Shown here piece after piece: positions 1 through 48,299 of a DNA stretch of 48,299 bases (within the stretch, counting starts at the first letter, position 1; each line of letters opens with the position of its first letter). The position numbers and the translations under genes were made by a program. The notes under the pieces are model-generated. The model worked only from the letters and a program-made list of their open reading frames with translations, was not told the origin of the DNA and made no database searches. Source of the stretch: a bacterium (lineage in GTDB: Bacteria; 4484-113); NCBI GenBank assembly GCA_029932365.1, contig JAOZQG010000001.1, positions 1 to 48,299 on the forward strand, written 5' to 3'.

Positions 1-19
1 GCGATTCAGAAAGCTCTGT

Positions 20-739
20 GTGAGCCTTTGGAAATCGATGAAAACAAAGTTAATTTCAGGTGTAATGTTAGTTTTTCTGGCATCGGTATTGGTCGCTTCT
101 TTGGCAGCTTTTGCTGCATATGGGGCGACGATACAAAAAAGGACGGCACCAGAGTCAATTAGCGAAGTGGAACTACAATCCGCGCGGATCGCGCAGGCTC
201 TTGAGCTAACTGTCCTCCAGGATTACGGTGAGAAATTTGGTGTAGAGTTCGGTCTAGAGCCCGATTACGTAGCAGTCGTTCAGGTAACTAAAGATGAATC
301 ACTCACCATCCTTTCTATTCATGCACCAGTTACAAGTTATCGTGCACCAGTTCGGGTGGACACGGGAATGCTGCTATCCGGGATCGATCACATCTATCTC
401 AAAGAAGGGCGGGTGGTTGACCATAAGCTTCAGTTTCTCCGGCTCAAACAGACGCGGGGTTTGAACTTCGACATCAATGTGATAGATGAAAAAGGTGAAG
501 TCGCGGTAAGGGAACCTGAACTCAAGATAAGCACCTTAGAGGAGGAGAAACCTGAGAAGAGGAAGGTAAACATAAAGGTGTCCTTATCTTGGGACTCGGA
601 CGAGGGATTCGAAGCTGATTTGGTTATTACTATAGGGAAGATCAACATCCGCATAGATGTATCCGTAATGGATGCACCAGGAGAACCGGTACCAGGAGCA
701 GATATTTTCATAGAGCAGGGCGTGGATGATGAGCCGTAG
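20..739 (+). CDS. hypothetical membrane-anchored/secreted protein
   Basis: Track ORF (GTG start). N-terminal hydrophobic helix LISGVMLVFLASVLVASLAAFAAYG. No family motif recognised. Lies in visibly AT-richer DNA than the rest of the window. Confidence 0.5.
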   Translation: MSLWKSMKTKLISGVMLVFLASVLVASLAAFAAYGATIQKRTAPESISEVELQSARIAQALELTVLQDYGEKFGVEFGLEPDYVAVVQVTKDESLTILSIHAPVTSYRAPVRVDTGMLLSGIDHIYLKEGRVVDHKLQFLRLKQTRGLNFDINVIDEKGEVAVREPELKISTLEEEKPEKRKVNIKVSLSWDSDEGFEADLVITIGKINIRIDVSVMDAPGEPVPGADIFIEQGVDDEP

Positions 740-973
740 ACATATTTGTAGAGGCTCATAGATATTGACGGGAGGCTCCTGTGAGATTGTGTAGAGAGCA
801 CAAAAAGGAGTCTCCCCGCGTCGTCGTCATCGACACGTGGCGCGCGATGGCGGGCAAGCCCTCCGGCAACGCGCGGACCTTGGTGGCGGGTAAACGTCAA
901 CCCCTTCTACGCCAAGGCTATAGCGGGTGAACCAGCCATAGGCTGGAAACGTCAGAGAAGACGGCAAGGCGAG

Positions 974-1714
974 CTAATCCAGAGCGGTGTAATAAAGCTC
1001 GTCCAGGCGGTACCATCCTTCGGGGTGTTGCTCGTCAGTGCCGAAGCGCACCGGAATGCCCTCAGGTGAGAGCAGGAAATGCGTCGCCATTGCGCTTGCA
1101 GGGCCGACTTCGTCCACCACGTAGCTTCCGCAGGCCCGAGTGCCACTGAGGACCGCGATGTCCACAATCTCGTCTTCTAAGCGCGTGAGCGAGTGTTTGC
1201 CCTTGTACGGGAGCATTGACGGCAGCTCGAAGTTTACGACTTCGTAGTCGGCGCTGCCGCCGGATTGCAGCTTCAGGTTTTGAGTGACTATGGCGTTGAA
1301 CCAGGGGGAGCCGAAGTCTAGCTGGTAGCCGGGCTGGAGCGTCAGGCTGATCTCCTCCAGGCCGCCCAGCGCCACCCGGCAGCCCTGCAGCGCGTCCTCG
1401 CGGCAGATGTAGTGGGCGTAGCTCATGCTCGTGCCGTCGGCGACGAGGAGCGTAAGCGACCTAACGCGCCAGTCGGCAGTGAGATCGACGCTGGCAATCT
1501 GCCGGGTGGTGAGCTTGAGGTTAATCTGCAGCAGCATCGTGCCGTCGTCAAACGTCGTGAGCGACCATTCCTCCCAGCCCAGCTCGTCAGCCCCGTCGTG
1601 GATGGTGTAGACGCCGGAAACGGCGCGCGCCGCCGCCGACGCCGGGGCGGGGCAGGCGAGCAGTAATCCCGCGATCAAAGCTATCGCGCATATTAGCAGC
1701 CTAGTCATCGGCAA
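974..1714 (-). CDS. hypothetical lipoprotein/secreted protein
   Basis: Signal peptide with lipobox-like LLLAC (MPMTRLLICAIALIAGLLLAC). Overlaps the upstream gene by 14 nt (1701-1714), suggesting an operon. Confidence 0.6.
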   Translation of the reverse strand: MPMTRLLICAIALIAGLLLACPAPASAAARAVSGVYTIHDGADELGWEEWSLTTFDDGTMLLQINLKLTTRQIASVDLTADWRVRSLTLLVADGTSMSYAHYICREDALQGCRVALGGLEEISLTLQPGYQLDFGSPWFNAIVTQNLKLQSGGSADYEVVNFELPSMLPYKGKHSLTRLEDEIVDIAVLSGTRACGSYVVDEVGPASAMATHFLLSPEGIPVRFGTDEQHPEGWYRLDELYYTALD

Positions 1715-3062
1715 GTTCCTCCCACCAGAAATCGTCAGGCGTGCGCCGAAAGCGCGGTTTGCGGTCCGCCTCCACGGCGCGGAGCAGCTCGTAGACGTTG
1801 CCGCAGTCGCTTACGGTGAGTTCTTCGCGTGCCAGGGCGTAAAGGTCGGGTGCAGCCACCTGCTTCAGCGCCAGGAGAAACAGGCAGATGCAGCGCTCGC
1901 AGGCGTCGGCGTAGAGCGGGCCGACGCGGATGCGCGTGTCGGCGATGCGGGCGAAGACGGAGCGCGCCAGCTCCCGGCCCCGTCGGCGGCGCTGGAGACT
2001 GGCCGCGGTTTCGTCCAGGTCGAAACCTATGACCTGCAACACTTCGTCCGGCCGCTCATGGTGCAGATTGGCGGCTATCAGCAGCTCGGCGCGCGGAAGC
2101 TCGGCGTGCCACTGGGGTGGAATAGCCCAGGCTTCGCCCGGGAAGTCACCGGCATACCATCCGTGCGCCAGGGCGAGCAACGGCTCGAAGCGCTCGTCGG
2201 CGCTTCCACCGGTGGGCAGGCCGGAAGCGGAAGCGAGAAAGGCGTGCAGGGCAAACGTATCCGGCGACGCGTAATTCTCCGGCGCAGTGGGCGGCAGGTC
2301 GCGGGGGGTTAGCTTACCGCCACCCGCGAAGTGCACCAGCGCTTTGGCCAGCGCGGCTTCGGCCGAGGATTCGCCACCATATGCTTCGGGCGCATCGCGC
2401 ACCAGAGCGAATGCGGCGGCGGGGCCTTCCAGGAGCGCTTCGACGAACACCCGCGCGATATATAGCCTGCGGTCGCCCCGCGCCCGTCCGCGCACATCTT
2501 CGTAAGTGCGCATGGCTTCTGCGAGCTGTCCCGCAGCTTGATGATGAAGCATTAGATAAATACCCGCGCTGATTGCGGACTCCCTGAGCGAATCGCGCTC
2601 GGCTTCCTGCTTCGCATGGCGGGACGTCAGCTCCTCCAGGGCCTTGCGCTTTACCCTTACGGCAGACTGCGCTTCCTTGTAGGCTTTGGTGGAGCGCTCC
2701 AGGGCGGACTCCAGAGCATCGTGGCGTTTCTCGTAATCCCGCAGCTTCTGCGTGGGCACTGAAAACAGGCCGAATAGCTTTCGGGCTTCGGGCCGGGGGG
2801 TGTCGCCTTCAAAAATCTTCAGGTCGGCTTCGTCCCGCTCGCGCAGCCGCCGCGACTTGCTCAAGCGTTCCTGCGCGATGGCCAGGTCTTCGGAAGCGGA
2901 GCTGCGCGCTTTTAAAAGCTCGGTTGTGCGCGACGCCGCCAGGTCGCTACGCCGGGCCAGCACGAGGTAATCTTCCGGCTGCATTCCGGCTCCATAGATG
3001 TGCGCCAGGACTGACCGCAGGAATCCTGCTTGATGTAGCCGCGGCGCAAATGGCAGAGCCAT
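1701..3062 (-). CDS. hypothetical helical protein, function unknown
   Basis: 453-aa ORF with Arg/Glu/Ala-rich coiled-coil-like N-terminal third. No catalytic motif recognised. Divergent from rsmG. Confidence 0.6.
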   Translation of the reverse strand: MALPFAPRLHQAGFLRSVLAHIYGAGMQPEDYLVLARRSDLAASRTTELLKARSSASEDLAIAQERLSKSRRLRERDEADLKIFEGDTPRPEARKLFGLFSVPTQKLRDYEKRHDALESALERSTKAYKEAQSAVRVKRKALEELTSRHAKQEAERDSLRESAISAGIYLMLHHQAAGQLAEAMRTYEDVRGRARGDRRLYIARVFVEALLEGPAAAFALVRDAPEAYGGESSAEAALAKALVHFAGGGKLTPRDLPPTAPENYASPDTFALHAFLASASGLPTGGSADERFEPLLALAHGWYAGDFPGEAWAIPPQWHAELPRAELLIAANLHHERPDEVLQVIGFDLDETAASLQRRRRGRELARSVFARIADTRIRVGPLYADACERCICLFLLALKQVAAPDLYALAREELTVSDCGNVYELLRAVEADRKPRFRRTPDDFWWEELADD

Positions 3063-3121
3063 CGGGGAGATTCTAGCATCAGCGCATTCGAGCAGCAGCT
3101 ACGCTGTGGTATTATCGGGCT

Positions 3122-3772
3122 GTGAACGTTCGCAAGGCCGGCATCGCGCCCACCGCAATTGACGTGGATTCCATCTGGAACGCGCTTGACGATGCGGCTC
3201 GCGAACGGCTGGAGCGTTTTGCGCAGCTAATCGCATCTTACCGCGATGCGGCTCGGCTTACAGGGCTGGAATCGCCTGCGGATGTGCGTGGAGTGCTCGT
3301 GCGCGAGTCTTTAGCGCTTGCGCCGTTTATCAGCGAGCTTGCGCCGGAAGAGGTGGCGGACCTGGGCTCGGGCGCGGGAGTGCCGGGGATTCCACTGGCG
3401 GTGGCGCTGCCGGAGATTAGCTTCACGCTGTTTGAGCGCTCCGAGCGCAAAGGGAGCTTCCTGGAAATCGCCGTGAGCACGCTGAAGCTATCCAACGTGC
3501 GGGTGGCGGCGCGCGATCCTCTCGCCGAGCGGGAGCCAAAGCGCTATCCCTGCGTAACGCTCAGGTCTGTGGCACCGCCTGGTAGGTTAACACAGATAGC
3601 CGATAAGCTGATGGCTCCCGGCGGTCGGCTGATGGGCTTTGCCTCGGTGGAAGCGGGGCAAAAGCTGGGCGGCGATGTCGCGCCGAAGCTGCGCGTAGAG
3701 CATCTCGGCGAGTATCGGGGAACGAGCGGCAAAAGCTTCGTGTATTCGCTTGCTGCGGGAGAGCGGGCTTGA
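3122..3772 (+). CDS. rsmG: 16S rRNA (guanine527-N7)-methyltransferase RsmG (GidB)
   Basis: SAM-binding motif DLGSGAGVPGIPLAVA plus the typical RsmG context (SLALAPFI..., FTLFERSERKGSFL). Followed by parA, as in the classic gid-par locus. Confidence 0.85.
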   Translation: MNVRKAGIAPTAIDVDSIWNALDDAARERLERFAQLIASYRDAARLTGLESPADVRGVLVRESLALAPFISELAPEEVADLGSGAGVPGIPLAVALPEISFTLFERSERKGSFLEIAVSTLKLSNVRVAARDPLAEREPKRYPCVTLRSVAPPGRLTQIADKLMAPGGRLMGFASVEAGQKLGGDVAPKLRVEHLGEYRGTSGKSFVYSLAAGERA

Positions 3773-3773
3773 A

Positions 3774-4556
3774 ATGCCGGTAATCGCGGTTGCCAACGAG
3801 AAAGGCGGCGTGGGCAAAACCACGACCTGCATCAACCTCGCCGCTGCGCTGGCGTCGGCGCGGATAAAGGTGCTGCTCATAGATATGGACCCGCAGGCCC
3901 ACGCTTCCGACGGCCTGGGCATTCCCGAAAACGACCGCTCTTTCACCGTGGCCGAGCTGATGATGGAGCAGTGCGACCTGGCGGAAGCGGTACGCCCGAC
4001 CTCCCAGCACGACCTGAGCATTGTTCCCGCGGGGCCGAAGCTGGTGGGATTTGAGCTTTCACCGCCCGCGGGCCGGGAAAGCCGGTATCTGCTCAAGCGG
4101 GTGGTTGAGGGCTGCCGGCGCAACTACAAGATAATAGTGCTCGACGCGCCGCCCTCTCTTTCGCTGCTCACGCTAAACTGCCTTATCGCGGCGGACAGCC
4201 TGATAATCCCGGTGCAGGCGGAGTACCTCGCCCTCGCCGGTCTGGTCAGGATGGCGCGGCTGGTGGAGACCGTGCGCGCCGACTACAATCCGGAGCTCAG
4301 GGTGCTGGGCGTGCTGATAACCATGTTCGACCGCCGCACGCGCCTGGCACACGAAGTCGAAAGCGAGATCCGGGACAACTTCCAGGGGCCGGTCTTCCGA
4401 ACACTCATACCGCGAAGCGTTCGCGTCGCCGAGGCGCCGTCGTTCGGCATGCCGGTTTCGCAGTACGCCAAGGGTTCTCCAGCGGCAATAGCCTACCAGC
4501 AACTGGCGCAGGAAGTCGCACGGGCGATTAGGGAAGAACGCAGCGAAACCGAATAA
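3774..4556 (+). CDS. parA: ParA/Soj-family chromosome partitioning ATPase
   Basis: Deviant Walker A (VIAVANEKGGVGKTTTCINLAAALA), DMDPQAHAS, and the ParA-typical IPRSVRVAEAPSFGMPV. I chose the ATG at 3774, 1 nt after the rsmG stop; the track ORF opens at 3750. Confidence 0.9.
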   Translation: MPVIAVANEKGGVGKTTTCINLAAALASARIKVLLIDMDPQAHASDGLGIPENDRSFTVAELMMEQCDLAEAVRPTSQHDLSIVPAGPKLVGFELSPPAGRESRYLLKRVVEGCRRNYKIIVLDAPPSLSLLTLNCLIAADSLIIPVQAEYLALAGLVRMARLVETVRADYNPELRVLGVLITMFDRRTRLAHEVESEIRDNFQGPVFRTLIPRSVRVAEAPSFGMPVSQYAKGSPAAIAYQQLAQEVARAIREERSETE

Positions 4557-4576
4557 ATAATCCGAGAGCTGCAGGT

Positions 4577-5461
4577 TTAGCCGATTGAGCGCCCAAGGGC
4601 GTTGGCCAGAGCTGTTATGTCTTCCATCATTGCGCTGAAGCACCCGGGCGAAAGCGACTGGGCGCCGTCGGACAGAGCCTTTTCGGGATGCGGGTGCACC
4701 TCCACGATAACGCCGTCGGCTCCCAATGCGAGCGCGGCGCGAACCGCCGCCGGAATGAAGCGCGGCGTACCCACCGAATGGCTGGGATCGAGGATGACCG
4801 GCAGGTGGGTTACGCTCTGGAGGATGGGCACGGCCATAAGGTCTAGCGTGTTGCGCTGCGAGGGATCAAAGGTGCGGATGCCGCGTTCGCAGAGGATGAC
4901 GCGCGGATTGCCCGCCTTCATGATGTGCTCCGCGGCCAGCAGAAGCTCGCGCAGCGTGTTGCCGAAGCCGCGCTTGAGCAGCACGGGTTTGCCAATGCCA
5001 CCCACCGCGCGCAGCAGTGGGAAGTTCTGCATGTTCCGGCTGCCGACCTGGACGATATCGGCGACGGGCACGACCGCGTCTATATCCTCTGTGCTCATCA
5101 GCTCGGTTACGCTGAGCACGCCGGTTTCTCCTTTCACGCGGGCGATGATGTCGAGCCCTTCCTGATGCAGGCCGTCGAAGGAGTAAGGGGAGGTGCGGGG
5201 CTTGAATGCGCCTCCGCGCATAAGCTTCAGGCCGTGCTTGACCAGGAGACCGGCCATTTCCGCGAACTGTTCGTAGCTCTCCACCGCGCAGGGGCCGGCA
5301 ATAACGGTGAAGCCGCCGTCTCCGATGCTCGCGCCTTCCAGCTCAATTAGCGTTTTGGGCCGCTCGGCGCTGCGTCCCGCGAGAGGATAAGCCTCCGGAT
5401 TCAGCAGATCTGCCAGCGGGAACTCCCGGCCTGAGATTTCGCCCGGACTACGACTCATCAT
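4577..5461 (-). CDS. aroF: 3-deoxy-7-phosphoheptulonate (DAHP) synthase, type I-beta
   Basis: VIAGPCAVES...LMRGGAFKPRTSPYSFDGL...VQVGSRNMQNFPLL...ILCERGIRTF...DPSH...VEVHPHPEKALSDG. Reads as collinear, from memory, with Thermotoga/Bacillus-type DAHP synthases. Confidence 0.9.
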   Translation of the reverse strand: MMSRSPGEISGREFPLADLLNPEAYPLAGRSAERPKTLIELEGASIGDGGFTVIAGPCAVESYEQFAEMAGLLVKHGLKLMRGGAFKPRTSPYSFDGLHQEGLDIIARVKGETGVLSVTELMSTEDIDAVVPVADIVQVGSRNMQNFPLLRAVGGIGKPVLLKRGFGNTLRELLLAAEHIMKAGNPRVILCERGIRTFDPSQRNTLDLMAVPILQSVTHLPVILDPSHSVGTPRFIPAAVRAALALGADGVIVEVHPHPEKALSDGAQSLSPGCFSAMMEDITALANALGRSIG

Positions 5462-6623
5462 CGTCGAGCGGGGATTCTAGCACGGGGACTGCCTGCCGGA
5501 ATACACGTGCGGCCGCCCGGGTGAAGGTCTCTTCATCCACCTGCGCCAGCTCCACTTTTCCCGGACCCAGCGGCAGAACGAATGTGGCGCGGCCCTCACT
5601 AACCTTCTTGTCGCTGCCGATAGAGCCCCAGAGCAGGCGGGCGAGATGCTCCGCGTCCTGCACCATCAAGGGCGTAAAGGCGCAGGCAGTCAGCATTTCC
5701 TCAATCACGGAAGGCGTGCGCTTGCGCAGACTACCCAGTTCACGCGCTATTTCCATGGCCACAAGTATGCCGTTGCCTACCGCGTTTCCGTGGCTTATCC
5801 GCCCGCCGTAGACCGCTTCCAGGGCGTGGCCGGTCGTGTGACCCAGATTGAGATGGGCCCGCTTGCCCAGGTCCAGCAGGTCGTCGCGGATGTACGGCGA
5901 CTTGATGCGCAGAGCCGCGAGGATAAGCCGGCTGGCGGCTTCCTGGTCGCCCTCAAACACTTTGGAAGCGTTGTGGATGGCGGCGTCCAGCTCGCGCGTG
6001 CCCGAAAGAAAGGCCATCTTCATCGACTCGATGAGGCCGTCACGCAGGTGCTCTTCGGTCAGCGTAGAAAGGAAGTCCAGACTGAGCAGCGTCAGCACCG
6101 GCAGGTGGAAGGTCCCGAGCTGGTTCTTGCTGCCCAGGAAATTCACCGCGGTTTTGCCCCCCAGTGTGGCGTCCACCATCGCGAGCAGCGTTGTGGGAAC
6201 GTGCACAATGGGCAATCCCCGGTGATAGAGGCTCGCGATGAACCCGGCCGTGTCGAGCAGCGCCCCTCCACCGACGGCGATAATGTAGTGGTCGTTGCGG
6301 GTGGCGCCCATCTTCGCCAGTGAGCGCATCGTGGTCTCGGCGGTGGGCAGCGTCTTGGACTTTTCCCCCACCGGTAGCAGCAGCATTGCGGCTTCCTTAA
6401 GGATGGGGGCGGATTCCAGTTGCTCCTCCCACAGCGAGTGGACGCGCTTGTCCACCAGCACGACCGCCTGACGATTGCCGAGTGCTTTGGCGGCGGGCGA
6501 GGTCTGCGTCAGGCCCCGGGACGTGAGTTTGGCCAGGTTGCAGAAGTAAACTTCTTGAGTCGCCTTTTGCGATGTGTTAACGCTCAGGGCGGAAGTAGGT
6601 TTTGTTTTAGCTTTTGAAGGCAT
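5448..6623 (-). CDS. aroB: 3-dehydroquinate synthase
   Basis: IAVGGGALLDTAGFIASLYHRGLPIVHVPTTLLAMVDATLGGKTAVNF and NLGHTTGHALE motifs. 14-nt overlap with aroF. Confidence 0.9.
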   Translation of the reverse strand: MPSKAKTKPTSALSVNTSQKATQEVYFCNLAKLTSRGLTQTSPAAKALGNRQAVVLVDKRVHSLWEEQLESAPILKEAAMLLLPVGEKSKTLPTAETTMRSLAKMGATRNDHYIIAVGGGALLDTAGFIASLYHRGLPIVHVPTTLLAMVDATLGGKTAVNFLGSKNQLGTFHLPVLTLLSLDFLSTLTEEHLRDGLIESMKMAFLSGTRELDAAIHNASKVFEGDQEAASRLILAALRIKSPYIRDDLLDLGKRAHLNLGHTTGHALEAVYGGRISHGNAVGNGILVAMEIARELGSLRKRTPSVIEEMLTACAFTPLMVQDAEHLARLLWGSIGSDKKVSEGRATFVLPLGPGKVELAQVDEETFTRAAARVFRQAVPVLESPLDDDES

Positions 6624-7140
6624 GATAGATTACCTTGGCAATTGAGATAGGTGAAAAACCGTTGGCGTATACCTCAAGGTGCGCCTGACGGTAACGGGGC
6701 TCGCGCTCGGCCAGCAGTTTCCTGAGCCCTTCCTTGCCGCAGCTCTCGATGAGCGGGCGATGCTTTCCGTTTTGGCTGATACGGGCGTAGAGCGTTTCAA
6801 ACGGACAGCGCAAGTAGGCCGTGAAGCCGTAAACGTTGAGTTCCTTAAATACCCGATCGTTCATCAGCGTGCCACCACCGGTCGCAACCACGAGATTGCG
6901 CAGCATCGCAAGCTCTAGCGCGACTTCCGCTTCCCACTCGCGGAACCGGTCTTCCCCGTAGCGCTCAAAGACGGCGGCGATACTCATGCCGTGTCGGCGA
7001 GCGACTTCGCGGTCCGTATCGACCAGCTCGCGGTCGAGCATGCGCGCGAGTTCGCGGCCAATGGTGGTCTTGCCGGAACCCATAAAACCCGCAAGGATTA
7101 TGTTGCGGGCAGGACCTGCATTCTCCGCTGGCTGAAGCAT
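6607..7140 (-). CDS. aroK: shikimate kinase
   Basis: P-loop GFMGSGKTTIGRELA, DTD, and GEDRFREWE...VVATGGG motifs. 17-nt overlap with aroB. Confidence 0.9.
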   Translation of the reverse strand: MLQPAENAGPARNIILAGFMGSGKTTIGRELARMLDRELVDTDREVARRHGMSIAAVFERYGEDRFREWEAEVALELAMLRNLVVATGGGTLMNDRVFKELNVYGFTAYLRCPFETLYARISQNGKHRPLIESCGKEGLRKLLAEREPRYRQAHLEVYANGFSPISIAKVIYHAFKS

Positions 7141-7242
7141 AGCCGGCGTATATTATAAACCCTACACCAATTTCCGGAAAGCCCCGGCCAGTAAACGCCG
7201 GTTTTGGGCCAGGGCAATCGGGATAAACGGGCGGTAAAGGAG

Positions 7243-8463
7243 CTAGCCCTGGAACTCGCGGCGCTTCTCGCAGAGCTCAAGCAGCCCCTGGAACTGCTTG
7301 CGGCGGCTGGGATGCTTCAGCTTCTTGATGGCCTTCATCTCAATCTGCCGGATGCGCTCGCGGGTCACGTTAAACTGCCGGCCGACTTCCTCCAGCGTCC
7401 GCGGGTGGCCGTCGTCCAGGCCGTAGCGCAACCGGATGACCGCTTCCTCGCGCTGGGAGAGAGTTTGCAGTATCCGGTCTATCTTCCCGCACGTAAGGCT
7501 GAACAACGTCTCGCTTTCGGGATTGGGCACCTTCTTGTTTTCCTGGAAGTCCTGGAACTGGCTGTCCTTATCGCTGCCGATGGGTTTTTCCAGCGATATG
7601 GGCTTCTGGGCCACGCGCAGAATGTCGCGCACCTTATCCTCCGAGATATCCAGCTCGTCCGCAATTTCGGGATTGGTGGGCTCGCGCCCCTCGCGCTGCT
7701 GAATGGTCTTGCTGGCGCGCGAGAGCTTGGTTATCGTCTCCACCATATGCACCGGCTTGCGGATTAGCTCCGCCTGGTCGGCCAGGGCCCGCGAGATGGC
7801 CTGGCGGATCCACCAGGTAGCGTAGGTGGACAGCTTGAATCCGCGCTCCAGGTCAAACTTCTCCACGGCGCGGATCAGGCCCATATTGCCCTCCTGGATG
7901 AGGTCCAGGAAGCTCATACCGCGGTTGAGGTATTTCTTGGCGATGCTGACCACGAGCCTGAGGTTGGCCTCAATCAGGCGCTGCTTGGCACCGTCCACCC
8001 CGTCGCGGTACTGCCGGGCGTAGTACTGCTCCTCTTCCTTGGTAAGCAGGGGGATCTGCCCGATGGTTTTAAGGTACATCTTCACGGAGTCGTCAAGCCG
8101 CATGCTTTCCGCCGCGCCAATCTCTTCTTTGGTGAAGCCGGCCTCCTCGGCCTGGAGCAGCTCCCGGTGATTGTCTATGACCTTGCCGGTTTCGTCCATT
8201 ACCGGGATATTCTTGCTCTGCAGGTCGTCCAGCAGCACCTCTATATCCTCGTCCGTCAGGTTCTCGTCCCGCGCCACCAGGTCACCCAGCTCCTTGGTGG
8301 TGATCATCCCTTTGCGAAAAGCTATGTCGTAGATCTGCTCGTAAACCTCGTCCGAGAAGTGCGTGTCGCTCTTCGGGCGCGGGCGCGCGTTTTTCGCGTT
8401 GAGAGGAACCCTCTCACGCGACGGTTTTCTATTCTGCTTTGGCTCCGTGGATTTGGTAGTCAT
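7243..8463 (-). CDS. rpoD: primary RNA polymerase sigma-70 factor
   Basis: Regions 1.2-4.2 are recognisable: [83 protein letters not shown]. Confidence 0.95.
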
Positions 8464-8681
8464 AGGCAGCTCTTTTTGCTCCGCGATTTCATGCGGACAG
8501 AATTAACCCGACACAGATGGCAGGCTCTAGAGTATACCCGCGAAATAGCCTCTTTTCAACATAATTCGCGGGATTATATACCTGGCGCCTTCGGGGAATA
8601 TTGAATTATAGGCATTGAAGCGGGTATCGCACTTGTTTGACCGAATAGCCTTGCCCGAAAAGACGTGCTAGCATTCGGGGC

Positions 8682-9854
8682 GTGCCGGTGAGAAAGCGCT
8701 ATCAACCGGCGGTTGCATTCCTTTTGCTGGCGGCGGCGGCCGCAATATTGCTCACCGTGACCTGGCCGGAGCGCGATAGGCAAAAGCCGCAGCTTGCGCG
8801 CGAAACTGCGGGCTATGATACCGAGGTGCGGGGCTGGCTACAGCGGCTGGTAGGGCTGAAGCGCGATGGCATGGCGGAGCTTTCCTGGGAGCAGCGCGAG
8901 GAGCTAAGGGCTATCGTCAGCCGCTCCGGACTGGCGTCCGACCAGCGGGCGACTCTCGCGTTCTGGATGATAATCCGGCGGGTGAGAGTGCCGGATCCCG
9001 TGCTGGACGCGCTGGCGGCGGACGAATTTTTCGTCGCGCAGTCCGACGACCGCTGGCTGTTCACGCTGGGGCGCATCTCGCTGTTCCGCGCACAGCCCTA
9101 CTCGCCCCATCAAGATACCGAACGGCAGTTGCGGTTGGCGCAGAAGCTGTTCGGACATGCCTGCGCCGAAAACGAGAGTCCTGCGTTCTACTGGCTCTAC
9201 CGCGCCGTAGTGCTGCATTACCTGCGAGCCATAGAGCTTCGCCGGGGGGACGAGGCGGCAGCGGATGAATCCCTTGAAGCGCTGGTGGCTGCGGTGGATG
9301 CCTTCATTAAAGCTGATGAAAGGCGGATGCTTCTGCCGCCGCCGTACCTGAGATTCGCCGGAAGTGTGCTGGGAATGCCGCCTGAGATGCCCCTCGGCGA
9401 CGGCTCCAACCTTCCCTGGGCGCCGCGATTGCCCTTTGCGCTGCTTATCGGCTCTGACCTGCGCAGTGACCTGCGCGCCGATTTTGCTGAAGGAGTTTCT
9501 TGGGAGAAGCTCGCGCGGCTGATGCGTTTCTACCGGCAGGCGCTTCTGCTGGAGCCGCCGGCCGAACAGACGTTCGACTTCACCGCAGCCGAGCTGGCGG
9601 CGTTTTTGCTAGACGACCTTCCCGAGGCGGCGCCGGAGTTCGCGCAGAAGGTCACCGGCGAAGCCGCTGTTGTCGCCGAGCTGCTGGAGGAGTTGCGGGA
9701 CGTTGTAGGATACGCCGAAGCCAATCCAATCTACGTGGGCACCAACCTGGCGGCTTACCACGAAAACAGGCGGCTTAGCTTCCGCGGCGACTTCCGCGCC
9801 ATAATAGACGCGATTTTGCGAAAACTGGACGGCATTATGGGTAATACAGTGTGA
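8682..9854 (+). CDS. hypothetical membrane-anchored protein
   Basis: GTG start with N-terminal TM helix AVAFLLLAAAAAILLTV. Its stop overlaps the next start (GTGATG at 9851-9854). Weak paralogy to the next ORF. Confidence 0.55.
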   Translation: MPVRKRYQPAVAFLLLAAAAAILLTVTWPERDRQKPQLARETAGYDTEVRGWLQRLVGLKRDGMAELSWEQREELRAIVSRSGLASDQRATLAFWMIIRRVRVPDPVLDALAADEFFVAQSDDRWLFTLGRISLFRAQPYSPHQDTERQLRLAQKLFGHACAENESPAFYWLYRAVVLHYLRAIELRRGDEAAADESLEALVAAVDAFIKADERRMLLPPPYLRFAGSVLGMPPEMPLGDGSNLPWAPRLPFALLIGSDLRSDLRADFAEGVSWEKLARLMRFYRQALLLEPPAEQTFDFTAAELAAFLLDDLPEAAPEFAQKVTGEAAVVAELLEELRDVVGYAEANPIYVGTNLAAYHENRRLSFRGDFRAIIDAILRKLDGIMGNTV

Positions 9855-11080
9855 TGGGCGCATTTGCCGTTAGAGCAGTTGTTCTCGGGATTTGCCTGGG
9901 TGCGTTTTTTGCCTGCGCGCCCGGCGGAGGGGCGCGAAAGCCCGAGCCGGCGATACCCGTTTCCGAAGCTGTGCTATCCATCCTCAACGAGCTTGCCCCT
10001 TACCAGGGCCTGACGTCTGAAGAGCCGGGTGCGGAGCAGCAGGCGCGGGAAGAAGCCGTACGTGCAGCTAAGGACGCGGTGCTGGATGCCCGCAGGTCGT
10101 TTGGCGAACGGGTGACGCTGGCGTGCTGGCTGCAGCAGATGCGGGAGGGGCCGTCGGATGTGGTGATTGTGGAGCTAGCGTCGGAATCGCACGGCGAACT
10201 TGACGCCGATACGCGCATCATTTACGCGCTGGGAATGCTTATCTGGAATGCGGCGTTGGCGGCGAGTGAGGATCCATTCCGCTGGCAGGAAAACGATAAA
10301 TCGGTAGCGCTGGGGCGGCAGGCGATGGAGCTTTTGCGGCGCGCCACCGATACGCAGCCGGAAAATGGGCTTTATTCGCTTACCGCAATCTACGCGGACT
10401 TTCTGCTCACCGGGCGACTGCAGGGCACACTGATTTCGTGGCGCTGGGACGAGGACGTGCAGGCGGAATGCGCCGCACGCATTAAGCCCCTGCTCGCGCG
10501 CTTCACCGACGCAACGAAGATTCAGGGAATGGCCGGCCCGCCGTATTTCACCGCGCTCAAGTCGTGGAGGGATTACACCGCTGCGGAGATGGGCGGTGGG
10601 CTGCACAACGGCGAGTATGCGTCGGCGATTATGCCGGCGTGCCTGGTGCTGGTTCTGCGCGACCAGGGAAGGCGGCAGGAAACCGGGGAGATGCCGCAGA
10701 TACTGGACGCGGTGCAGAAGCTCTTGCAGTTCGAGCCGAGAAGCAAAGACCGGCTCTCGGCGTCGAGCGCGGCGCTTAGGGCGCTGGCGCAGACGCTGGA
10801 GCAGATGATACTCGACCCGGGGCTGCGCGGGGAAGCGGCGGCGCTCACAAGTAAGGCGCGCGGGCTTTACAAAGCCATCAGCGACGATTGGCTGGGCAAT
10901 TACGCCGACGAATACGCCAGGGTGGCCACGACCGACCGGCCGGCGGCGCTAAGGCTGGAAAAACGCTTCGTGGATAAATACACAGGCCGGGTGCGCGAGC
11001 TGGCGGAGGATATGCGGGAGTTTGTTTCGCAACTGGAGCCGGAAGCGGCAGGTCCCCAAGCTACCCCCGCCCCGTGGTAG
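9851..11080 (+). CDS. hypothetical lipoprotein-like protein (distant paralogue of the upstream ORF)
   Basis: Signal peptide AVVLGICLGAFFAC. Motifs shared with 8682..9854: R[AV]TLA[FC]W[ML] and PPY[LF]. Confidence 0.55.
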   Translation: MMGAFAVRAVVLGICLGAFFACAPGGGARKPEPAIPVSEAVLSILNELAPYQGLTSEEPGAEQQAREEAVRAAKDAVLDARRSFGERVTLACWLQQMREGPSDVVIVELASESHGELDADTRIIYALGMLIWNAALAASEDPFRWQENDKSVALGRQAMELLRRATDTQPENGLYSLTAIYADFLLTGRLQGTLISWRWDEDVQAECAARIKPLLARFTDATKIQGMAGPPYFTALKSWRDYTAAEMGGGLHNGEYASAIMPACLVLVLRDQGRRQETGEMPQILDAVQKLLQFEPRSKDRLSASSAALRALAQTLEQMILDPGLRGEAAALTSKARGLYKAISDDWLGNYADEYARVATTDRPAALRLEKRFVDKYTGRVRELAEDMREFVSQLEPEAAGPQATPAPW

Positions 11081-11376
11081 GAGTGGTTTCATTCTATTTG
11101 CGAGCTCTCACTTCATCGCCCAATTCCCGCTTATACCGCTTCTTCCGGTGGCACCAGCACCAGGATTGCACTATCCCGAATGCCACTGGGGTTGCCGCAG
11201 GTAAGGCGGTTCGCGTGCTAACCGCAATAGCACACCGGCGCTGGGCCGTTTGGCTCCATGTCCGGGGGTATCTGAGAAATAACGGTCAAACGCGCTATAA
11301 TCGGGCGGCTTCGTTGCGCCAAGGCGCGCAACTGAATCAATTCAGTTTTTCTGCATTTGCTGATGGAGGAGGGCAT

Positions 11377-14064
11377 ATGAAAAGCTGTAAATCCCTGTGG
11401 ATCATTACGCTGCTGTTGTTGATCCTGTTTTCCACATCCGCATTCGCCCAGGAGCCGGAGACGCCGGAGGATACTCCGGAAGCCGTCACAGCGGAAGAGG
11501 CCGAAGCTCCCGCCGAGGAGCCCGCGCCGGCACCGGCGGAAGAGGAAAAGTGCGCCTTTGATAAGGCCATCGAGGACTTAGAATGCATCCCTGGGCTGTT
11601 CACGCTCTATTACAAGGAAGACGAGCGCAGGGCGCTTTTAGAGCTGGCGCCGGAGCAGCTCGACGAGATTTATTTGTGCAACATCGCGGTGGAGGCGGGG
11701 GACGGCTACTTCCTCGATTCCGGCGCGATGCTGGGAAGCTTCCCCTTTGCGTTCAAGCAGGTGGGCAAGAAGGTGCAGCTTATTCAGAAAAACGTGTCGT
11801 TTCGCGCCGACCCCGAATCCCCGCTGGCGCGCGCGATACCCCGGGGCGTGACCGATTCCGTGCTCGCGTCATCGCCCCTTGTGGGCGAGCCGCACCCGGA
11901 AACCAAGCACATACTGGTGGACGCCGGAGCGTTCTTCCTGCAGGACATAATCGGCGTGGGCATGTGGCTGGGAGAGTACGCGGGATACGGCTTCGATCCC
12001 TCGGAGACCTACTTCGGATTCCTCAAGTCCTTTCCGCGGAATACCGAGATTGAAGTAGTAGCGCATTTCAGGGGTACGGGCATGGGCATTGAATCCACAG
12101 GCCGGGCGATTCCCGATGTGCGCAGCCTGCAGCACAAGTACCGCTACAGCCTGTGCGCGCTGCCCGACGACGGCTATATGCCGCGCCTGGGCGACGACCG
12201 CGTTGGCTACTTCATGACCTACTACCGGGACTACGACGCGCTGGCCGCCGACCTGCCCTACAAGTACTACATCGAGCGCTGGCGACTGGAGAAGCAGTTC
12301 CCGCACCAGGACGTGAGCCCGCCCAAGGAGCCCATCGTTTTCTGGCTGGAAAACACCATTCCTTACGAATACCGCGACGCGGTGCGCGCGGGGATTTTGG
12401 AGTGGAACACCGCGTTTGAGAAGGTCGGATTCAAAAACGCCATTGAAGTGAAGCAGATGCCGGACGACGCCGACTGGGACCCGGCGGACATCAGATACAA
12501 CGTGGTGCGCTGGATTGTGATGCCGGGCGCGGGATACTGCGTCGGGCCGTCAACGGCGGATCCCTTCACCGGCGAGATTTACGCAGCCGATATCCGCATG
12601 TGCGCGGATATAGTGCGGTGGATTACCGCCGAATATACAGAATTCGTCGATCCGCTGGTGGAGCTTTCGCGGGATGCCGAGATTCCGCCGCCGCCGTTTC
12701 TGGGCAACCGGCGTGCCGCCTACGCAGATAATTACGCCGAAGGCAAGATGCGTGAGGCGGCGTTCGGCCTGAGCCTGCTGAACGCGCGCGGCAAGATGAG
12801 CCTTGATTCGCCGGAGGGCAAGCAGTTCGTCTTTGACGCCATAAAGGACCTGACGACGCACGAGGTGGGCCACACGCTGGGCCTCAGGCACAACTTCAAG
12901 GGCAGCGCGGTGCACACGCTGCGGGAGATGCACGACCGCAGCATCACCGACGTGGAGGGCGTCTCCGGCTCGGTGATGGACTACAACACGGTAAACATCG
13001 CGCCCGTGGGCAAGCCGCAGGGAGAATACTGGCAGACCACGCTGGGCACCTGGGACTACTTCGTTATCGAGTATGGATACAAACCCATAGACGCCGATTC
13101 GCCGGAAGATGAACTGCCGGAGCTGGAGAAAATCGCCCGGCGCTCGGGCCTGCCCAAGCTCGTTTACTGCACGGACGAGGACGCGGCTGGCGGGTCGCCG
13201 GTTAGCACTGACCCGCTGTGCAATATGTGGGATATGGGCTCGGACCCGATAGCGTTTTTCCAGCAGCGCATTGAGCTGGGAGATGAGCTGCTCAATGTGC
13301 TGGAGGAGAAGTTTGAGAAGGATGGCGGGCGCTACCAGAAACTGCGCTGGGTCTTTGGCAGCGTGATATACCCGACCTGGGCCGCCGCCTACACCGTTCC
13401 CAAGTATATCGGCGGCGTCTACCAGGACCGCGCGCATATCGGCGATCCCAGCGGCAAGCTTCCATTTACGCCGGTTCCCGCCGCCAAGCAGCGCGAAGCG
13501 ATGAGGTTTCTAACGGAGAACGTTTTCGCCTCGGATGCGTTTGCCTTCCCGCCGGAGCTGATGCGCAAGCTGGCCGCCGAGCGCTACCCGGATTTTGAGG
13601 GCAGCGTGTATACACGCGAGCGCACAGATTACCCGCTGCACTCGATGGTGCTGAGGATTCAGAGCTACGCACTTTACCGCCTGTATGACCCGCTGACGCT
13701 CAACCGCATGGTGGACCTGCCGTTGCAGTATGATGACGGCGAGGACGCGTTCACCATAGCGGAGATGTTCCAGGAACTGCGGTTCGCCATCTGGTCGGAA
13801 GCGTATGACCAGACCGACATTGACAGCTTCCGGCGCAACCTGCAGCGCGAACACCTGGGCATTCTCACGGCTATCGTGCTGGGAATGATGGACGTTCCGC
13901 CGGATGCGACGAGCCTGGCGCGGGCGGATCTTACGGCGCTGCGCGGCTGTATCGCGGCATCGCTGAGAAAGGGCGGCCTGGATGCCGCAACCACCGCCCA
14001 TCTTGATGAGTGCCTGTCGCGCATCGACGCCGCGCTGGAAGCGTCCATGCTGCGGGGATTCTAA
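11377..14064 (+). CDS. secreted zinc metalloprotease (met-zincin, DUF4953/DUF5117-like)
   Basis: HEXXH in TTHEVGHTLGLRHNFKGS. ATG at 11377 is preceded by GGAGGA (11365-11370) and gives the signal peptide MKSCKSLWIITLLLLILFSTSAFA. The track extension back to 11074 has no signal peptide and looks non-coding. Confidence 0.8.
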   Translation: MKSCKSLWIITLLLLILFSTSAFAQEPETPEDTPEAVTAEEAEAPAEEPAPAPAEEEKCAFDKAIEDLECIPGLFTLYYKEDERRALLELAPEQLDEIYLCNIAVEAGDGYFLDSGAMLGSFPFAFKQVGKKVQLIQKNVSFRADPESPLARAIPRGVTDSVLASSPLVGEPHPETKHILVDAGAFFLQDIIGVGMWLGEYAGYGFDPSETYFGFLKSFPRNTEIEVVAHFRGTGMGIESTGRAIPDVRSLQHKYRYSLCALPDDGYMPRLGDDRVGYFMTYYRDYDALAADLPYKYYIERWRLEKQFPHQDVSPPKEPIVFWLENTIPYEYRDAVRAGILEWNTAFEKVGFKNAIEVKQMPDDADWDPADIRYNVVRWIVMPGAGYCVGPSTADPFTGEIYAADIRMCADIVRWITAEYTEFVDPLVELSRDAEIPPPPFLGNRRAAYADNYAEGKMREAAFGLSLLNARGKMSLDSPEGKQFVFDAIKDLTTHEVGHTLGLRHNFKGSAVHTLREMHDRSITDVEGVSGSVMDYNTVNIAPVGKPQGEYWQTTLGTWDYFVIEYGYKPIDADSPEDELPELEKIARRSGLPKLVYCTDEDAAGGSPVSTDPLCNMWDMGSDPIAFFQQRIELGDELLNVLEEKFEKDGGRYQKLRWVFGSVIYPTWAAAYTVPKYIGGVYQDRAHIGDPSGKLPFTPVPAAKQREAMRFLTENVFASDAFAFPPELMRKLAAERYPDFEGSVYTRERTDYPLHSMVLRIQSYALYRLYDPLTLNRMVDLPLQYDDGEDAFTIAEMFQELRFAIWSEAYDQTDIDSFRRNLQREHLGILTAIVLGMMDVPPDATSLARADLTALRGCIAASLRKGGLDAATTAHLDECLSRIDAALEASMLRGF

Positions 14065-14114
14065 CGAGCGCGCTGCATACCGGCTGAGACAACCGGAACG
14101 GGACGGGAATTGAA

Positions 14115-15014
14115 GTGCTCACGGGCATACACTTCTTGCTGACTTACACTTGCAACTGGGAGTGCGACCACTGCTTTCTTTTCTGCGGGCCGTCGTCCGA
14201 GGGCACGTTCACCATCAAGCAGGTGCGCGAGGTGCTAAACGAAGCGGTGAAGCTGGGAAGCGTTGAGACTATTTACTTTGAGGGTGGCGAGGCGTTCCTG
14301 TACTACCCGCTGATGGTGGAGGGCATCCGGCTGGCGCGCAAAAAGGGCTTTCTGGCGGGCATCGTCACGAATTCCTACTGGGCCACGTCGGAGGAGGACG
14401 CGGAGCTATGGCTCAAGCCCTTGGTTGGGCTGGGTATATCTGATTTAAGCATCAGCGATGACGAATACCACTACGAAGGTGATAAGGTGAGCCCGGCGCA
14501 GCATGCGCTGGCGGCGGCGAGGAAGCTGGGGCTGCCGGTCGCGTCGATATGCATCGAGAAGCCGCGTGTTGAGGACACGAGCAAGGCGCAAGAGAAGGGC
14601 GCGCCGGTAGTGGAGGGCGGCGCGATGCTTAAAGGCAGGGCGGTAGAAAAGCTCATAGAAGGCCTGCCCCGGCGTGCCTGGGATGAGTTCACCGAGTGCC
14701 CGTTTGAGGATCTGGAAAACCCGGGACGTGTGCACGTTGACCCATTTGGGCACGTGCATCTATGCCAGGGGCTGAGCATGGGAAATATGTGGGAGACGCC
14801 GCTCGCTGAGCTGGTGAGAGGCTACGATGCCGCAGCGCATCCTGTCTGTGCGCCACTGGTTAGCGGGGGACCAGCGGAGCTGGCAAGGCAGTACGGGTTG
14901 GAGCACGAGGACTGCTACGTTGACGCCTGCCATTTCTGCTATCTGATGCGCCTGGCGCTGATAGACCGCTTCCCCGGGTATCTGGCACCCAGACAAGTGT
15001 ATGGGTTAGAATAA
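14115..15014 (+). CDS. radical SAM protein with C-terminal Cys cluster
   Basis: CX3CX2C motif (TYTCNWECDHCF) near the N-terminus and GGE-like FEGGEAF. C-terminal cysteines (HLCQG, PVCAP, DCYVDACHFC) suggest an auxiliary Fe-S (SPASM/twitch-like) region. Confidence 0.75.
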   Translation: MLTGIHFLLTYTCNWECDHCFLFCGPSSEGTFTIKQVREVLNEAVKLGSVETIYFEGGEAFLYYPLMVEGIRLARKKGFLAGIVTNSYWATSEEDAELWLKPLVGLGISDLSISDDEYHYEGDKVSPAQHALAAARKLGLPVASICIEKPRVEDTSKAQEKGAPVVEGGAMLKGRAVEKLIEGLPRRAWDEFTECPFEDLENPGRVHVDPFGHVHLCQGLSMGNMWETPLAELVRGYDAAAHPVCAPLVSGGPAELARQYGLEHEDCYVDACHFCYLMRLALIDRFPGYLAPRQVYGLE

Positions 15015-15032
15015 GGAAGTTTCGGGAGTAGT

Positions 15033-15962
15033 GTGGAAATAAACAGAAGTAGCACTGAACTAAGCATCGTAACCGGTGCATTCTCCTACACGGGCGGCTA
15101 TATCGCGCGGGAGCTTCTGGCGCGCGGTGAGCGCGTGCGCACGCTGACCAACCATCCGGAGCGCGCCGGCGAACTTGCAGACCGAATAGAAATCAGGCCT
15201 CTGGATTTTACTCGTCCGGCGCAGCTCGCCGAGAACATGAGGGGCGCTTCTGTGCTCTACAACACGTACTGGATACGCTTCGCCCGCAAATCAATGACCT
15301 TTCAGCAGGCGGTGGAGAACACGAAAGACTTGCTGGACGCGGCGAAAGAAGCTGGAATTGAGCGGGTCGTGCACATAAGCGTCACCAATCCCGACATCGA
15401 ATCGGATTTGCCGTACTTCAGGGGCAAGGCTCAGGCCGAGCGGGCGGTGACCGCTTCGGGGCTTTCCTACGCGATTCTGCGCCCGGCGGTGCTTTTCGGC
15501 ATCGGAGGCGTCCTTATCAACAATCTGGCGTGGCTGATGCGGCTGTTTCCCGTGTTTCCGGTACCGGGGGATGGGAATTACCGGATTCAGCCAACCTTCG
15601 TAGAGGACTTCGCCAAACTCGCGGCTGCCTGCGGCGGCGAGACTGCAAGCTATACGGTGGACGCCGTGGGCCCGGAGACCTTCAGCTTCAACGAGCTTCT
15701 GCGGCTAATCGCGCGAAGCGTGAACCGGCGCGCGCTGCTGATACGCCTGCCGCCGGGGCTGGCGCTGTGGCTTTCGCGCATTCCCGGATACGCATTGCGG
15801 GATGTGCTGATGACGCCCGACGAGCTTAGGGCGCTGAGCCGAAACCTGCTGGCTTCTTCAAGCATACCCACGTGCACCACGCGATTGAGCGACTGGCTGA
15901 AGGAGAATTCCGGGCGCATCGGACGCCGCTATATCAACGACTTCGCGCGGCACTACCGGTAG
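15033..15962 (+). CDS. NAD(P)-binding Rossmann protein, extended SDR/NmrA-like
   Basis: N-terminal VTGAFSYTGGYIARELLARGERVRTL glycine-rich dinucleotide motif, about 300 aa. Confidence 0.75.
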   Translation: MEINRSSTELSIVTGAFSYTGGYIARELLARGERVRTLTNHPERAGELADRIEIRPLDFTRPAQLAENMRGASVLYNTYWIRFARKSMTFQQAVENTKDLLDAAKEAGIERVVHISVTNPDIESDLPYFRGKAQAERAVTASGLSYAILRPAVLFGIGGVLINNLAWLMRLFPVFPVPGDGNYRIQPTFVEDFAKLAAACGGETASYTVDAVGPETFSFNELLRLIARSVNRRALLIRLPPGLALWLSRIPGYALRDVLMTPDELRALSRNLLASSSIPTCTTRLSDWLKENSGRIGRRYINDFARHYR

Positions 15963-16056
15963 GATGGCAGCGTGATACAATATAAGCTCGCGATAAGGTG
16001 CATTATTCGCGGGTTTTACGCTGTGCGTCGCGTCTGAATGCAGCAGGAGGGACTCA

Positions 16057-16464
16057 ATTATATATATCAAGTGGTCTGACGAGCTATCAGTAGGCGTTGA
16101 GCTAATCGACCGGCAACACCGGGAGATGTTTGACCGGATAAACCATTTGCTCCGAGCGATGGGCGAGATTGGAGGGGCGAAGCAGGTGGTTGCTACCGCC
16201 GATTTCCTGCAGGAGTATGTTGTCAAGCATTTCGCGGCGGAAGAAGAGCAGATGGCATTGCACGAGTATCCTGGTATGGCGCAGCACAAGGAGCATCACG
16301 AGTATTTCCGGGGACAGGTGGAGGATCTCCGCCAGAGACTGGCAGAGCACGGACCGAACGAGAAGCTGCTTATAGAGGCGCAGGAGTTGCTCGTCAACTA
16401 TCTCCGCGACCATATTCTCCAGGTAGATATGCTCCTGGGAAGATTCCTCAAAGAGAAGATGTAG
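16057..16464 (+). CDS. bacteriohemerythrin
   Basis: Hemerythrin signature W-D-LSVGV-ID-QH, HF..EE, H...H and DHI...D spacing. The 5' end is set at an in-frame ATT 6 nt after AGGAGG (16045-16050). The track ATG at 16126 would delete the first His ligand. Exact start uncertain. Confidence 0.7.
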   Translation: MIYIKWSDELSVGVELIDRQHREMFDRINHLLRAMGEIGGAKQVVATADFLQEYVVKHFAAEEEQMALHEYPGMAQHKEHHEYFRGQVEDLRQRLAEHGPNEKLLIEAQELLVNYLRDHILQVDMLLGRFLKEKM

Positions 16465-16640
16465 CGGATACAAGCCAGGATTGAGAGGTCGCCTGGCGAC
16501 CGCGTCGCTTCACTGGGCTTTGCCAAGTGTTCTCTTCGCAGCGATTGCTGCGTGCGGAATACACGCGTGCCCTTAGTGCGCTTCCCCTGTGCTAGAATCA
16601 GCGCGCCGGGGGGAGCGGGAATCGCCCTGGCAACAGCGGT

Positions 16641-17678
16641 ATGTGGGCAGGCGCAATGACCACTCTCATAATCGCCACGGGTACAGGGGCTTTCGTTGCA
16701 GCGCTCCTGGTAACTCCGCTGCTGCTCACGCTTTGCCACCGATTCAAGCTTTACGACGTCTCCAACGCCCGCAAAGTGCATCACGGAGAGAAGCCCCGGC
16801 TCGGCGGCGTATCCATATTCGTGGCGACGCTGCTAAGCATAGGCTACGTCACGGTGGTGCTGGCGCCGGAACTCATCCCGCTGTCCGGTCGTCAGCTCTT
16901 CGCGCTGCTGGGCGGCGCGGTGCTGTTTTTCACCCTGGGACTTGCGGATGATCTGTGGCGGCTATCTGCACGCGTAAAATTCGCGCTTCAGATAATCTTT
17001 GCGCTTGGAGTAGCCTGGGCGGGCATCAATATCGGGACTCTATTCGGCACGGTAGTTCTGCCGGTATGGCTCAGCTATCTGTTAACCGTCTTCTGGATTG
17101 TGGGCATCGTTAATACCATCAATTTTGTGGACGGCCTGGACGGTCTTTCCGCCGGTATCAGCGCGGTGGCGTTCCTGGCTATTTTGGTGCTTTCGCTCGC
17201 GCGCGGGGATTATTTCTTCTCACTGGTGAGCCTGGCGGTGCTGGCATCGCTGCTGGGATTTTTGCCCTACAATTTCTATCCCGCCCGCATCTTTATCGGC
17301 GACGGCGGGGCGATGCTTATGGGCTATTACCTCGCCACGGTCGCGCTCCTTGGTTTCTTCAAGCAGGCGACAGTTATCGCGTTCCTGCTTCCGCTGCTCA
17401 TCCTGCTGGTGCCCATCGCGGATACGTCTTTTGCCATTCTGCGAAGGCTGATGGCGGGCAAGCCCATAACGGCGCCGGACAAGAAGCACATCCACCACCG
17501 GCTGCTTTTCTTCGTTAACCGCAGGCGCCGCCAGCAGATGCTGCGCAACGGCGTGAAAGTCGACGACGCCGCTCGTCAGTTTATCGAGGGCCTGGCGCAC
17601 CGCAACGCCGTGTTGATTTTGTATCTTGTAGCGTTCGCTTTTGCGGCGGTCGCAGTCTGGCTAGGGCTGCGCGCGTAA
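16641..17678 (+). CDS. polyprenyl-phosphate HexNAc-1-phosphate transferase (WecA/MraY family)
   Basis: LGLADD, NTINFVDGLDGLSAGIS, FIGDGGAMLMGY and PDKKHIHHRL motifs, with multiple TM helices. Confidence 0.85.
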   Translation: MWAGAMTTLIIATGTGAFVAALLVTPLLLTLCHRFKLYDVSNARKVHHGEKPRLGGVSIFVATLLSIGYVTVVLAPELIPLSGRQLFALLGGAVLFFTLGLADDLWRLSARVKFALQIIFALGVAWAGINIGTLFGTVVLPVWLSYLLTVFWIVGIVNTINFVDGLDGLSAGISAVAFLAILVLSLARGDYFFSLVSLAVLASLLGFLPYNFYPARIFIGDGGAMLMGYYLATVALLGFFKQATVIAFLLPLLILLVPIADTSFAILRRLMAGKPITAPDKKHIHHRLLFFVNRRRRQQMLRNGVKVDDAARQFIEGLAHRNAVLILYLVAFAFAAVAVWLGLRA

Positions 17679-17802
17679 TCCGCGCCTTCCCTGTATGCTT
17701 GAAGGAAACAGATACGGGCGCTACCGGTTTGGACCGGGGGCGCGGTGCGGCCCGCCTTATCTCTTAGTCGGGGTTGCATCCGTAATGCGCTTCGGGTAAA
17801 TT

Positions 17803-19491
17803 GTGCAGGATTCCGGGCAGGGGGTACCCGATTCCGTAACCATGAGTCGAGTAACCGGCAGAACCGCTAACGACCATATCCGGGTCACCCCGCGCGAGGC
17901 GACCATCATACTCGCGCCGTATATAGGCAACAAGTTCTGGGAACAGCTTAGCCTGGTACTCCCTATTGTCGGTTACTTGGTGCTGTTCCAGCTTATTGTG
18001 CTGCGAGAGAGCATAGAGCAAGCCTTTCAGATTGGCTGGGGCGTGTTCTGCGTAATCATCGGCCTTATGTTCTTCATGGAGGGCCTGCGCCTGGGCCTTA
18101 TGCCGTTCAGCGAAAGGATTGGCGCGGGGCTTCCGCAGAGTGCGACGCTTCCGGTAGTGCTCGGATTCGCCTTTCTGGTGGGCGTCGGCGCGACTCTCGC
18201 CGAGCCCTCCATCGGCGTTTTAAGGCAGGCCGGCGTATGGATAAGCCCTGAAAGGGCGCCCTTGCTCTACTACCTGCTGAACAAGCAGACGATGCTGCTG
18301 GTTGTCTTCGTCGGCATCGGCGTGGGCATCGCCGCTTTGCTGGGCATCCTGCGCATCATCCGGGACTGGCGGCTGGCTCCTCTGATTACTCCGACGGTTC
18401 TGGGCGCACTCGGGCTTACGCTGATCGCGGCTCTGAACGAGACTACAGCTCCGATTGTCGGGCTCGCCTGGGACAGCGGCGCGGTTACGACCGGGCCGGT
18501 GACGGTCCCGCTGGTGCTCTCGCTGGGCATCGGTCTGGCCACCGTTGTCGGGCGTGCAGATACGGGAAAGGCGGGCTTCGGAATCGTCACGCTGGCTTCG
18601 CTGTTTCCCATCATCACGGTGCTGCTTCTAGGACTGGCGCTTTACCACTTCGGGGCGGCCGACCTTGCGGCTGTGGCGAGCAGTCCCGGAGCGATAGAGG
18701 CTCAGGGTTCCGTTGAGGTGAGCATTGGCGGCGTACTTTTTTCGTCGCTTATCGCGGCGTTTCAGGCGATTGTGCCGCTGATAATATTTCTGTATCTGGT
18801 TCTGGCGTTTGTCGTGCGGATACCGCTGGAGCATCCCCGGGAAGTTTGGCTGGGGATTTTCTTCGCTGTCCTGGGAATGTTTATTTTCAACCTCGGTCTG
18901 ACCACAGGCCTTTCACCGCTCGGGGCCCAAGTGGGAATGACGCTGCCGTTCACCTTCAACCCGCCAGGAGAAGCGCTTATCGGCGAAGTCGTGGGGCGGG
19001 TGGTTACGGTTATCTTCGGTTTTCTGATGGGCTACGGCGCGACGCTGGCCGAGCCGGCTCTGAACGCGCTGGCGATCAAGGTGGAGGAGATAACGGTCGG
19101 GGCTTTCAAGCGCAGCCTGCTTATGCACACAGTCGCCTTCGGGGTCGGCATTGGCATAGCACTGGGGGTGACCAAGCTTTTGTTTGATTTCTCGCTGGCC
19201 TGGCTGCTGCTGCCGCTTTATCTTTTGCTGCTTCCGGTCACCGCGATTTCAAGCGAGGCATTTGTTAACATAGGATGGGACAGCGCGGGCGTCACCACCG
19301 GCCCGATAACGGTTCCGCTGGTGATTGCGCTGGGGCTGGGGCTGGGAAGCTCAATAAACGTCATTGAGGGATTCGGCATCTTGGCAATGGCTTCGGTGTG
19401 TCCGATAATCAGTGTGCTAACCGTCGGCTTTCTTGCCGGAAGAAGAAGGGAAAGGCGGGAAGAGCCGGCGGAGGATGAGGAGGATATCTGA
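17803..19491 (+). CDS. polytopic membrane protein made of two tandem DUF1538-like halves
   Basis: Internal duplication: GLAWDSGAVTTGPVTVPLVLSLGIGLA versus NIGWDSAGVTTGPITVPLVIALGLGLG, and GATLAEPSIGVL versus GATLAEPALNAL. Family assignment is from memory. Start may be the ATG at 17842. Confidence 0.7.
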   Translation: MQDSGQGVPDSVTMSRVTGRTANDHIRVTPREATIILAPYIGNKFWEQLSLVLPIVGYLVLFQLIVLRESIEQAFQIGWGVFCVIIGLMFFMEGLRLGLMPFSERIGAGLPQSATLPVVLGFAFLVGVGATLAEPSIGVLRQAGVWISPERAPLLYYLLNKQTMLLVVFVGIGVGIAALLGILRIIRDWRLAPLITPTVLGALGLTLIAALNETTAPIVGLAWDSGAVTTGPVTVPLVLSLGIGLATVVGRADTGKAGFGIVTLASLFPIITVLLLGLALYHFGAADLAAVASSPGAIEAQGSVEVSIGGVLFSSLIAAFQAIVPLIIFLYLVLAFVVRIPLEHPREVWLGIFFAVLGMFIFNLGLTTGLSPLGAQVGMTLPFTFNPPGEALIGEVVGRVVTVIFGFLMGYGATLAEPALNALAIKVEEITVGAFKRSLLMHTVAFGVGIGIALGVTKLLFDFSLAWLLLPLYLLLLPVTAISSEAFVNIGWDSAGVTTGPITVPLVIALGLGLGSSINVIEGFGILAMASVCPIISVLTVGFLAGRRRERREEPAEDEEDI

Positions 19492-19547
19492 AGATGGTTA
19501 ATGAAACGGTAGAGAAGGGAACCGCCTTCCACGTAAAGGAGGGCGCC

Positions 19548-19901
19548 ATGATGGGCAAGCTTGACCTTATATTCTGCATCGTCCAGCGGGGCCGGGCGGA
19601 CAGGATTATCAAAAAAGCCATGAAGGCGGGCGCCGGCGGAGCCACCACGTGGTTCGCGCGCGGCTCGGGCATCCGCGAAAAGCTGGGGCTTTTAGGCATC
19701 GCCATATCGCCGGAGAAGGAAGTTATGATGATTGTGACCCCGCCCGAGCTGACCGACCGGGTTTTCGCGGCGATAGTCGCGGCGGGCAAGCTGGACGTGC
19801 CCGGTCAGGGCCTGGCCTTCGTCACCGAGATCAAGCAGCTGGTGGGCATCTTCGGCGGCCCGGACGCAATTGAGGAAGAAAGCGAGCCACCCCCCGACTA
19901 G
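19548..19901 (+). CDS. PII-like (GlnB-family fold) signal transduction protein
   Basis: About 117 aa. Beta-alpha-beta pattern LDLIFCIVQRGRADRIIKKAMKAGAGGATTWFARGSG...EKEVMMIV...GKLDVPGQGLAFVTEI. ATG at 19548 lies 5 nt after AAGGAGG (19536-19542). The track ORF opens at 19494. Confidence 0.75.
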   Translation: MMGKLDLIFCIVQRGRADRIIKKAMKAGAGGATTWFARGSGIREKLGLLGIAISPEKEVMMIVTPPELTDRVFAAIVAAGKLDVPGQGLAFVTEIKQLVGIFGGPDAIEEESEPPPD

Positions 19902-19965
19902 CGGCTACCTGCAAACTCGCGCTTCGCTTGACGACGGCCCTCGCGCCAGCTCGCTGTTGCAAGCA

Positions 19966-20874
19966 CTAGCTCCCACCCACCATCTTCGCCAGCGCTGCGG
20001 AAAGGAAATTGGCTTCCGGGGGTGCGGCGCGGGAGACCAGCAGCACCGGCGCTACGCCGCCGACAACGAGCCCCAGCATAAACGCATTCGTGTAGTAAAG
20101 CACCATCTTCACCGCGATGTTGCAGGACTCCAGATTCGGCACTAACACGATGTCAGCGTCGCCCGCAATCGGCGTATCGATCTTCTTCACCTTCGCCGCT
20201 TCGGGGTCAAGGCCCAGATCAACGCCGAACGGGCCGTCAATTATCGCGTCGGGCCATTCGCCCTCGCGGTGGCGCCGCACAATTTCGCGGGCGTCCACAA
20301 TCGCCGGGATGTCCTGGCCGGTGTCCTCCATACCCGCCGCCAGGATTACCCTGGGCTTTTCTATTCCAATACTATGGGCGACGGCAATAGCGTTTTGCAT
20401 AATCCTTATCTTCCCCTCCAGGTCGGGCAGCACATTCAGCCCGCCGTCGGTGACCTGAAGCAGCTTCCCCGCGCGCGGATTTTCTATGACCGCCGTGTGC
20501 GACAGGAAATAGCCGTGGCCCTTAATTTCCTCTTCTTCCGTGTGCAGCACCGCTCTAAGCAGCTGATCGCTTTTCACGTTGCCCTTCATCACGAAGGACG
20601 CGCCACCCGAAAGGCACAAGCGCACCGCTTCAGCCGCAACCTCGCCTGTAGGCGCGGAATGTATTGTCGTACGCTCGGGTTTATGCTCCGCCCGAGCAAG
20701 CGTTTTCTCGATGGCTGTGGGATCCCCCACGAAGACGCAACTCGCTAATCCTTCGCGTTCCGCCAGGTGGGCGAACTCAACCGCGCCCGCCGAATCTCCG
20801 CCCGCGATGGCGATGACCGCAGGTTCTCCGCAGCAAGCCGCTTCCTTGAGTTCGGCGAAACTCTTAATCATCAT
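19966..20874 (-). CDS. ptb: phosphate butyryltransferase / phosphate acyltransferase
   Basis: PTA_PTB-type sequence (AIAGGDS, VMKGNVKSDQLLRAVL, GGLNV.PDLE.K, PRVILAAGMED). Immediately downstream of butyrate kinase. Confidence 0.85.
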   Translation of the reverse strand: MMIKSFAELKEAACCGEPAVIAIAGGDSAGAVEFAHLAEREGLASCVFVGDPTAIEKTLARAEHKPERTTIHSAPTGEVAAEAVRLCLSGGASFVMKGNVKSDQLLRAVLHTEEEEIKGHGYFLSHTAVIENPRAGKLLQVTDGGLNVLPDLEGKIRIMQNAIAVAHSIGIEKPRVILAAGMEDTGQDIPAIVDAREIVRRHREGEWPDAIIDGPFGVDLGLDPEAAKVKKIDTPIAGDADIVLVPNLESCNIAVKMVLYYTNAFMLGLVVGGVAPVLLVSRAAPPEANFLSAALAKMVGGS

Positions 20875-20893
20875 AACCCTCCAAAAACGGGTG

Positions 20894-22000
20894 CTAGCCC
20901 TTGTAGGCGCGGACGCGCTCTTCGCCCGACAGCGCAGCGTTGGCGGCCGCTGCCAGCGCTTCCATCTCGTTCTCGCCGGGATACACCAGGACTTTCCCCA
21001 GCCATTTGAGATATTTCTTCAGGTCGTTCACCAGCTTTGTTGAGTGCGCCAGGCCGCCGGTGAGGATAATAGCATCGTGCGCGCCGCAAAGCGGCATCGC
21101 GTACATACCGATGTTTTTGGCGACCTGGTAGACCATTGCCGAGTAGATGAGCTTGGCCTGCTTGTCGCCAGCGGCAATCATCTCAAGCACCTCCGGCAGG
21201 TCGCTTGTGCCGAGGTAGCCGGCGAAACCCGACTTTTTCACCAAAAGCTTTTTCAGCTCGTCGTCGCTGTATTTGCGCGCCAGCGCGATGACCCCCCGCA
21301 GCGGCAGCACCCCCGCTCGCTCGACCGAGAATGGGCCCTCGCCGAGCAGCGCGTCGGCGTTGTCGACGATGCGCCCGTTTTTAACGCTGGCGACGGTAAA
21401 CCCGGAGCCCAGGTGGGCCACCACGAAACTCGCCTTGCTGAAGGCAAGGCCCAGTTCCGCCGAGGCGCGTTTGCACATCGCGCGCACGTTCAGCGCGTGC
21501 AGCCGGCTCGCGCGCTCTATTCCCGGACAGCCGGAGATCCGCGCGACTTCGGGAAACTCGTCCACCACCACCGGATCCGCGATAAAACCGGGCACTCCCG
21601 TATCCTTCGTCAGCTCGTGCACCAGCAGGGCACAGAGGTTGCTTGGATGCTCGCCGTATTTGCCCGCACGCAGGTCTTCCAGCATCTTCTCGTTGATGCG
21701 GTAAACGCCGGCGGCGAGCGGCGCCAGCAGGCCGCCCCGTCCGATAACCGCGGCGAACTTGTTGAGCTTCGCCCCGATGACTCTAAGAAACGAGCGCACC
21801 TGCTCCTCGCGCGCCGGCAGCTCGTCCGTGATGCGTTTGATGCCGGGGGGCGGTGAAAAGGTAAGGTTTTCTTCGTGGAGGACGGCATTGCCAGAGAAGA
21901 TGGCCAGCTTGGTGCTCGTCCCGCCCATGTTGACCACCAGAACACGCCCCATCTGCTTGCGCACGCGTTCCGCCGTCCCGCCTGACTTGCCTCTGGTCAT
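20894..22000 (-). CDS. buk: butyrate kinase
   Basis: ASKHA-fold motifs VLVVNMGGTSTKLAIF, GRGGLL, EHPSNLCALL, VAHLGSGFTVA and GEGPFSVERAG. Confidence 0.9.
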   Translation of the reverse strand: MTRGKSGGTAERVRKQMGRVLVVNMGGTSTKLAIFSGNAVLHEENLTFSPPPGIKRITDELPAREEQVRSFLRVIGAKLNKFAAVIGRGGLLAPLAAGVYRINEKMLEDLRAGKYGEHPSNLCALLVHELTKDTGVPGFIADPVVVDEFPEVARISGCPGIERASRLHALNVRAMCKRASAELGLAFSKASFVVAHLGSGFTVASVKNGRIVDNADALLGEGPFSVERAGVLPLRGVIALARKYSDDELKKLLVKKSGFAGYLGTSDLPEVLEMIAAGDKQAKLIYSAMVYQVAKNIGMYAMPLCGAHDAIILTGGLAHSTKLVNDLKKYLKWLGKVLVYPGENEMEALAAAANAALSGEERVRAYKG

Positions 22001-22229
22001 AAACCCTCCGATAATTCCCTACGGAGCGTAATCAATGCCGCCCGTACAACTGCGCGCAAACGGGGCCGGATTCGGCGCGCAGGTTCCCGCAGATTGCGGC
22101 CAGCCAGGATACCCGGCGAAGATATTTTTAGATTGGCCAAGCCCTCCTCCAGCTTGTAATTTATATCACAAACAGGCTGGCCTGTCGAGGATACAGCTTA
22201 TGCCCGATGCCGCGCGGACTCCCGCGGAA

Positions 22230-22258
22230 TTGACGCGCGGCGAAGTGTCTGATATAAA
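22230..22258 (+). promoter_or_regulatory. candidate sigma-70 promoter for the infC operon
   Basis: TTGACG (22230-22235), exactly 17 nt, then TATAAA (22253-22258), counted directly in the sequence. Confidence 0.4.
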
Positions 22259-22267
22259 CTCTGTCAG

Positions 22268-22918
22268 TTGTCACCGAGACACAAACGACGAAGCAGTCAA
22301 AGGAGACCTCCTCGCGGCCCCAGGGTTAACCGGCAGATACGGGTGCCCGAAGTGCGCCTGATTGACGACACCGGCGCCAACGTCGGCGTCGTCGCGATTG
22401 ACGACGCGCTCAGCCAGGCCTGGGAGAAGGGATACGATCTTGTCGAAGTCGGTCCCAACGAAAATCCTCCCGTGTGCCGGATGATGGACTTCGGCAAGTT
22501 GAAGTACAGGGAGCGTAAGAAGCGCTCCTCGTCCAAGCAGGGCGCGGGAGGGGAGCTTAAAGAGATAGGCGTTTCGATGAAGATTAGCGACCACGATCTG
22601 GACGTGAAGATAAAGCGGGCCCGGAAGTTTTTGGAGCGCGGGCACAAGGTGAAGTTCAATTTGCTGCTGCGCGGCAGGGAGAAGGCGTTCCAGGACACGC
22701 TGGCGCTCAAGCAGATTGAGCGCATCATTGAGATGATGTCCGACGTGGCTGTTGTGGATTCCCGCAGCAAAGGGATGGTAGGAAGCAGGCTTTTTGTTAT
22801 AATGGCGGCTTCTAAGGGTAAGCCCTCCCGAGAGGAAACGGGTAAATATGCCAAAGGCAAAAACGCATCAGGCGACGGCGAAAAGGATTCGCCGGACGAA
22901 AAGCGGGAAGCTTCTTAG
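22268..22918 (+). CDS. infC: translation initiation factor IF-3
   Basis: VNRQIRVPEVRLIDDTG...DLVEVGPNENPPVCRMMDFGKLKY...KEIGVSMKISDHDLDVKIKRARKFLERGHKVKF. TTG is the only standard start codon in frame upstream of the conserved N-terminus. Confidence 0.85.
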   Translation: MSPRHKRRSSQRRPPRGPRVNRQIRVPEVRLIDDTGANVGVVAIDDALSQAWEKGYDLVEVGPNENPPVCRMMDFGKLKYRERKKRSSSKQGAGGELKEIGVSMKISDHDLDVKIKRARKFLERGHKVKFNLLLRGREKAFQDTLALKQIERIIEMMSDVAVVDSRSKGMVGSRLFVIMAASKGKPSREETGKYAKGKNASGDGEKDSPDEKREAS

Positions 22919-23048
22919 GAAGCGCGCCAACGCACGCCATCTGCTCGAAAAAAAATCATCGCGCCGCAAGCGGCGTCTGGCCAAGACGGCCCGGGTGGAC
23001 CGGGTTGACCGGAGCCGCTACTCGCAATTGCTGGGAGGGAAGAAGTAA
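22848..23048 (+). CDS. rpmI: 50S ribosomal protein L35
   Basis: [33 protein letters not shown] is a typical L35 N-terminus. In infC-rpmI-rplT order. Confidence 0.9.
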
Positions 23049-23401
23049 TGACCCGGGTCAAGCGAAGCGTTGCTTCGCGCGCAAGGCGACGTCGGGTGCT
23101 CAAGCGGGCATCCGGATACAGGGGCACGCGGGGCCGTTTATTCAGGGCGGCGAAAGAAGCCGTGATGCACGCCGGCCATTACGCTTACGTCCATCGGCGG
23201 ACGAAGAAGCGCGACTTCCGCCGGCTGTGGATTGCGCGCATCAGCGCGGCCAGCCGCGCCGCGGGGCTGCCGTATTCGCGTTTTATGAACGGGCTGGCCA
23301 AGGCCGGAGTGGAGCTTGACCGCAAGCAGCTCGCCCAGCTCGCCATCCACGACGAGAAGGCGTTTGCCGAGCTGGCGGAGCTGGCGCGGGAGAACCTCTA
23401 G
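23048..23401 (+). CDS. rplT: 50S ribosomal protein L20
   Basis: [26 protein letters not shown]...[16 protein letters not shown] is a typical L20. Confidence 0.95.
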
Positions 23402-23411
23402 GAGAGCCGCT

Positions 23412-24446
23412 GTGCCGCCGTCGCTGGAAGAACTGGCTTCCCTGATCAAGGAAGTGCAGATTGACGCCAGGCGCGCTGAAACCCCCGACGAACTGGCGCA
23501 GGCAAAGGCGCGCGCTCTCGGCGGTAGGGGATTCCTCAAGTCGGCGCTGTCGCAGATAAAAGACCTCGCGCCCGAAGAGCGCAAAGCCTACGGCCAGCAG
23601 CTCAACGCTTATAAAGACGAGCTGGAGGAGTACTTCCGGCGGCGCGCGGACGAAATCAGCGCCGCGGCGAAGGCTAAAGCCGAGTTCTTCGACGGCAGCC
23701 TGCCGGGCACCCGCGTGCAGATGGGCCGGCTGCATCCCATCCGCGCCGCCATGCGCCATATCGTGGACATCTTTGTCTCCATGGGCTTTGACGTCTTCAC
23801 CGGCCCCGAAATGGAGTACGAAAAGTACAACTTCGACCTGCTCAACATCCCCCAGTACCATCCAGCCCGCGACGATATGGACACTTTTTTCATCCTGCCG
23901 GGACTGGTGCTGCGCACCCACACTTCGCCGGTGCAGGTGCGGGTGATGGAAAAGATAAGGAAGCGCGAGGACGTGATTGTGCAGATGATTTCGCCGGGGC
24001 GCGTGTTCCGCCGCGACCGTCCGGACGCGACCCACACCCCGTGCTTCCACCAGGTGGAAGGCTTGCAGGTGGGGCGCGGCATATCCATGGCCAACATGCG
24101 CTGGATACTCGACGAGTTCGCCCGCAAGTTCTTCGGGCCGGAGACGCGGACGAGGCTGCGCCCTGATTATTTCCCCTTCGTGGAGCCGGGCGCGGAGCTC
24201 GCCGTGACCTGCTCCATGTGCGAGGGGAAGGGCTGCCGCGTGTGCAAGGAAACCGGCTGGATAGAGGTGATGGGCTGCGGCATGGTGCACCCGCAGGTTT
24301 TGCTCAACGTGGACATTAGCCCCGACGACTACAGCGGCTGGGCCTTTGGCTTCGGCGTGGAGCGGATGGCGCAGGTGCTTTACCAGGTGCCGGACGCGCG
24401 CATGTTTTTCGAAAACGACATGCGCTTCCTCCGCCAGTTCAGCTAG
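23412..24446 (+). CDS. pheS: phenylalanine--tRNA ligase alpha subunit
   Basis: Class II motifs HPIRAAMRHI, PQYHPARDDMDTFF, LRTHTSPVQVR, ISPGRVFRRD, FHQVEG and GWAFGFGVERMA. GTG at 23412 lies after GGAGAG. The track extension to 23316 overlaps rplT and is compositionally odd (S/R/P-rich). Confidence 0.9.
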   Translation: MPPSLEELASLIKEVQIDARRAETPDELAQAKARALGGRGFLKSALSQIKDLAPEERKAYGQQLNAYKDELEEYFRRRADEISAAAKAKAEFFDGSLPGTRVQMGRLHPIRAAMRHIVDIFVSMGFDVFTGPEMEYEKYNFDLLNIPQYHPARDDMDTFFILPGLVLRTHTSPVQVRVMEKIRKREDVIVQMISPGRVFRRDRPDATHTPCFHQVEGLQVGRGISMANMRWILDEFARKFFGPETRTRLRPDYFPFVEPGAELAVTCSMCEGKGCRVCKETGWIEVMGCGMVHPQVLLNVDISPDDYSGWAFGFGVERMAQVLYQVPDARMFFENDMRFLRQFS

Positions 24447-24593
24447 GGCATCGCGAGCGCTGTGGCAGGCGGCGTGCTTACAGGAAAGCGCTAATGTAAA
24501 TAGCGAATCTTAGCTGGTCGTGGGCAAGGTAGCTGATGGCAGGGCGGCCGCAGATGACCGTTGACCAACACCAGATTGGCGCGACAGGGGCCT

Positions 24594-25181
24594 TCAGTAA
24601 GCTCGTAATCCGCAGTATACCTGCGCCAGCGGCGTGATGTCGGAGATGCCGACAGCTCCGTTCTGGTCGTAATCGCCGAGATTCCGGTAGCGCCACTCCA
24701 GCGTATTCGTCCCGTCGTAGTGGTCAGTGAGTGTCAGGTCCGTCACCCGGTTATCGCCGCCGGTGGGCGCAATAGAGACCCATTTGTAGGGGCACAGCAT
24801 GCTGTGCCCGTCTTGCTCTTCAGGGCTTGCCAAGAGCCGGGCTGGTGAGCCCGGCCTACTCTCGGTTAGTTCTGTTTGCAGCGCCTCTTCCAGCGCCTCC
24901 TTCAACTCCCACCACAACTCCTCATTCACACCTTCCGGACACTGCATCTCCGCAAGCTCCGTAAGCGCCTCTTAGAGCGCGGAATCAGTTACCGGCTGGA
25001 AAGCCGGCGGATACCCAGGATGAGGGACAGGCAGCGCTATCCGGTTTTGGGGTCTGCTGCCGCTCCGTTCTGAGGACTGAGGGCTGACAACTGACGACTG
25101 CTTGCCCCCGCACGTGCTCAACATCCAAACGGCGCCAATCAGCGCCACCACCACAAGCGTCAATCTCCCCCGCATATCCAC
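24594..25181 (-). pseudogene. secreted dockerin-like protein interrupted by one in-frame TAA
   Basis: ORFs 24972..25181 (lipoprotein signal LIGAVWMLSTC) and 24594..24947 (C-terminal GDYDQNGAVGISDITPLAQVY, a dockerin/EF-hand-like Ca loop) share one frame. Only a TAA (24972-24974) plus 8 sense codons (EALTELAE) separate them. Confidence 0.45.
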
Positions 25182-25413
25182 CCCTATCTTCAGGCTTCAT
25201 TCTCAGAGTTGCCGCACGATGCGGCAAGCCACAGAACGGCTACACACAAGATTGCGGCTAGCGCCGCGAACCCTCTTACACGTTTTATCTTCCCCATTTT
25301 CCTAGTCCTGCTGGACATTCAGAATTACTTAAACACTATGCTACGCTACTATTGCAGCACACGCCTGTTCTTCGAGATGCGGCTTAGCGAATACGCACGG
25401 GGAATGTGAAACC

Positions 25414-25485
25414 AGCGGGAAACGGGGATCGAACCCGCAACCCTCAGCTTGGGAAGCTGATGCTCTACCATTGAGCTATTCCCGC
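25414..25485 (-). tRNA. tRNA-Gly (anticodon CCC)
   Basis: 72-nt cloverleaf folded by hand: acceptor GCGGGAA/TTCCCGC, D arm GCTC-AATGGTA-GAGC, anticodon arm TCAGC-TTCCCAA-GCTGA, T arm GCGGG-TTCGATC-CCCGT. Discriminator U. CCA not encoded. Confidence 0.85.
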
Positions 25486-25748
25486 GCGGAGAGACGAAAT
25501 GATTGTAGCGCCCATTCGCCACCAGTCAAGCACCCGCCGCGGCTTCGCAACCGCCAGTCTCCAGGCATTCGTCTTCAGAAAGAGATAAGGCAAATAGGCG
25601 TAAAATTTTCTCCGGAGTCTTGCTGACGGCTGACTACAGATAGCTGGCGACTGAATGCGCCACTGGTGGAGAATGCCCGATAGGCGTATAATGCCGTGAC
25701 AGTCGCGTGACCTGACGGGTCGCGGCTTATCCGGACCGGGAGCGCTTT

Positions 25749-27284
25749 ATGACGGTACTCATTGACGGCGAAAACCTCACCATCGAGCAGGTGCATGCGG
25801 TCGCGCGCGGCGGCGAGTCCATCGCGCTGACCGACGAGGCGCAGGGCAAAGTCCAGCGCTGCCGCGAGCTGGTGCAGCGGCTGGTGGATTCGGGCGTGGC
25901 GATATACGGCGTAACCACGGGCATCGGCGAATTCGCGCGCATCCGCGTTTCGCAGGAGCAGAGCGAGGAGCTGCAGCGGCGCATCATCTACAGCCACGCC
26001 GCGAGCACGGGCGATATTCAGCCACCCGAGGTGGTGCGCGCCGCGATGCTGTGCCGCGCCAACACGCTGGCAAAGGGCGTTTCCGGCGTGCGCCTGGAGA
26101 CGCTGCAAACGTATATGGAAATACTCAACCGGGGAATCGTGCCCGTAGTCTACGAGAAGGGCTCGGTGGGCACCAGCGGCGACCTGAGCCCGCTTTCGCA
26201 GCTCGCGATGGTGGCGCTGGGCGAGGGCGAAGCGTTTTACGAGGGCGAGCGGATGCCGGGCGGAGAGGCGATGCGGCGGGCTGGCCTGGAACCGGTCGTG
26301 CCTACGTTCAAGGAGGGTTTAGGCCTCATCAATGGCGCCCAGATGATGACCGGCGAATCCGCGCTGATACTCTACGACGCCGAGCGGCTGGTCAAAACCG
26401 CGCTTATCGCGATGGCGATGACGCTGGACGTGCTGAAAGCCGTGCCCAAGGCGTATCATCCGAGGGTTCACGAGTCGCGGCCCTTCGCCGGCCAGATCGC
26501 GGTGGCGCGCAATCTGCGCAAGCTGTTTGATGGAAGCGAAATTATGGCCGACCCCAGCGGTAAGGTGCAGGACGGCTACAGCATGCGCTGCACACCGCAG
26601 GTTATCGGCCCCACAATTGACGCCTACCATTATGTGCGTGACCAGATCCTCACCGAGATTAACGCGGCGTCGGACAATCCGCTGTTCTTCCCCGACGAAA
26701 AGCTGTATCTCGCGGCGGGCAACTTTCACGCGCAGTCCACAGCCATGGCGATGGATTTTCTGGCGATTGCGCTTTCCGAAGTAGCGAGCCTGTCCGAGCG
26801 CCACACCAACCGCATGCTCAATCCGGTGCTTTCCGGACTGCCCGATTTCCTGATTGAGGGGCGCGGGGTAAACAGCGGGCTTATGGTCGCGCAGTACACG
26901 CAGGCGGCGCTCATCGCGGAAAACAAGGTGCTGAGCCATCCCGCGGTGGTGGATTCGATAAGCGTCTCCGCCGACCAGGAAGACCACGTGAACATGGGGC
27001 CGGTTTCGGTGCGCAAGTGCAAGGAAGTGCTCAAAAACGTGGGCACCGTCGTCGCCATCCAGCTACTGGCGGGGGCGCAGGCGCTGGACTTCCGCAAGCC
27101 TAAAAAGCCGGGCGCGGGAGTGGCGGCGGCCTACGAGGTGATACGCGAGCGCGTGCCGTTTATGGAAGACGACCGCGCGCTGTATCCCGATATAGAGCAG
27201 GTGGGCGAGCTCGTGCGCGGCTGCGAACTGCTGGACGCCGTTGAAGCCGCCGTGGGCCCGCTGAGCCTTACACCGGACGACTAG
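25749..27284 (+). CDS. hutH: histidine ammonia-lyase family (MIO-dependent aromatic amino acid lyase)
   Basis: YGVTTGIGEF, YSHAAS (an S-H pair as in HAL), MIO segment GSVGTSGDLSPLS, LINGAQ, DGYSMRCTPQV, GNFHAQ and SADQEDHVNMG. Confidence 0.8.
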   Translation: MTVLIDGENLTIEQVHAVARGGESIALTDEAQGKVQRCRELVQRLVDSGVAIYGVTTGIGEFARIRVSQEQSEELQRRIIYSHAASTGDIQPPEVVRAAMLCRANTLAKGVSGVRLETLQTYMEILNRGIVPVVYEKGSVGTSGDLSPLSQLAMVALGEGEAFYEGERMPGGEAMRRAGLEPVVPTFKEGLGLINGAQMMTGESALILYDAERLVKTALIAMAMTLDVLKAVPKAYHPRVHESRPFAGQIAVARNLRKLFDGSEIMADPSGKVQDGYSMRCTPQVIGPTIDAYHYVRDQILTEINAASDNPLFFPDEKLYLAAGNFHAQSTAMAMDFLAIALSEVASLSERHTNRMLNPVLSGLPDFLIEGRGVNSGLMVAQYTQAALIAENKVLSHPAVVDSISVSADQEDHVNMGPVSVRKCKEVLKNVGTVVAIQLLAGAQALDFRKPKKPGAGVAAAYEVIRERVPFMEDDRALYPDIEQVGELVRGCELLDAVEAAVGPLSLTPDD

Positions 27285-27642
27285 AAGCCATACGCGCGAC
27301 TCAACCTCACGCGGAGGGCAGGTAGCCTTTCGACTGTAGCCTGTTAGGCTTTGCTCTTAGCTTTTGCTGCCGGACTACAGGGGCAGCTCACTAACTGCGC
27401 TTCCCAAAAAGCGGCAGGGAAGGATGACCGCCCTGCTGAAAAACCCCGATAACGATGCCCGAAGCCGACCGCATCGCCTATAATCCTGTAGCCTTCGGGC
27501 TTTCAGCCGGGAAACCGCAATTCCAGGCCTCTGGAACTAAAGAGACGGGCGCTGCATCGTATCTGTTGAGTCCGGACCTTGCGGTGGAGGTGAAACGGCA
27601 TGGCAAACCCGGCAAGGACGAGCCTGAAGGCGCGGTGCGGGA

Positions 27643-28230
27643 ATGGTGGAGATACCGTCGTCGTTACTAATCGGATGTATCAGCGGGGACGACACCTGCT
27701 GGCAGGAACTCATCCGCCTGACCGGCGGCCATTTCCAGCGCATCGCGCGGGTGAACCTGCGGGACCCCAGCCTGACGGACGACGTGTTGCAGGAAACCTA
27801 CTTCAAGGTCTTCCGCAACCTGCACAAGCTGCGCGACCGCTCGCGCGCCGTGCCCTGGATGGTGCAGATACTGATTAACGAATGCCGAATGATGAACCGG
27901 AAGCTGAAACGGGAAGCGCAAAACGAGAGCGAGGAGAGCCTCTCTTACCAGCTCGCTTCCACGGCGGACGGCCGCGGGCGCGAGGAGACGCGGGAGATCC
28001 TGGGACGGTTGCTGCGCCGGCTGCCGGAGCACTTCCGCGAAGTGCTGGCGCTGCGCGAAATAGAAGGCCTGGACTACGAGGAAATCGCACGGGCCCTCAG
28101 AATACCGGTCGGCACCGTGCGCTCCCGGCTGGCACGCGCCCGCGACGCCTGGGTCGAGCTGGCGGGCAAGGTCATTGAGGAAGGAGGCCTGGCCGACCTC
28201 TGCCTTGAAGGGGGTGACGGAGTTGCTTAA
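27643..28230 (+). CDS. ECF-type RNA polymerase sigma factor
   Basis: Region 2 (DVLQETYFKVFRNLHKL, PWMVQILINECR) and region 4 (REVLALREIEGLDYEEIARALRIPVGTVRSRLARAR). Confidence 0.85.
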   Translation: MVEIPSSLLIGCISGDDTCWQELIRLTGGHFQRIARVNLRDPSLTDDVLQETYFKVFRNLHKLRDRSRAVPWMVQILINECRMMNRKLKREAQNESEESLSYQLASTADGRGREETREILGRLLRRLPEHFREVLALREIEGLDYEEIARALRIPVGTVRSRLARARDAWVELAGKVIEEGGLADLCLEGGDGVA

Positions 28231-28759
28231 CGATTACCTTAAAAAAATGATTTCGGAGTACGCCGACGACGCGCTGGACCTGGACGCAACACGGCAGGTC
28301 AGCGACCTTATCGCGCGAAACCGCGAAGCGGAGGAGTACTTCACCAGGCTGCAATCGCTGCGCCGGCTTACCGCCGAGCGTCTGGGCGATGAGCCCGAGG
28401 ACCCGACGCTGGAACTCAGGATGATGAACGCGCTCAGGCTGCGAAGCTACGAACGGACGTGGTGGGAGCGCGTCTTCGCCTCCCGGGTGCTATCCCCTCG
28501 GACAGCGACCGCGGTGGCGTTTGCGATACTCGTCATCGTGCTGTTCCTCTTTTCCTGGTTCCAGGCGCCGGTAACTCGCTTTCTCTCCGATACCCAGGCC
28601 AAAGTCGAGCGGCTCAGCGATGAAGCCCAGACCGAACTTACCGAGCGGCGGCAGGAACTCACGGAAAGCCTGGGCGAGCTTCTCGCACCGCCTATTTCGG
28701 ACGACGACGAGGACAAGCGTACCGGCAGCACGATGGACCAAGAGGTGTCCGTGGCATGA
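28214..28759 (+). CDS. putative anti-sigma factor, single-pass membrane protein
   Basis: Directly follows and overlaps the ECF sigma gene. N-terminal helical segment, then TM helix AVAFAILVIVLFLFSWF. No zinc-binding Cys/His motif. Start ambiguous: TTG 28175, TTG 28205, GTG 28214 or ATG 28247. Confidence 0.5.
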   Translation: MTELLNDYLKKMISEYADDALDLDATRQVSDLIARNREAEEYFTRLQSLRRLTAERLGDEPEDPTLELRMMNALRLRSYERTWWERVFASRVLSPRTATAVAFAILVIVLFLFSWFQAPVTRFLSDTQAKVERLSDEAQTELTERRQELTESLGELLAPPISDDDEDKRTGSTMDQEVSVA

Positions 28760-29328
28760 GCCGCTGCTTTTACCATCCCGAAATCGAAACTGACGTTCGC
28801 TGCGAAGTGTGCGGCAAGCCCATCTGCGAGCACTGCCGGACCGTCCGCGAAGGGAAGATTATCTGCCCGCGATGTTTGCAGCGGGAAGAACATTCCAGCG
28901 CGAAGAGCACTCGCAGAACTGCCGCTCGCCACGACACGCCAACCTGGATCGGGCTGCTCATTCCCGGCGTGGCGCAGCTGCTGAAGGGCGAAATCTACAA
29001 GGGCTCGCTGCTGCTCGTGTACTTCTTCCTTGCCGCGTTTTCCGACGTGCCGGTTTTTATTTTCCTGGCCTACGGGATTAGCATATGGGACTACTTTTCG
29101 CCGCTGGTAGAGGAAGAGAGGAAAGGACGCGCCCTGATTAACTTCAGGCAGTTCGCCGGAGTGGTGATTTTGCTCGTAGGAGTCGTGTTGCTGGTTCAGA
29201 ATGTCAGCCGGGCGTTCAGCGTATTCTCCCGCGACCTGGCATCTACGCTGGCAGCGGTAGTAACCATCGCCTTCGGGCTGTTCATAATCTGGTATCACCT
29301 GGGTGAGCACCGAAAGGAGGTGCATTGA
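28756..29328 (+). CDS. zinc-ribbon (B-box-like) membrane protein
   Basis: N-terminal CFYHPEIETDVRCEVCGKPICEHCRTVREGKIICPRC (8 Cys/His ligands) followed by 3-4 TM helices. ATGA overlap with the upstream gene. Confidence 0.6.
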   Translation: MSRCFYHPEIETDVRCEVCGKPICEHCRTVREGKIICPRCLQREEHSSAKSTRRTAARHDTPTWIGLLIPGVAQLLKGEIYKGSLLLVYFFLAAFSDVPVFIFLAYGISIWDYFSPLVEEERKGRALINFRQFAGVVILLVGVVLLVQNVSRAFSVFSRDLASTLAAVVTIAFGLFIIWYHLGEHRKEVH

Positions 29329-30272
29329 TGTCTTTCAGGGATATAACCATGCTCGCGCTTCTGCTCGTTATCGGCCTTATTTTCAACCGCTGCGCCTTTC
29401 ACGGCGACGCTATAAATCTAACACACTCCGAGCGAGTGGCACAGCGGACGATCAAGCAGGCCGAGCGGGCGGCGGAACAGGTGACAAGGCAAGCCGAGCA
29501 GGCCGCAAAAGACCTGGAAAGGAGCGCGCAGCGGCTGAACGAGCGGATGGACGAGTTCAGCGAACGCATGGGCGAGTTTGGCGAGCGGATGGGCGAATTC
29601 GGCGAAGAAATCGGTGAAAAGATGGAAAGAGTCGGTGAGCATATAGGCGAGGAGTTCGAGGACGCGGGTGAAGTCCCTGCGGAAGACGCGGCGACGGAGC
29701 TAAACATTGACGTCGCCGCCGAAACGAAAACCGCCAAAGTTACGCTCAGCGTCACTCACGGTCTGGGCGTAGCTCCCAACATTGATCTGGCGCTGGACGT
29801 GCCCGTACTGTGCCGCCAAACGTCGCTTGCTTTCGGGCGGGAGCGGAAAAGGACGCTGAGCATTACTACCATCGGCGGCGACGGGCTGCAATCGCCTGAA
29901 ATCGCACCCGTTGATAGCGAGACCGTCGCGCTTAAGTTCCGCGGAGAGACGCCGCGCGAGCTTAGCTTAGAGCTTCCGCGTAACGTCCCCTACGTGAGAT
30001 TCGCCTTGCCGCAGGCGGTTAAGCTCGCGCTTTCCGAAGATATGCTGCTGATAAAACTGGACGCGCCGGCCGTGGGCTCGCTGAAGGTGACGAGGTCAAA
30101 GAAGCTGCTAACAGTCCGTCACGCCGACTGGACGCTAAATATCAGCGGGATTTCACAGCCGCTGCGGTTTATGGGCCTCGACGGAACGATGTTCGGGGGA
30201 GTCGGGGCCGACCAAAAAGGCGAAGTCGGATTCGGCTTCACCTCACGCGAGAATGAAGGAGGCAGGAAGTGA
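29325..30272 (+). CDS. membrane-anchored coiled-coil/heptad-repeat protein
   Basis: TM anchor ITMLALLLVIGLIF, then an acidic helical region with a 7-residue repeat (ERMDEFS ERMGEFG ERMGEFG ...), then a beta-rich C-terminus. ATGA overlap at 29325. Confidence 0.6.
   Translation: MMSFRDITMLALLLVIGLIFNRCAFHGDAINLTHSERVAQRTIKQAERAAEQVTRQAEQAAKDLERSAQRLNERMDEFSERMGEFGERMGEFGEEIGEKMERVGEHIGEEFEDAGEVPAEDAATELNIDVAAETKTAKVTLSVTHGLGVAPNIDLALDVPVLCRQTSLAFGRERKRTLSITTIGGDGLQSPEIAPVDSETVALKFRGETPRELSLELPRNVPYVRFALPQAVKLALSEDMLLIKLDAPAVGSLKVTRSKKLLTVRHADWTLNISGISQPLRFMGLDGTMFGGVGADQKGEVGFGFTSRENEGGRK
29541..29666 (+). repeat. about six tandem 21-nt (7-codon) repeat units inside the CDS
   Basis: gagcggatggacgagttcagc / gaacgcatgggcgagtttggc / gagcggatgggcgaattcggc / gaagaaatcggtgaaaagatg / gaaagagtcggtgagcatata / ggcgaggagttcgaggacgcg. 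Similarity decays toward the 3' end. Confidence 0.6.
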
Positions 30273-31432
30273 GACACACAACCTTCGGCATTATTTTAAT
30301 ACTTCTCGGGATTTTTCTCGGGCTTTGCTTTTTCGTTCAGGATACGACGTTGGTGCTGCGCCTGTGGCCTCTTTTGATTATCGTCTACGCTATCCTTGCG
30401 CACGGCCTTAATCCTGCGTACAGGGGCGGGCTGATGGTGGTGGCCCTCGTGCTGCTGATGGACGCGTTGGCTCCCAGCATCCTCGGCTCGGGCTACGGCT
30501 GGTTCTGGGCACTGCTCCTTATCTTCGTTGGCCTGCTCATCCTCTTTAGCGCGACGGAGCACGGACCGCATAAAAAGAAGGTTAAAGTCCACCCGGGCCC
30601 ATCTCCGCAGGAAACCCGAAGCGTGAAATTTTCGGTACGTGAAGAAACCGACGAGGGAACTACAGATGCCGACAGTGCATCTACAGTGCGAGGAGGCATT
30701 GAAATGACCGACGAAACCAAACATGAAGGACGCGATACAAATGGTGGGGAAAAAGCGGGCGCGACGGCCGTTGAGGGAGAATACAGCGGCGAAGGAGCAC
30801 ATTTCTTCGCCGACGTGCCCGAGGGCGCGGAACGCCTGATCTGCGACCTGGACTTCAACGCGGGGCGGCTGGAACTTACCGGCGACACCGACAGGCTGTT
30901 TGAAATCGAAACCGGACCCGGCTCCGACGTGGAGCCGCAGGTGGAGGTGACACTGGAGGAAGTAGACGGCGTGCAGGCGGTTAAGCTGCGCATCCACCAG
31001 GCGCACTTCAAGAGCTCCGTGCGCATGTTCGGCGTGCGCACTGAGTGGACACTCAAACTCAATGATCGGTTGCCCTTGACGATGAGCTGCGACATAAACG
31101 CTGCCAAGGCGCATATGGATTTCAGCAAGTTGCGCCTCGTGTCTCTAACGATGGACAACAACGCGGCGGCCAGCGAGGTGCGCATCGGCTCGCGCGAGGA
31201 CGAAGCCAGCCTGGACATTGACAACAACGCGGCCAAGCTGGACCTGGTGTTGCCGGCGGGCTTCGCCTACGAAGCAACGGTGGACAGCAACGTGGGCAAG
31301 CATAATGTCACCGAACTGCTGCCCCGGCGAACGGACGGTCGCTACTTCAGTGACGATTTAGATACCAATCCGCGGAAGATCAAAATGCATCTGGAAAACA
31401 ACGCTGCTAAACTAAACCTGAGGAAGCAATAA
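30269..31432 (+). CDS. LiaF-like membrane protein (LiaI/LiaF-type TM region plus toastrack/DUF2154-like beta-helix)
   Basis: N-terminal 4-TM segment. C-terminal periodic rungs DINAAKAHMDF / MDNNAAASEVRI / IDNNAAKLDLVL / ENNAAKLNL. GTGA overlap with the upstream gene. Confidence 0.65.
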   Translation: MRHTTFGIILILLGIFLGLCFFVQDTTLVLRLWPLLIIVYAILAHGLNPAYRGGLMVVALVLLMDALAPSILGSGYGWFWALLLIFVGLLILFSATEHGPHKKKVKVHPGPSPQETRSVKFSVREETDEGTTDADSASTVRGGIEMTDETKHEGRDTNGGEKAGATAVEGEYSGEGAHFFADVPEGAERLICDLDFNAGRLELTGDTDRLFEIETGPGSDVEPQVEVTLEEVDGVQAVKLRIHQAHFKSSVRMFGVRTEWTLKLNDRLPLTMSCDINAAKAHMDFSKLRLVSLTMDNNAAASEVRIGSREDEASLDIDNNAAKLDLVLPAGFAYEATVDSNVGKHNVTELLPRRTDGRYFSDDLDTNPRKIKMHLENNAAKLNLRKQ

Positions 31433-31436
31433 GGCG

Positions 31437-31871
31437 ATGGCAACCGGAACTACAAAAAGGATTTACCGTTCGCGCAGCGACAAGATTCTGGGCGGCGTGT
31501 GCGGCGGTCTGGCGGAGTACTTCAACATAGATTCGCTGATAGTGCGCGGCATATGGATACTGCTCATCCTCATGGCACATGGGGCCCCGCTGCTCATCTA
31601 CATATTCGCCTGGATACTGATGCCCGTCGAGAAAACAGGGCAGGCCCCAAACAGCGAGCGCCAGATAAAGACTAAAGCCGAAATCACGCCGCAGCACCGG
31701 GGGTTTTTCGTGGGACTGGTGCTAATAATCGTCGGCGTCTTCGCCCTTGCGGGGACTGCCGCGACTTCGTTTGCTTTGCAGATGGTGATAGCTATCGGCC
31801 TGGTTCTGCTGGGAATCCTCGCAATAACCGGCGCATTCAAGAACGGCTTCAACGCGGGAAACGGGAGGTAA
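31437..31871 (+). CDS. PspC-domain membrane protein
   Basis: Canonical PspC motif RIYRSRSDKILGGVCGGLAEYFNIDSLIVRGIWILL. Confidence 0.85.
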   Translation: MATGTTKRIYRSRSDKILGGVCGGLAEYFNIDSLIVRGIWILLILMAHGAPLLIYIFAWILMPVEKTGQAPNSERQIKTKAEITPQHRGFFVGLVLIIVGVFALAGTAATSFALQMVIAIGLVLLGILAITGAFKNGFNAGNGR

Positions 31872-31875
31872 TGCG

Positions 31876-32838
31876 ATGAGCAACCGACATAAGAAAGGCG
31901 ATATCGTAAACAGCCTGTTCTGGGGCACGCTGATTCTGCTAACCGGAGTGACACTTCTGGGAGTTAACACAGGATACGTCAGCGGCCACGTCTGGGGAAA
32001 TTTGTGGAAACTGTGGCCGGTGCTGCTCATCGTCTGGGGCCTGAACATCATACTGCGCAACACCAGCCTTCAGTTCCTCTCATACCTGTCGCCGCTGATA
32101 CTCATACTCGCTTTCGCCTACGCCGCCTGGTGGGCTCCAATTGAGGGCGACAACGGCGGCTGGCACTTCCCGAAGTACATCGGCCTTTCCCGCCCCGAAT
32201 CCCGCGAGGTGCAGGACTACAGCTTCAAGTACAGCCGCAGCGAGGAGATACACGACGTGGATGTTGAGCTTGACCTGGGAGCGGCCAGGTTGTCCGTAGA
32301 ACCGTCCAACGAAGACGCCTTCGTAAACGTGCTGCTTAAAACGAACATCGGCGAACCGACTGTTAATTTCGAGCTGGAGGGCAACACACTTAAGGCCTAC
32401 GCCGCTTCGCCGCGCGGAGGCATCACCTGGGGCGATTACACCCAGGAGTGGCATATCCTGCTGCCCGCAGCCACTCCCGTCAGCCTCAATCTGGACGTTG
32501 GCGCGTCGGATTGCGAACTTGACCTCGCGGACATGCTGCTTACGTATCTGGAAATTGACGCAGGCGCCGCCGCTCTCACGCTGAATCTTCCCGCACCCGA
32601 CGTTGAGGGATACGCGGTTGATCTTGATGTGGGGGCATCGGACCTGAATCTGACGTTTCCCGAGGGTGCGCCGGTACGGATAGACTTTGACGGCGGTCTT
32701 TCATCAACTAACTTCGGACGAGCCGGGCTCAAGAAGGACGATGGATTCTGGTACAGCGAAGCCTATAAGGCGGGAACTCCTTTTGCGGACCTCAGCATTA
32801 CCTCGGGAGTTGCCAGCGTGGACCTGGCCTTCGAGTAG
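31876..32838 (+). CDS. LiaF-like membrane protein, second copy (TM region plus toastrack-like beta-helix)
   Basis: N-terminal TM bundle (LFWGTLILLTGV..., LWPVLLIVWGLNIIL). Periodic rungs LDLGAARLSVE / LDVGASDCELDL / IDAGAAALTLNL / LDVGASDLNLTF. GGGAGG Shine-Dalgarno (SD) site before the ATG. Confidence 0.65.
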   Translation: MSNRHKKGDIVNSLFWGTLILLTGVTLLGVNTGYVSGHVWGNLWKLWPVLLIVWGLNIILRNTSLQFLSYLSPLILILAFAYAAWWAPIEGDNGGWHFPKYIGLSRPESREVQDYSFKYSRSEEIHDVDVELDLGAARLSVEPSNEDAFVNVLLKTNIGEPTVNFELEGNTLKAYAASPRGGITWGDYTQEWHILLPAATPVSLNLDVGASDCELDLADMLLTYLEIDAGAAALTLNLPAPDVEGYAVDLDVGASDLNLTFPEGAPVRIDFDGGLSSTNFGRAGLKKDDGFWYSEAYKAGTPFADLSITSGVASVDLAFE

Positions 32839-32926
32839 ACTTGCGCCCGCGTCCAAGCTGAGGAACGATTTAGCGGGAAATAGGCCGGAAACGTGGTGAA
32901 TCCCCGAGCGCAGGCAGACCATCATC

Positions 32927-32935
32927 TGTTATAAT
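32927..32935 (+). promoter_or_regulatory. candidate extended -10 promoter element (TGtTATAAT)
   Basis: TG at 32927-32928 and perfect TATAAT at 32930-32935, 25 nt upstream of the TPR gene ATG. No good -35, which extended -10 promoters tolerate. Confidence 0.35.
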
Positions 32936-32959
32936 GATTTTTCCTGGGAAGTAATTCTG

Positions 32960-35900
32960 ATGGGGATTCTTCGCGTTCTGTCGGAGCTTATAGGAGGCGT
33001 ATCCCTGAAAAAGGCAGCGGAGCTGCTGCGCAGGGGAAAGGCCGAGGACGCGCTTAAGATTATTCAGAAGCTTTCCGAGCAAATGCCCTCCCCTCCGCCG
33101 GACGACAAGCTCGACGAATACGCTGAGCTTCACGCGCAGTGGGGACGTTGCCTGGCCAAGCTCAAGGACCCGGCTGCACTGGAGCATTTTGTCATCTCTC
33201 ACGAAGCCCGGTCCAACGAGTCGTTGCTGCGCGAAGGAGCTATCCTGATCGAAGAGCTGGGTTTGGTCTCGCCCCAGGCGACGGATTACATACTGCGTCT
33301 ATCCAAGCTGACCGAAGGCGAAAAGGGATTCCTGCTGAGCTACGCGAAGGAACTTGTCGGCGACGGCGATGTTACGCTGGACGACACCGAATTCGAGCTT
33401 GTCGTGGAGGCCAGCAAGGCTTTCACCCTGTGGAAGGGTGGAAGCAGCCTGATCGCCGACAGATTCCTCGCCCAGGGACGCGAGGACGAAGAAGCCATCG
33501 AGATCTACCGCATAGCGTATCCTACGCGCAAGAACGATGAAAAGCTGGTCAACGTTGTGCTCTCTCACCTTATTGCTGACAGCGAGCGCAGCGACTTCGC
33601 AGCGACGCTGTATCGCGACCTGCTGGACTCCGGGCAGGAGAACGATGACGCGCTGCGCCTGCTGGCCGAATACTACGTGGAGCAGCACGAGGTCACTCCC
33701 GGCACCATAGATTACATAACCAAGGCTCTTGAAAAGAAGCTGCCGCGACGCGACGTGCTGGAGAGCCTGGCTGCATACCTGCTTAAAACAAGGAAAGAAT
33801 TCCTGGACAAGAAGAAGCTCCTGCTTCTCGTGTTCCGCGCGGGTTACTTCAATAAAAACGTCCTCGCCTTCCTGGCGCAGGCCTTCGCCGAGGAGGGCAA
33901 CTTCAGCGACGAAGCCCTGATGGCCTACGAGGAGGCGCTGAAGAATAACCTGCTCACCAAGCGCATCACGCTGGTGCTGACCGAGCATTTCCTCGGCGAG
34001 GACCGGCGGGACGAGTTCGCCTGCAAGGTATACGAGCACTATCTGGGAGCGTGGCCCGAGCGTAAAACGCCCCGGCTGTACGCGCTGCTGGCCGCGACCT
34101 ATGTAGAAAAGAAGCGGATAGACGAACAGGCGCAGTCCATTTACGAAAGCACGCTCGCTCATGATCCGAGCAACTCGGAAATCCTTCCCCTGCTTGCCGC
34201 CAGTTACCTCACGTATGAAACCCGCCAGCCCAAAGCGTACTCGGTTTACGAGCGCGCCTTCCCCTACATCGAAGACGAAGAGATTCGCAACCGCATCGCT
34301 TTGCTGCTTGCCGAGCACCGGATAGAGGACGGCAACTACGACAAACGCACCCTCGATTACATCGAGCTGGCCCTGCAGTCCGCGACCGGCGAACGCAGAG
34401 AGCGGCTCTACGAGGCTCGCACGAAGTGCTTCCTGACGCTTAACCGACGCGACAAAGAAGCCGTAAAGGTCTATCTGGACCTTTACAACGAGCTGGGCGA
34501 GGAGCGAACAGAGGACGTCAGGCTCATAGCCATCCTCTCCGACATCCTCATCGAGAAGCCGGAAGAGGTCGATATTGAAGAGGGTCTGCGAAGACAGATT
34601 TTTTACGAGCGCTTCGAGAACGAGAAATTCAGCTGCCCGAAGAACATCGCCTTTTACTTGCTGGACCACGTACTCAGAGAAAATCCGGATTACAAGTACC
34701 GCATACACCTGGCGGTCCGCTGCCTGGAGGCTGACAGCGGGCACCTGGCCGACAAGCTGAAAGAGGCGGGAGAGCTGGATACGTTGCAGCTCGTCGGCCG
34801 CTTCTACCTTGAACGGTACAACTACGAGCTTGCCGCCCGTGCGTATTCCGTGGCCAACGAATACCACCACACGGAGGAAAACGATTATCAGCTGGCGAAG
34901 ATCCGCCTGTATGAAGGTAAAACGGAGCAGGCGCTGGCCCTGTTAGAAAAAGTGAAATCCGAGGAGAAAACGCCGCACGTCCTCTACTGGCGGGCGGCGG
35001 CATACCAGCAGGAAACAAGGCCCGACAAGGTAACGCCGCTGATTAAAAAGCTGGAACAGGAGGCCGATTCAATCCCCGAAGTGCTAATCAAACTGCGCAA
35101 GGGCCTTAACGCCGAACTGCTGGGAGACTACGGCGACGCGGTGGAGCTCTACAACGAATTGCTCGACAGCCCGGGGAGCATGCCCTACCGGCGCTGGGTG
35201 GACATTGAAATCGGGCTGGCGCTCTGGCGCATGGGCGCGACCGCGGAAGCGGAGAAAAAGCTCGGCGAGGTCTACCGTTATAATCCCAACGGCCGGGCGG
35301 AGCAGCGCAACTACTCCTACATCCTAGTTCTGCACGGCTTCGAACTAATACAGGAAGGAAAGTGGGAAGACGCATTAAACAACTTTCTCGAAAGCGTCGA
35401 AGCAAACCGAAACGACCGCCTGCTAAGAAGCGTTATCGTTGATTTACTGCTCAACTACGCCAAACGGTTCTTCTTTGACAGCGAATACGAGAGAGCGGTG
35501 CAGATTCTTGAGGTCGCACACCGCATCCTGCCGAAGAGCATCGAGGCCAAGACCTATCTGGCCTACTCCTACCACCTGCTTAGTCAATATGCGAAGGCGC
35601 TTATCTACTACCGCGACATCACCTGGACGACAGATGCACCGACACTGGAACGGTCGCAAGCTTACTGCTACCTGCAAAATAAGCAAACCCGTAAGGCCTG
35701 GCGGGTTTTTCTGGACCTCAAGCGGCGCGGAACCCTGCTGCCGGCGAATATCCCGCTGCTACTGGACGCCTATCTTTCCGATAAAGAACAGGAAGGAAGC
35801 GAAACATTCAAGGAGTTTGAATTCCCCGAGGACGTGAAAAGCCCCATTCCCTTCGCGGCGTTCTACATCCACGACGGTTTGCACGACCGCGCGCTGGAGC

Positions 35901-36934
35901 TTCTTACCAAGCACGCCAAAGGCGATTTGCAGGAGATGCAGCGCTTGTGGTTTCTGGGAAAAGCCTCAGCGAAGAAAGGTGACCGCAAACTGGCGGTGAC
36001 CTACTGGAAGCAGCTGCTAAAGGCATCGCAGAGCCGGCCCACCCACGATGAAACCAAGCTCTCCCAGCTTCTCGAAATCGGGCTCGCGTTTTTGCAGGCG
36101 GGCTACGCCCAGGAAGCAATGGAGACGTGGGAAGACCTCAAGAAGCTCGACGAAAAGTTTCAGCACCTGCCGAAGCTTTATGCCTACACGCTTAACCTAA
36201 ACGCTTACACCCTCGCGCAGAAGGACAACCTGAAGCTCGCCATCGCCGAATGGGAAAAAGCCATTGAATACGACCCGGACAACCTGGCCATTCTGCAGAA
36301 CATGGCTATCGCCTATATGGCGGCTGAGGAATTCGACCTATCCGCACTGCACTGGCGTAAACTGATGAGCCGCTGGAAGGTCATGATAGACCGTGACCCG
36401 CACATCCATGCTCATCTCACGGTCGCGATGGGCGAAGTGGAACGGGTGCTGTCAGACGTGTTCGTCGCCAAGATGCAGGAAGCGGACGAGGCATACGTCG
36501 CCAAGACCGAAGAGATGGTGGATTACTACCAGAAGGCGAATCAATTCTACTGGATACTGGGGCTCAACAAGAACGCCACGAAAGGGCAGATAGAAAAAAG
36601 CTACTTCAGGCTGGTCAAGATATTCGACCCGGAGCGCCACGCGTCCGACTTCATGCTGCTTGAAGACGCTTACGCGAATCTTACCAATCCACGCAAGCGG
36701 GAGCGCATCGACATATTCGCCTACAATCCGGTGGACGCGGGCAGGCTGCGCCAGATCGTGCTGGGAGACCGACGTGTGGGTTCGGTGTTTGAAGAGTTAA
36801 ACCTGCACGTTACGGTTCCTGGGCCGGACTATTCGCAGCTTGAACCCGATGACACTCCTCCCGAAGAAATAATCGCCAAACTGGCCGACTCGATACAGAT
36901 TTACTTCAAGCTGGGAGACATATCCGTAGTATGA
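32960..36934 (+). CDS. giant TPR-repeat protein with C-terminal J-like domain lacking HPD
   Basis: 1324 aa of helical-repeat sequence with recurrent A..Y..AL / W...A...Y TPR-like patterns. The C-terminus FYWILGLNKNATKGQIEKSYFRLVKIFDPERHASDFMLLEDAYANLTNPRKRERID matches the J-domain helix I-III layout. Confidence 0.8.
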   Translation: MGILRVLSELIGGVSLKKAAELLRRGKAEDALKIIQKLSEQMPSPPPDDKLDEYAELHAQWGRCLAKLKDPAALEHFVISHEARSNESLLREGAILIEELGLVSPQATDYILRLSKLTEGEKGFLLSYAKELVGDGDVTLDDTEFELVVEASKAFTLWKGGSSLIADRFLAQGREDEEAIEIYRIAYPTRKNDEKLVNVVLSHLIADSERSDFAATLYRDLLDSGQENDDALRLLAEYYVEQHEVTPGTIDYITKALEKKLPRRDVLESLAAYLLKTRKEFLDKKKLLLLVFRAGYFNKNVLAFLAQAFAEEGNFSDEALMAYEEALKNNLLTKRITLVLTEHFLGEDRRDEFACKVYEHYLGAWPERKTPRLYALLAATYVEKKRIDEQAQSIYESTLAHDPSNSEILPLLAASYLTYETRQPKAYSVYERAFPYIEDEEIRNRIALLLAEHRIEDGNYDKRTLDYIELALQSATGERRERLYEARTKCFLTLNRRDKEAVKVYLDLYNELGEERTEDVRLIAILSDILIEKPEEVDIEEGLRRQIFYERFENEKFSCPKNIAFYLLDHVLRENPDYKYRIHLAVRCLEADSGHLADKLKEAGELDTLQLVGRFYLERYNYELAARAYSVANEYHHTEENDYQLAKIRLYEGKTEQALALLEKVKSEEKTPHVLYWRAAAYQQETRPDKVTPLIKKLEQEADSIPEVLIKLRKGLNAELLGDYGDAVELYNELLDSPGSMPYRRWVDIEIGLALWRMGATAEAEKKLGEVYRYNPNGRAEQRNYSYILVLHGFELIQEGKWEDALNNFLESVEANRNDRLLRSVIVDLLLNYAKRFFFDSEYERAVQILEVAHRILPKSIEAKTYLAYSYHLLSQYAKALIYYRDITWTTDAPTLERSQAYCYLQNKQTRKAWRVFLDLKRRGTLLPANIPLLLDAYLSDKEQEGSETFKEFEFPEDVKSPIPFAAFYIHDGLHDRALELLTKHAKGDLQEMQRLWFLGKASAKKGDRKLAVTYWKQLLKASQSRPTHDETKLSQLLEIGLAFLQAGYAQEAMETWEDLKKLDEKFQHLPKLYAYTLNLNAYTLAQKDNLKLAIAEWEKAIEYDPDNLAILQNMAIAYMAAEEFDLSALHWRKLMSRWKVMIDRDPHIHAHLTVAMGEVERVLSDVFVAKMQEADEAYVAKTEEMVDYYQKANQFYWILGLNKNATKGQIEKSYFRLVKIFDPERHASDFMLLEDAYANLTNPRKRERIDIFAYNPVDAGRLRQIVLGDRRVGSVFEELNLHVTVPGPDYSQLEPDDTPPEEIIAKLADSIQIYFKLGDISVV

Positions 36935-37638
36935 AACGGACGCGGAAAAGCGATTCTATTCTACGACGGGCCGCCAGCCGCGTTGACTTCAGTTCGGAGC
37001 AACATTACAATCTAGTATTCGGCCTGGGAAGCAGGGGCGCGCCAGTCGCCCCCAAGGGGGATGTGTCCGGACACAGCCTGTACGAATACCAGACCGAGCT
37101 AAATCGTATTCGCATCGAGCTGTTTCGTTTGCAGCGGAATGTGAAAAATTTGCAGCTGCCGGCGCTGGAGGTTGTAGGACTTGACCGCGTCGGCGAGGAC
37201 CTTGACGGCTTAAAAGCGGAACTTCGCAGGCTTCTCGGCAAGGTGGAAAACGTAGCGAACCTGGACCCTATAAGGTCCGCCATTGAGGGATTCCTGGAAG
37301 TCGCGGATTCGTGCGAACGAGTGCTCGCGTCGGCGCGAAGCACCGAGGGGATTCCCCAAAGCGTCCTGACGGGCGTGGAGTCCATCTACCGGTTACTGCT
37401 TGCCAAGCTGAAGAGATTCGGCGTGGAGCCGATACCGGAAAGCGAGATGTTTGACCCTAACCGGCATATGGCGATAGCGACGGTGAAAGACCCCGCCAAG
37501 CCCGACGGGGCCATCTCGCAGGTTCAGCTTAGCGGTTACACGCTGGGGGACAAAGTGCTGCGCGCCGCGCAGGTCGTCGTAGTGCGCAATCGTCCCGGCG
37601 AGAGCGTGGAGAAGGGCAAGGCCAACTCGAAATTATAG
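36931..37638 (+). CDS. grpE: divergent GrpE-like nucleotide exchange factor
   Basis: C-terminal GrpE signature FGVEPIPESEMFDPNRHMAIATV...GYTLGDKVLRAAQVVVV. The N-terminal long-helix region is poorly conserved. ATGA overlap with the TPR gene. Confidence 0.65.
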   Translation: MKRTRKSDSILRRAASRVDFSSEQHYNLVFGLGSRGAPVAPKGDVSGHSLYEYQTELNRIRIELFRLQRNVKNLQLPALEVVGLDRVGEDLDGLKAELRRLLGKVENVANLDPIRSAIEGFLEVADSCERVLASARSTEGIPQSVLTGVESIYRLLLAKLKRFGVEPIPESEMFDPNRHMAIATVKDPAKPDGAISQVQLSGYTLGDKVLRAAQVVVVRNRPGESVEKGKANSKL

Positions 37639-37646
37639 GAGATATC

Positions 37647-39395
37647 ATGACGCAAATTGTTGGAATCGACTTGGGAACCACTAACTCCCTGGTTGCCGCG
37701 GTCATTGACGGCAAGCCTACGCTAATCCCTAACGAGCGCGGCAAGTTTATTACTCCTTCCGTAGTCGGGTTCACCGACACAGGTGAACTGCTCGTGGGCG
37801 ACCCGGCGAAGAACCAGGCGGTAGCCAATCCCGAACGCACAGTTACCAGCATCAAGCGCCTGATGGGCACCGACCGCCGCATCGTAATCGGGGAAAAGGA
37901 GTATTCGCCGCAGGAAATCTCCGCGGTCATCCTCAAGAAGCTGAAGCTCGACGCGGAGACGTACCTCGGTTCGGTGGTGAACGAGGCCATTATTACTGTG
38001 CCCGCGTACTTTACGGACGCGCAGCGGCAGGCCACTAAGGACGGAGGCGAAATCGCGGGATTTAAAGTGGAGCGCATCATAAACGAGCCCACCGCGGCGG
38101 CCCTGGCCTACGGCTTCGACAAGGGCGCGGAGGCGAAGACCATCCTTGTCTACGACCTCGGCGGCGGCACGTTCGACGTTTCGCTTATCCGGTTGGTCGA
38201 GGGCGCTTTCAAGGTTCTTGCCACTACCGGCAACAACAACCTAGGCGGCGACGACTTCGATTACCGTGTTGTGGAATACCTTATCGAGCGCTTCAAGGAC
38301 AAGGAGAAGGTCGACCTGAAGAATATCCCCGACGTGTCGCAGCAGCGCGCCATCCTTCAGCGCCTGAAGGAAGCCGCCGAAACGGCCAAGATCGACCTCT
38401 CGTCGCTTCTGGAAACGGAGGTTAACCTTCCGTTTATTTATACGGAGGGCGAGGAACCGCTTCACATGCACGAAACTCTGACCCGGGCGAAATACGAGGA
38501 ACTGGTATCCGACCTGGTGGAGCAGACCCAGCAGCCGATACAGCTTGCGCTATCCGATGCGAATCTGACGCCCGAGCAGGTTGACGCCATAATCTTAGTA
38601 GGCGGTATGACGAGAACGCCCATGGTGCAGCGGCTGGTTCGGGAAGAACTGGGTAAAGAAGCGCTCAAAGACATTAATCCTGAAGAATGCGTCGCCATGG
38701 GCGCGGCCATACAGGCTGGTATCAAGCGGGGATCGCTGGAGGAGTTCGTCGTCGTGGACGTTGCGCCGTTCACCCTCGGCATTGAAACCGAGGGCGACAA
38801 GTTCTCCCGCATCGTCCCCCGCAACACCGCCATACCTTGCTCGCGCAAGAGCCTTTACCGCACCACGGTGGACGCCCAGACCGAAGCGCTCATTCACGTG
38901 CTGCAGGGCGAAAGCGATAAAGCTTCGCAAAACGAATCACTGGGCGAATTCATACTCTCCGAGATCACGCCGGCGCCCCGGGGAGAATCGCTGGTTGAGG
39001 TCTTTTTCGACTACGACGTGAACGGAATCGTGAAAATCACCGCCAAAGACCGCAAGACCAGCCAGGGCAAGTCCATCACGATTAAGGCGTCCAAGAAGCG
39101 CCTTACGACCGACGAAGTGGCCCACGCCCAGCGCGATGTGAGCCGCCATACCGGCTCTATGCTGGCGCAGCGTGAGCGCTCTAAGGTGCTGTATGAAGCG
39201 GAGAATACGCTCAAGGACCTTACCGCGCTCATTCGCGCCGCCGAGAAGGGTGAAAAGAAAATTGACAGCCTTGAAATCTCCCGCCTTAGCGAGATGGCCA
39301 ACAAGATTAAGGAGGCTCTCAAATCCGAGGAACTCACCCTGCTGGAAGAACACATTGAGAAGGCCACAGGCCTAATCGCGGATTATTCCTACTAG
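37647..39395 (+). CDS. Hsp70-family chaperone, short HscC-like form
   Basis: IVGIDLGTTNSLVA, TVPAYFTDAQRQATKDGGEIAGF, RIINEPTAAALAYG, DLGGGTFDVS, LVGGMTRTPMV and DVAPFTLGIET. 582 aa with a shortened lid. TLIPNERGKFITPSVV resembles E. coli HscC (LIPN) rather than DnaK. AGGAGA SD site. Confidence 0.9.
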   Translation: MTQIVGIDLGTTNSLVAAVIDGKPTLIPNERGKFITPSVVGFTDTGELLVGDPAKNQAVANPERTVTSIKRLMGTDRRIVIGEKEYSPQEISAVILKKLKLDAETYLGSVVNEAIITVPAYFTDAQRQATKDGGEIAGFKVERIINEPTAAALAYGFDKGAEAKTILVYDLGGGTFDVSLIRLVEGAFKVLATTGNNNLGGDDFDYRVVEYLIERFKDKEKVDLKNIPDVSQQRAILQRLKEAAETAKIDLSSLLETEVNLPFIYTEGEEPLHMHETLTRAKYEELVSDLVEQTQQPIQLALSDANLTPEQVDAIILVGGMTRTPMVQRLVREELGKEALKDINPEECVAMGAAIQAGIKRGSLEEFVVVDVAPFTLGIETEGDKFSRIVPRNTAIPCSRKSLYRTTVDAQTEALIHVLQGESDKASQNESLGEFILSEITPAPRGESLVEVFFDYDVNGIVKITAKDRKTSQGKSITIKASKKRLTTDEVAHAQRDVSRHTGSMLAQRERSKVLYEAENTLKDLTALIRAAEKGEKKIDSLEISRLSEMANKIKEALKSEELTLLEEHIEKATGLIADYSY

Positions 39396-39417
39396 TACGG
39401 GTATACTGGTTGGCGAA

Positions 39418-40041
39418 TTGCTGTTGGCGCAGCTGAAAGAATGTCCCGTATGCCGCGGCGAGCTTTCCGGTCGCCCGGAGAAGTGCCCCGGGTGCGGCGT
39501 GGAACTTACGCCTTACTACGAGCAATTAGACGAGGCCAATAAGGCACTCGCTGAAGCCTTCAACGCCGCAACCCGGGGAGAGTTCGAGCACGCACGCGAG
39601 ATGGGAAGCAAGGCTCAGGCCATAATCCCGCTGGTTGAGGACCAGGTGTCGCTGTTACACGTTCGTATCGCCATCGGGGAACGGAGGCTCGCCGACGCCT
39701 GGGAAAAAGCCGAAAGCCTTCCAGACACCGTGCGAGAGAAATCGGAACTGCTTCACGAGATTGCGTCGCTGCACGAACTCGAGACAAGCGGCAAGCAGCA
39801 CTTCAATCTGGCGCTGACTTCCGCGTGCCACGAGTATTACGCCGACGCCTCCTACCACATCGAGCGGGCGGTCGAACTGATTCCCTATATCCCAGCGGTC
39901 TGGCGTTTGGCGGTGAAGATCGAGCTCAAACGTAGGAGATACGACTTTGCACGGAAGTACCTAGAGCAGGGCGTGCAGATGTTTCCAAACGAAAGATACC
40001 TCGCTTCGCTTGCTGAGGAGCTGAACCGCGACAACGCCTAA
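39418..40041 (+). CDS. zinc-ribbon plus TPR-like helical protein
   Basis: CPVCRGELSGRPEKCPGCG zinc ribbon at the N-terminus, then helical repeats. TTG start without a clear SD site, so the start is uncertain. Confidence 0.5.
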   Translation: MLLAQLKECPVCRGELSGRPEKCPGCGVELTPYYEQLDEANKALAEAFNAATRGEFEHAREMGSKAQAIIPLVEDQVSLLHVRIAIGERRLADAWEKAESLPDTVREKSELLHEIASLHELETSGKQHFNLALTSACHEYYADASYHIERAVELIPYIPAVWRLAVKIELKRRRYDFARKYLEQGVQMFPNERYLASLAEELNRDNA

Positions 40042-40117
40042 GCCGGTCGCTGCCGGCTAAGAGCCTGTATGTGTTCCTACTGAGCCACCGTCCGCGGACA
40101 ATTCCGAACAATGCAAG

Positions 40118-40148
40118 AAAAAGGGGCGCACCCCCTAGGGCACGCCCC
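40118..40148 (-). terminator. rho-independent terminator for the 40172..42952 gene
   Basis: On the minus strand, GGGGCG (complement of 40143-40148) pairs with CGCCCC (complement of 40123-40128) around a 14-nt loop with an inner CCC/GGG pairing. A T5 run follows (plus-strand A run 40118-40122). Confidence 0.55.
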
Positions 40149-40171
40149 TCCTTAGTTTGCGCCATACGGAA

Positions 40172-42952
40172 CTAGTCTATGTTGGCCGCTGCTTCGATGT
40201 ACAGCTGCCTTACAGTGGACACGAGACCGTTCGCGGTCTCGCCTCCGATAATCCACACCGTATCGTTGGGCAGTGGATTACCGTCCTCGTCCAAATAGCT
40301 GAACAGGGCGACCGATCCTGCACCTGCACGCCCCTGCGCCGGTCCAACCGTCCCGGACCAGACATAAGTGTCGGGGTTGAATACTTCAGATGCGTTAACG
40401 AACTCAGGAGCGCCCTGGTCCTGGGGATAATTGACTCCGCCATAAACGTAGATCTTCCCCTGGATAATCTCCGCAGCAGCGCCGGCGCGGGCGTACTTCA
40501 TATCCGGCATAGCCTCCCAGCCGCCCGTATCTAGACGCACTCTCTCCACCGTTCGCGTACTCACGCCGGAGTTGTTGCGTCCTCCAATGGCATACAGGTA
40601 CGGGAAGTCGAGAACCAATGCGAAGTCGTAGCGCGGAGTCGGCATCGCACTGACAACCCCGCTAAACCAAGCATTGTCTCCAGGCCTGAATACCCAACTG
40701 GTTCCACTCACGAATTCACTCGGCGGGTCGCCTTGCAGTCCGCCCATCAAGATAAGCGACGATCCGCCACCGTAAGCTATGCCACGGATAGAGGGCATCA
40801 GCCTTAGCTGCGTGTTATTGTTGCCAATTGAGCCAACTGTCGTCCACGGCACGACCGGGTAATCCGTGCTGTCACCGTCGAAGCTCGGCAGCATCTCCAC
40901 CACGGAAAGCGTCTGGTCGCTGCTGTTTATTCCGCCAATCGCGTAGATGCCGGTCGAATTCGTACCTCGAGTGAGGCTGCCCAGCGGCTCGGCAGCCAGC
41001 TGACCTCGCGGCGTGGACAGGGGCAAGCGATCACTAACGCTCACCTGACTCGCCCAATTTCCAGCGCCCATCAGATATTCCTGCTTTATAAGCTGGACAC
41101 TACGCAGGGCAACGTTGCCATCCATACCGCCGATGAGAAACACCCGCCGCCCGACCAAGAAGTCGTCGGTCAGGTCTCCGTCCGTACCGTTATCATCAAT
41201 GACGGTCACCGCCGCCGCACCGAAGTCGCGCCGTGCCTGGAGGGGGTCTCCTGTGGGACCCGGATTGATATCGCGGCTGACCACAAACGACAGCGGCACG
41301 TTGTCAGTACGGCTGGTTAGTTCAAGCCCGCCCTCAGAGACAACTATGACCCTAGTACGAACGCCCTTGTAGCCAGGCAGCAGAGCGGCCGGATATTCAA
41401 TCTCGAATATGGCTTCCGCTATGTTGCCGGGTTGCTCAGTAATCCCCACTCTGGCCACGCTGGTTGCGCCCGGATCTTCATCAAGGTCGACATCTTCGTA
41501 ATTCCCGTCGTAGTCGGGATCCCACTCCAGCGTCTGGTCGTAAATCGGACTCTCCTCAGTGCCCTCGTTGATATCCTCTGCCCATACGCCGTCGCCGAGA
41601 ATGTCAATCTGGAAACGATAACTGTCCGGCCCTTCCGAGCCGCTGGCAAGCACCCGGAAGTGAACCGTCCTGCTGCTTCCCTGCGGAATGGCAGCGCTCT
41701 GCTCGGCGTAGTTGCCGTCGTTATCCACCGCGTAAGCGCCATCACCGTCGATATCAACCAGAGTCTCTGTAATCAGGGGATTCACCACCGGCTCATATGC
41801 CCGGTCCACCACGCGAACCGGCCATTCAAGATGCACTATCTGGCCGATACCGTCCACGAAGTGGAGCGCAAGAGTGAAATTGCGCGAAACGTGGCCGAAC
41901 GTTTTATAAGGATTGACCGAGATATTCAGGTCGGCATCGTAGTATGGCACGGATACCGAAGTCGTATTGGCGTCGTAGACACCGTCATTGGTGAAATCCC
42001 AGTAAAAGCCGTACGGCAGCACGCCGGGATGGTCCGGGTCCACCGTTACGCTGGCGTTCATCGCCGGTTCCCGCTCGTCGACATCGTCGCTGCTCGAATC
42101 GAATTCAATCAGGATTGACCCATCGGACCTGATCGGGGGAGAGGAATTCACGATAAGCTCCGGAGGCCCCGTAGGCTCTTCCGGCAATTCCTTGATGACC
42201 GTCAGGGGGAACTGGCGCGTTATTGAGTAATCGTTGGCATCCGTTACCGTGAGCTTAATCACGTAGGCCTCGGACTCACCTTCCAGCACGGTGAACGTGT
42301 ACTGCGGATTCTGCTGGGTCGAGTCTGTCCGCCCGTCACTGTCGAAGTCCCACTGGTAGCGGTACGGAGGAGTTCCGGGATTCTGCGGGTCGGGGAACAC
42401 GCGGCAGTAAATCGGCTCTCCCGAAAGGTAGACATAAATTGGCTCCCCTTCCTGGTCGTAGCCGATCACATTGTCGCTAATTATGCGGGTTAGCGTAGAA
42501 TCGAGCGCAAACTGCGGTTCGTCCGTGACGAGAATAGACACCGGCTCGCTGGTGCGAACCACGCCGGCATCATCCCTTACTCTGACCACGCCCTGGTACA
42601 GAGACGACCCCTGCTCGATGTCAGCATCCCGCAGGTAATACAGGTGGTAAGCCTGCTCCGTGCGTCTCGCGACCTCGTTGACGTAGAAGTCGAACGCCCC
42701 GTCATTGTCGAAGTCCCACATATAGGTGAACGGGAGCTCGCCGCCGGCTATAGTGACAATAAAGTTGACACCCAAGGGCGAGCCGCCGGTAGTGGGAGAT
42801 GCAGTATACGTGACGATCCTCAGATCGCTATCGTCATCGTCACCACCCGCCTGGCTTGGCAGGGTTACATTCCCCTTGTTGCCGCCGCCGCCACAAGCGG
42901 CGACGGCAACGATGAGTATCACCAGAGCGCAAATTACTCTCAGCACTTTCAT
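40172..42952 (-). CDS. surface lipoprotein with PKD-like repeats and a C-terminal Kelch-type beta-propeller
   Basis: ATG at 42952 lies 9 nt after GGGAGGA and gives lipobox VAVAAC followed by a Gly run. PKD-like WDF motifs: YMWDFDNDGAFD, YQWDFDSDGRTD, FYWDFTNDGVYD. Kelch-like blades: IYAIGG, LILMGG, LYAIGGRNNSG, IYVYGG, VWIIGG. Confidence 0.8.
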   Translation of the reverse strand: MKVLRVICALVILIVAVAACGGGGNKGNVTLPSQAGGDDDDSDLRIVTYTASPTTGGSPLGVNFIVTIAGGELPFTYMWDFDNDGAFDFYVNEVARRTEQAYHLYYLRDADIEQGSSLYQGVVRVRDDAGVVRTSEPVSILVTDEPQFALDSTLTRIISDNVIGYDQEGEPIYVYLSGEPIYCRVFPDPQNPGTPPYRYQWDFDSDGRTDSTQQNPQYTFTVLEGESEAYVIKLTVTDANDYSITRQFPLTVIKELPEEPTGPPELIVNSSPPIRSDGSILIEFDSSSDDVDEREPAMNASVTVDPDHPGVLPYGFYWDFTNDGVYDANTTSVSVPYYDADLNISVNPYKTFGHVSRNFTLALHFVDGIGQIVHLEWPVRVVDRAYEPVVNPLITETLVDIDGDGAYAVDNDGNYAEQSAAIPQGSSRTVHFRVLASGSEGPDSYRFQIDILGDGVWAEDINEGTEESPIYDQTLEWDPDYDGNYEDVDLDEDPGATSVARVGITEQPGNIAEAIFEIEYPAALLPGYKGVRTRVIVVSEGGLELTSRTDNVPLSFVVSRDINPGPTGDPLQARRDFGAAAVTVIDDNGTDGDLTDDFLVGRRVFLIGGMDGNVALRSVQLIKQEYLMGAGNWASQVSVSDRLPLSTPRGQLAAEPLGSLTRGTNSTGIYAIGGINSSDQTLSVVEMLPSFDGDSTDYPVVPWTTVGSIGNNNTQLRLMPSIRGIAYGGGSSLILMGGLQGDPPSEFVSGTSWVFRPGDNAWFSGVVSAMPTPRYDFALVLDFPYLYAIGGRNNSGVSTRTVERVRLDTGGWEAMPDMKYARAGAAAEIIQGKIYVYGGVNYPQDQGAPEFVNASEVFNPDTYVWSGTVGPAQGRAGAGSVALFSYLDEDGNPLPNDTVWIIGGETANGLVSTVRQLYIEAAANID

Positions 42953-42997
42953 CAGGTTACGTCCTCCCAACCATCGGGATCACGAACTTCCGGCTTT

Positions 42998-44026
42998 CTA
43001 CGGCCGGTAATGCTCAACAATAGTATCCATACCCATCTGGGTTAGCCCGCCGATAATGTAAAAGTCCCCGCCGGGCGTGTAGAACTCGTTATACACCTTA
43101 GTCTGGGTAGCACCCACCCAGCCGCGAGGCACCAATCTCGTAGGCGCCAGCGATAATGAGCCATTCTCCAGGACGTCGTAGACTGAGCCCGTGTAACCGT
43201 CAATGGTGCGACCACACATCTGCCGATAGACCGTGCCGCGGTCGTCAACCTGCCAGCCGGCAGCCTGTCCGGCAGCGGCTTCAGGCACGCTGGCCACAGT
43301 TCTCCACGAACCCATTACCGGGTTGTTGACACTATCAAAGGTGTATTCATCCACCTGGGAAATGTAGTTGCCGTTTCGGTCGAATCCGCCGACCACTACG
43401 ATGCGCCACGGCTCGTCAGTAAGCTTGTCGGGCAGGGTTACAAACGCGCTGTGGTAGGCACGCTCAATCGGCATTTCTGAGACGAGAGAGTAATCTCCTG
43501 CTCTAGGTTCACCTTCCTCGCGCTCAGGCGGTTCCTGCCAGACATTGAACCAGCGCATTGCGTTAGTCGGCACGCCGCTATCCGTAATGCCGCCGAGGAT
43601 GAACACGTAGCAGTACGGCCCTTCCGGCCACACCGGAGGCGGGATGATATTTCCCTTCGACTCGAGAGCTACCGCAGCATGCCCGTAGAGCGGTTCGGGA
43701 AGCGGATTCAGGGGCGCCGCGTTCTGACCACCACCGCCGCCGCCGCCCGGCGGACGGTCCGGTACCTGAGGTATGTTAGCGCATGGGCCGTTCTGCGGCA
43801 GCCAGTCGTAGTCAATCAACATATAACGGTCTGACCAAATATCAGTCTGAGCGTTCACGAACTGCGCAATCGGCTCACCCGTCGCCGGATCAAACAGGAT
43901 GGGGAACATATCCTCGGTACCGTAAGTCTCAGGATAGTATTTCTGAACCACATCCAGCGGATTGCCGGAATCGTCACGACCGCCGAACACGTAAGCTACG
44001 GGAACACCGTAGCCACCCCTACTCAA
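42998..44026 (-). CDS. Kelch-repeat segment, probably the 3' continuation of 44060..46045 rather than an independent gene
   Basis: Blades AYVFGGRDDSG, VFILGGITDSG, VVVGGFDRNGNY and FYIIGG. No signal peptide. TTG start with no SD site, buried in a hairpin. Same frame as the upstream ORF. Confidence 0.55.
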   Translation of the reverse strand: MSRGGYGVPVAYVFGGRDDSGNPLDVVQKYYPETYGTEDMFPILFDPATGEPIAQFVNAQTDIWSDRYMLIDYDWLPQNGPCANIPQVPDRPPGGGGGGGQNAAPLNPLPEPLYGHAAVALESKGNIIPPPVWPEGPYCYVFILGGITDSGVPTNAMRWFNVWQEPPEREEGEPRAGDYSLVSEMPIERAYHSAFVTLPDKLTDEPWRIVVVGGFDRNGNYISQVDEYTFDSVNNPVMGSWRTVASVPEAAAGQAAGWQVDDRGTVYRQMCGRTIDGYTGSVYDVLENGSLSLAPTRLVPRGWVGATQTKVYNEFYTPGGDFYIIGGLTQMGMDTIVEHYRP

Positions 44027-44046
44027 GGCCCAACCTGGGCCTAAGT
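44021..44046 (-). promoter_or_regulatory. candidate recoding (SECIS-like) hairpin downstream of the in-frame UGA
   Basis: mRNA ACUUA-GGCCCA-[GGU]-UGGGCC-U(U)GAGU: 11 bp with one bulged U. It starts 13 nt after the UGA at 44062-44060 and has a GGU apical loop. Folded by hand only. Confidence 0.3.
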
Positions 44047-44059
44047 CTGGACGCGGCTG

Positions 44060-46045
44060 TCATCCGGGGCAGGCGCCAAAGCCGCCCGGATTGACGTCCC
44101 AATCCTCGTGCACTATCACTGCTGCAGCCGAGCCGCGCTCCACAAACTGCACGCTTTTCTGGAGCGTGCGACTGCCCGTCATGAAGGCGCTGCCGCAATC
44201 CGGCGGTCCGCCGTTGCCTAAGGTCGGTGGCGTCTTTACCGTGGGGATCATCCCCATTCCGCCGGGGATATACGCGTACGCAAGTCCCTGCAACGAGTTT
44301 AGCAGAGTAAATCCGCCGTCTTCATACGGTTCGGCCTCATCATCGCCAGCCGCGACAGAGCCGAACATGCCCGTGGGCGGACGGTCGGTGCCGGTCAGAT
44401 TAAGCGCGTAGGAGGACACTACGCGGTCTACGACGCCAGTGAATTCACCGTAGTCGCTGTAAATATCTCCGCCGAAGAGGTACACCATGCCGGATGCATG
44501 CGATGCTACCGCGGGATTGGCGCGCTTACCAAAAGCGGGCAGAGGGCCGTCGACAGCAAGCCCCCCATAGGCGGACCAGCCGAGTGTGGGCGTGCGCTCA
44601 GCGCGGTATAGCGTTGCCGGCTCGGGCTGGCGAGGCTCGATGCGGATCAGATTGCTGACCGCTTCGACGCCGTTGTCATCCTTGGCCACAAGGCGCACCA
44701 CGTAAGGAGCACCTACCCCTTCACCGCTTTCATAAGCTTCGCTGCCGTTCAAGTCCACGTATTGACCGACGAAAGTGGCAAAGGTGATCACCGGATTCGG
44801 GTCGGTTGTCGTGTCCGGCACCACAATCGCCTGAGGGTCTTTAATCGGCGTCGGATACGTGGGCGGAAGCACGATAATAGGCTCATCACCGGTCGGTACA
44901 AGGTCAGTGAATACCTCCCAGTTGTAGTGGATAGGCTCCTTGCCGCCTTCAGTGTAGCTGGTAAGCTGTACGCTGAAGGGCACCGGGCCCTCCGTCGCGT
45001 CAGCCTCAATCGAAACCGAGAACGTGGCTTCCTGGCTAACGTAAACCGGAACAATACCGCTTGTTCCCGTCATGCCCTGGTTGTCCCTGACTGTTAGCAG
45101 GGCGTTATAGACGCCCCGGGCGGTATAGGTGTGCTGAGCCACCACTGCCGAGTCAAAGTCGCGGTAAGTGCCATCACCGAAATCCCAGTAGAACTCGTAG
45201 GGAGGCTCGCCACCCGAAGCGCCACCGCTGAAAACTACCGGCAGCGGGGCCTGCCCGGAGCCCGGATTGGCCGCGGCATACGCCAGCAAGGTTGATGGCG
45301 GCACCACGTTTATCGCGACGCGCCAGTCAGACTGGCCGTCACCGTCCAGGTCGTCCGCCGTGGAAACTTCAACTCCACGGTTGTCCACTACGGTGAGCAC
45401 GGGATAATACAGGTAGGAATCTTCGCCCGTCTGGGGACCGGGTTGCGCGTAGACGTGTATGGGATTCTCGCTGTTGCTGTCGGGCATCCCGTCGCCCTCA
45501 AAGTCCCAAATAAACCCATATGGCGGGCTTCCGCCTGACACCAGCGCCGTGAATTGCACCCGTAGAGGCGCGGGGCCGGAGTTGACAGAAGGCTGGAATC
45601 GCACCACCAGCGGCTGGGTTCCAGTCCCACCGGGCTCGCCTGTTGGGGCGGTTACCGTAATAGACTTGCTTACTGTAACCGTCTGGTGACGCGAATCGGT
45701 TATCTTTACTGCAACAACCGCACTGTTATTGAATGTCCAGTACGGGTCTACAGCGTTCGAATCAGCCACTCCGTCTCCGTCAAAATCCCATTCGTAGGAG
45801 TACGAAGGATAGCCTCCGAACGCATACGCCGAGAAGCTAACCGTCAGCGGTGTCGGCCCCTGATCAGGGGTCGCTGTAAGCACCACCGAAAACGGCTGGC
45901 TCTCGTCAGCAGGTGGTTCACCGCCGCCGCCAGTTTGCTGCGAAGGCGTAATCGGTGTAGGACCACCGCCGCCACCGCCGCAGGCCACGGCGAGTGCGGC
46001 GATAACCACAACCACCAAGAGCCAAAGCCTGTTACTTACCATCAT
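44060..46045 (-). CDS. lipoprotein with PKD-like repeats and the first Kelch blades, ending at an in-frame TGA
   Basis: AGAGGTG SD site 7 nt before the ATG. Lipobox LAVAC plus a Gly run. PKD-like motifs YEWDFDGDGVADSN, FIWDFEGDGMPDSN and FYWDFGDGTYRD. Kelch-like VYLFGGDIY. The propeller appears incomplete at the stop. Confidence 0.75.
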   Translation of the reverse strand: MMVSNRLWLLVVVVIAALAVACGGGGGGPTPITPSQQTGGGGEPPADESQPFSVVLTATPDQGPTPLTVSFSAYAFGGYPSYSYEWDFDGDGVADSNAVDPYWTFNNSAVVAVKITDSRHQTVTVSKSITVTAPTGEPGGTGTQPLVVRFQPSVNSGPAPLRVQFTALVSGGSPPYGFIWDFEGDGMPDSNSENPIHVYAQPGPQTGEDSYLYYPVLTVVDNRGVEVSTADDLDGDGQSDWRVAINVVPPSTLLAYAAANPGSGQAPLPVVFSGGASGGEPPYEFYWDFGDGTYRDFDSAVVAQHTYTARGVYNALLTVRDNQGMTGTSGIVPVYVSQEATFSVSIEADATEGPVPFSVQLTSYTEGGKEPIHYNWEVFTDLVPTGDEPIIVLPPTYPTPIKDPQAIVVPDTTTDPNPVITFATFVGQYVDLNGSEAYESGEGVGAPYVVRLVAKDDNGVEAVSNLIRIEPRQPEPATLYRAERTPTLGWSAYGGLAVDGPLPAFGKRANPAVASHASGMVYLFGGDIYSDYGEFTGVVDRVVSSYALNLTGTDRPPTGMFGSVAAGDDEAEPYEDGGFTLLNSLQGLAYAYIPGGMGMIPTVKTPPTLGNGGPPDCGSAFMTGSRTLQKSVQFVERGSAAAVIVHEDWDVNPGGFGACPG

Positions 46046-46145
46046 ATTTCTACACCTCTTGGGTGAAGTTTACCGGTCTATTATACCCAATTCAGGCCGT
46101 TTACAGCTACCCTTGCGCGCGCGATCACGCAATGCACACTGATTA

Positions 46146-46709
46146 CTACCTTCTAGCGCGCTCCAGGTACTTGATCGTGCGCGTGTCCACTTTTACCAAA
46201 TCCCCCTCGTCAATAAAGAGCGGAACCTGGATAACCGCCCCGGTTTCCAGAGTAGCCGCCTTCGTCGCCGTCGTCGCGGTATCGCCTTTCACGCCCGGGT
46301 CGGTTTGAACGACTTTCAGGATTACTGACGCGGGCAGGTCTACTCCCAGTATCTCCTCCTCGTAAAGGTCCATATAGACAGCATCGTTTTCTTTAATCAG
46401 CCGTGCTTTTTCGCCCAGCAAGGAAGTATGCACCGGAACCTGGTCATAATCCCGGCTGTCCATAAAGACGTAATTTTCGCCGTCACGATAAAGGAAGGTC
46501 ATCTCGCGCTTCTCTATGCGCACATCCTCCAGCTTCTCCTCGGTACGCATAGTAATCTCATTAATGGCGCCCGTGCGTATGTTGAGCAGCTTGACGCGAA
46601 CGAAAGCCGGGCCTTTGCCGGGCTTGACGTGCTGGAACTCCAGGACTCGCAGCAGGTCTCCACCCTTCTTGAATGTGGTTCCCGTTCGAAAGTCGTTTGG
46701 GGTTATCAT
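46146..46709 (-). CDS. efp: elongation factor P
   Basis: DFRTGTTFKKGGDLLRVLEFQHVKPGKGPAFVRVKLLNIRTG... is a typical EF-P. ATGA overlap with the upstream peptidase gene. Confidence 0.95.
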   Translation of the reverse strand: MITPNDFRTGTTFKKGGDLLRVLEFQHVKPGKGPAFVRVKLLNIRTGAINEITMRTEEKLEDVRIEKREMTFLYRDGENYVFMDSRDYDQVPVHTSLLGEKARLIKENDAVYMDLYEEEILGVDLPASVILKVVQTDPGVKGDTATTATKAATLETGAVIQVPLFIDEGDLVKVDTRTIKYLERARR

Positions 46710-47824
46710 GCCGAAGCCTGCTTTACCACCATTATATCCGTCGGTAGAGTGTTAAGGTTCTCCAGGCCTTTAGCCCTAACCACATACATATCCTCGATGC
46801 GCACGCCGCCCTGATCCGGCAGGTAGATTCCGGGCTCAATCGTCACCACGGATCCGGCTTTTAGCGTCTCGTCGCTCCGGTTATTCAGGCGCGGGGCCTC
46901 GTGGACTTCCACGCCAACACCATGCCCCAGGCCATGCCCGAAGTACTTGCGCTTTTCGCCGCCCACCTCGTAAGTATCGTATCCGGCCTGGCTGATGATA
47001 TCTCTCGCGACGCGGTCTACGTCCGCGCAGCGCATCCCGGCGCGGGCGCTTTCGGCCGCCGCATCTTTCGCCCGGCGCACTATAGAGTATATTTCCTGCC
47101 AGCCCTGCGCCACGCCGCCGTAGAATATGGTGCGTGTCATATCGCTGCAGTACCCGTCGAGTTCCACTCCCAGATCGAAGGTCAGCGGCATTGTGGGGAC
47201 GAGTGGCTGGTCGGTGAAGGTAGCGTGCGGCTTGGACGCATTCTTGCCAAAGGCCACAATGGGCGGGAAGCTCGCCATCCGGGCGCCCTTGCGACGCAAA
47301 CGGTATTCGAACTCAGCCGCCAGGTCAGCTTCAGTCACGCCGTTCCGTATGAAACCGACCAGTTCCGTGAAGATTTCTTCCTTCAGGCGAATGGCCCGCT
47401 TGAGCGCGGCGATTTCCTCGTCATCCTTGACCAGGCGCAGCTCTTCAACGACTCCCTTCAGCGGCACGACTTTCGCTCCGGAATTCTCCTTCAGCTCCTC
47501 GAACTGAGCCAGCGGCATATGTTCAGCTTCGATTCCCACTCGGCCGAGCCGGTACTCGGCCGCCAGTTCCTTCAGCTTCCGCCCCAGGCTCTCCTGGTAG
47601 AAAGGAATAAGCTCGTATCCTTCGTAAACCTCCTCCTTGAAGCGGTCGTAATAGCGGGAATCGGTCAGGAACAGCAGATTTTCATTGCTGATAAGAATTA
47701 CCGCCGTGGTGCCGCTAAAGCCCGAAAGGTAATAAATATTCTTCAGGTTGCTGACGAGCATCGAATCTATTTGGTGCCCGTCAAGGCGGTCCCTTGCACG
47801 CTGGATTCTACCGCCAAAGTCCAT
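46706..47824 (-). CDS. Xaa-Pro aminopeptidase (M24B family)
   Basis: Metal-ligand motifs DLGVELDGYCSDMTRT, HGLGHGVGVEVHE, VVTIEPGIY and GGVRIEDM. ATG at 47824 is preferred over the track TTG at 47845. Confidence 0.85.
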   Translation of the reverse strand: MDFGGRIQRARDRLDGHQIDSMLVSNLKNIYYLSGFSGTTAVILISNENLLFLTDSRYYDRFKEEVYEGYELIPFYQESLGRKLKELAAEYRLGRVGIEAEHMPLAQFEELKENSGAKVVPLKGVVEELRLVKDDEEIAALKRAIRLKEEIFTELVGFIRNGVTEADLAAEFEYRLRRKGARMASFPPIVAFGKNASKPHATFTDQPLVPTMPLTFDLGVELDGYCSDMTRTIFYGGVAQGWQEIYSIVRRAKDAAAESARAGMRCADVDRVARDIISQAGYDTYEVGGEKRKYFGHGLGHGVGVEVHEAPRLNNRSDETLKAGSVVTIEPGIYLPDQGGVRIEDMYVVRAKGLENLNTLPTDIMVVKQASA

Positions 47825-47851
47825 GGTATATCGATGGTGAACCAAACAATT

Positions 47852-47880
47852 ATTCTAGGCAAAAGATAGGCTTAACGCAA
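47852..47880 (-). promoter_or_regulatory. candidate sigma-70 promoter for the aminopeptidase-efp operon
   Basis: Minus strand reads TTGCGT (complement of 47875-47880), 17 nt, then TAGAAT (complement of 47852-47857). Confidence 0.35.
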
Positions 47881-48081
47881 CCCAAACGCGCAAGCTTGCT
47901 TGCTCAAGTCGACGTGCCGCAAGTGAAGTAGCGCAGGCCTGCTTATTGGTGAAGCGCTATTTGAACCCGGACCGTTCCAATTGCCTTAACTGGACGAAGC
48001 GGTCACCAATTTCCTGGGTCGCGCGAAACGGGCAACTTAAAAAATCAGTGCCCTTCCAAGCTCGGCGGGAAAATCGAAACG

Positions 48082-48299
48082 CTAATCCGCGGGCAGGTAG
48101 CGCACATCGGCGCGCCCGACGCCGATCCCCGTCTGGAATCTCTCGCCCGCCAGCGAAATCCCGTCCACGCGCAACTGCTCCTCGGAACCATACACCACCG
48201 CGCAGGCATCGGCCTCCGGGAAAACGCCCAGGCTGTGAAATTCAGCGGGCAGCTCGCTGCTGCTTAACTCTTCAACTTCTCCGTCTTCTATATCAAGCC
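48082..48299 (-). CDS. 3' end of an unidentified CDS truncated by the window edge
   Basis: My own translation of the minus strand gives 71 open codons from the window edge to TAG (48082-48084): LDIEDGEVEELSSSELPAEFHSLGVFPEADACAVVYGSEEQLRVDGISLAGERFQTGIGVGRADVRYLPAD. Not in the ORF track because no start codon lies inside the window. Confidence 0.35.
   Translation of the reverse strand, partial: LDIEDGEVEELSSSELPAEFHSLGVFPEADACAVVYGSEEQLRVDGISLAGERFQTGIGVGRADVRYLPAD

Follow-up and report, generated by a model that had tools for sequence, protein, structure and literature searches.

The question raised by this locus is whether a DnaK-type Hsp70 that is encoded beside a GrpE-type protein and a giant tetratricopeptide (TPR) protein belongs to the ordinary chaperone network of the cell or to a machine of its own. 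The gene set, at positions 32927-40041 of a 48,299-nt stretch of bacterial DNA (GCA_029932365.1 JAOZQG010000001.1:1-48299; hereafter, the window), comprises four open reading frames (ORFs) in one direction, which we call TPR-J, GrpE, Hsp70 and g4. The His-Pro-Asp (HPD) tripeptide is treated as an invariant, indispensable signature of functional J-domains, and the J-like domain of TPR-J is without it. Bacterial DnaK paralogues besides HscA and HscC have recently been termed unexplored "dark matter" (PMC13580251).

Layout and transcription of the gene set

The features of the locus are listed in Table 1. Most of the layout had been described correctly in an earlier note on this DNA: the four co-directional genes lie behind an extended -10 element, the TPR-J stop codon overlaps the GrpE start as ATGA (36931-36934), and GrpE is separated by 8 nt from Hsp70, whose ATG is preceded by an AGGAGA site. 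The sequence TGnTATAAT recurs at this place ahead of the first gene in the window's clade (9/9 loci) and in locus L023, and for this reason we regard TGTTATAAT as standing above chance; it was missed by a sigma-70 scan because it is without a -35 hexamer. The tight or overlapping spacing of the genes, along with the conservation of the extended -10, points to a single transcription unit, and a GC-rich hairpin with a T-run, located directly 5' of the extended -10 in three relatives, suggests that this unit is separate from the genes upstream. The T-run of the hairpin beyond g4 is on the minus strand, the plus strand having none after the hairpin. HrcA/CIRCE heat-shock control was considered and dropped, as a CIRCE search (≤3 mismatches) of the window, L022 and L023 found none; the groES-groEL promoter region of L023 was likewise blank, and the absence of CIRCE is therefore uninformative for these lineages.

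Table 1. Features of the gene set, in coordinates of the window
Feature	Coordinates	Strand	Basis or remark
Extended -10 element TGTTATAAT	32927..32935	+	Direct sequence read; TPR-J start 25 nt downstream
TPR-J, 1324 aa	32960..36934	+	ORF; Pfam TPR_19, TPR_2, DnaJ
J-like domain, residues 1196-1251	36545..36712	+	PF00226; PDB J-domain alignment
GrpE-type nucleotide exchange factor, 235 aa	36931..37638	+	ORF; Pfam GrpE 93 bits
DnaK-type Hsp70, variant subfamily, 582 aa	37647..39395	+	ORF; Pfam HSP70 618 bits
Charge-reversed J-docking strand LIRLVEGAFKV	38190..38213	+	R182 = E. coli E206, K189 = E217
Hsp70 C-terminal motif LIADYSY-COOH	39372..39392	+	Conserved within TPR-J-linked clades
g4, zinc-ribbon + TPR-like helical repeats, 207 aa	39418..40041	+	ORF; AF2 model
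GC-rich hairpin between cassette and convergent Kelch gene	40121..40136	.	Terminator-like call, minus strand

Linkage of the four genes across lineages

The four genes are found together in several uncultured bacterial lineages. A survey of gene neighbourhoods in relatives showed the order TPR-J/GrpE/Hsp70/g4 in four chromosomal contexts (the window's clade, L022, L023/L024 and L030), the last three with unrelated flanking genes, and in 23/23 metagenome loci whose TPR-J shares 35% identity or more with the query, as far as the contigs reach. Between the window and L022/L023/L030, identities were 34-40% for TPR-J, 35-49% for GrpE (the 49% value covering only 74 residues), about 30% for g4 and 67-74% for Hsp70; from the low values it follows that the gene order outlived a long divergence. 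The view that the cassette differs from an ordinary grpE-dnaK-dnaJ operon is upheld, and the genes stay linked far beyond local synteny. In the window's clade the cassette occupies a stable site among core genes (recA, rny, efp), and elsewhere it adjoins rbfA, groES-groEL (L023) or a T2SS ATPase. LiaF/PspC neighbours, the envelope-stress operon whose closeness had been taken as a hint of a dedicated client set, are limited to the window's clade, and we have abandoned that hint.

Shorter versions of the module also exist. Three-gene versions are without an adjacent TPR-J, g4 still following Hsp70 in these as in the four-gene versions; two-gene and solo Hsp70 versions likewise have no adjacent TPR-J. 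Near distant TPR-J-like proteins no Hsp70 was found, and no second J-protein was seen in any cassette. Word-index searches for TPR-J and g4 returned 12 close relatives each and nothing wider; the wider TPR-J family was seen by an exhaustive HMMER search and a metagenome scan, and its members, each about 1300 aa long, fall into about 19 clusters (E≤1e-30; 1.84 billion representatives searched).

A DnaK-type Hsp70 with an altered J-docking surface

Judged by its sequence, the cassette Hsp70 is of the DnaK type and not HscC-like. It has the full NBD-linker-SBDβ-lid architecture, with identities of 49% to E. coli DnaK, 38% to HscA and 35% to HscC. The earlier note had likened its N-terminus to that of HscC, but residues 1-60 match DnaK at 31/60 positions and HscC at 26/60, and the L1,2 insertion (4-8 residues) and the 9-residue helix-B deletion of HscC, both visible in E. 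coli HscC in our alignment, were not found in the cassette protein. The GrpE loop (E. coli ~276-302), deleted in HscA and HscC (PMC8215388), is full length and ungapped. NBD residues 76-101 are deleted, as in HscC, but this is not diagnostic because the deletion is common to many non-proteobacterial DnaKs (PMC8215388; Thermosinus, Geobacillus). The length of 582 aa had been read correctly and the "shortened lid" had not: a DnaK model aligns to residue 573, and the protein is shorter than E. coli DnaK owing to the absence of a 24-residue NBD insert, which the DnaKs of Thermosinus, Geobacillus and Mycobacterium also lack, and of the disordered C-terminal tail.

The catalytic residues K70, E171, D194, T199 and D201 are the same as in E. 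coli DnaK, P143, D148 and R151 are likewise unchanged, and the linker reads FVVVD. In the nucleotide cleft, K55, V59, E264 and E267 are kept, and R56 is replaced by N and L257 by A across the whole subfamily; work by Brehmer et al. in 2001 reportedly ascribed closing of the cleft to salt bridges K55-E267 and R56-E264 and a hydrophobic patch V59-L257.

A further change concerns the acidic residues E206, D211 and E217, at which the J-domain docks on DnaK (PMC8215388). The window and 117 out of 120 listed relatives (P0013-P0129, P0131) have R or K (Q in a few) at position 206 and K at position 217, while the acidic character near position 211 is preserved by an E. Within a small baseline of canonical Hsp70s, both positions are E in E. 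coli DnaK, HscC, Thermosinus DnaK, P0130 and the Geobacillus and Mycobacterium DnaKs of the PDB, and position 217 is also Glu in one displayed eukaryote-type Hsp70 alignment. The nearest relatives of 597-605 aa, considered at one point as canonical Firmicutes DnaKs, which would have turned the cassette Hsp70 into an ordinary orthologue, were dropped as such, since they too show the R/K...K reversal and have the C-terminus of the subfamily. The reversal also occurs in the three-gene, two-gene and solo versions and is therefore not bound to TPR-J alone. In place of the acidic disordered tail of canonical DnaK, the Hsp70 clades sampled with a linked TPR-J end in [DE][YWF][SGA]x, whereas LSDA[DE].. 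or no such motif was seen at this end in clades sampled with no TPR-J next to Hsp70; the aromatic C-terminus thus co-occurs with TPR-J in every lineage sampled.

These features bear on the possibility that the cassette is simply the housekeeping grpE-dnaK operon and encodes the sole Hsp70 of the cell, with two lineage-specific accessory TPR genes at the usual places of hrcA and dnaJ and an HPD-bearing DnaJ elsewhere. The gene order, the NF001413 DnaK score (686.8, cut-off 648; aligned residues 1-573), the preservation of the GrpE loop and of the residues for catalysis and allostery, the stable site among recA, rny and efp, the strong conservation of the Hsp70 (67-96%) and its naming as DnaK in public records all agree with such a role. 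We nevertheless consider it rather unlikely: positions 206 and 217 depart from the E/E of the canonical Hsp70s inspected, TIGR02350 falls below its cut-off (668.1 against 822.55), Thermosinus DnaK, a canonical DnaK that likewise has no NBD insert, is no closer than 52% in identity, and the lid helices and C-terminus are specific to the subfamily. Moreover, the variant Hsp70 stands solo or beside unrelated neighbours in other lineages, and a recent survey reportedly saw derived DnaK paralogues only where a bona fide DnaK was present (PMC13580251).

TPR-J carries a J-like domain without HPD

TPR-J is an all-helical TPR-type solenoid that ends in a J-like domain and a conserved tail. The match to the Pfam profile of the four-helix J fold (DnaJ, PF00226, 34.9 bits, cut-off 27.8) bears out the earlier suggestion that the large TPR protein is J-like. 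TPR repeats and a J-type domain thus stand in one polypeptide, the "DnaJ-TPR" arrangement known among class C J-proteins (PMC10410713). In an AF2 model of residues 960-1324 (pLDDT 77.6) the J-domain helices reached pLDDT 84-90, and the best PDB match by Foldseek was human P58(IPK) (E=3e-4); the TM-scores of this type of match were low (0.2-0.27), so that the likeness is one of architecture and not of detailed geometry.

The J-like domain aligned to the J-domains of DNAJB12, DNAJA3 and DnaJ in the PDB (E down to 1.7e-6), with D-P-E (residues 1223-1225, nt 36626-36634) under H-P-D. None of the 17 aligned family members has the His (H33 is replaced by N, D, G or T), and D35 is E, K26 is F and K51 is E in all 17, with R22 replaced by E and K48 by M in 15/17. 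Only R27 is kept among the basic docking residues R22, K26, R27, K48 and K51 (residue roles at the Hsp70/J interface are those of PMC8215388 and PMC5519331). Invariant positions are P34, R27 and R36, together with Y25, F47 and Y54 in the core of the fold, and the domain is the best-conserved segment of a family otherwise 17-40% identical. The idea of a specialised Hsp70 machine gains from this comparison, the interface residues being altered in both proteins in a manner that would fit a dedicated pair.

The sequence of the J-like domain leaves room for another role, in that it may bind Hsp70 without activating it. TPR-J would then hold or regulate Hsp70 or another J-protein without triggering hydrolysis, in the manner of Pam16-Pam18, and the true J partner would be encoded elsewhere. 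The missing His in the whole family fits this, since ATPase stimulation was lost in all systems in which the effect of replacing the HPD His or Asp had been assayed (PMC8215388), as do the three- and two-gene versions of the module without an adjacent TPR-J and the existence of HPD-less J-like regulators such as Pam16/Tim16. On the other hand, P34, the acid at position 35, R36 and the core of helices II and III are very strongly conserved, which would be expected if the domain made a functional contact with Hsp70; HPE variants are known from DjlB and DjlC, which serve HscC as dedicated partners (PMC10410713), and DjlC stimulates HscC (PMC10410713, PMC8215388). With no second J-protein in any cassette besides, we regard a purely non-activating TPR-J as improbable.

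The GrpE-type protein and g4

PF01025 recognised the C-terminal four-helix bundle and β-domain of the cassette GrpE (93.1 bits; residues 102-218, model positions 48-164 of 165), in line with the earlier remark that its N-terminal region is atypical. All NCBIfam GrpE equivalogs scored below cut-off (best 70.9 against 194), and identity to E. coli GrpE is 27%. The N-terminal 100 residues are family-specific, with the motifs VDFxSExxY and LRIELFRLQRNVxNLxLPALEVVGL (LPALEVVGL, nt 37156-37182) conserved across the cassette lineages.

The last gene, g4, encodes a zinc ribbon (CPVC...CPGC, residues 9-26, nt 39442-39495) and helical repeats, as had been noted before; its AF2 model (pLDDT 77) shows a small N-terminal ribbon and nine helices, for which a Foldseek search of the PDB gave nothing beyond generic TPR proteins (best E=0.048, none at E≤0.001). 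Its true start probably lies upstream of the annotated one, at 39382-39406, a peptide TSTGILVxELLL in this region being conserved in relatives of 219-221 aa. The proposal that g4 is the displaced Cys-rich element of DnaJ finds no support in its sequence, which has just two CPxC pairs, lacks CxxCxGxG repeats and gave no DnaJ_CXXCXGXG Pfam match at E≤0.1. A Hep1/Zim17-like escort was also rejected, as no zf-DNL match was obtained at E≤0.1 and generic zinc-ribbon matches were all sub-threshold; an analogy to Hep1/Zim17 in function alone is possible.

Discussion

As a whole, we find it somewhat probable that the cassette encodes a dedicated DnaK-type Hsp70/GrpE module, set apart from the ordinary DnaK/DnaJ network and using TPR scaffolds as targeting partners. 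Since Hsp70 keeps its residues for catalysis and allostery as well as the GrpE loop, and the gene set includes a divergent GrpE, it would run a normal ATP/ADP cycle with nucleotide exchange driven by GrpE. The J-like domain is predicted to dock at the usual NBD/linker/SBDβ site through a rewired interface, in which two of three acidic docking residues of Hsp70 have turned basic, and on the J-like side four of five basic docking residues are lost or reversed and H-P-D is replaced by N/D-P-E. Such an interface would bar canonical DnaJ from the cassette Hsp70, and TPR-J from canonical DnaK. By analogy with P58(IPK)/DNAJC3 and DNAJC7, the TPR solenoid may be a platform for client or site recognition. 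We would guess that g4 is a second adaptor, membrane-anchored in some lineages, and that the aromatic C-terminus of Hsp70 docks into TPR domains much as the EEVD peptide does in eukaryotes. That all of this amounts to an orthogonal interface, with electrostatics inverted on both sides, an xPE motif on a 1,300-residue TPR scaffold and an acquired aromatic peptide docking into the co-encoded TPR proteins, is put forward only tentatively, and we think it doubtful as a complete picture.

The module shares with the canonical DnaK-DnaJ-GrpE system an Hsp70 of the DnaK type in which the GrpE loop and the residues for ATPase activity and allostery are all kept, and with the hrcA-grpE-dnaK-dnaJ operon a GrpE gene directly upstream of Hsp70 and a J-type partner. 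It differs in being without a class A DnaJ and hrcA/CIRCE, in an additional zinc-ribbon/TPR gene, in a J-type domain that is HPD-less and ends a 1324-aa TPR protein, and in an Hsp70 with reversed acidic J-docking residues and a short conserved motif instead of the tail. The HscC-DjlB/DjlC system is likewise a specialised Hsp70 with only dedicated class C J-proteins, whose J-domains depart from HPD. However, DjlB and DjlC keep the His that the TPR-J family lacks, and HscC needs no GrpE and has no GrpE loop, whereas the cassette Hsp70 has the loop and a co-encoded GrpE.

TPR repeats followed by a C-terminal J-domain are also found in DNAJC3/P58(IPK) and DNAJC7/TPR2, but these are of about 500 aa, have a canonical HPD and, in eukaryotes, no operon context. 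Pam16/Tim16 has a J fold without the catalytic His-Pro-Asp; it is small, membrane-associated and paired with the J-protein Pam18, whereas the cassette co-encodes no second J-protein and its J-like domain retains the Pro and an acidic residue. The EEVD-TPR docking systems (Hop, CHIP, SGT, Tom70) resemble the cassette in a conserved Hsp70 C-terminal peptide, the TPR proteins here being co-encoded, and the weak structural matches to g4 and TPR-J included generic TPR co-chaperone domains. The cassette motif is instead [DE][YWF][SG]x, and no carboxylate-clamp residues were identified; docking is offered purely as a hypothesis.

A mobile conflict or defence system with an Hsp70-like ATPase and TPR sensors is very improbable: conflict systems do include large TPR proteins and STAND/Hsp70-like ATPases, and the L022 cassette adjoins IS1595 transposases and a methyltransferase/Mrr gene, but no PADLOC model matches any of the four proteins, the cassette is without an effector domain and keeps a stable site among housekeeping genes in the whole clade of the window, and its Hsp70 is a complete chaperone with substrate-binding domain and lid.

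For the dedicated module that we favour, we know of no earlier candidate for TPR co-chaperones of a bacterial Hsp70, and the cassette would be the first. If true, the orthogonal interface would be a prokaryotic counterpart of the EEVD/TPR network, parallel to and insulated from housekeeping DnaK/DnaJ. The cassette offers a compact, conserved four-gene system in which a complete DnaK-type motor is joined to an HPD-less J-like domain with reciprocal interface changes, and it opens the questions of whether ATPase activation is possible without the His and of how Hsp70/J specificity and the insulation of parallel chaperone systems are encoded.

Results

Organization of the cassette

The four same-strand genes claimed by the earlier note were borne out by ORFs (see the table), and its finer observations also held: an extended −10 element, TGTTATAAT, precedes TPR-J (the gene for the TPR protein with a C-terminal J-like domain), the TPR-J stop and the GrpE start overlap as ATGA, and the Hsp70 ATG follows the GrpE gene after an 8-nt gap with AGGAGA upstream. 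The −10 element was kept in 9/9 loci of the clade of the window and in the more distant locus L023. In three homologous loci (L012, L014 and L016), a GC-rich hairpin and then a T-run occur approximately 40–60 nt 5′ of the TPR-J start, directly before the conserved TGnTATAAT, which suggests that the upstream operon terminates there and that the cassette is initiated separately. In the window, the upstream operon encodes an ECF sigma factor, two LiaF-TM/toast-rack-like membrane proteins, a PspC-domain protein and three proteins without a Pfam match, among them an apolipoprotein-like coiled coil; it was conserved only in the clade of the window. After the three convergent genes for large Kelch/PKD proteins come efp and a gene resembling those of Xaa-Pro peptidases, in synteny with relatives.

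The segment TSTGILVxELLL, in the frame of the fourth gene (g4, zinc-ribbon/TPR protein) just 5′ of its TTG, was conserved in relatives whose g4 is 219–221 aa long. The true g4 start is probably an ATT or CTG within this segment, overlapping the Hsp70 stop; if so, translational coupling of Hsp70 and g4 is implied.

Features of the window, in order of position
Feature	Position	Strand	Remarks
453-aa ORF	1701-3062		No NCBIfam match at E≤1e-5
996-aa ORF	11074-14064		No NCBIfam match at E≤1e-5
562-aa ORF	17803-19491		Looks like a fused two-subunit transporter
Upstream operon	27643-32838		
Extended −10 element	32927-32935	+	25 nt 5′ of TPR-J ATG; read from sequence
TPR-J	32960-36934	+	ORF, 1324 aa
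GrpE	36931-37638	+	ORF, 235 aa
Hsp70	37647-39395	+	ORF, 582 aa
Conserved TSTGILVxELLL segment	39382-39417	+	g4 frame
Probable g4 start (ATT or CTG)	39382-39406	+	
g4 (from TTG)	39418-40041	+	ORF, 207 aa
Three Kelch-repeat/PKD-domain genes	40172-46045	−	932, 342 and 661 aa

Assignment of the four proteins

Pfam profiles identified TPR repeats and a DnaJ domain (residues 1196–1251; 34.9 bits, cut-off 27.8) in TPR-J, and gave the GrpE protein 93 bits through a match confined to residues 102–218; the latter fell far under the cut-off for all NCBIfam GrpE equivalogs. The third protein was assigned to Hsp70/DnaK and scored 686.8 against NF001413 (cut-off 648) and 668 against TIGR02350 (cut-off 822). 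Since the housekeeping proteins PheS, EF-P and HutH of the window exceeded their equivalog cut-offs, its lineage is not too divergent for such models. The first half of the 562-aa ORF matched UmpA and the second half UmpB, both below cut-off; UmpA and UmpB are Na,Li,K/H+ antiporter subunits.

No Pfam or NCBIfam profile matched g4 above threshold. Its sequence carries a CPVC...CPGC pair and helical repeats, and AF2 modelled a small N-terminal ribbon with nine helices (pLDDT 77), for which Foldseek returned generic TPR domains only (MamA, SGT, Hop and CHIP), none of them significant. The g4 proteins of L023 (11767–12513) and L030 (8907–9608), two loci with the complete cassette, have a hydrophobic, transmembrane-like C-terminal tail and may be membrane-anchored; the g4 of the window has no such tail.

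The description of the Hsp70 as HscC-like was not upheld. Its identity to E. coli DnaK was 49%, against 38% for HscA and 35% for HscC, and DnaK was also the closer over residues 1–60 (31/60 identical, as against 26/60 for HscC). By the definitions of PMC8215388, alignment revealed a complete GrpE loop and neither the L1,2 insertion nor the helix-B deletion of HscC. On these grounds HscC-type membership was ruled out and the protein is classed as DnaK-type. It is short because a 24-residue insert of the NBD, likewise absent from many non-proteobacterial DnaKs, and the disordered acidic tail are missing. The Hsp70 subfamily also has rewritten lid helices A and B. Throughout it, R56 is replaced by N and L257 by A or S; the lower salt bridge of the nucleotide cleft is thereby lost, along with some of the DnaK hydrophobic patch, and intrinsic nucleotide exchange may be faster as a result. 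That a GrpE is co-encoded with the cassette Hsp70 suggests that exchange continues to be assisted there.

Conservation and distribution of the cassette

A word-indexed search for TPR-J yielded only 12 homologues, each of approximately 1324 aa, and the gene was present in 9 of 185,579 species-representative genomes, all of them MAGs named "bacterium" or "Planctomycetales bacterium" and including isolate 4484_113. In an exhaustive HMMER search of 1.84 billion representatives, approximately 19 clusters passed E≤1e-30, the majority with proteins of approximately 1300 aa; the family is real but rare. In the nine genomes the cassette and its flanks are syntenic, with a LiaF-like gene upstream and the Kelch/PKD genes and efp downstream.

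Farther afield, the four genes adjoin rbfA in L022 (Hsp70 74% identical to that of the window), groES-groEL in L023/L024 (71%) and a T2SS ATPase gene in L030 (67%); identity in these loci was 34–40% for TPR-J, 35–49% for GrpE (the upper value from a short match) and approximately 30% for g4. A metagenome scan with the J-like signature of the TPR-J family recovered 31 loci. TPR-J reached 35% identity or more in 23 of them, and in every one of these GrpE and then Hsp70 followed in the same order, with g4 next wherever the contig extended far enough and g4 was detectable. The four-gene linkage described in the earlier note is thus conserved in relatives, because the order was kept across unrelated flanks and in 23/23 metagenome loci.

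Reduced versions also occur. GrpE-Hsp70-g4 without TPR-J was found in L025/L026, L028 and L031, always followed by SpoU methylase-MeaB-methylmalonyl-CoA mutase; L027 has GrpE-Hsp70, and L029 and L032 have Hsp70 alone or after an uncharacterized 802-aa protein. Distant TPR-J-like proteins of 22–28% identity (L056–L063; approximately 1300 aa, motif xPE[RK][HY]P) had no Hsp70 nearby. Among these, the one in L060 (3731–8532) is followed by a GrpE gene only, then rimM-trmD, and the one in L063 (8305–12264) has a SpoIIE/HATPase gene on one side and an IS200-like transposase on the other.

The J-like domain and the J-docking surface

Alignment to solved J-domains placed D-P-E of the window under H-P-D. 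Among 17 family members (17–84% identity), the position of DnaJ H33 was never His (0/17; N in 12, D in 3, G in 1, T in 1), P34 was invariant and D35 was Glu in 17/17. R22 was replaced by E in 15/17, K26 by F in 17/17, K48 by M in 15/17 and K51 by E in 17/17; R27, R36 and the fold-core residues Y25, F47 and Y54 were retained. In the DnaK-DnaJ complex, R22, K26, R27, K48 and K51 dock on DnaK E206, D211, E217 and D477, H33 bonds the linker, and D35 bonds R167 and Q378 (PMC8215388).

The Hsp70 of the window and 117 of the 120 listed relatives (P0013–P0129, P0131) carry R or K, in a few cases Q, at the E206 position, K at the E217 position and V or I at linker L391. Glu occupies both docking positions, 206 and 217, in E. 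coli DnaK, HscC, P0130, Thermosinus DnaK (P0132) and the PDB DnaKs of Geobacillus and Mycobacterium. R167, N170, T173, Q378, P419 and D477 are unaltered. Charge has thus changed on each side of a contact that is normally attractive, and we infer, against a canonical baseline of a handful of sequences, that the two surfaces form a co-adapted orthogonal interface. The E206/E217 reversal is shared by the Hsp70s of the reduced loci and marks this wider subfamily, not the cassette alone.

At the C-terminus of the Hsp70, a short conserved motif replaces the acidic tail. It included an aromatic residue in every sampled lineage with TPR-J (LIADYSY, ILSDWGL, FLRDFGQ.., MIADYAR) and LSDA[DE].. in most sampled lineages without an adjacent TPR-J; the Hsp70 of L031 (P0078) lacked such a motif. 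Because the motif co-varies with TPR-J and two TPR proteins are co-encoded, one might guess, by analogy with EEVD, that the tail docks in TPR proteins.

The model of TPR-J residues 960–1324 (AF2, pLDDT 77.6) shows TPR helices, J-like helices and a poorly predicted tail. Its best PDB match, at low TM (E=3e-4), was human P58(IPK)/DNAJC3, in which TPR repeats likewise precede a J-domain at the C-terminus.

Discussion

The main alternative is that the cassette Hsp70 is simply the only DnaK of its lineage. We regard this as less likely than a dedicated module: the J-docking surface is reversed, the TIGR02350 score lies below cut-off, and a recent survey found derived DnaK paralogues only alongside a bona fide DnaK (PMC13580251).

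J-like proteins without HPD are known, for example Pam16, and a second rival holds that the J-like domain is, like Pam16, non-activating. Replacement of the His or Asp of HPD abolished stimulation in every tested system (PMC8215388). Within TPR-J, conservation peaks in the J-like domain, which has 12 of the 23 invariant columns and is therefore under selection and no relic. A combination of TPR and J is a recognized class C architecture, and HPE variants exist in DjlB and DjlC, partners of HscC (PMC10410713); these have HPE in place of HPD, whereas the TPR-J family has xPE. A defence role is unlikely, as none of the four proteins matched PADLOC.

In the open-access literature searched, including PMC8215388 and PMC13580251, we found neither the E206/E217 reversal nor a bacterial cassette in which a complete DnaK-type Hsp70 is joined by a GrpE of its own, a giant TPR protein with an xPE J-like domain and a zinc-ribbon TPR protein; this is no proof of absence. 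At present, docking of the tail in TPR proteins, association with a membrane and any choice of client are guesses. The genes present, their linkage in relatives, the residue patterns and the class of fold are established. The reading best supported is that the cassette is a dedicated DnaK-type module, in which the Hsp70 would be the motor, GrpE its own partner and g4 a zinc-ribbon/TPR adaptor. Canonical DnaJ would probably be excluded from this module. We infer orthogonal docking and a scaffold or targeting role for TPR-J, a giant that would engage the Hsp70 through its rewired, HPD-less J-like domain.

Follow-up and report, generated by a model that had tools for sequence, protein, structure and literature searches.

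The archetype of the bacterial SECIS element located within a coding region and read by SelB is that of Escherichia coli fdhF. Known selenoproteins are, for the most part, thioredoxin-like proteins or established oxidoreductases, and C-x-x-U, along with UxxC, is the commonest kind of selenocysteine (Sec)-related motif, its usual reading being a redox-active selenenylsulfide. To our knowledge, no known Kelch protein carries Sec. In the published consensus for bacterial SECIS elements (bSECIS), the loop comprises 3-9 nt, with a G within the first two positions and the pattern N1-G-[G/U]-N-N2, the (upper) stem 4-16 bp, and the distance from the UGA 16-37 nt, with an MFE <= -7.5 kcal/mol; many bacterial SECIS elements are unlike one another and unlike those of E. 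coli (PMC13188914). Predicted selenoproteins that are exported or reside in the outer membrane include the TonB-dependent receptor of the FCYXU type, the GSU2204/MtrB-PioB family, the multihaem ExtKL, and DsbA-like proteins (Table 1 in PMC13188914).

The 48,299-nt stretch of DNA analyzed here (the window) encodes, on the minus strand, a protein of a type absent from current selenoprotein lists, which in all likelihood represents a new candidate selenoprotein family produced through ordinary SelB/SECIS recoding. An in-frame UGA, a hairpin downstream of it, and a nearby Cys are kept together in close relatives, so that the UGA most likely stands for selenocysteine. The features of the locus are as follows:

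42998..46045, minus strand: whole gene, putatively recoded, 1015 codons (661 aa, the UGA, and 353 aa), with the TAG stop at 43000-42998
44060..44062, minus strand: in-frame UGA, candidate selenocysteine codon, residue 662 (same TGA column in 28 loci)
44069..44071, minus strand: Cys659 codon TGC, three residues ahead of the UGA, candidate C-P-G-U motif (read from the sequence)
44026..44042, minus strand: conserved hairpin core A-GGCCCA-[GGU]-UGGGCC-U, 7-bp stem and 3-nt loop (pairing and covariation, 18 sequences)
44011..44058, minus strand: predicted extended stem-loop, outer helix AGCCGC.UCC / GGG.GUGGCU around the hairpin 44021-44046 (RNAfold, -29.0 kcal/mol)
45980..46045, minus strand: predicted lipobox signal peptide (…LAVA-C22), leading into a Gly-rich linker (read from the translation)
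45059..45274, minus strand: best-scoring PKD domain, residues 258-329 (Pfam PKD_4, E = 1.4e-18; PKD, E = 2.6e-14)
43001..44644, minus strand: predicted six-bladed Kelch beta-propeller, residues ~468-1015, spanning the UGA (Pfam Kelch, AlphaFold2, Foldseek)
46055..46058, minus strand: Shine-Dalgarno-like GAGG, 9 nt ahead of the ATG at 46045 (read from the sequence)
46080-46085, minus strand: TATAAT upstream of the gene (read from the sequence)

The preliminary description of this locus reported two ORFs in one frame with one TGA between them, and both this arrangement and the letters of the minus-strand junction are confirmed, as are the other items it listed as directly seen: the ORFs 44060..46045 (661 aa, ATG) and 42998..44026 share one frame, split by the single TGA, the junction translates as G-A-C-P-G-TGA-Q-P-R-P-D-L-G-P-G-W-A-L-S-R, and the read-through product, estimated at about 1015 aa, is computed at 1015 aa. 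The two-part layout, with conserved synteny, also occurs in orthologs. Every database copy of the gene that we encountered is annotated as two "hypothetical proteins." The N terminus, MMVSNRLWLLVVVVIAALAVAC-GGGGGG, read by eye from the translation, fits a lipoprotein signal, and the …AVAC-GGG motif (lipobox pattern …A-L-A-V-A-C-GGGG) is kept in all N-terminal ortholog fragments. It is followed by a region of PKD-like repeats (approximately residues 50-470), in which PKD_4 and PKD score 67.1 and 53.4 bits vs Pfam gathering cutoffs of 27 and 23.5; the upstream part thus matches PKD/PKD_4, and the downstream part Kelch_1/3/4/6. The succession of lipoprotein signal, PKD-like repeats, and Kelch blades that had been proposed agrees with these Pfam matches and with the translation, and the adjacent paralog (40172..42970, with the probable ATG at 42952) indeed has the same layout, lipobox, PKD, and Kelch, in one uninterrupted piece.

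The structure was modeled with AlphaFold2 for an uninterrupted ortholog, P0002, standing in for the window protein. The model (pTM 0.74) has strands on either side of the junction, the junction itself falling in a loop with pLDDT < 50, and its best Foldseek matches are the Kelch domains of Keap1/KLHL proteins (~510 columns, probability 1.0). As modeled, the six-bladed Kelch propeller would require both halves. The protein is neither of the thioredoxin fold nor another known redox enzyme, an observation that counts against Sec.

Of 31 related loci, 28 have TGA in the identical column; these 28 come from assemblies made independently (JGI, ENA, Logan, and NCBI) and yield 18 distinct junction sequences with 52-100% protein identity; the TGA-bearing lineages include JAUWGS01, JAGGTK01, CAZXPM01, CAZKNJ01, and MVCR01. 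The lineage is uncultivated and comes from sediment, with MAGs labeled Planctomycetales bacterium, 4484_113 among them. A mixed alignment of split fragments (A3) was left out of the profiles because the tails of N-terminal fragments were misplaced in it. Across the 28 loci and 18 distinct sequences, neither TAA or TAG nor TGG, TGY, or any other sense codon was found at the UGA column. Residues +1 to +13 (QPRPD.GPGW.L) are kept as protein while synonymous sites vary, a pattern that covers 20 codons past the TGA, and the downstream 353 codons are conserved among orthologs, both halves being under purifying selection at 52-79% identity. At the level of codons, the frame is thus translated past the UGA.

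A lone stop in an otherwise intact frame, considered in one window, could point to a pseudogene, to a nonsense mutation of recent origin, or to a mistake in sequencing or assembly, but the recurrence of this TGA in 28 loci, drawn from many samples and assemblers independent of one another, and the purifying selection on both halves reduce the probability of this explanation to a negligible level. The recent nonsense mutation and the assembly error, which the preliminary description had listed as alternatives, are refuted by the comparative data, given that the TGA is shared by independent assemblies whose proteins are as little as 52% identical. Genome-wide reassignment of UGA to sense (genetic codes 4 or 25) would agree with the scarcity of TGA, which, despite 60% G+C, is used less often than either other stop in the window (5 of 27, counting the candidate Sec codon), three of the other four being ATGA-type overlaps. 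However, the 48-kb window holds a single in-frame TGA with long coding stretches on either side, TGA is an ordinary stop that ends four other window genes and 18 of the 53 called genes in related loci, and neither Trp nor Gly recurs consistently at this column in uninterrupted relatives, so that reassignment is scarcely credible. A scan of the window and 15 loci for other in-frame TGAs with long open flanks returned none comparable, the other hits being noise outside the frame or neighboring genes.

Automated gene calls uniformly give two proteins, as would be expected if the UGA ended a 661-aa lipoprotein and re-initiation made the downstream chain, the two chains building one propeller. Compatible with such a split are a GTG at +21 after a GGAGG-like string (Gly-Gly codons) in 6 of 17 orthologs as well as an ATG at +18, likewise accompanied by a GGAGG-like string, in both divergent-clade members. 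Nevertheless, the start codon is not conserved, the first in-frame start past the TGA shifting between codons +6 and +24, and the 12-20 codons from the UGA to the candidate starts are kept as protein, with synonymous variation. In the window sequence, no Shine-Dalgarno-like string precedes any candidate start, which bears out the earlier remark that the downstream ORF has no Shine-Dalgarno site; the downstream part also lacks a signal peptide, yet it would have to join an exported lipoprotein. Moreover, the break would, according to the model, sit in a blade-connecting loop of one propeller, and the uninterrupted relatives are single chains. Two separately initiated chains are therefore very improbable.

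RNAfold reproduced the hairpin described earlier, with 11 bp, one bulged U, and a GGU loop (44046-44021), starting 13 nt past the UGA. The GGU loop begins 24 nt past the UGA, on a stem of 7-8 bp. An outer helix pairs the nucleotides just past the UGA with those at +45 to +53, and most orthologs form one, but because its register differs among them, shifting from one to another, we do not count it as conserved and consider it less certain than the core. In the window sequence alone, the fold is unremarkable vs shuffles (z = -1.68; 13 of 200 shuffles equally stable), and it is the conservation across relatives, rather than the stability of a single sequence, that places the hairpin beyond chance. 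Among 18 distinct sequences, 96.8% of the cells at seven stem pairs are paired, a value matched by 0 of 500 shuffles, and pairing collapses when the partner strand is slid. Two pairs covary, 36-52 (GC in 9, AU in 6) and 39-49 (UA in 9, CG in 8), partly at synonymous sites, and the amino acid changes among Ala, Thr, Val, and Ile in the hairpin are matched by synonymous changes on the opposite strand of the stem. The Pro is encoded by CCA in 15 of 15 sequences and the Gly by GGT in 14 of 15, with normal synonymous diversity elsewhere. In 16 of 16 genes, the 54 nt past the UGA rank with the stablest stretches of the gene (median fraction 0.045; 0.007 for the window gene), and the 63 nt from the UGA onward fold at -18 to -29 kcal/mol across orthologs. 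Taken together, the compensatory changes indicate a hairpin whose structure is under selection.

This hairpin agrees with the bSECIS consensus on every item, with the loop A-GGU-U, the stem of 7-8 bp, and the distance of 24 nt (PMC13188914); in the divergent clade, the loop is GGGUU or CGGGUU, ~26 nt from the UGA. No SECIS family of Rfam (SECIS_1 to SECIS_5) matched anywhere in the window at the gathering threshold; relaxing the cutoff to E <= 10 for 43900-44200 gave only a chance ftsZ-DE match on the opposite strand. The covariance-model check proposed in the preliminary description thus returned no Rfam SECIS match near the junction, even at the relaxed threshold.

Cys is found at -3 in 16 of the 18 distinct ortholog sequences; the MAG 4484_113 form, with Cys at +7 instead of -3, accounts for the other two (L008 aside). 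In the proposed alignment of orthologs, the UGA column accordingly keeps TGA rather than a sense codon, along with this Cys and the hairpin. The lineage of L016/P0002, nested within the TGA clade, has lost TGA, Cys, and hairpin together (covariance-model score of 17.9 bits vs 81-96) and provides a natural control. The uninterrupted relatives have a remodeled or shorter loop at the UGA site. That these TGA-less homologs have a remodeled loop instead of a Cys at the UGA column was not predicted beforehand. None of the uninterrupted homologs (P0002, L016, L010, L018, P0024-P0034, and P0042) has a Cys aligned to the UGA, and the classical Sec/Cys pair is hence missing.

The conserved UGA, the translation past it, and the downstream structure would suit any hairpin-dependent recoding, including hairpin-stimulated read-through by a standard tRNA (near-cognate tRNA-Trp or a suppressor), which would yield a mixture of the 661-aa product and a selenium-free 1015-aa protein. 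UGA-C is a context that terminates weakly, and it is the one read from the sequence in the main clade; the missing Sec/Cys pair among homologs points in the same direction. If a standard residue were inserted, though, a single substitution would suffice to make the identical protein in full amount, and an escape codon should have become fixed somewhere, yet none (TGG, TGY, CGA, or GGA) is present in 18 sequences down to 52% identity. In addition, the distance and small G-first loop of the hairpin fit the SelB-type consensus exactly, the conserved Cys at -3 is what one would expect of a C-x-x-U redox pair, and programmed read-through is rare in bacterial cellular genes. We therefore regard standard-tRNA read-through as unlikely.

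The genes selA, selB, selD, and tRNA-Sec are absent from the window and from ~300 kb of related flanks; ARAGORN found no tRNA-Sec in the window and 17 loci, and Pfam no SelA, SelB, or SelD among 30 window ORFs. It is conceivable, although improbable, that the lineage is devoid of selABCD and that the hairpin drives some other recoding of UGA, to a standard residue or something else; such hairpin-dependent decoding without selenocysteine, in a cellular gene, would reveal a type of programmed recoding signal new to bacteria. As for the catalogs, there is no Kelch, PKD, or propeller entry among the 119 prokaryotic selenoprotein families in Table 1 of PMC13188914, no NCBIfam selenoprotein model matches the junction or the C-terminal part, Kelch is unmentioned in the deep-Sep and BSepDB texts, and the lineage is unmentioned in the deep-Sep supplements. 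Literature searches linking 4484-113 / 4484_113 to selenium, or concerning bacterial Kelch selenoproteins, returned nothing relevant.

Selenocysteine insertion, suggested in the preliminary description as a candidate recoding event in a secreted beta-propeller, gains support from orthologs that keep the TGA, the Cys at -3, and a compensated hairpin. Under this scenario, the gene would encode a single 1015-residue exported lipoprotein, with a lipobox signal peptide, PKD repeats, and a six-bladed Kelch propeller, in which UGA codon 662 specifies selenocysteine. As the SECIS element, the hairpin, which begins within the coding sequence right past the UGA, would bind SelB, the putative reader, carrying Sec-tRNA(Sec); SelB would then bring Sec to the UGA, competing there with release factor 2. 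As suggested by the P0002 model (loop pLDDT < 50), the putative Sec would be carried on a long, flexible loop that links two strands of the propeller, where it could pair with Cys659 as C-x-x-U, presumably to make a redox-active selenenylsulfide or to bind a metal or metalloid at the cell exterior.

If confirmed, this would be an unusual selenoprotein family, namely, a Kelch beta-propeller that carries PKD repeats and a lipid anchor and lies outside the cytoplasm, and a Sec in a propeller loop could bring chemistry new to this fold, for example, a surface redox step or metal/metalloid binding. The locus would also be a test case for SECIS elements, given that the putative element is written into the codons of the conserved G-P-G-W peptide, so that RNA and protein constraints are superimposed.

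Compared with the known systems, the gene resembles those of the fdhF type in that an in-frame UGA is followed by a stem-loop inside the coding sequence, with a small apical loop starting with G-G/U at a distance of 24 nt (16-37 allowed), and in that the element overlaps codons and constrains synonymous sites. Unlike in the fdhF type, there is no Rfam SECIS match, and the host is a beta-propeller lipoprotein rather than a molybdoenzyme. As in the C-x-x-U selenoproteins (SelW-like, AhpD-like, GrdA, and HdrA; Table 1 in PMC13188914), a Cys lies three residues before the candidate Sec; however, most of those families are thioredoxin-like or oxidoreductases already known, and they have Cys-containing homologs, whereas here the motif falls in a surface loop, modeled at low confidence, of a Kelch propeller and is missing from the Sec-less homologs. 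With the exported predicted selenoproteins, the protein shares a putative Sec outside the cytoplasm and a purely computational basis, a conserved UGA plus SECIS, but the folds differ, and none of them is a PKD-Kelch lipoprotein (PMC13188914). Finally, the propeller is similar to those of Keap1, KLHL12/17/20, and bacterial NanM/YjhT-like proteins (Foldseek probability 1.0, target-normalized TM ~0.7, Pfam Kelch motifs), but it differs from the Keap1/KLHL Kelch domains in its identity of 11-17%, its very large inserted loops (552 aa vs ~290), and its fusion to PKD repeats and a lipid anchor.

The preliminary description had placed two same-frame open reading frames on the minus strand, 44060-46045 (661 aa, with an ATG start) and 42998-44026, with a single TGA between them at 44060-44062, and this arrangement was recovered here, the junction reading G-A-C-P-G-TGA-Q-P-R-P-D-L-G-P-G-W-A-L-S-R. 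When the TGA is read through, the product comprises 1015 residues, with an N-terminus (MMVSNRLWLLVVVVIAALAVAC-GGGGGG) that, as read from the sequence, looks like a lipoprotein signal, PKD and PKD_4 matches in Pfam upstream of the TGA, and Kelch_1, Kelch_3, Kelch_4, and Kelch_6 matches downstream of it. The neighboring gene (40172-42970, minus strand), always found after the recoded gene, was likewise borne out by Pfam as an uninterrupted paralog with the same layout, namely, a lipobox, PKD-like domains, and Kelch repeats in 926-932 aa. An AlphaFold2 model (pTM 0.74) of P0002, the one uninterrupted close ortholog, shows a six-bladed propeller that has strands on either side of the junction, and ~510 of its 552 columns align with the Kelch domains of Keap1/KLHL proteins in Foldseek. 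With the fold extending across the junction, the upstream product would by itself form an incomplete propeller, as originally proposed. The junction loop of this model has a pLDDT below 50, so that any spatial position or function of selenocysteine (Sec) within it is conjectural.

The propeller region, used as a protein query, retrieved orthologs at 52-77% identity, and every database copy among those matched is also cut in two at the TGA site, the N-terminal fragments finishing with ...NPGG.G.CPG or ...CPS, their C-terminal counterparts being ~330-349 aa long. At the DNA level, we compared 31 related loci, drawn from JGI metagenomes, GTDB genomes, ENA, Logan, and NCBI. TGA occupies the same column in 28 loci, representing 18 distinct junction sequences, with no TAA, TAG, or sense codon at that column in any of the 28. 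MAGs with the TGA form include JAUWGS01, JAGGTK01, CAZXPM01, CAZKNJ01, MVCR01, and CAYQDL01; JBBIJQ01 and JBBIRS01 lack it. The junction conforms to NPGG.G.C-P-[GS]-TGA-[QR]-[PA]-R-[PA]-D-x-G-P-G-W in the main clade; in the divergent clade, it reads A-P-P-G-TGA-TVGYPDCPPGW in the MAG 4484_113 and A-C-P-T-TGA-TIPVPDMPPGW in the other form. HE.WD.NPGG and PD.GPGW are conserved motifs of the protein. Such conservation of the stop across relatives indicates that the TGA is not damage. Sequencing or assembly error is excluded by the independent assemblies, and recent mutation by the depth of divergence.

In the main-clade codon alignment, the amino acids encoded by codons +1 to +13 past the UGA are conserved and the synonymous positions are variable (Pro+3, CCG/CCA/CCC; Asp+6, GAC/GAT; Leu+13, TTG/TTA/CTA/CTT). 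The first in-frame ATG, GTG, or TTG past the UGA ranges in position from codon +6 to codon +24 among the orthologs, and no Shine-Dalgarno-like string precedes any candidate start past the UGA in the window sequence. Judged by these codons, translation continues in frame past the UGA. A conserved split into two separate chains is contradicted by the stretch ahead of any start codon, which is conserved as protein, by the lack of an export signal in the downstream part, and by the uninterrupted relatives, which are single chains. A separate feature of the main clade is that synonymous sites close to the UGA, in codons -5 to +4 (window 44048-44077, minus strand), hardly vary, with Gly-5 encoded by GGC in 14/14 sequences, Cys by TGC in 14/15, Gly-1 by GGA in 13/15, Gln+1 by CAG in 12/12, and Arg+4 by CGT in 14/15, which suggests a codon-context requirement or a role in the lower stem.

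The hairpin originally reported at 44046-44021, an 11-bp stem that carries one bulged U and is capped by a GGU loop, was reproduced by RNAfold, where it sits within a longer stem-loop. As a single hairpin in the window sequence alone, it is unexceptional against shuffles (z = -1.68). In the set of 18 distinct sequences, 96.8% of cells are paired in the 7-bp stem (alignment columns 36-42/46-52; loop GGU), and two stem pairs covary (G-C in 9 and A-U in 6; U-A in 9 and C-G in 8). None of 500 column shuffles attained this degree of pairing and covariation, and displacing the 3' strand by a single column reduces the pairing to 62-67%. The stem is encoded in the codons of G-P-G-W-x-L: its Pro codon is CCA in all 15 of 15 sequences and pairs with the Trp codon UGG, and the loop Gly codon is GGT in 14 of 15; synonymous diversity at the other Pro/Gly columns of the gene is 0.5-0.8. 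Moreover, the choice of C or U at position three of the first Gly codon covaries with the first base of the opposite Ala/Thr/Val/Ile codon, and the choice of U or C at the start of the Leu codon follows the base opposite. Compared with other windows of the gene in which they lie, the 54 nt past the UGA rank near the top in stability: the share of windows that equal or exceed them has a median of 0.045 over 16 genes, is 0.007 for the window sequence, and stays below 0.4 in 16/16. From these comparisons, the predicted hairpin is a conserved structure at the distance of a Sec insertion element (SECIS). The bacterial SECIS consensus comprises an apical loop of 3-9 nt with G in its two leading positions (pattern N1-G-[G/U]-N-N2), an upper stem of 4-16 bp, a location 16-37 nt from the UGA, and an MFE <= -7.5 kcal/mol (PMC13188914), and the hairpin agrees with all these items, with an A-GGU-U loop and a 7-8 bp stem 24 nt from the UGA. 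The Rfam SECIS models gave no match to the hairpin region; bacterial SECIS elements are often unlike one another (PMC13188914).

A longer outer helix is also predicted (window 44011-44058, minus strand), in which the C-rich Q-P-R-P codons directly after the UGA pair with G-rich G-G codons ~45 nt downstream. Most orthologs form it, with the register varying by up to 2 nt; one clade shows a Pro-to-Ala change (CCG to GCU) accompanied by a change from Tyr to Leu (UAC to CUU) that maintains the pairing. In one related locus, L008 (Ga0172366_10028028, ~2678-2745), the TGA and the hairpin are present and the frame shifts ~20 codons past the TGA, probably due to an assembly indel in this low-coverage 4-kb contig.

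The residue at the UGA is very probably Sec, which would be decoded by the ordinary bacterial Sec system; neither the window nor ~300 kb of flanking DNA from related loci contained a sel gene (selA, selB, selD) or tRNA-Sec. Readthrough with a standard amino acid is compatible with the conserved UGA and hairpin but leaves unexplained the SelB-type geometry, the C-x-x-U motif, and why no lineage swapped the TGA for a one-step sense codon. Genome-wide reassignment of UGA is excluded, given that only one in-frame TGA with long coding stretches on both sides occurs in 48 kb and that TGA terminates other genes in the window and 18/53 genes in relatives.

The candidate Sec is accompanied by a Cys three residues upstream in 16/18 distinct sequences; in the 4484_113 form, a Cys instead lies seven residues downstream of the UGA. 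In a neighbor-joining tree of the C-terminal part, the locus L016, with P0002, is nested in the TGA clade and has neither the TGA, nor the Cys, nor the hairpin: its loop is GADGGLARTWPDQGAGW, and a Pro-to-Ala change abolishes the CCA/UGG pairing. A junction covariance model, which matches its own source sequences by construction, so that only low scores are informative, assigns 17.9 bits to L016, 81-96 to the main-clade TGA forms, and 44-57 to the divergent clade. Two further loci, L010 and L018, which lack the TGA and have a shorter loop, fall outside the TGA clade as a whole. A search covering 1.84 billion representative proteins yielded ~12 more distant full-length homologs with a lipobox, PKD domains, and a propeller (960-1175 aa). 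In none of them is the Sec column occupied by Cys, so that the classical Sec/Cys pair is lacking. The Sec loop seems to have arisen within one subclade.

Gene order is kept in the relatives, running through an M24 peptidase, EF-P, the recoded gene, the paralog, a 207-aa protein, and Hsp70/GrpE/DnaJ. Other features of the window are the following.

8682-11080, plus strand: two ORFs of ~400 aa without a Pfam match, ahead of the Met-zincin
11074-14064, plus strand: 996-aa Met-zincin, DUF4953 and DUF5117
28175-31432, plus strand: four-ORF run without a Pfam match, downstream of an ECF sigma factor (27643-28230)
32960-39395, plus strand: chaperone cluster of unusual form, with a 1324-aa DnaJ-domain/TPR protein, GrpE, and Hsp70
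39418-40041, plus strand: 207-aa protein with an N-terminal CPVC...CPGC zinc ribbon, after the paralog and divergently oriented

The chaperone cluster, in which the start of GrpE overlaps the DnaJ-domain/TPR gene by a 4-nt ATGA, keeps its place beside the Kelch pair in a number of relatives (L025, L026, and L027). The 207-aa protein matches NCBIfam NF049953, "zinc ribbon-containing (seleno)protein DG," very weakly (E = 0.004; 17 bits vs. a cut-off of 130), probably through the ribbon only. The 27 gene ends in the window (for instance, 19966, 20894, 22918, 24446, and 27284) use TAG 14 times, TAA 8 times, and TGA 5 times, the candidate Sec codon counted, a usage unusual for 60% G+C; of the other four TGAs, which are genuine stops, three overlap the start of the following gene in the ATGA manner. 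TGA use is more even in the related loci (18 of 53).

The mechanism proposed here is that of the ordinary bacterial Sec system, and the new part would be the host protein. Among the 119 prokaryotic selenoprotein families and subfamilies catalogued in 2026 (PMC13188914), there is no Kelch, PKD, or propeller entry, the NCBIfam selenoprotein models did not match the protein, and the texts of deep-Sep and BSepDB mention no family of this kind. The recoded protein is a well-supported candidate for a new selenoprotein family, which would combine an unusual fold and location with a known mechanism.
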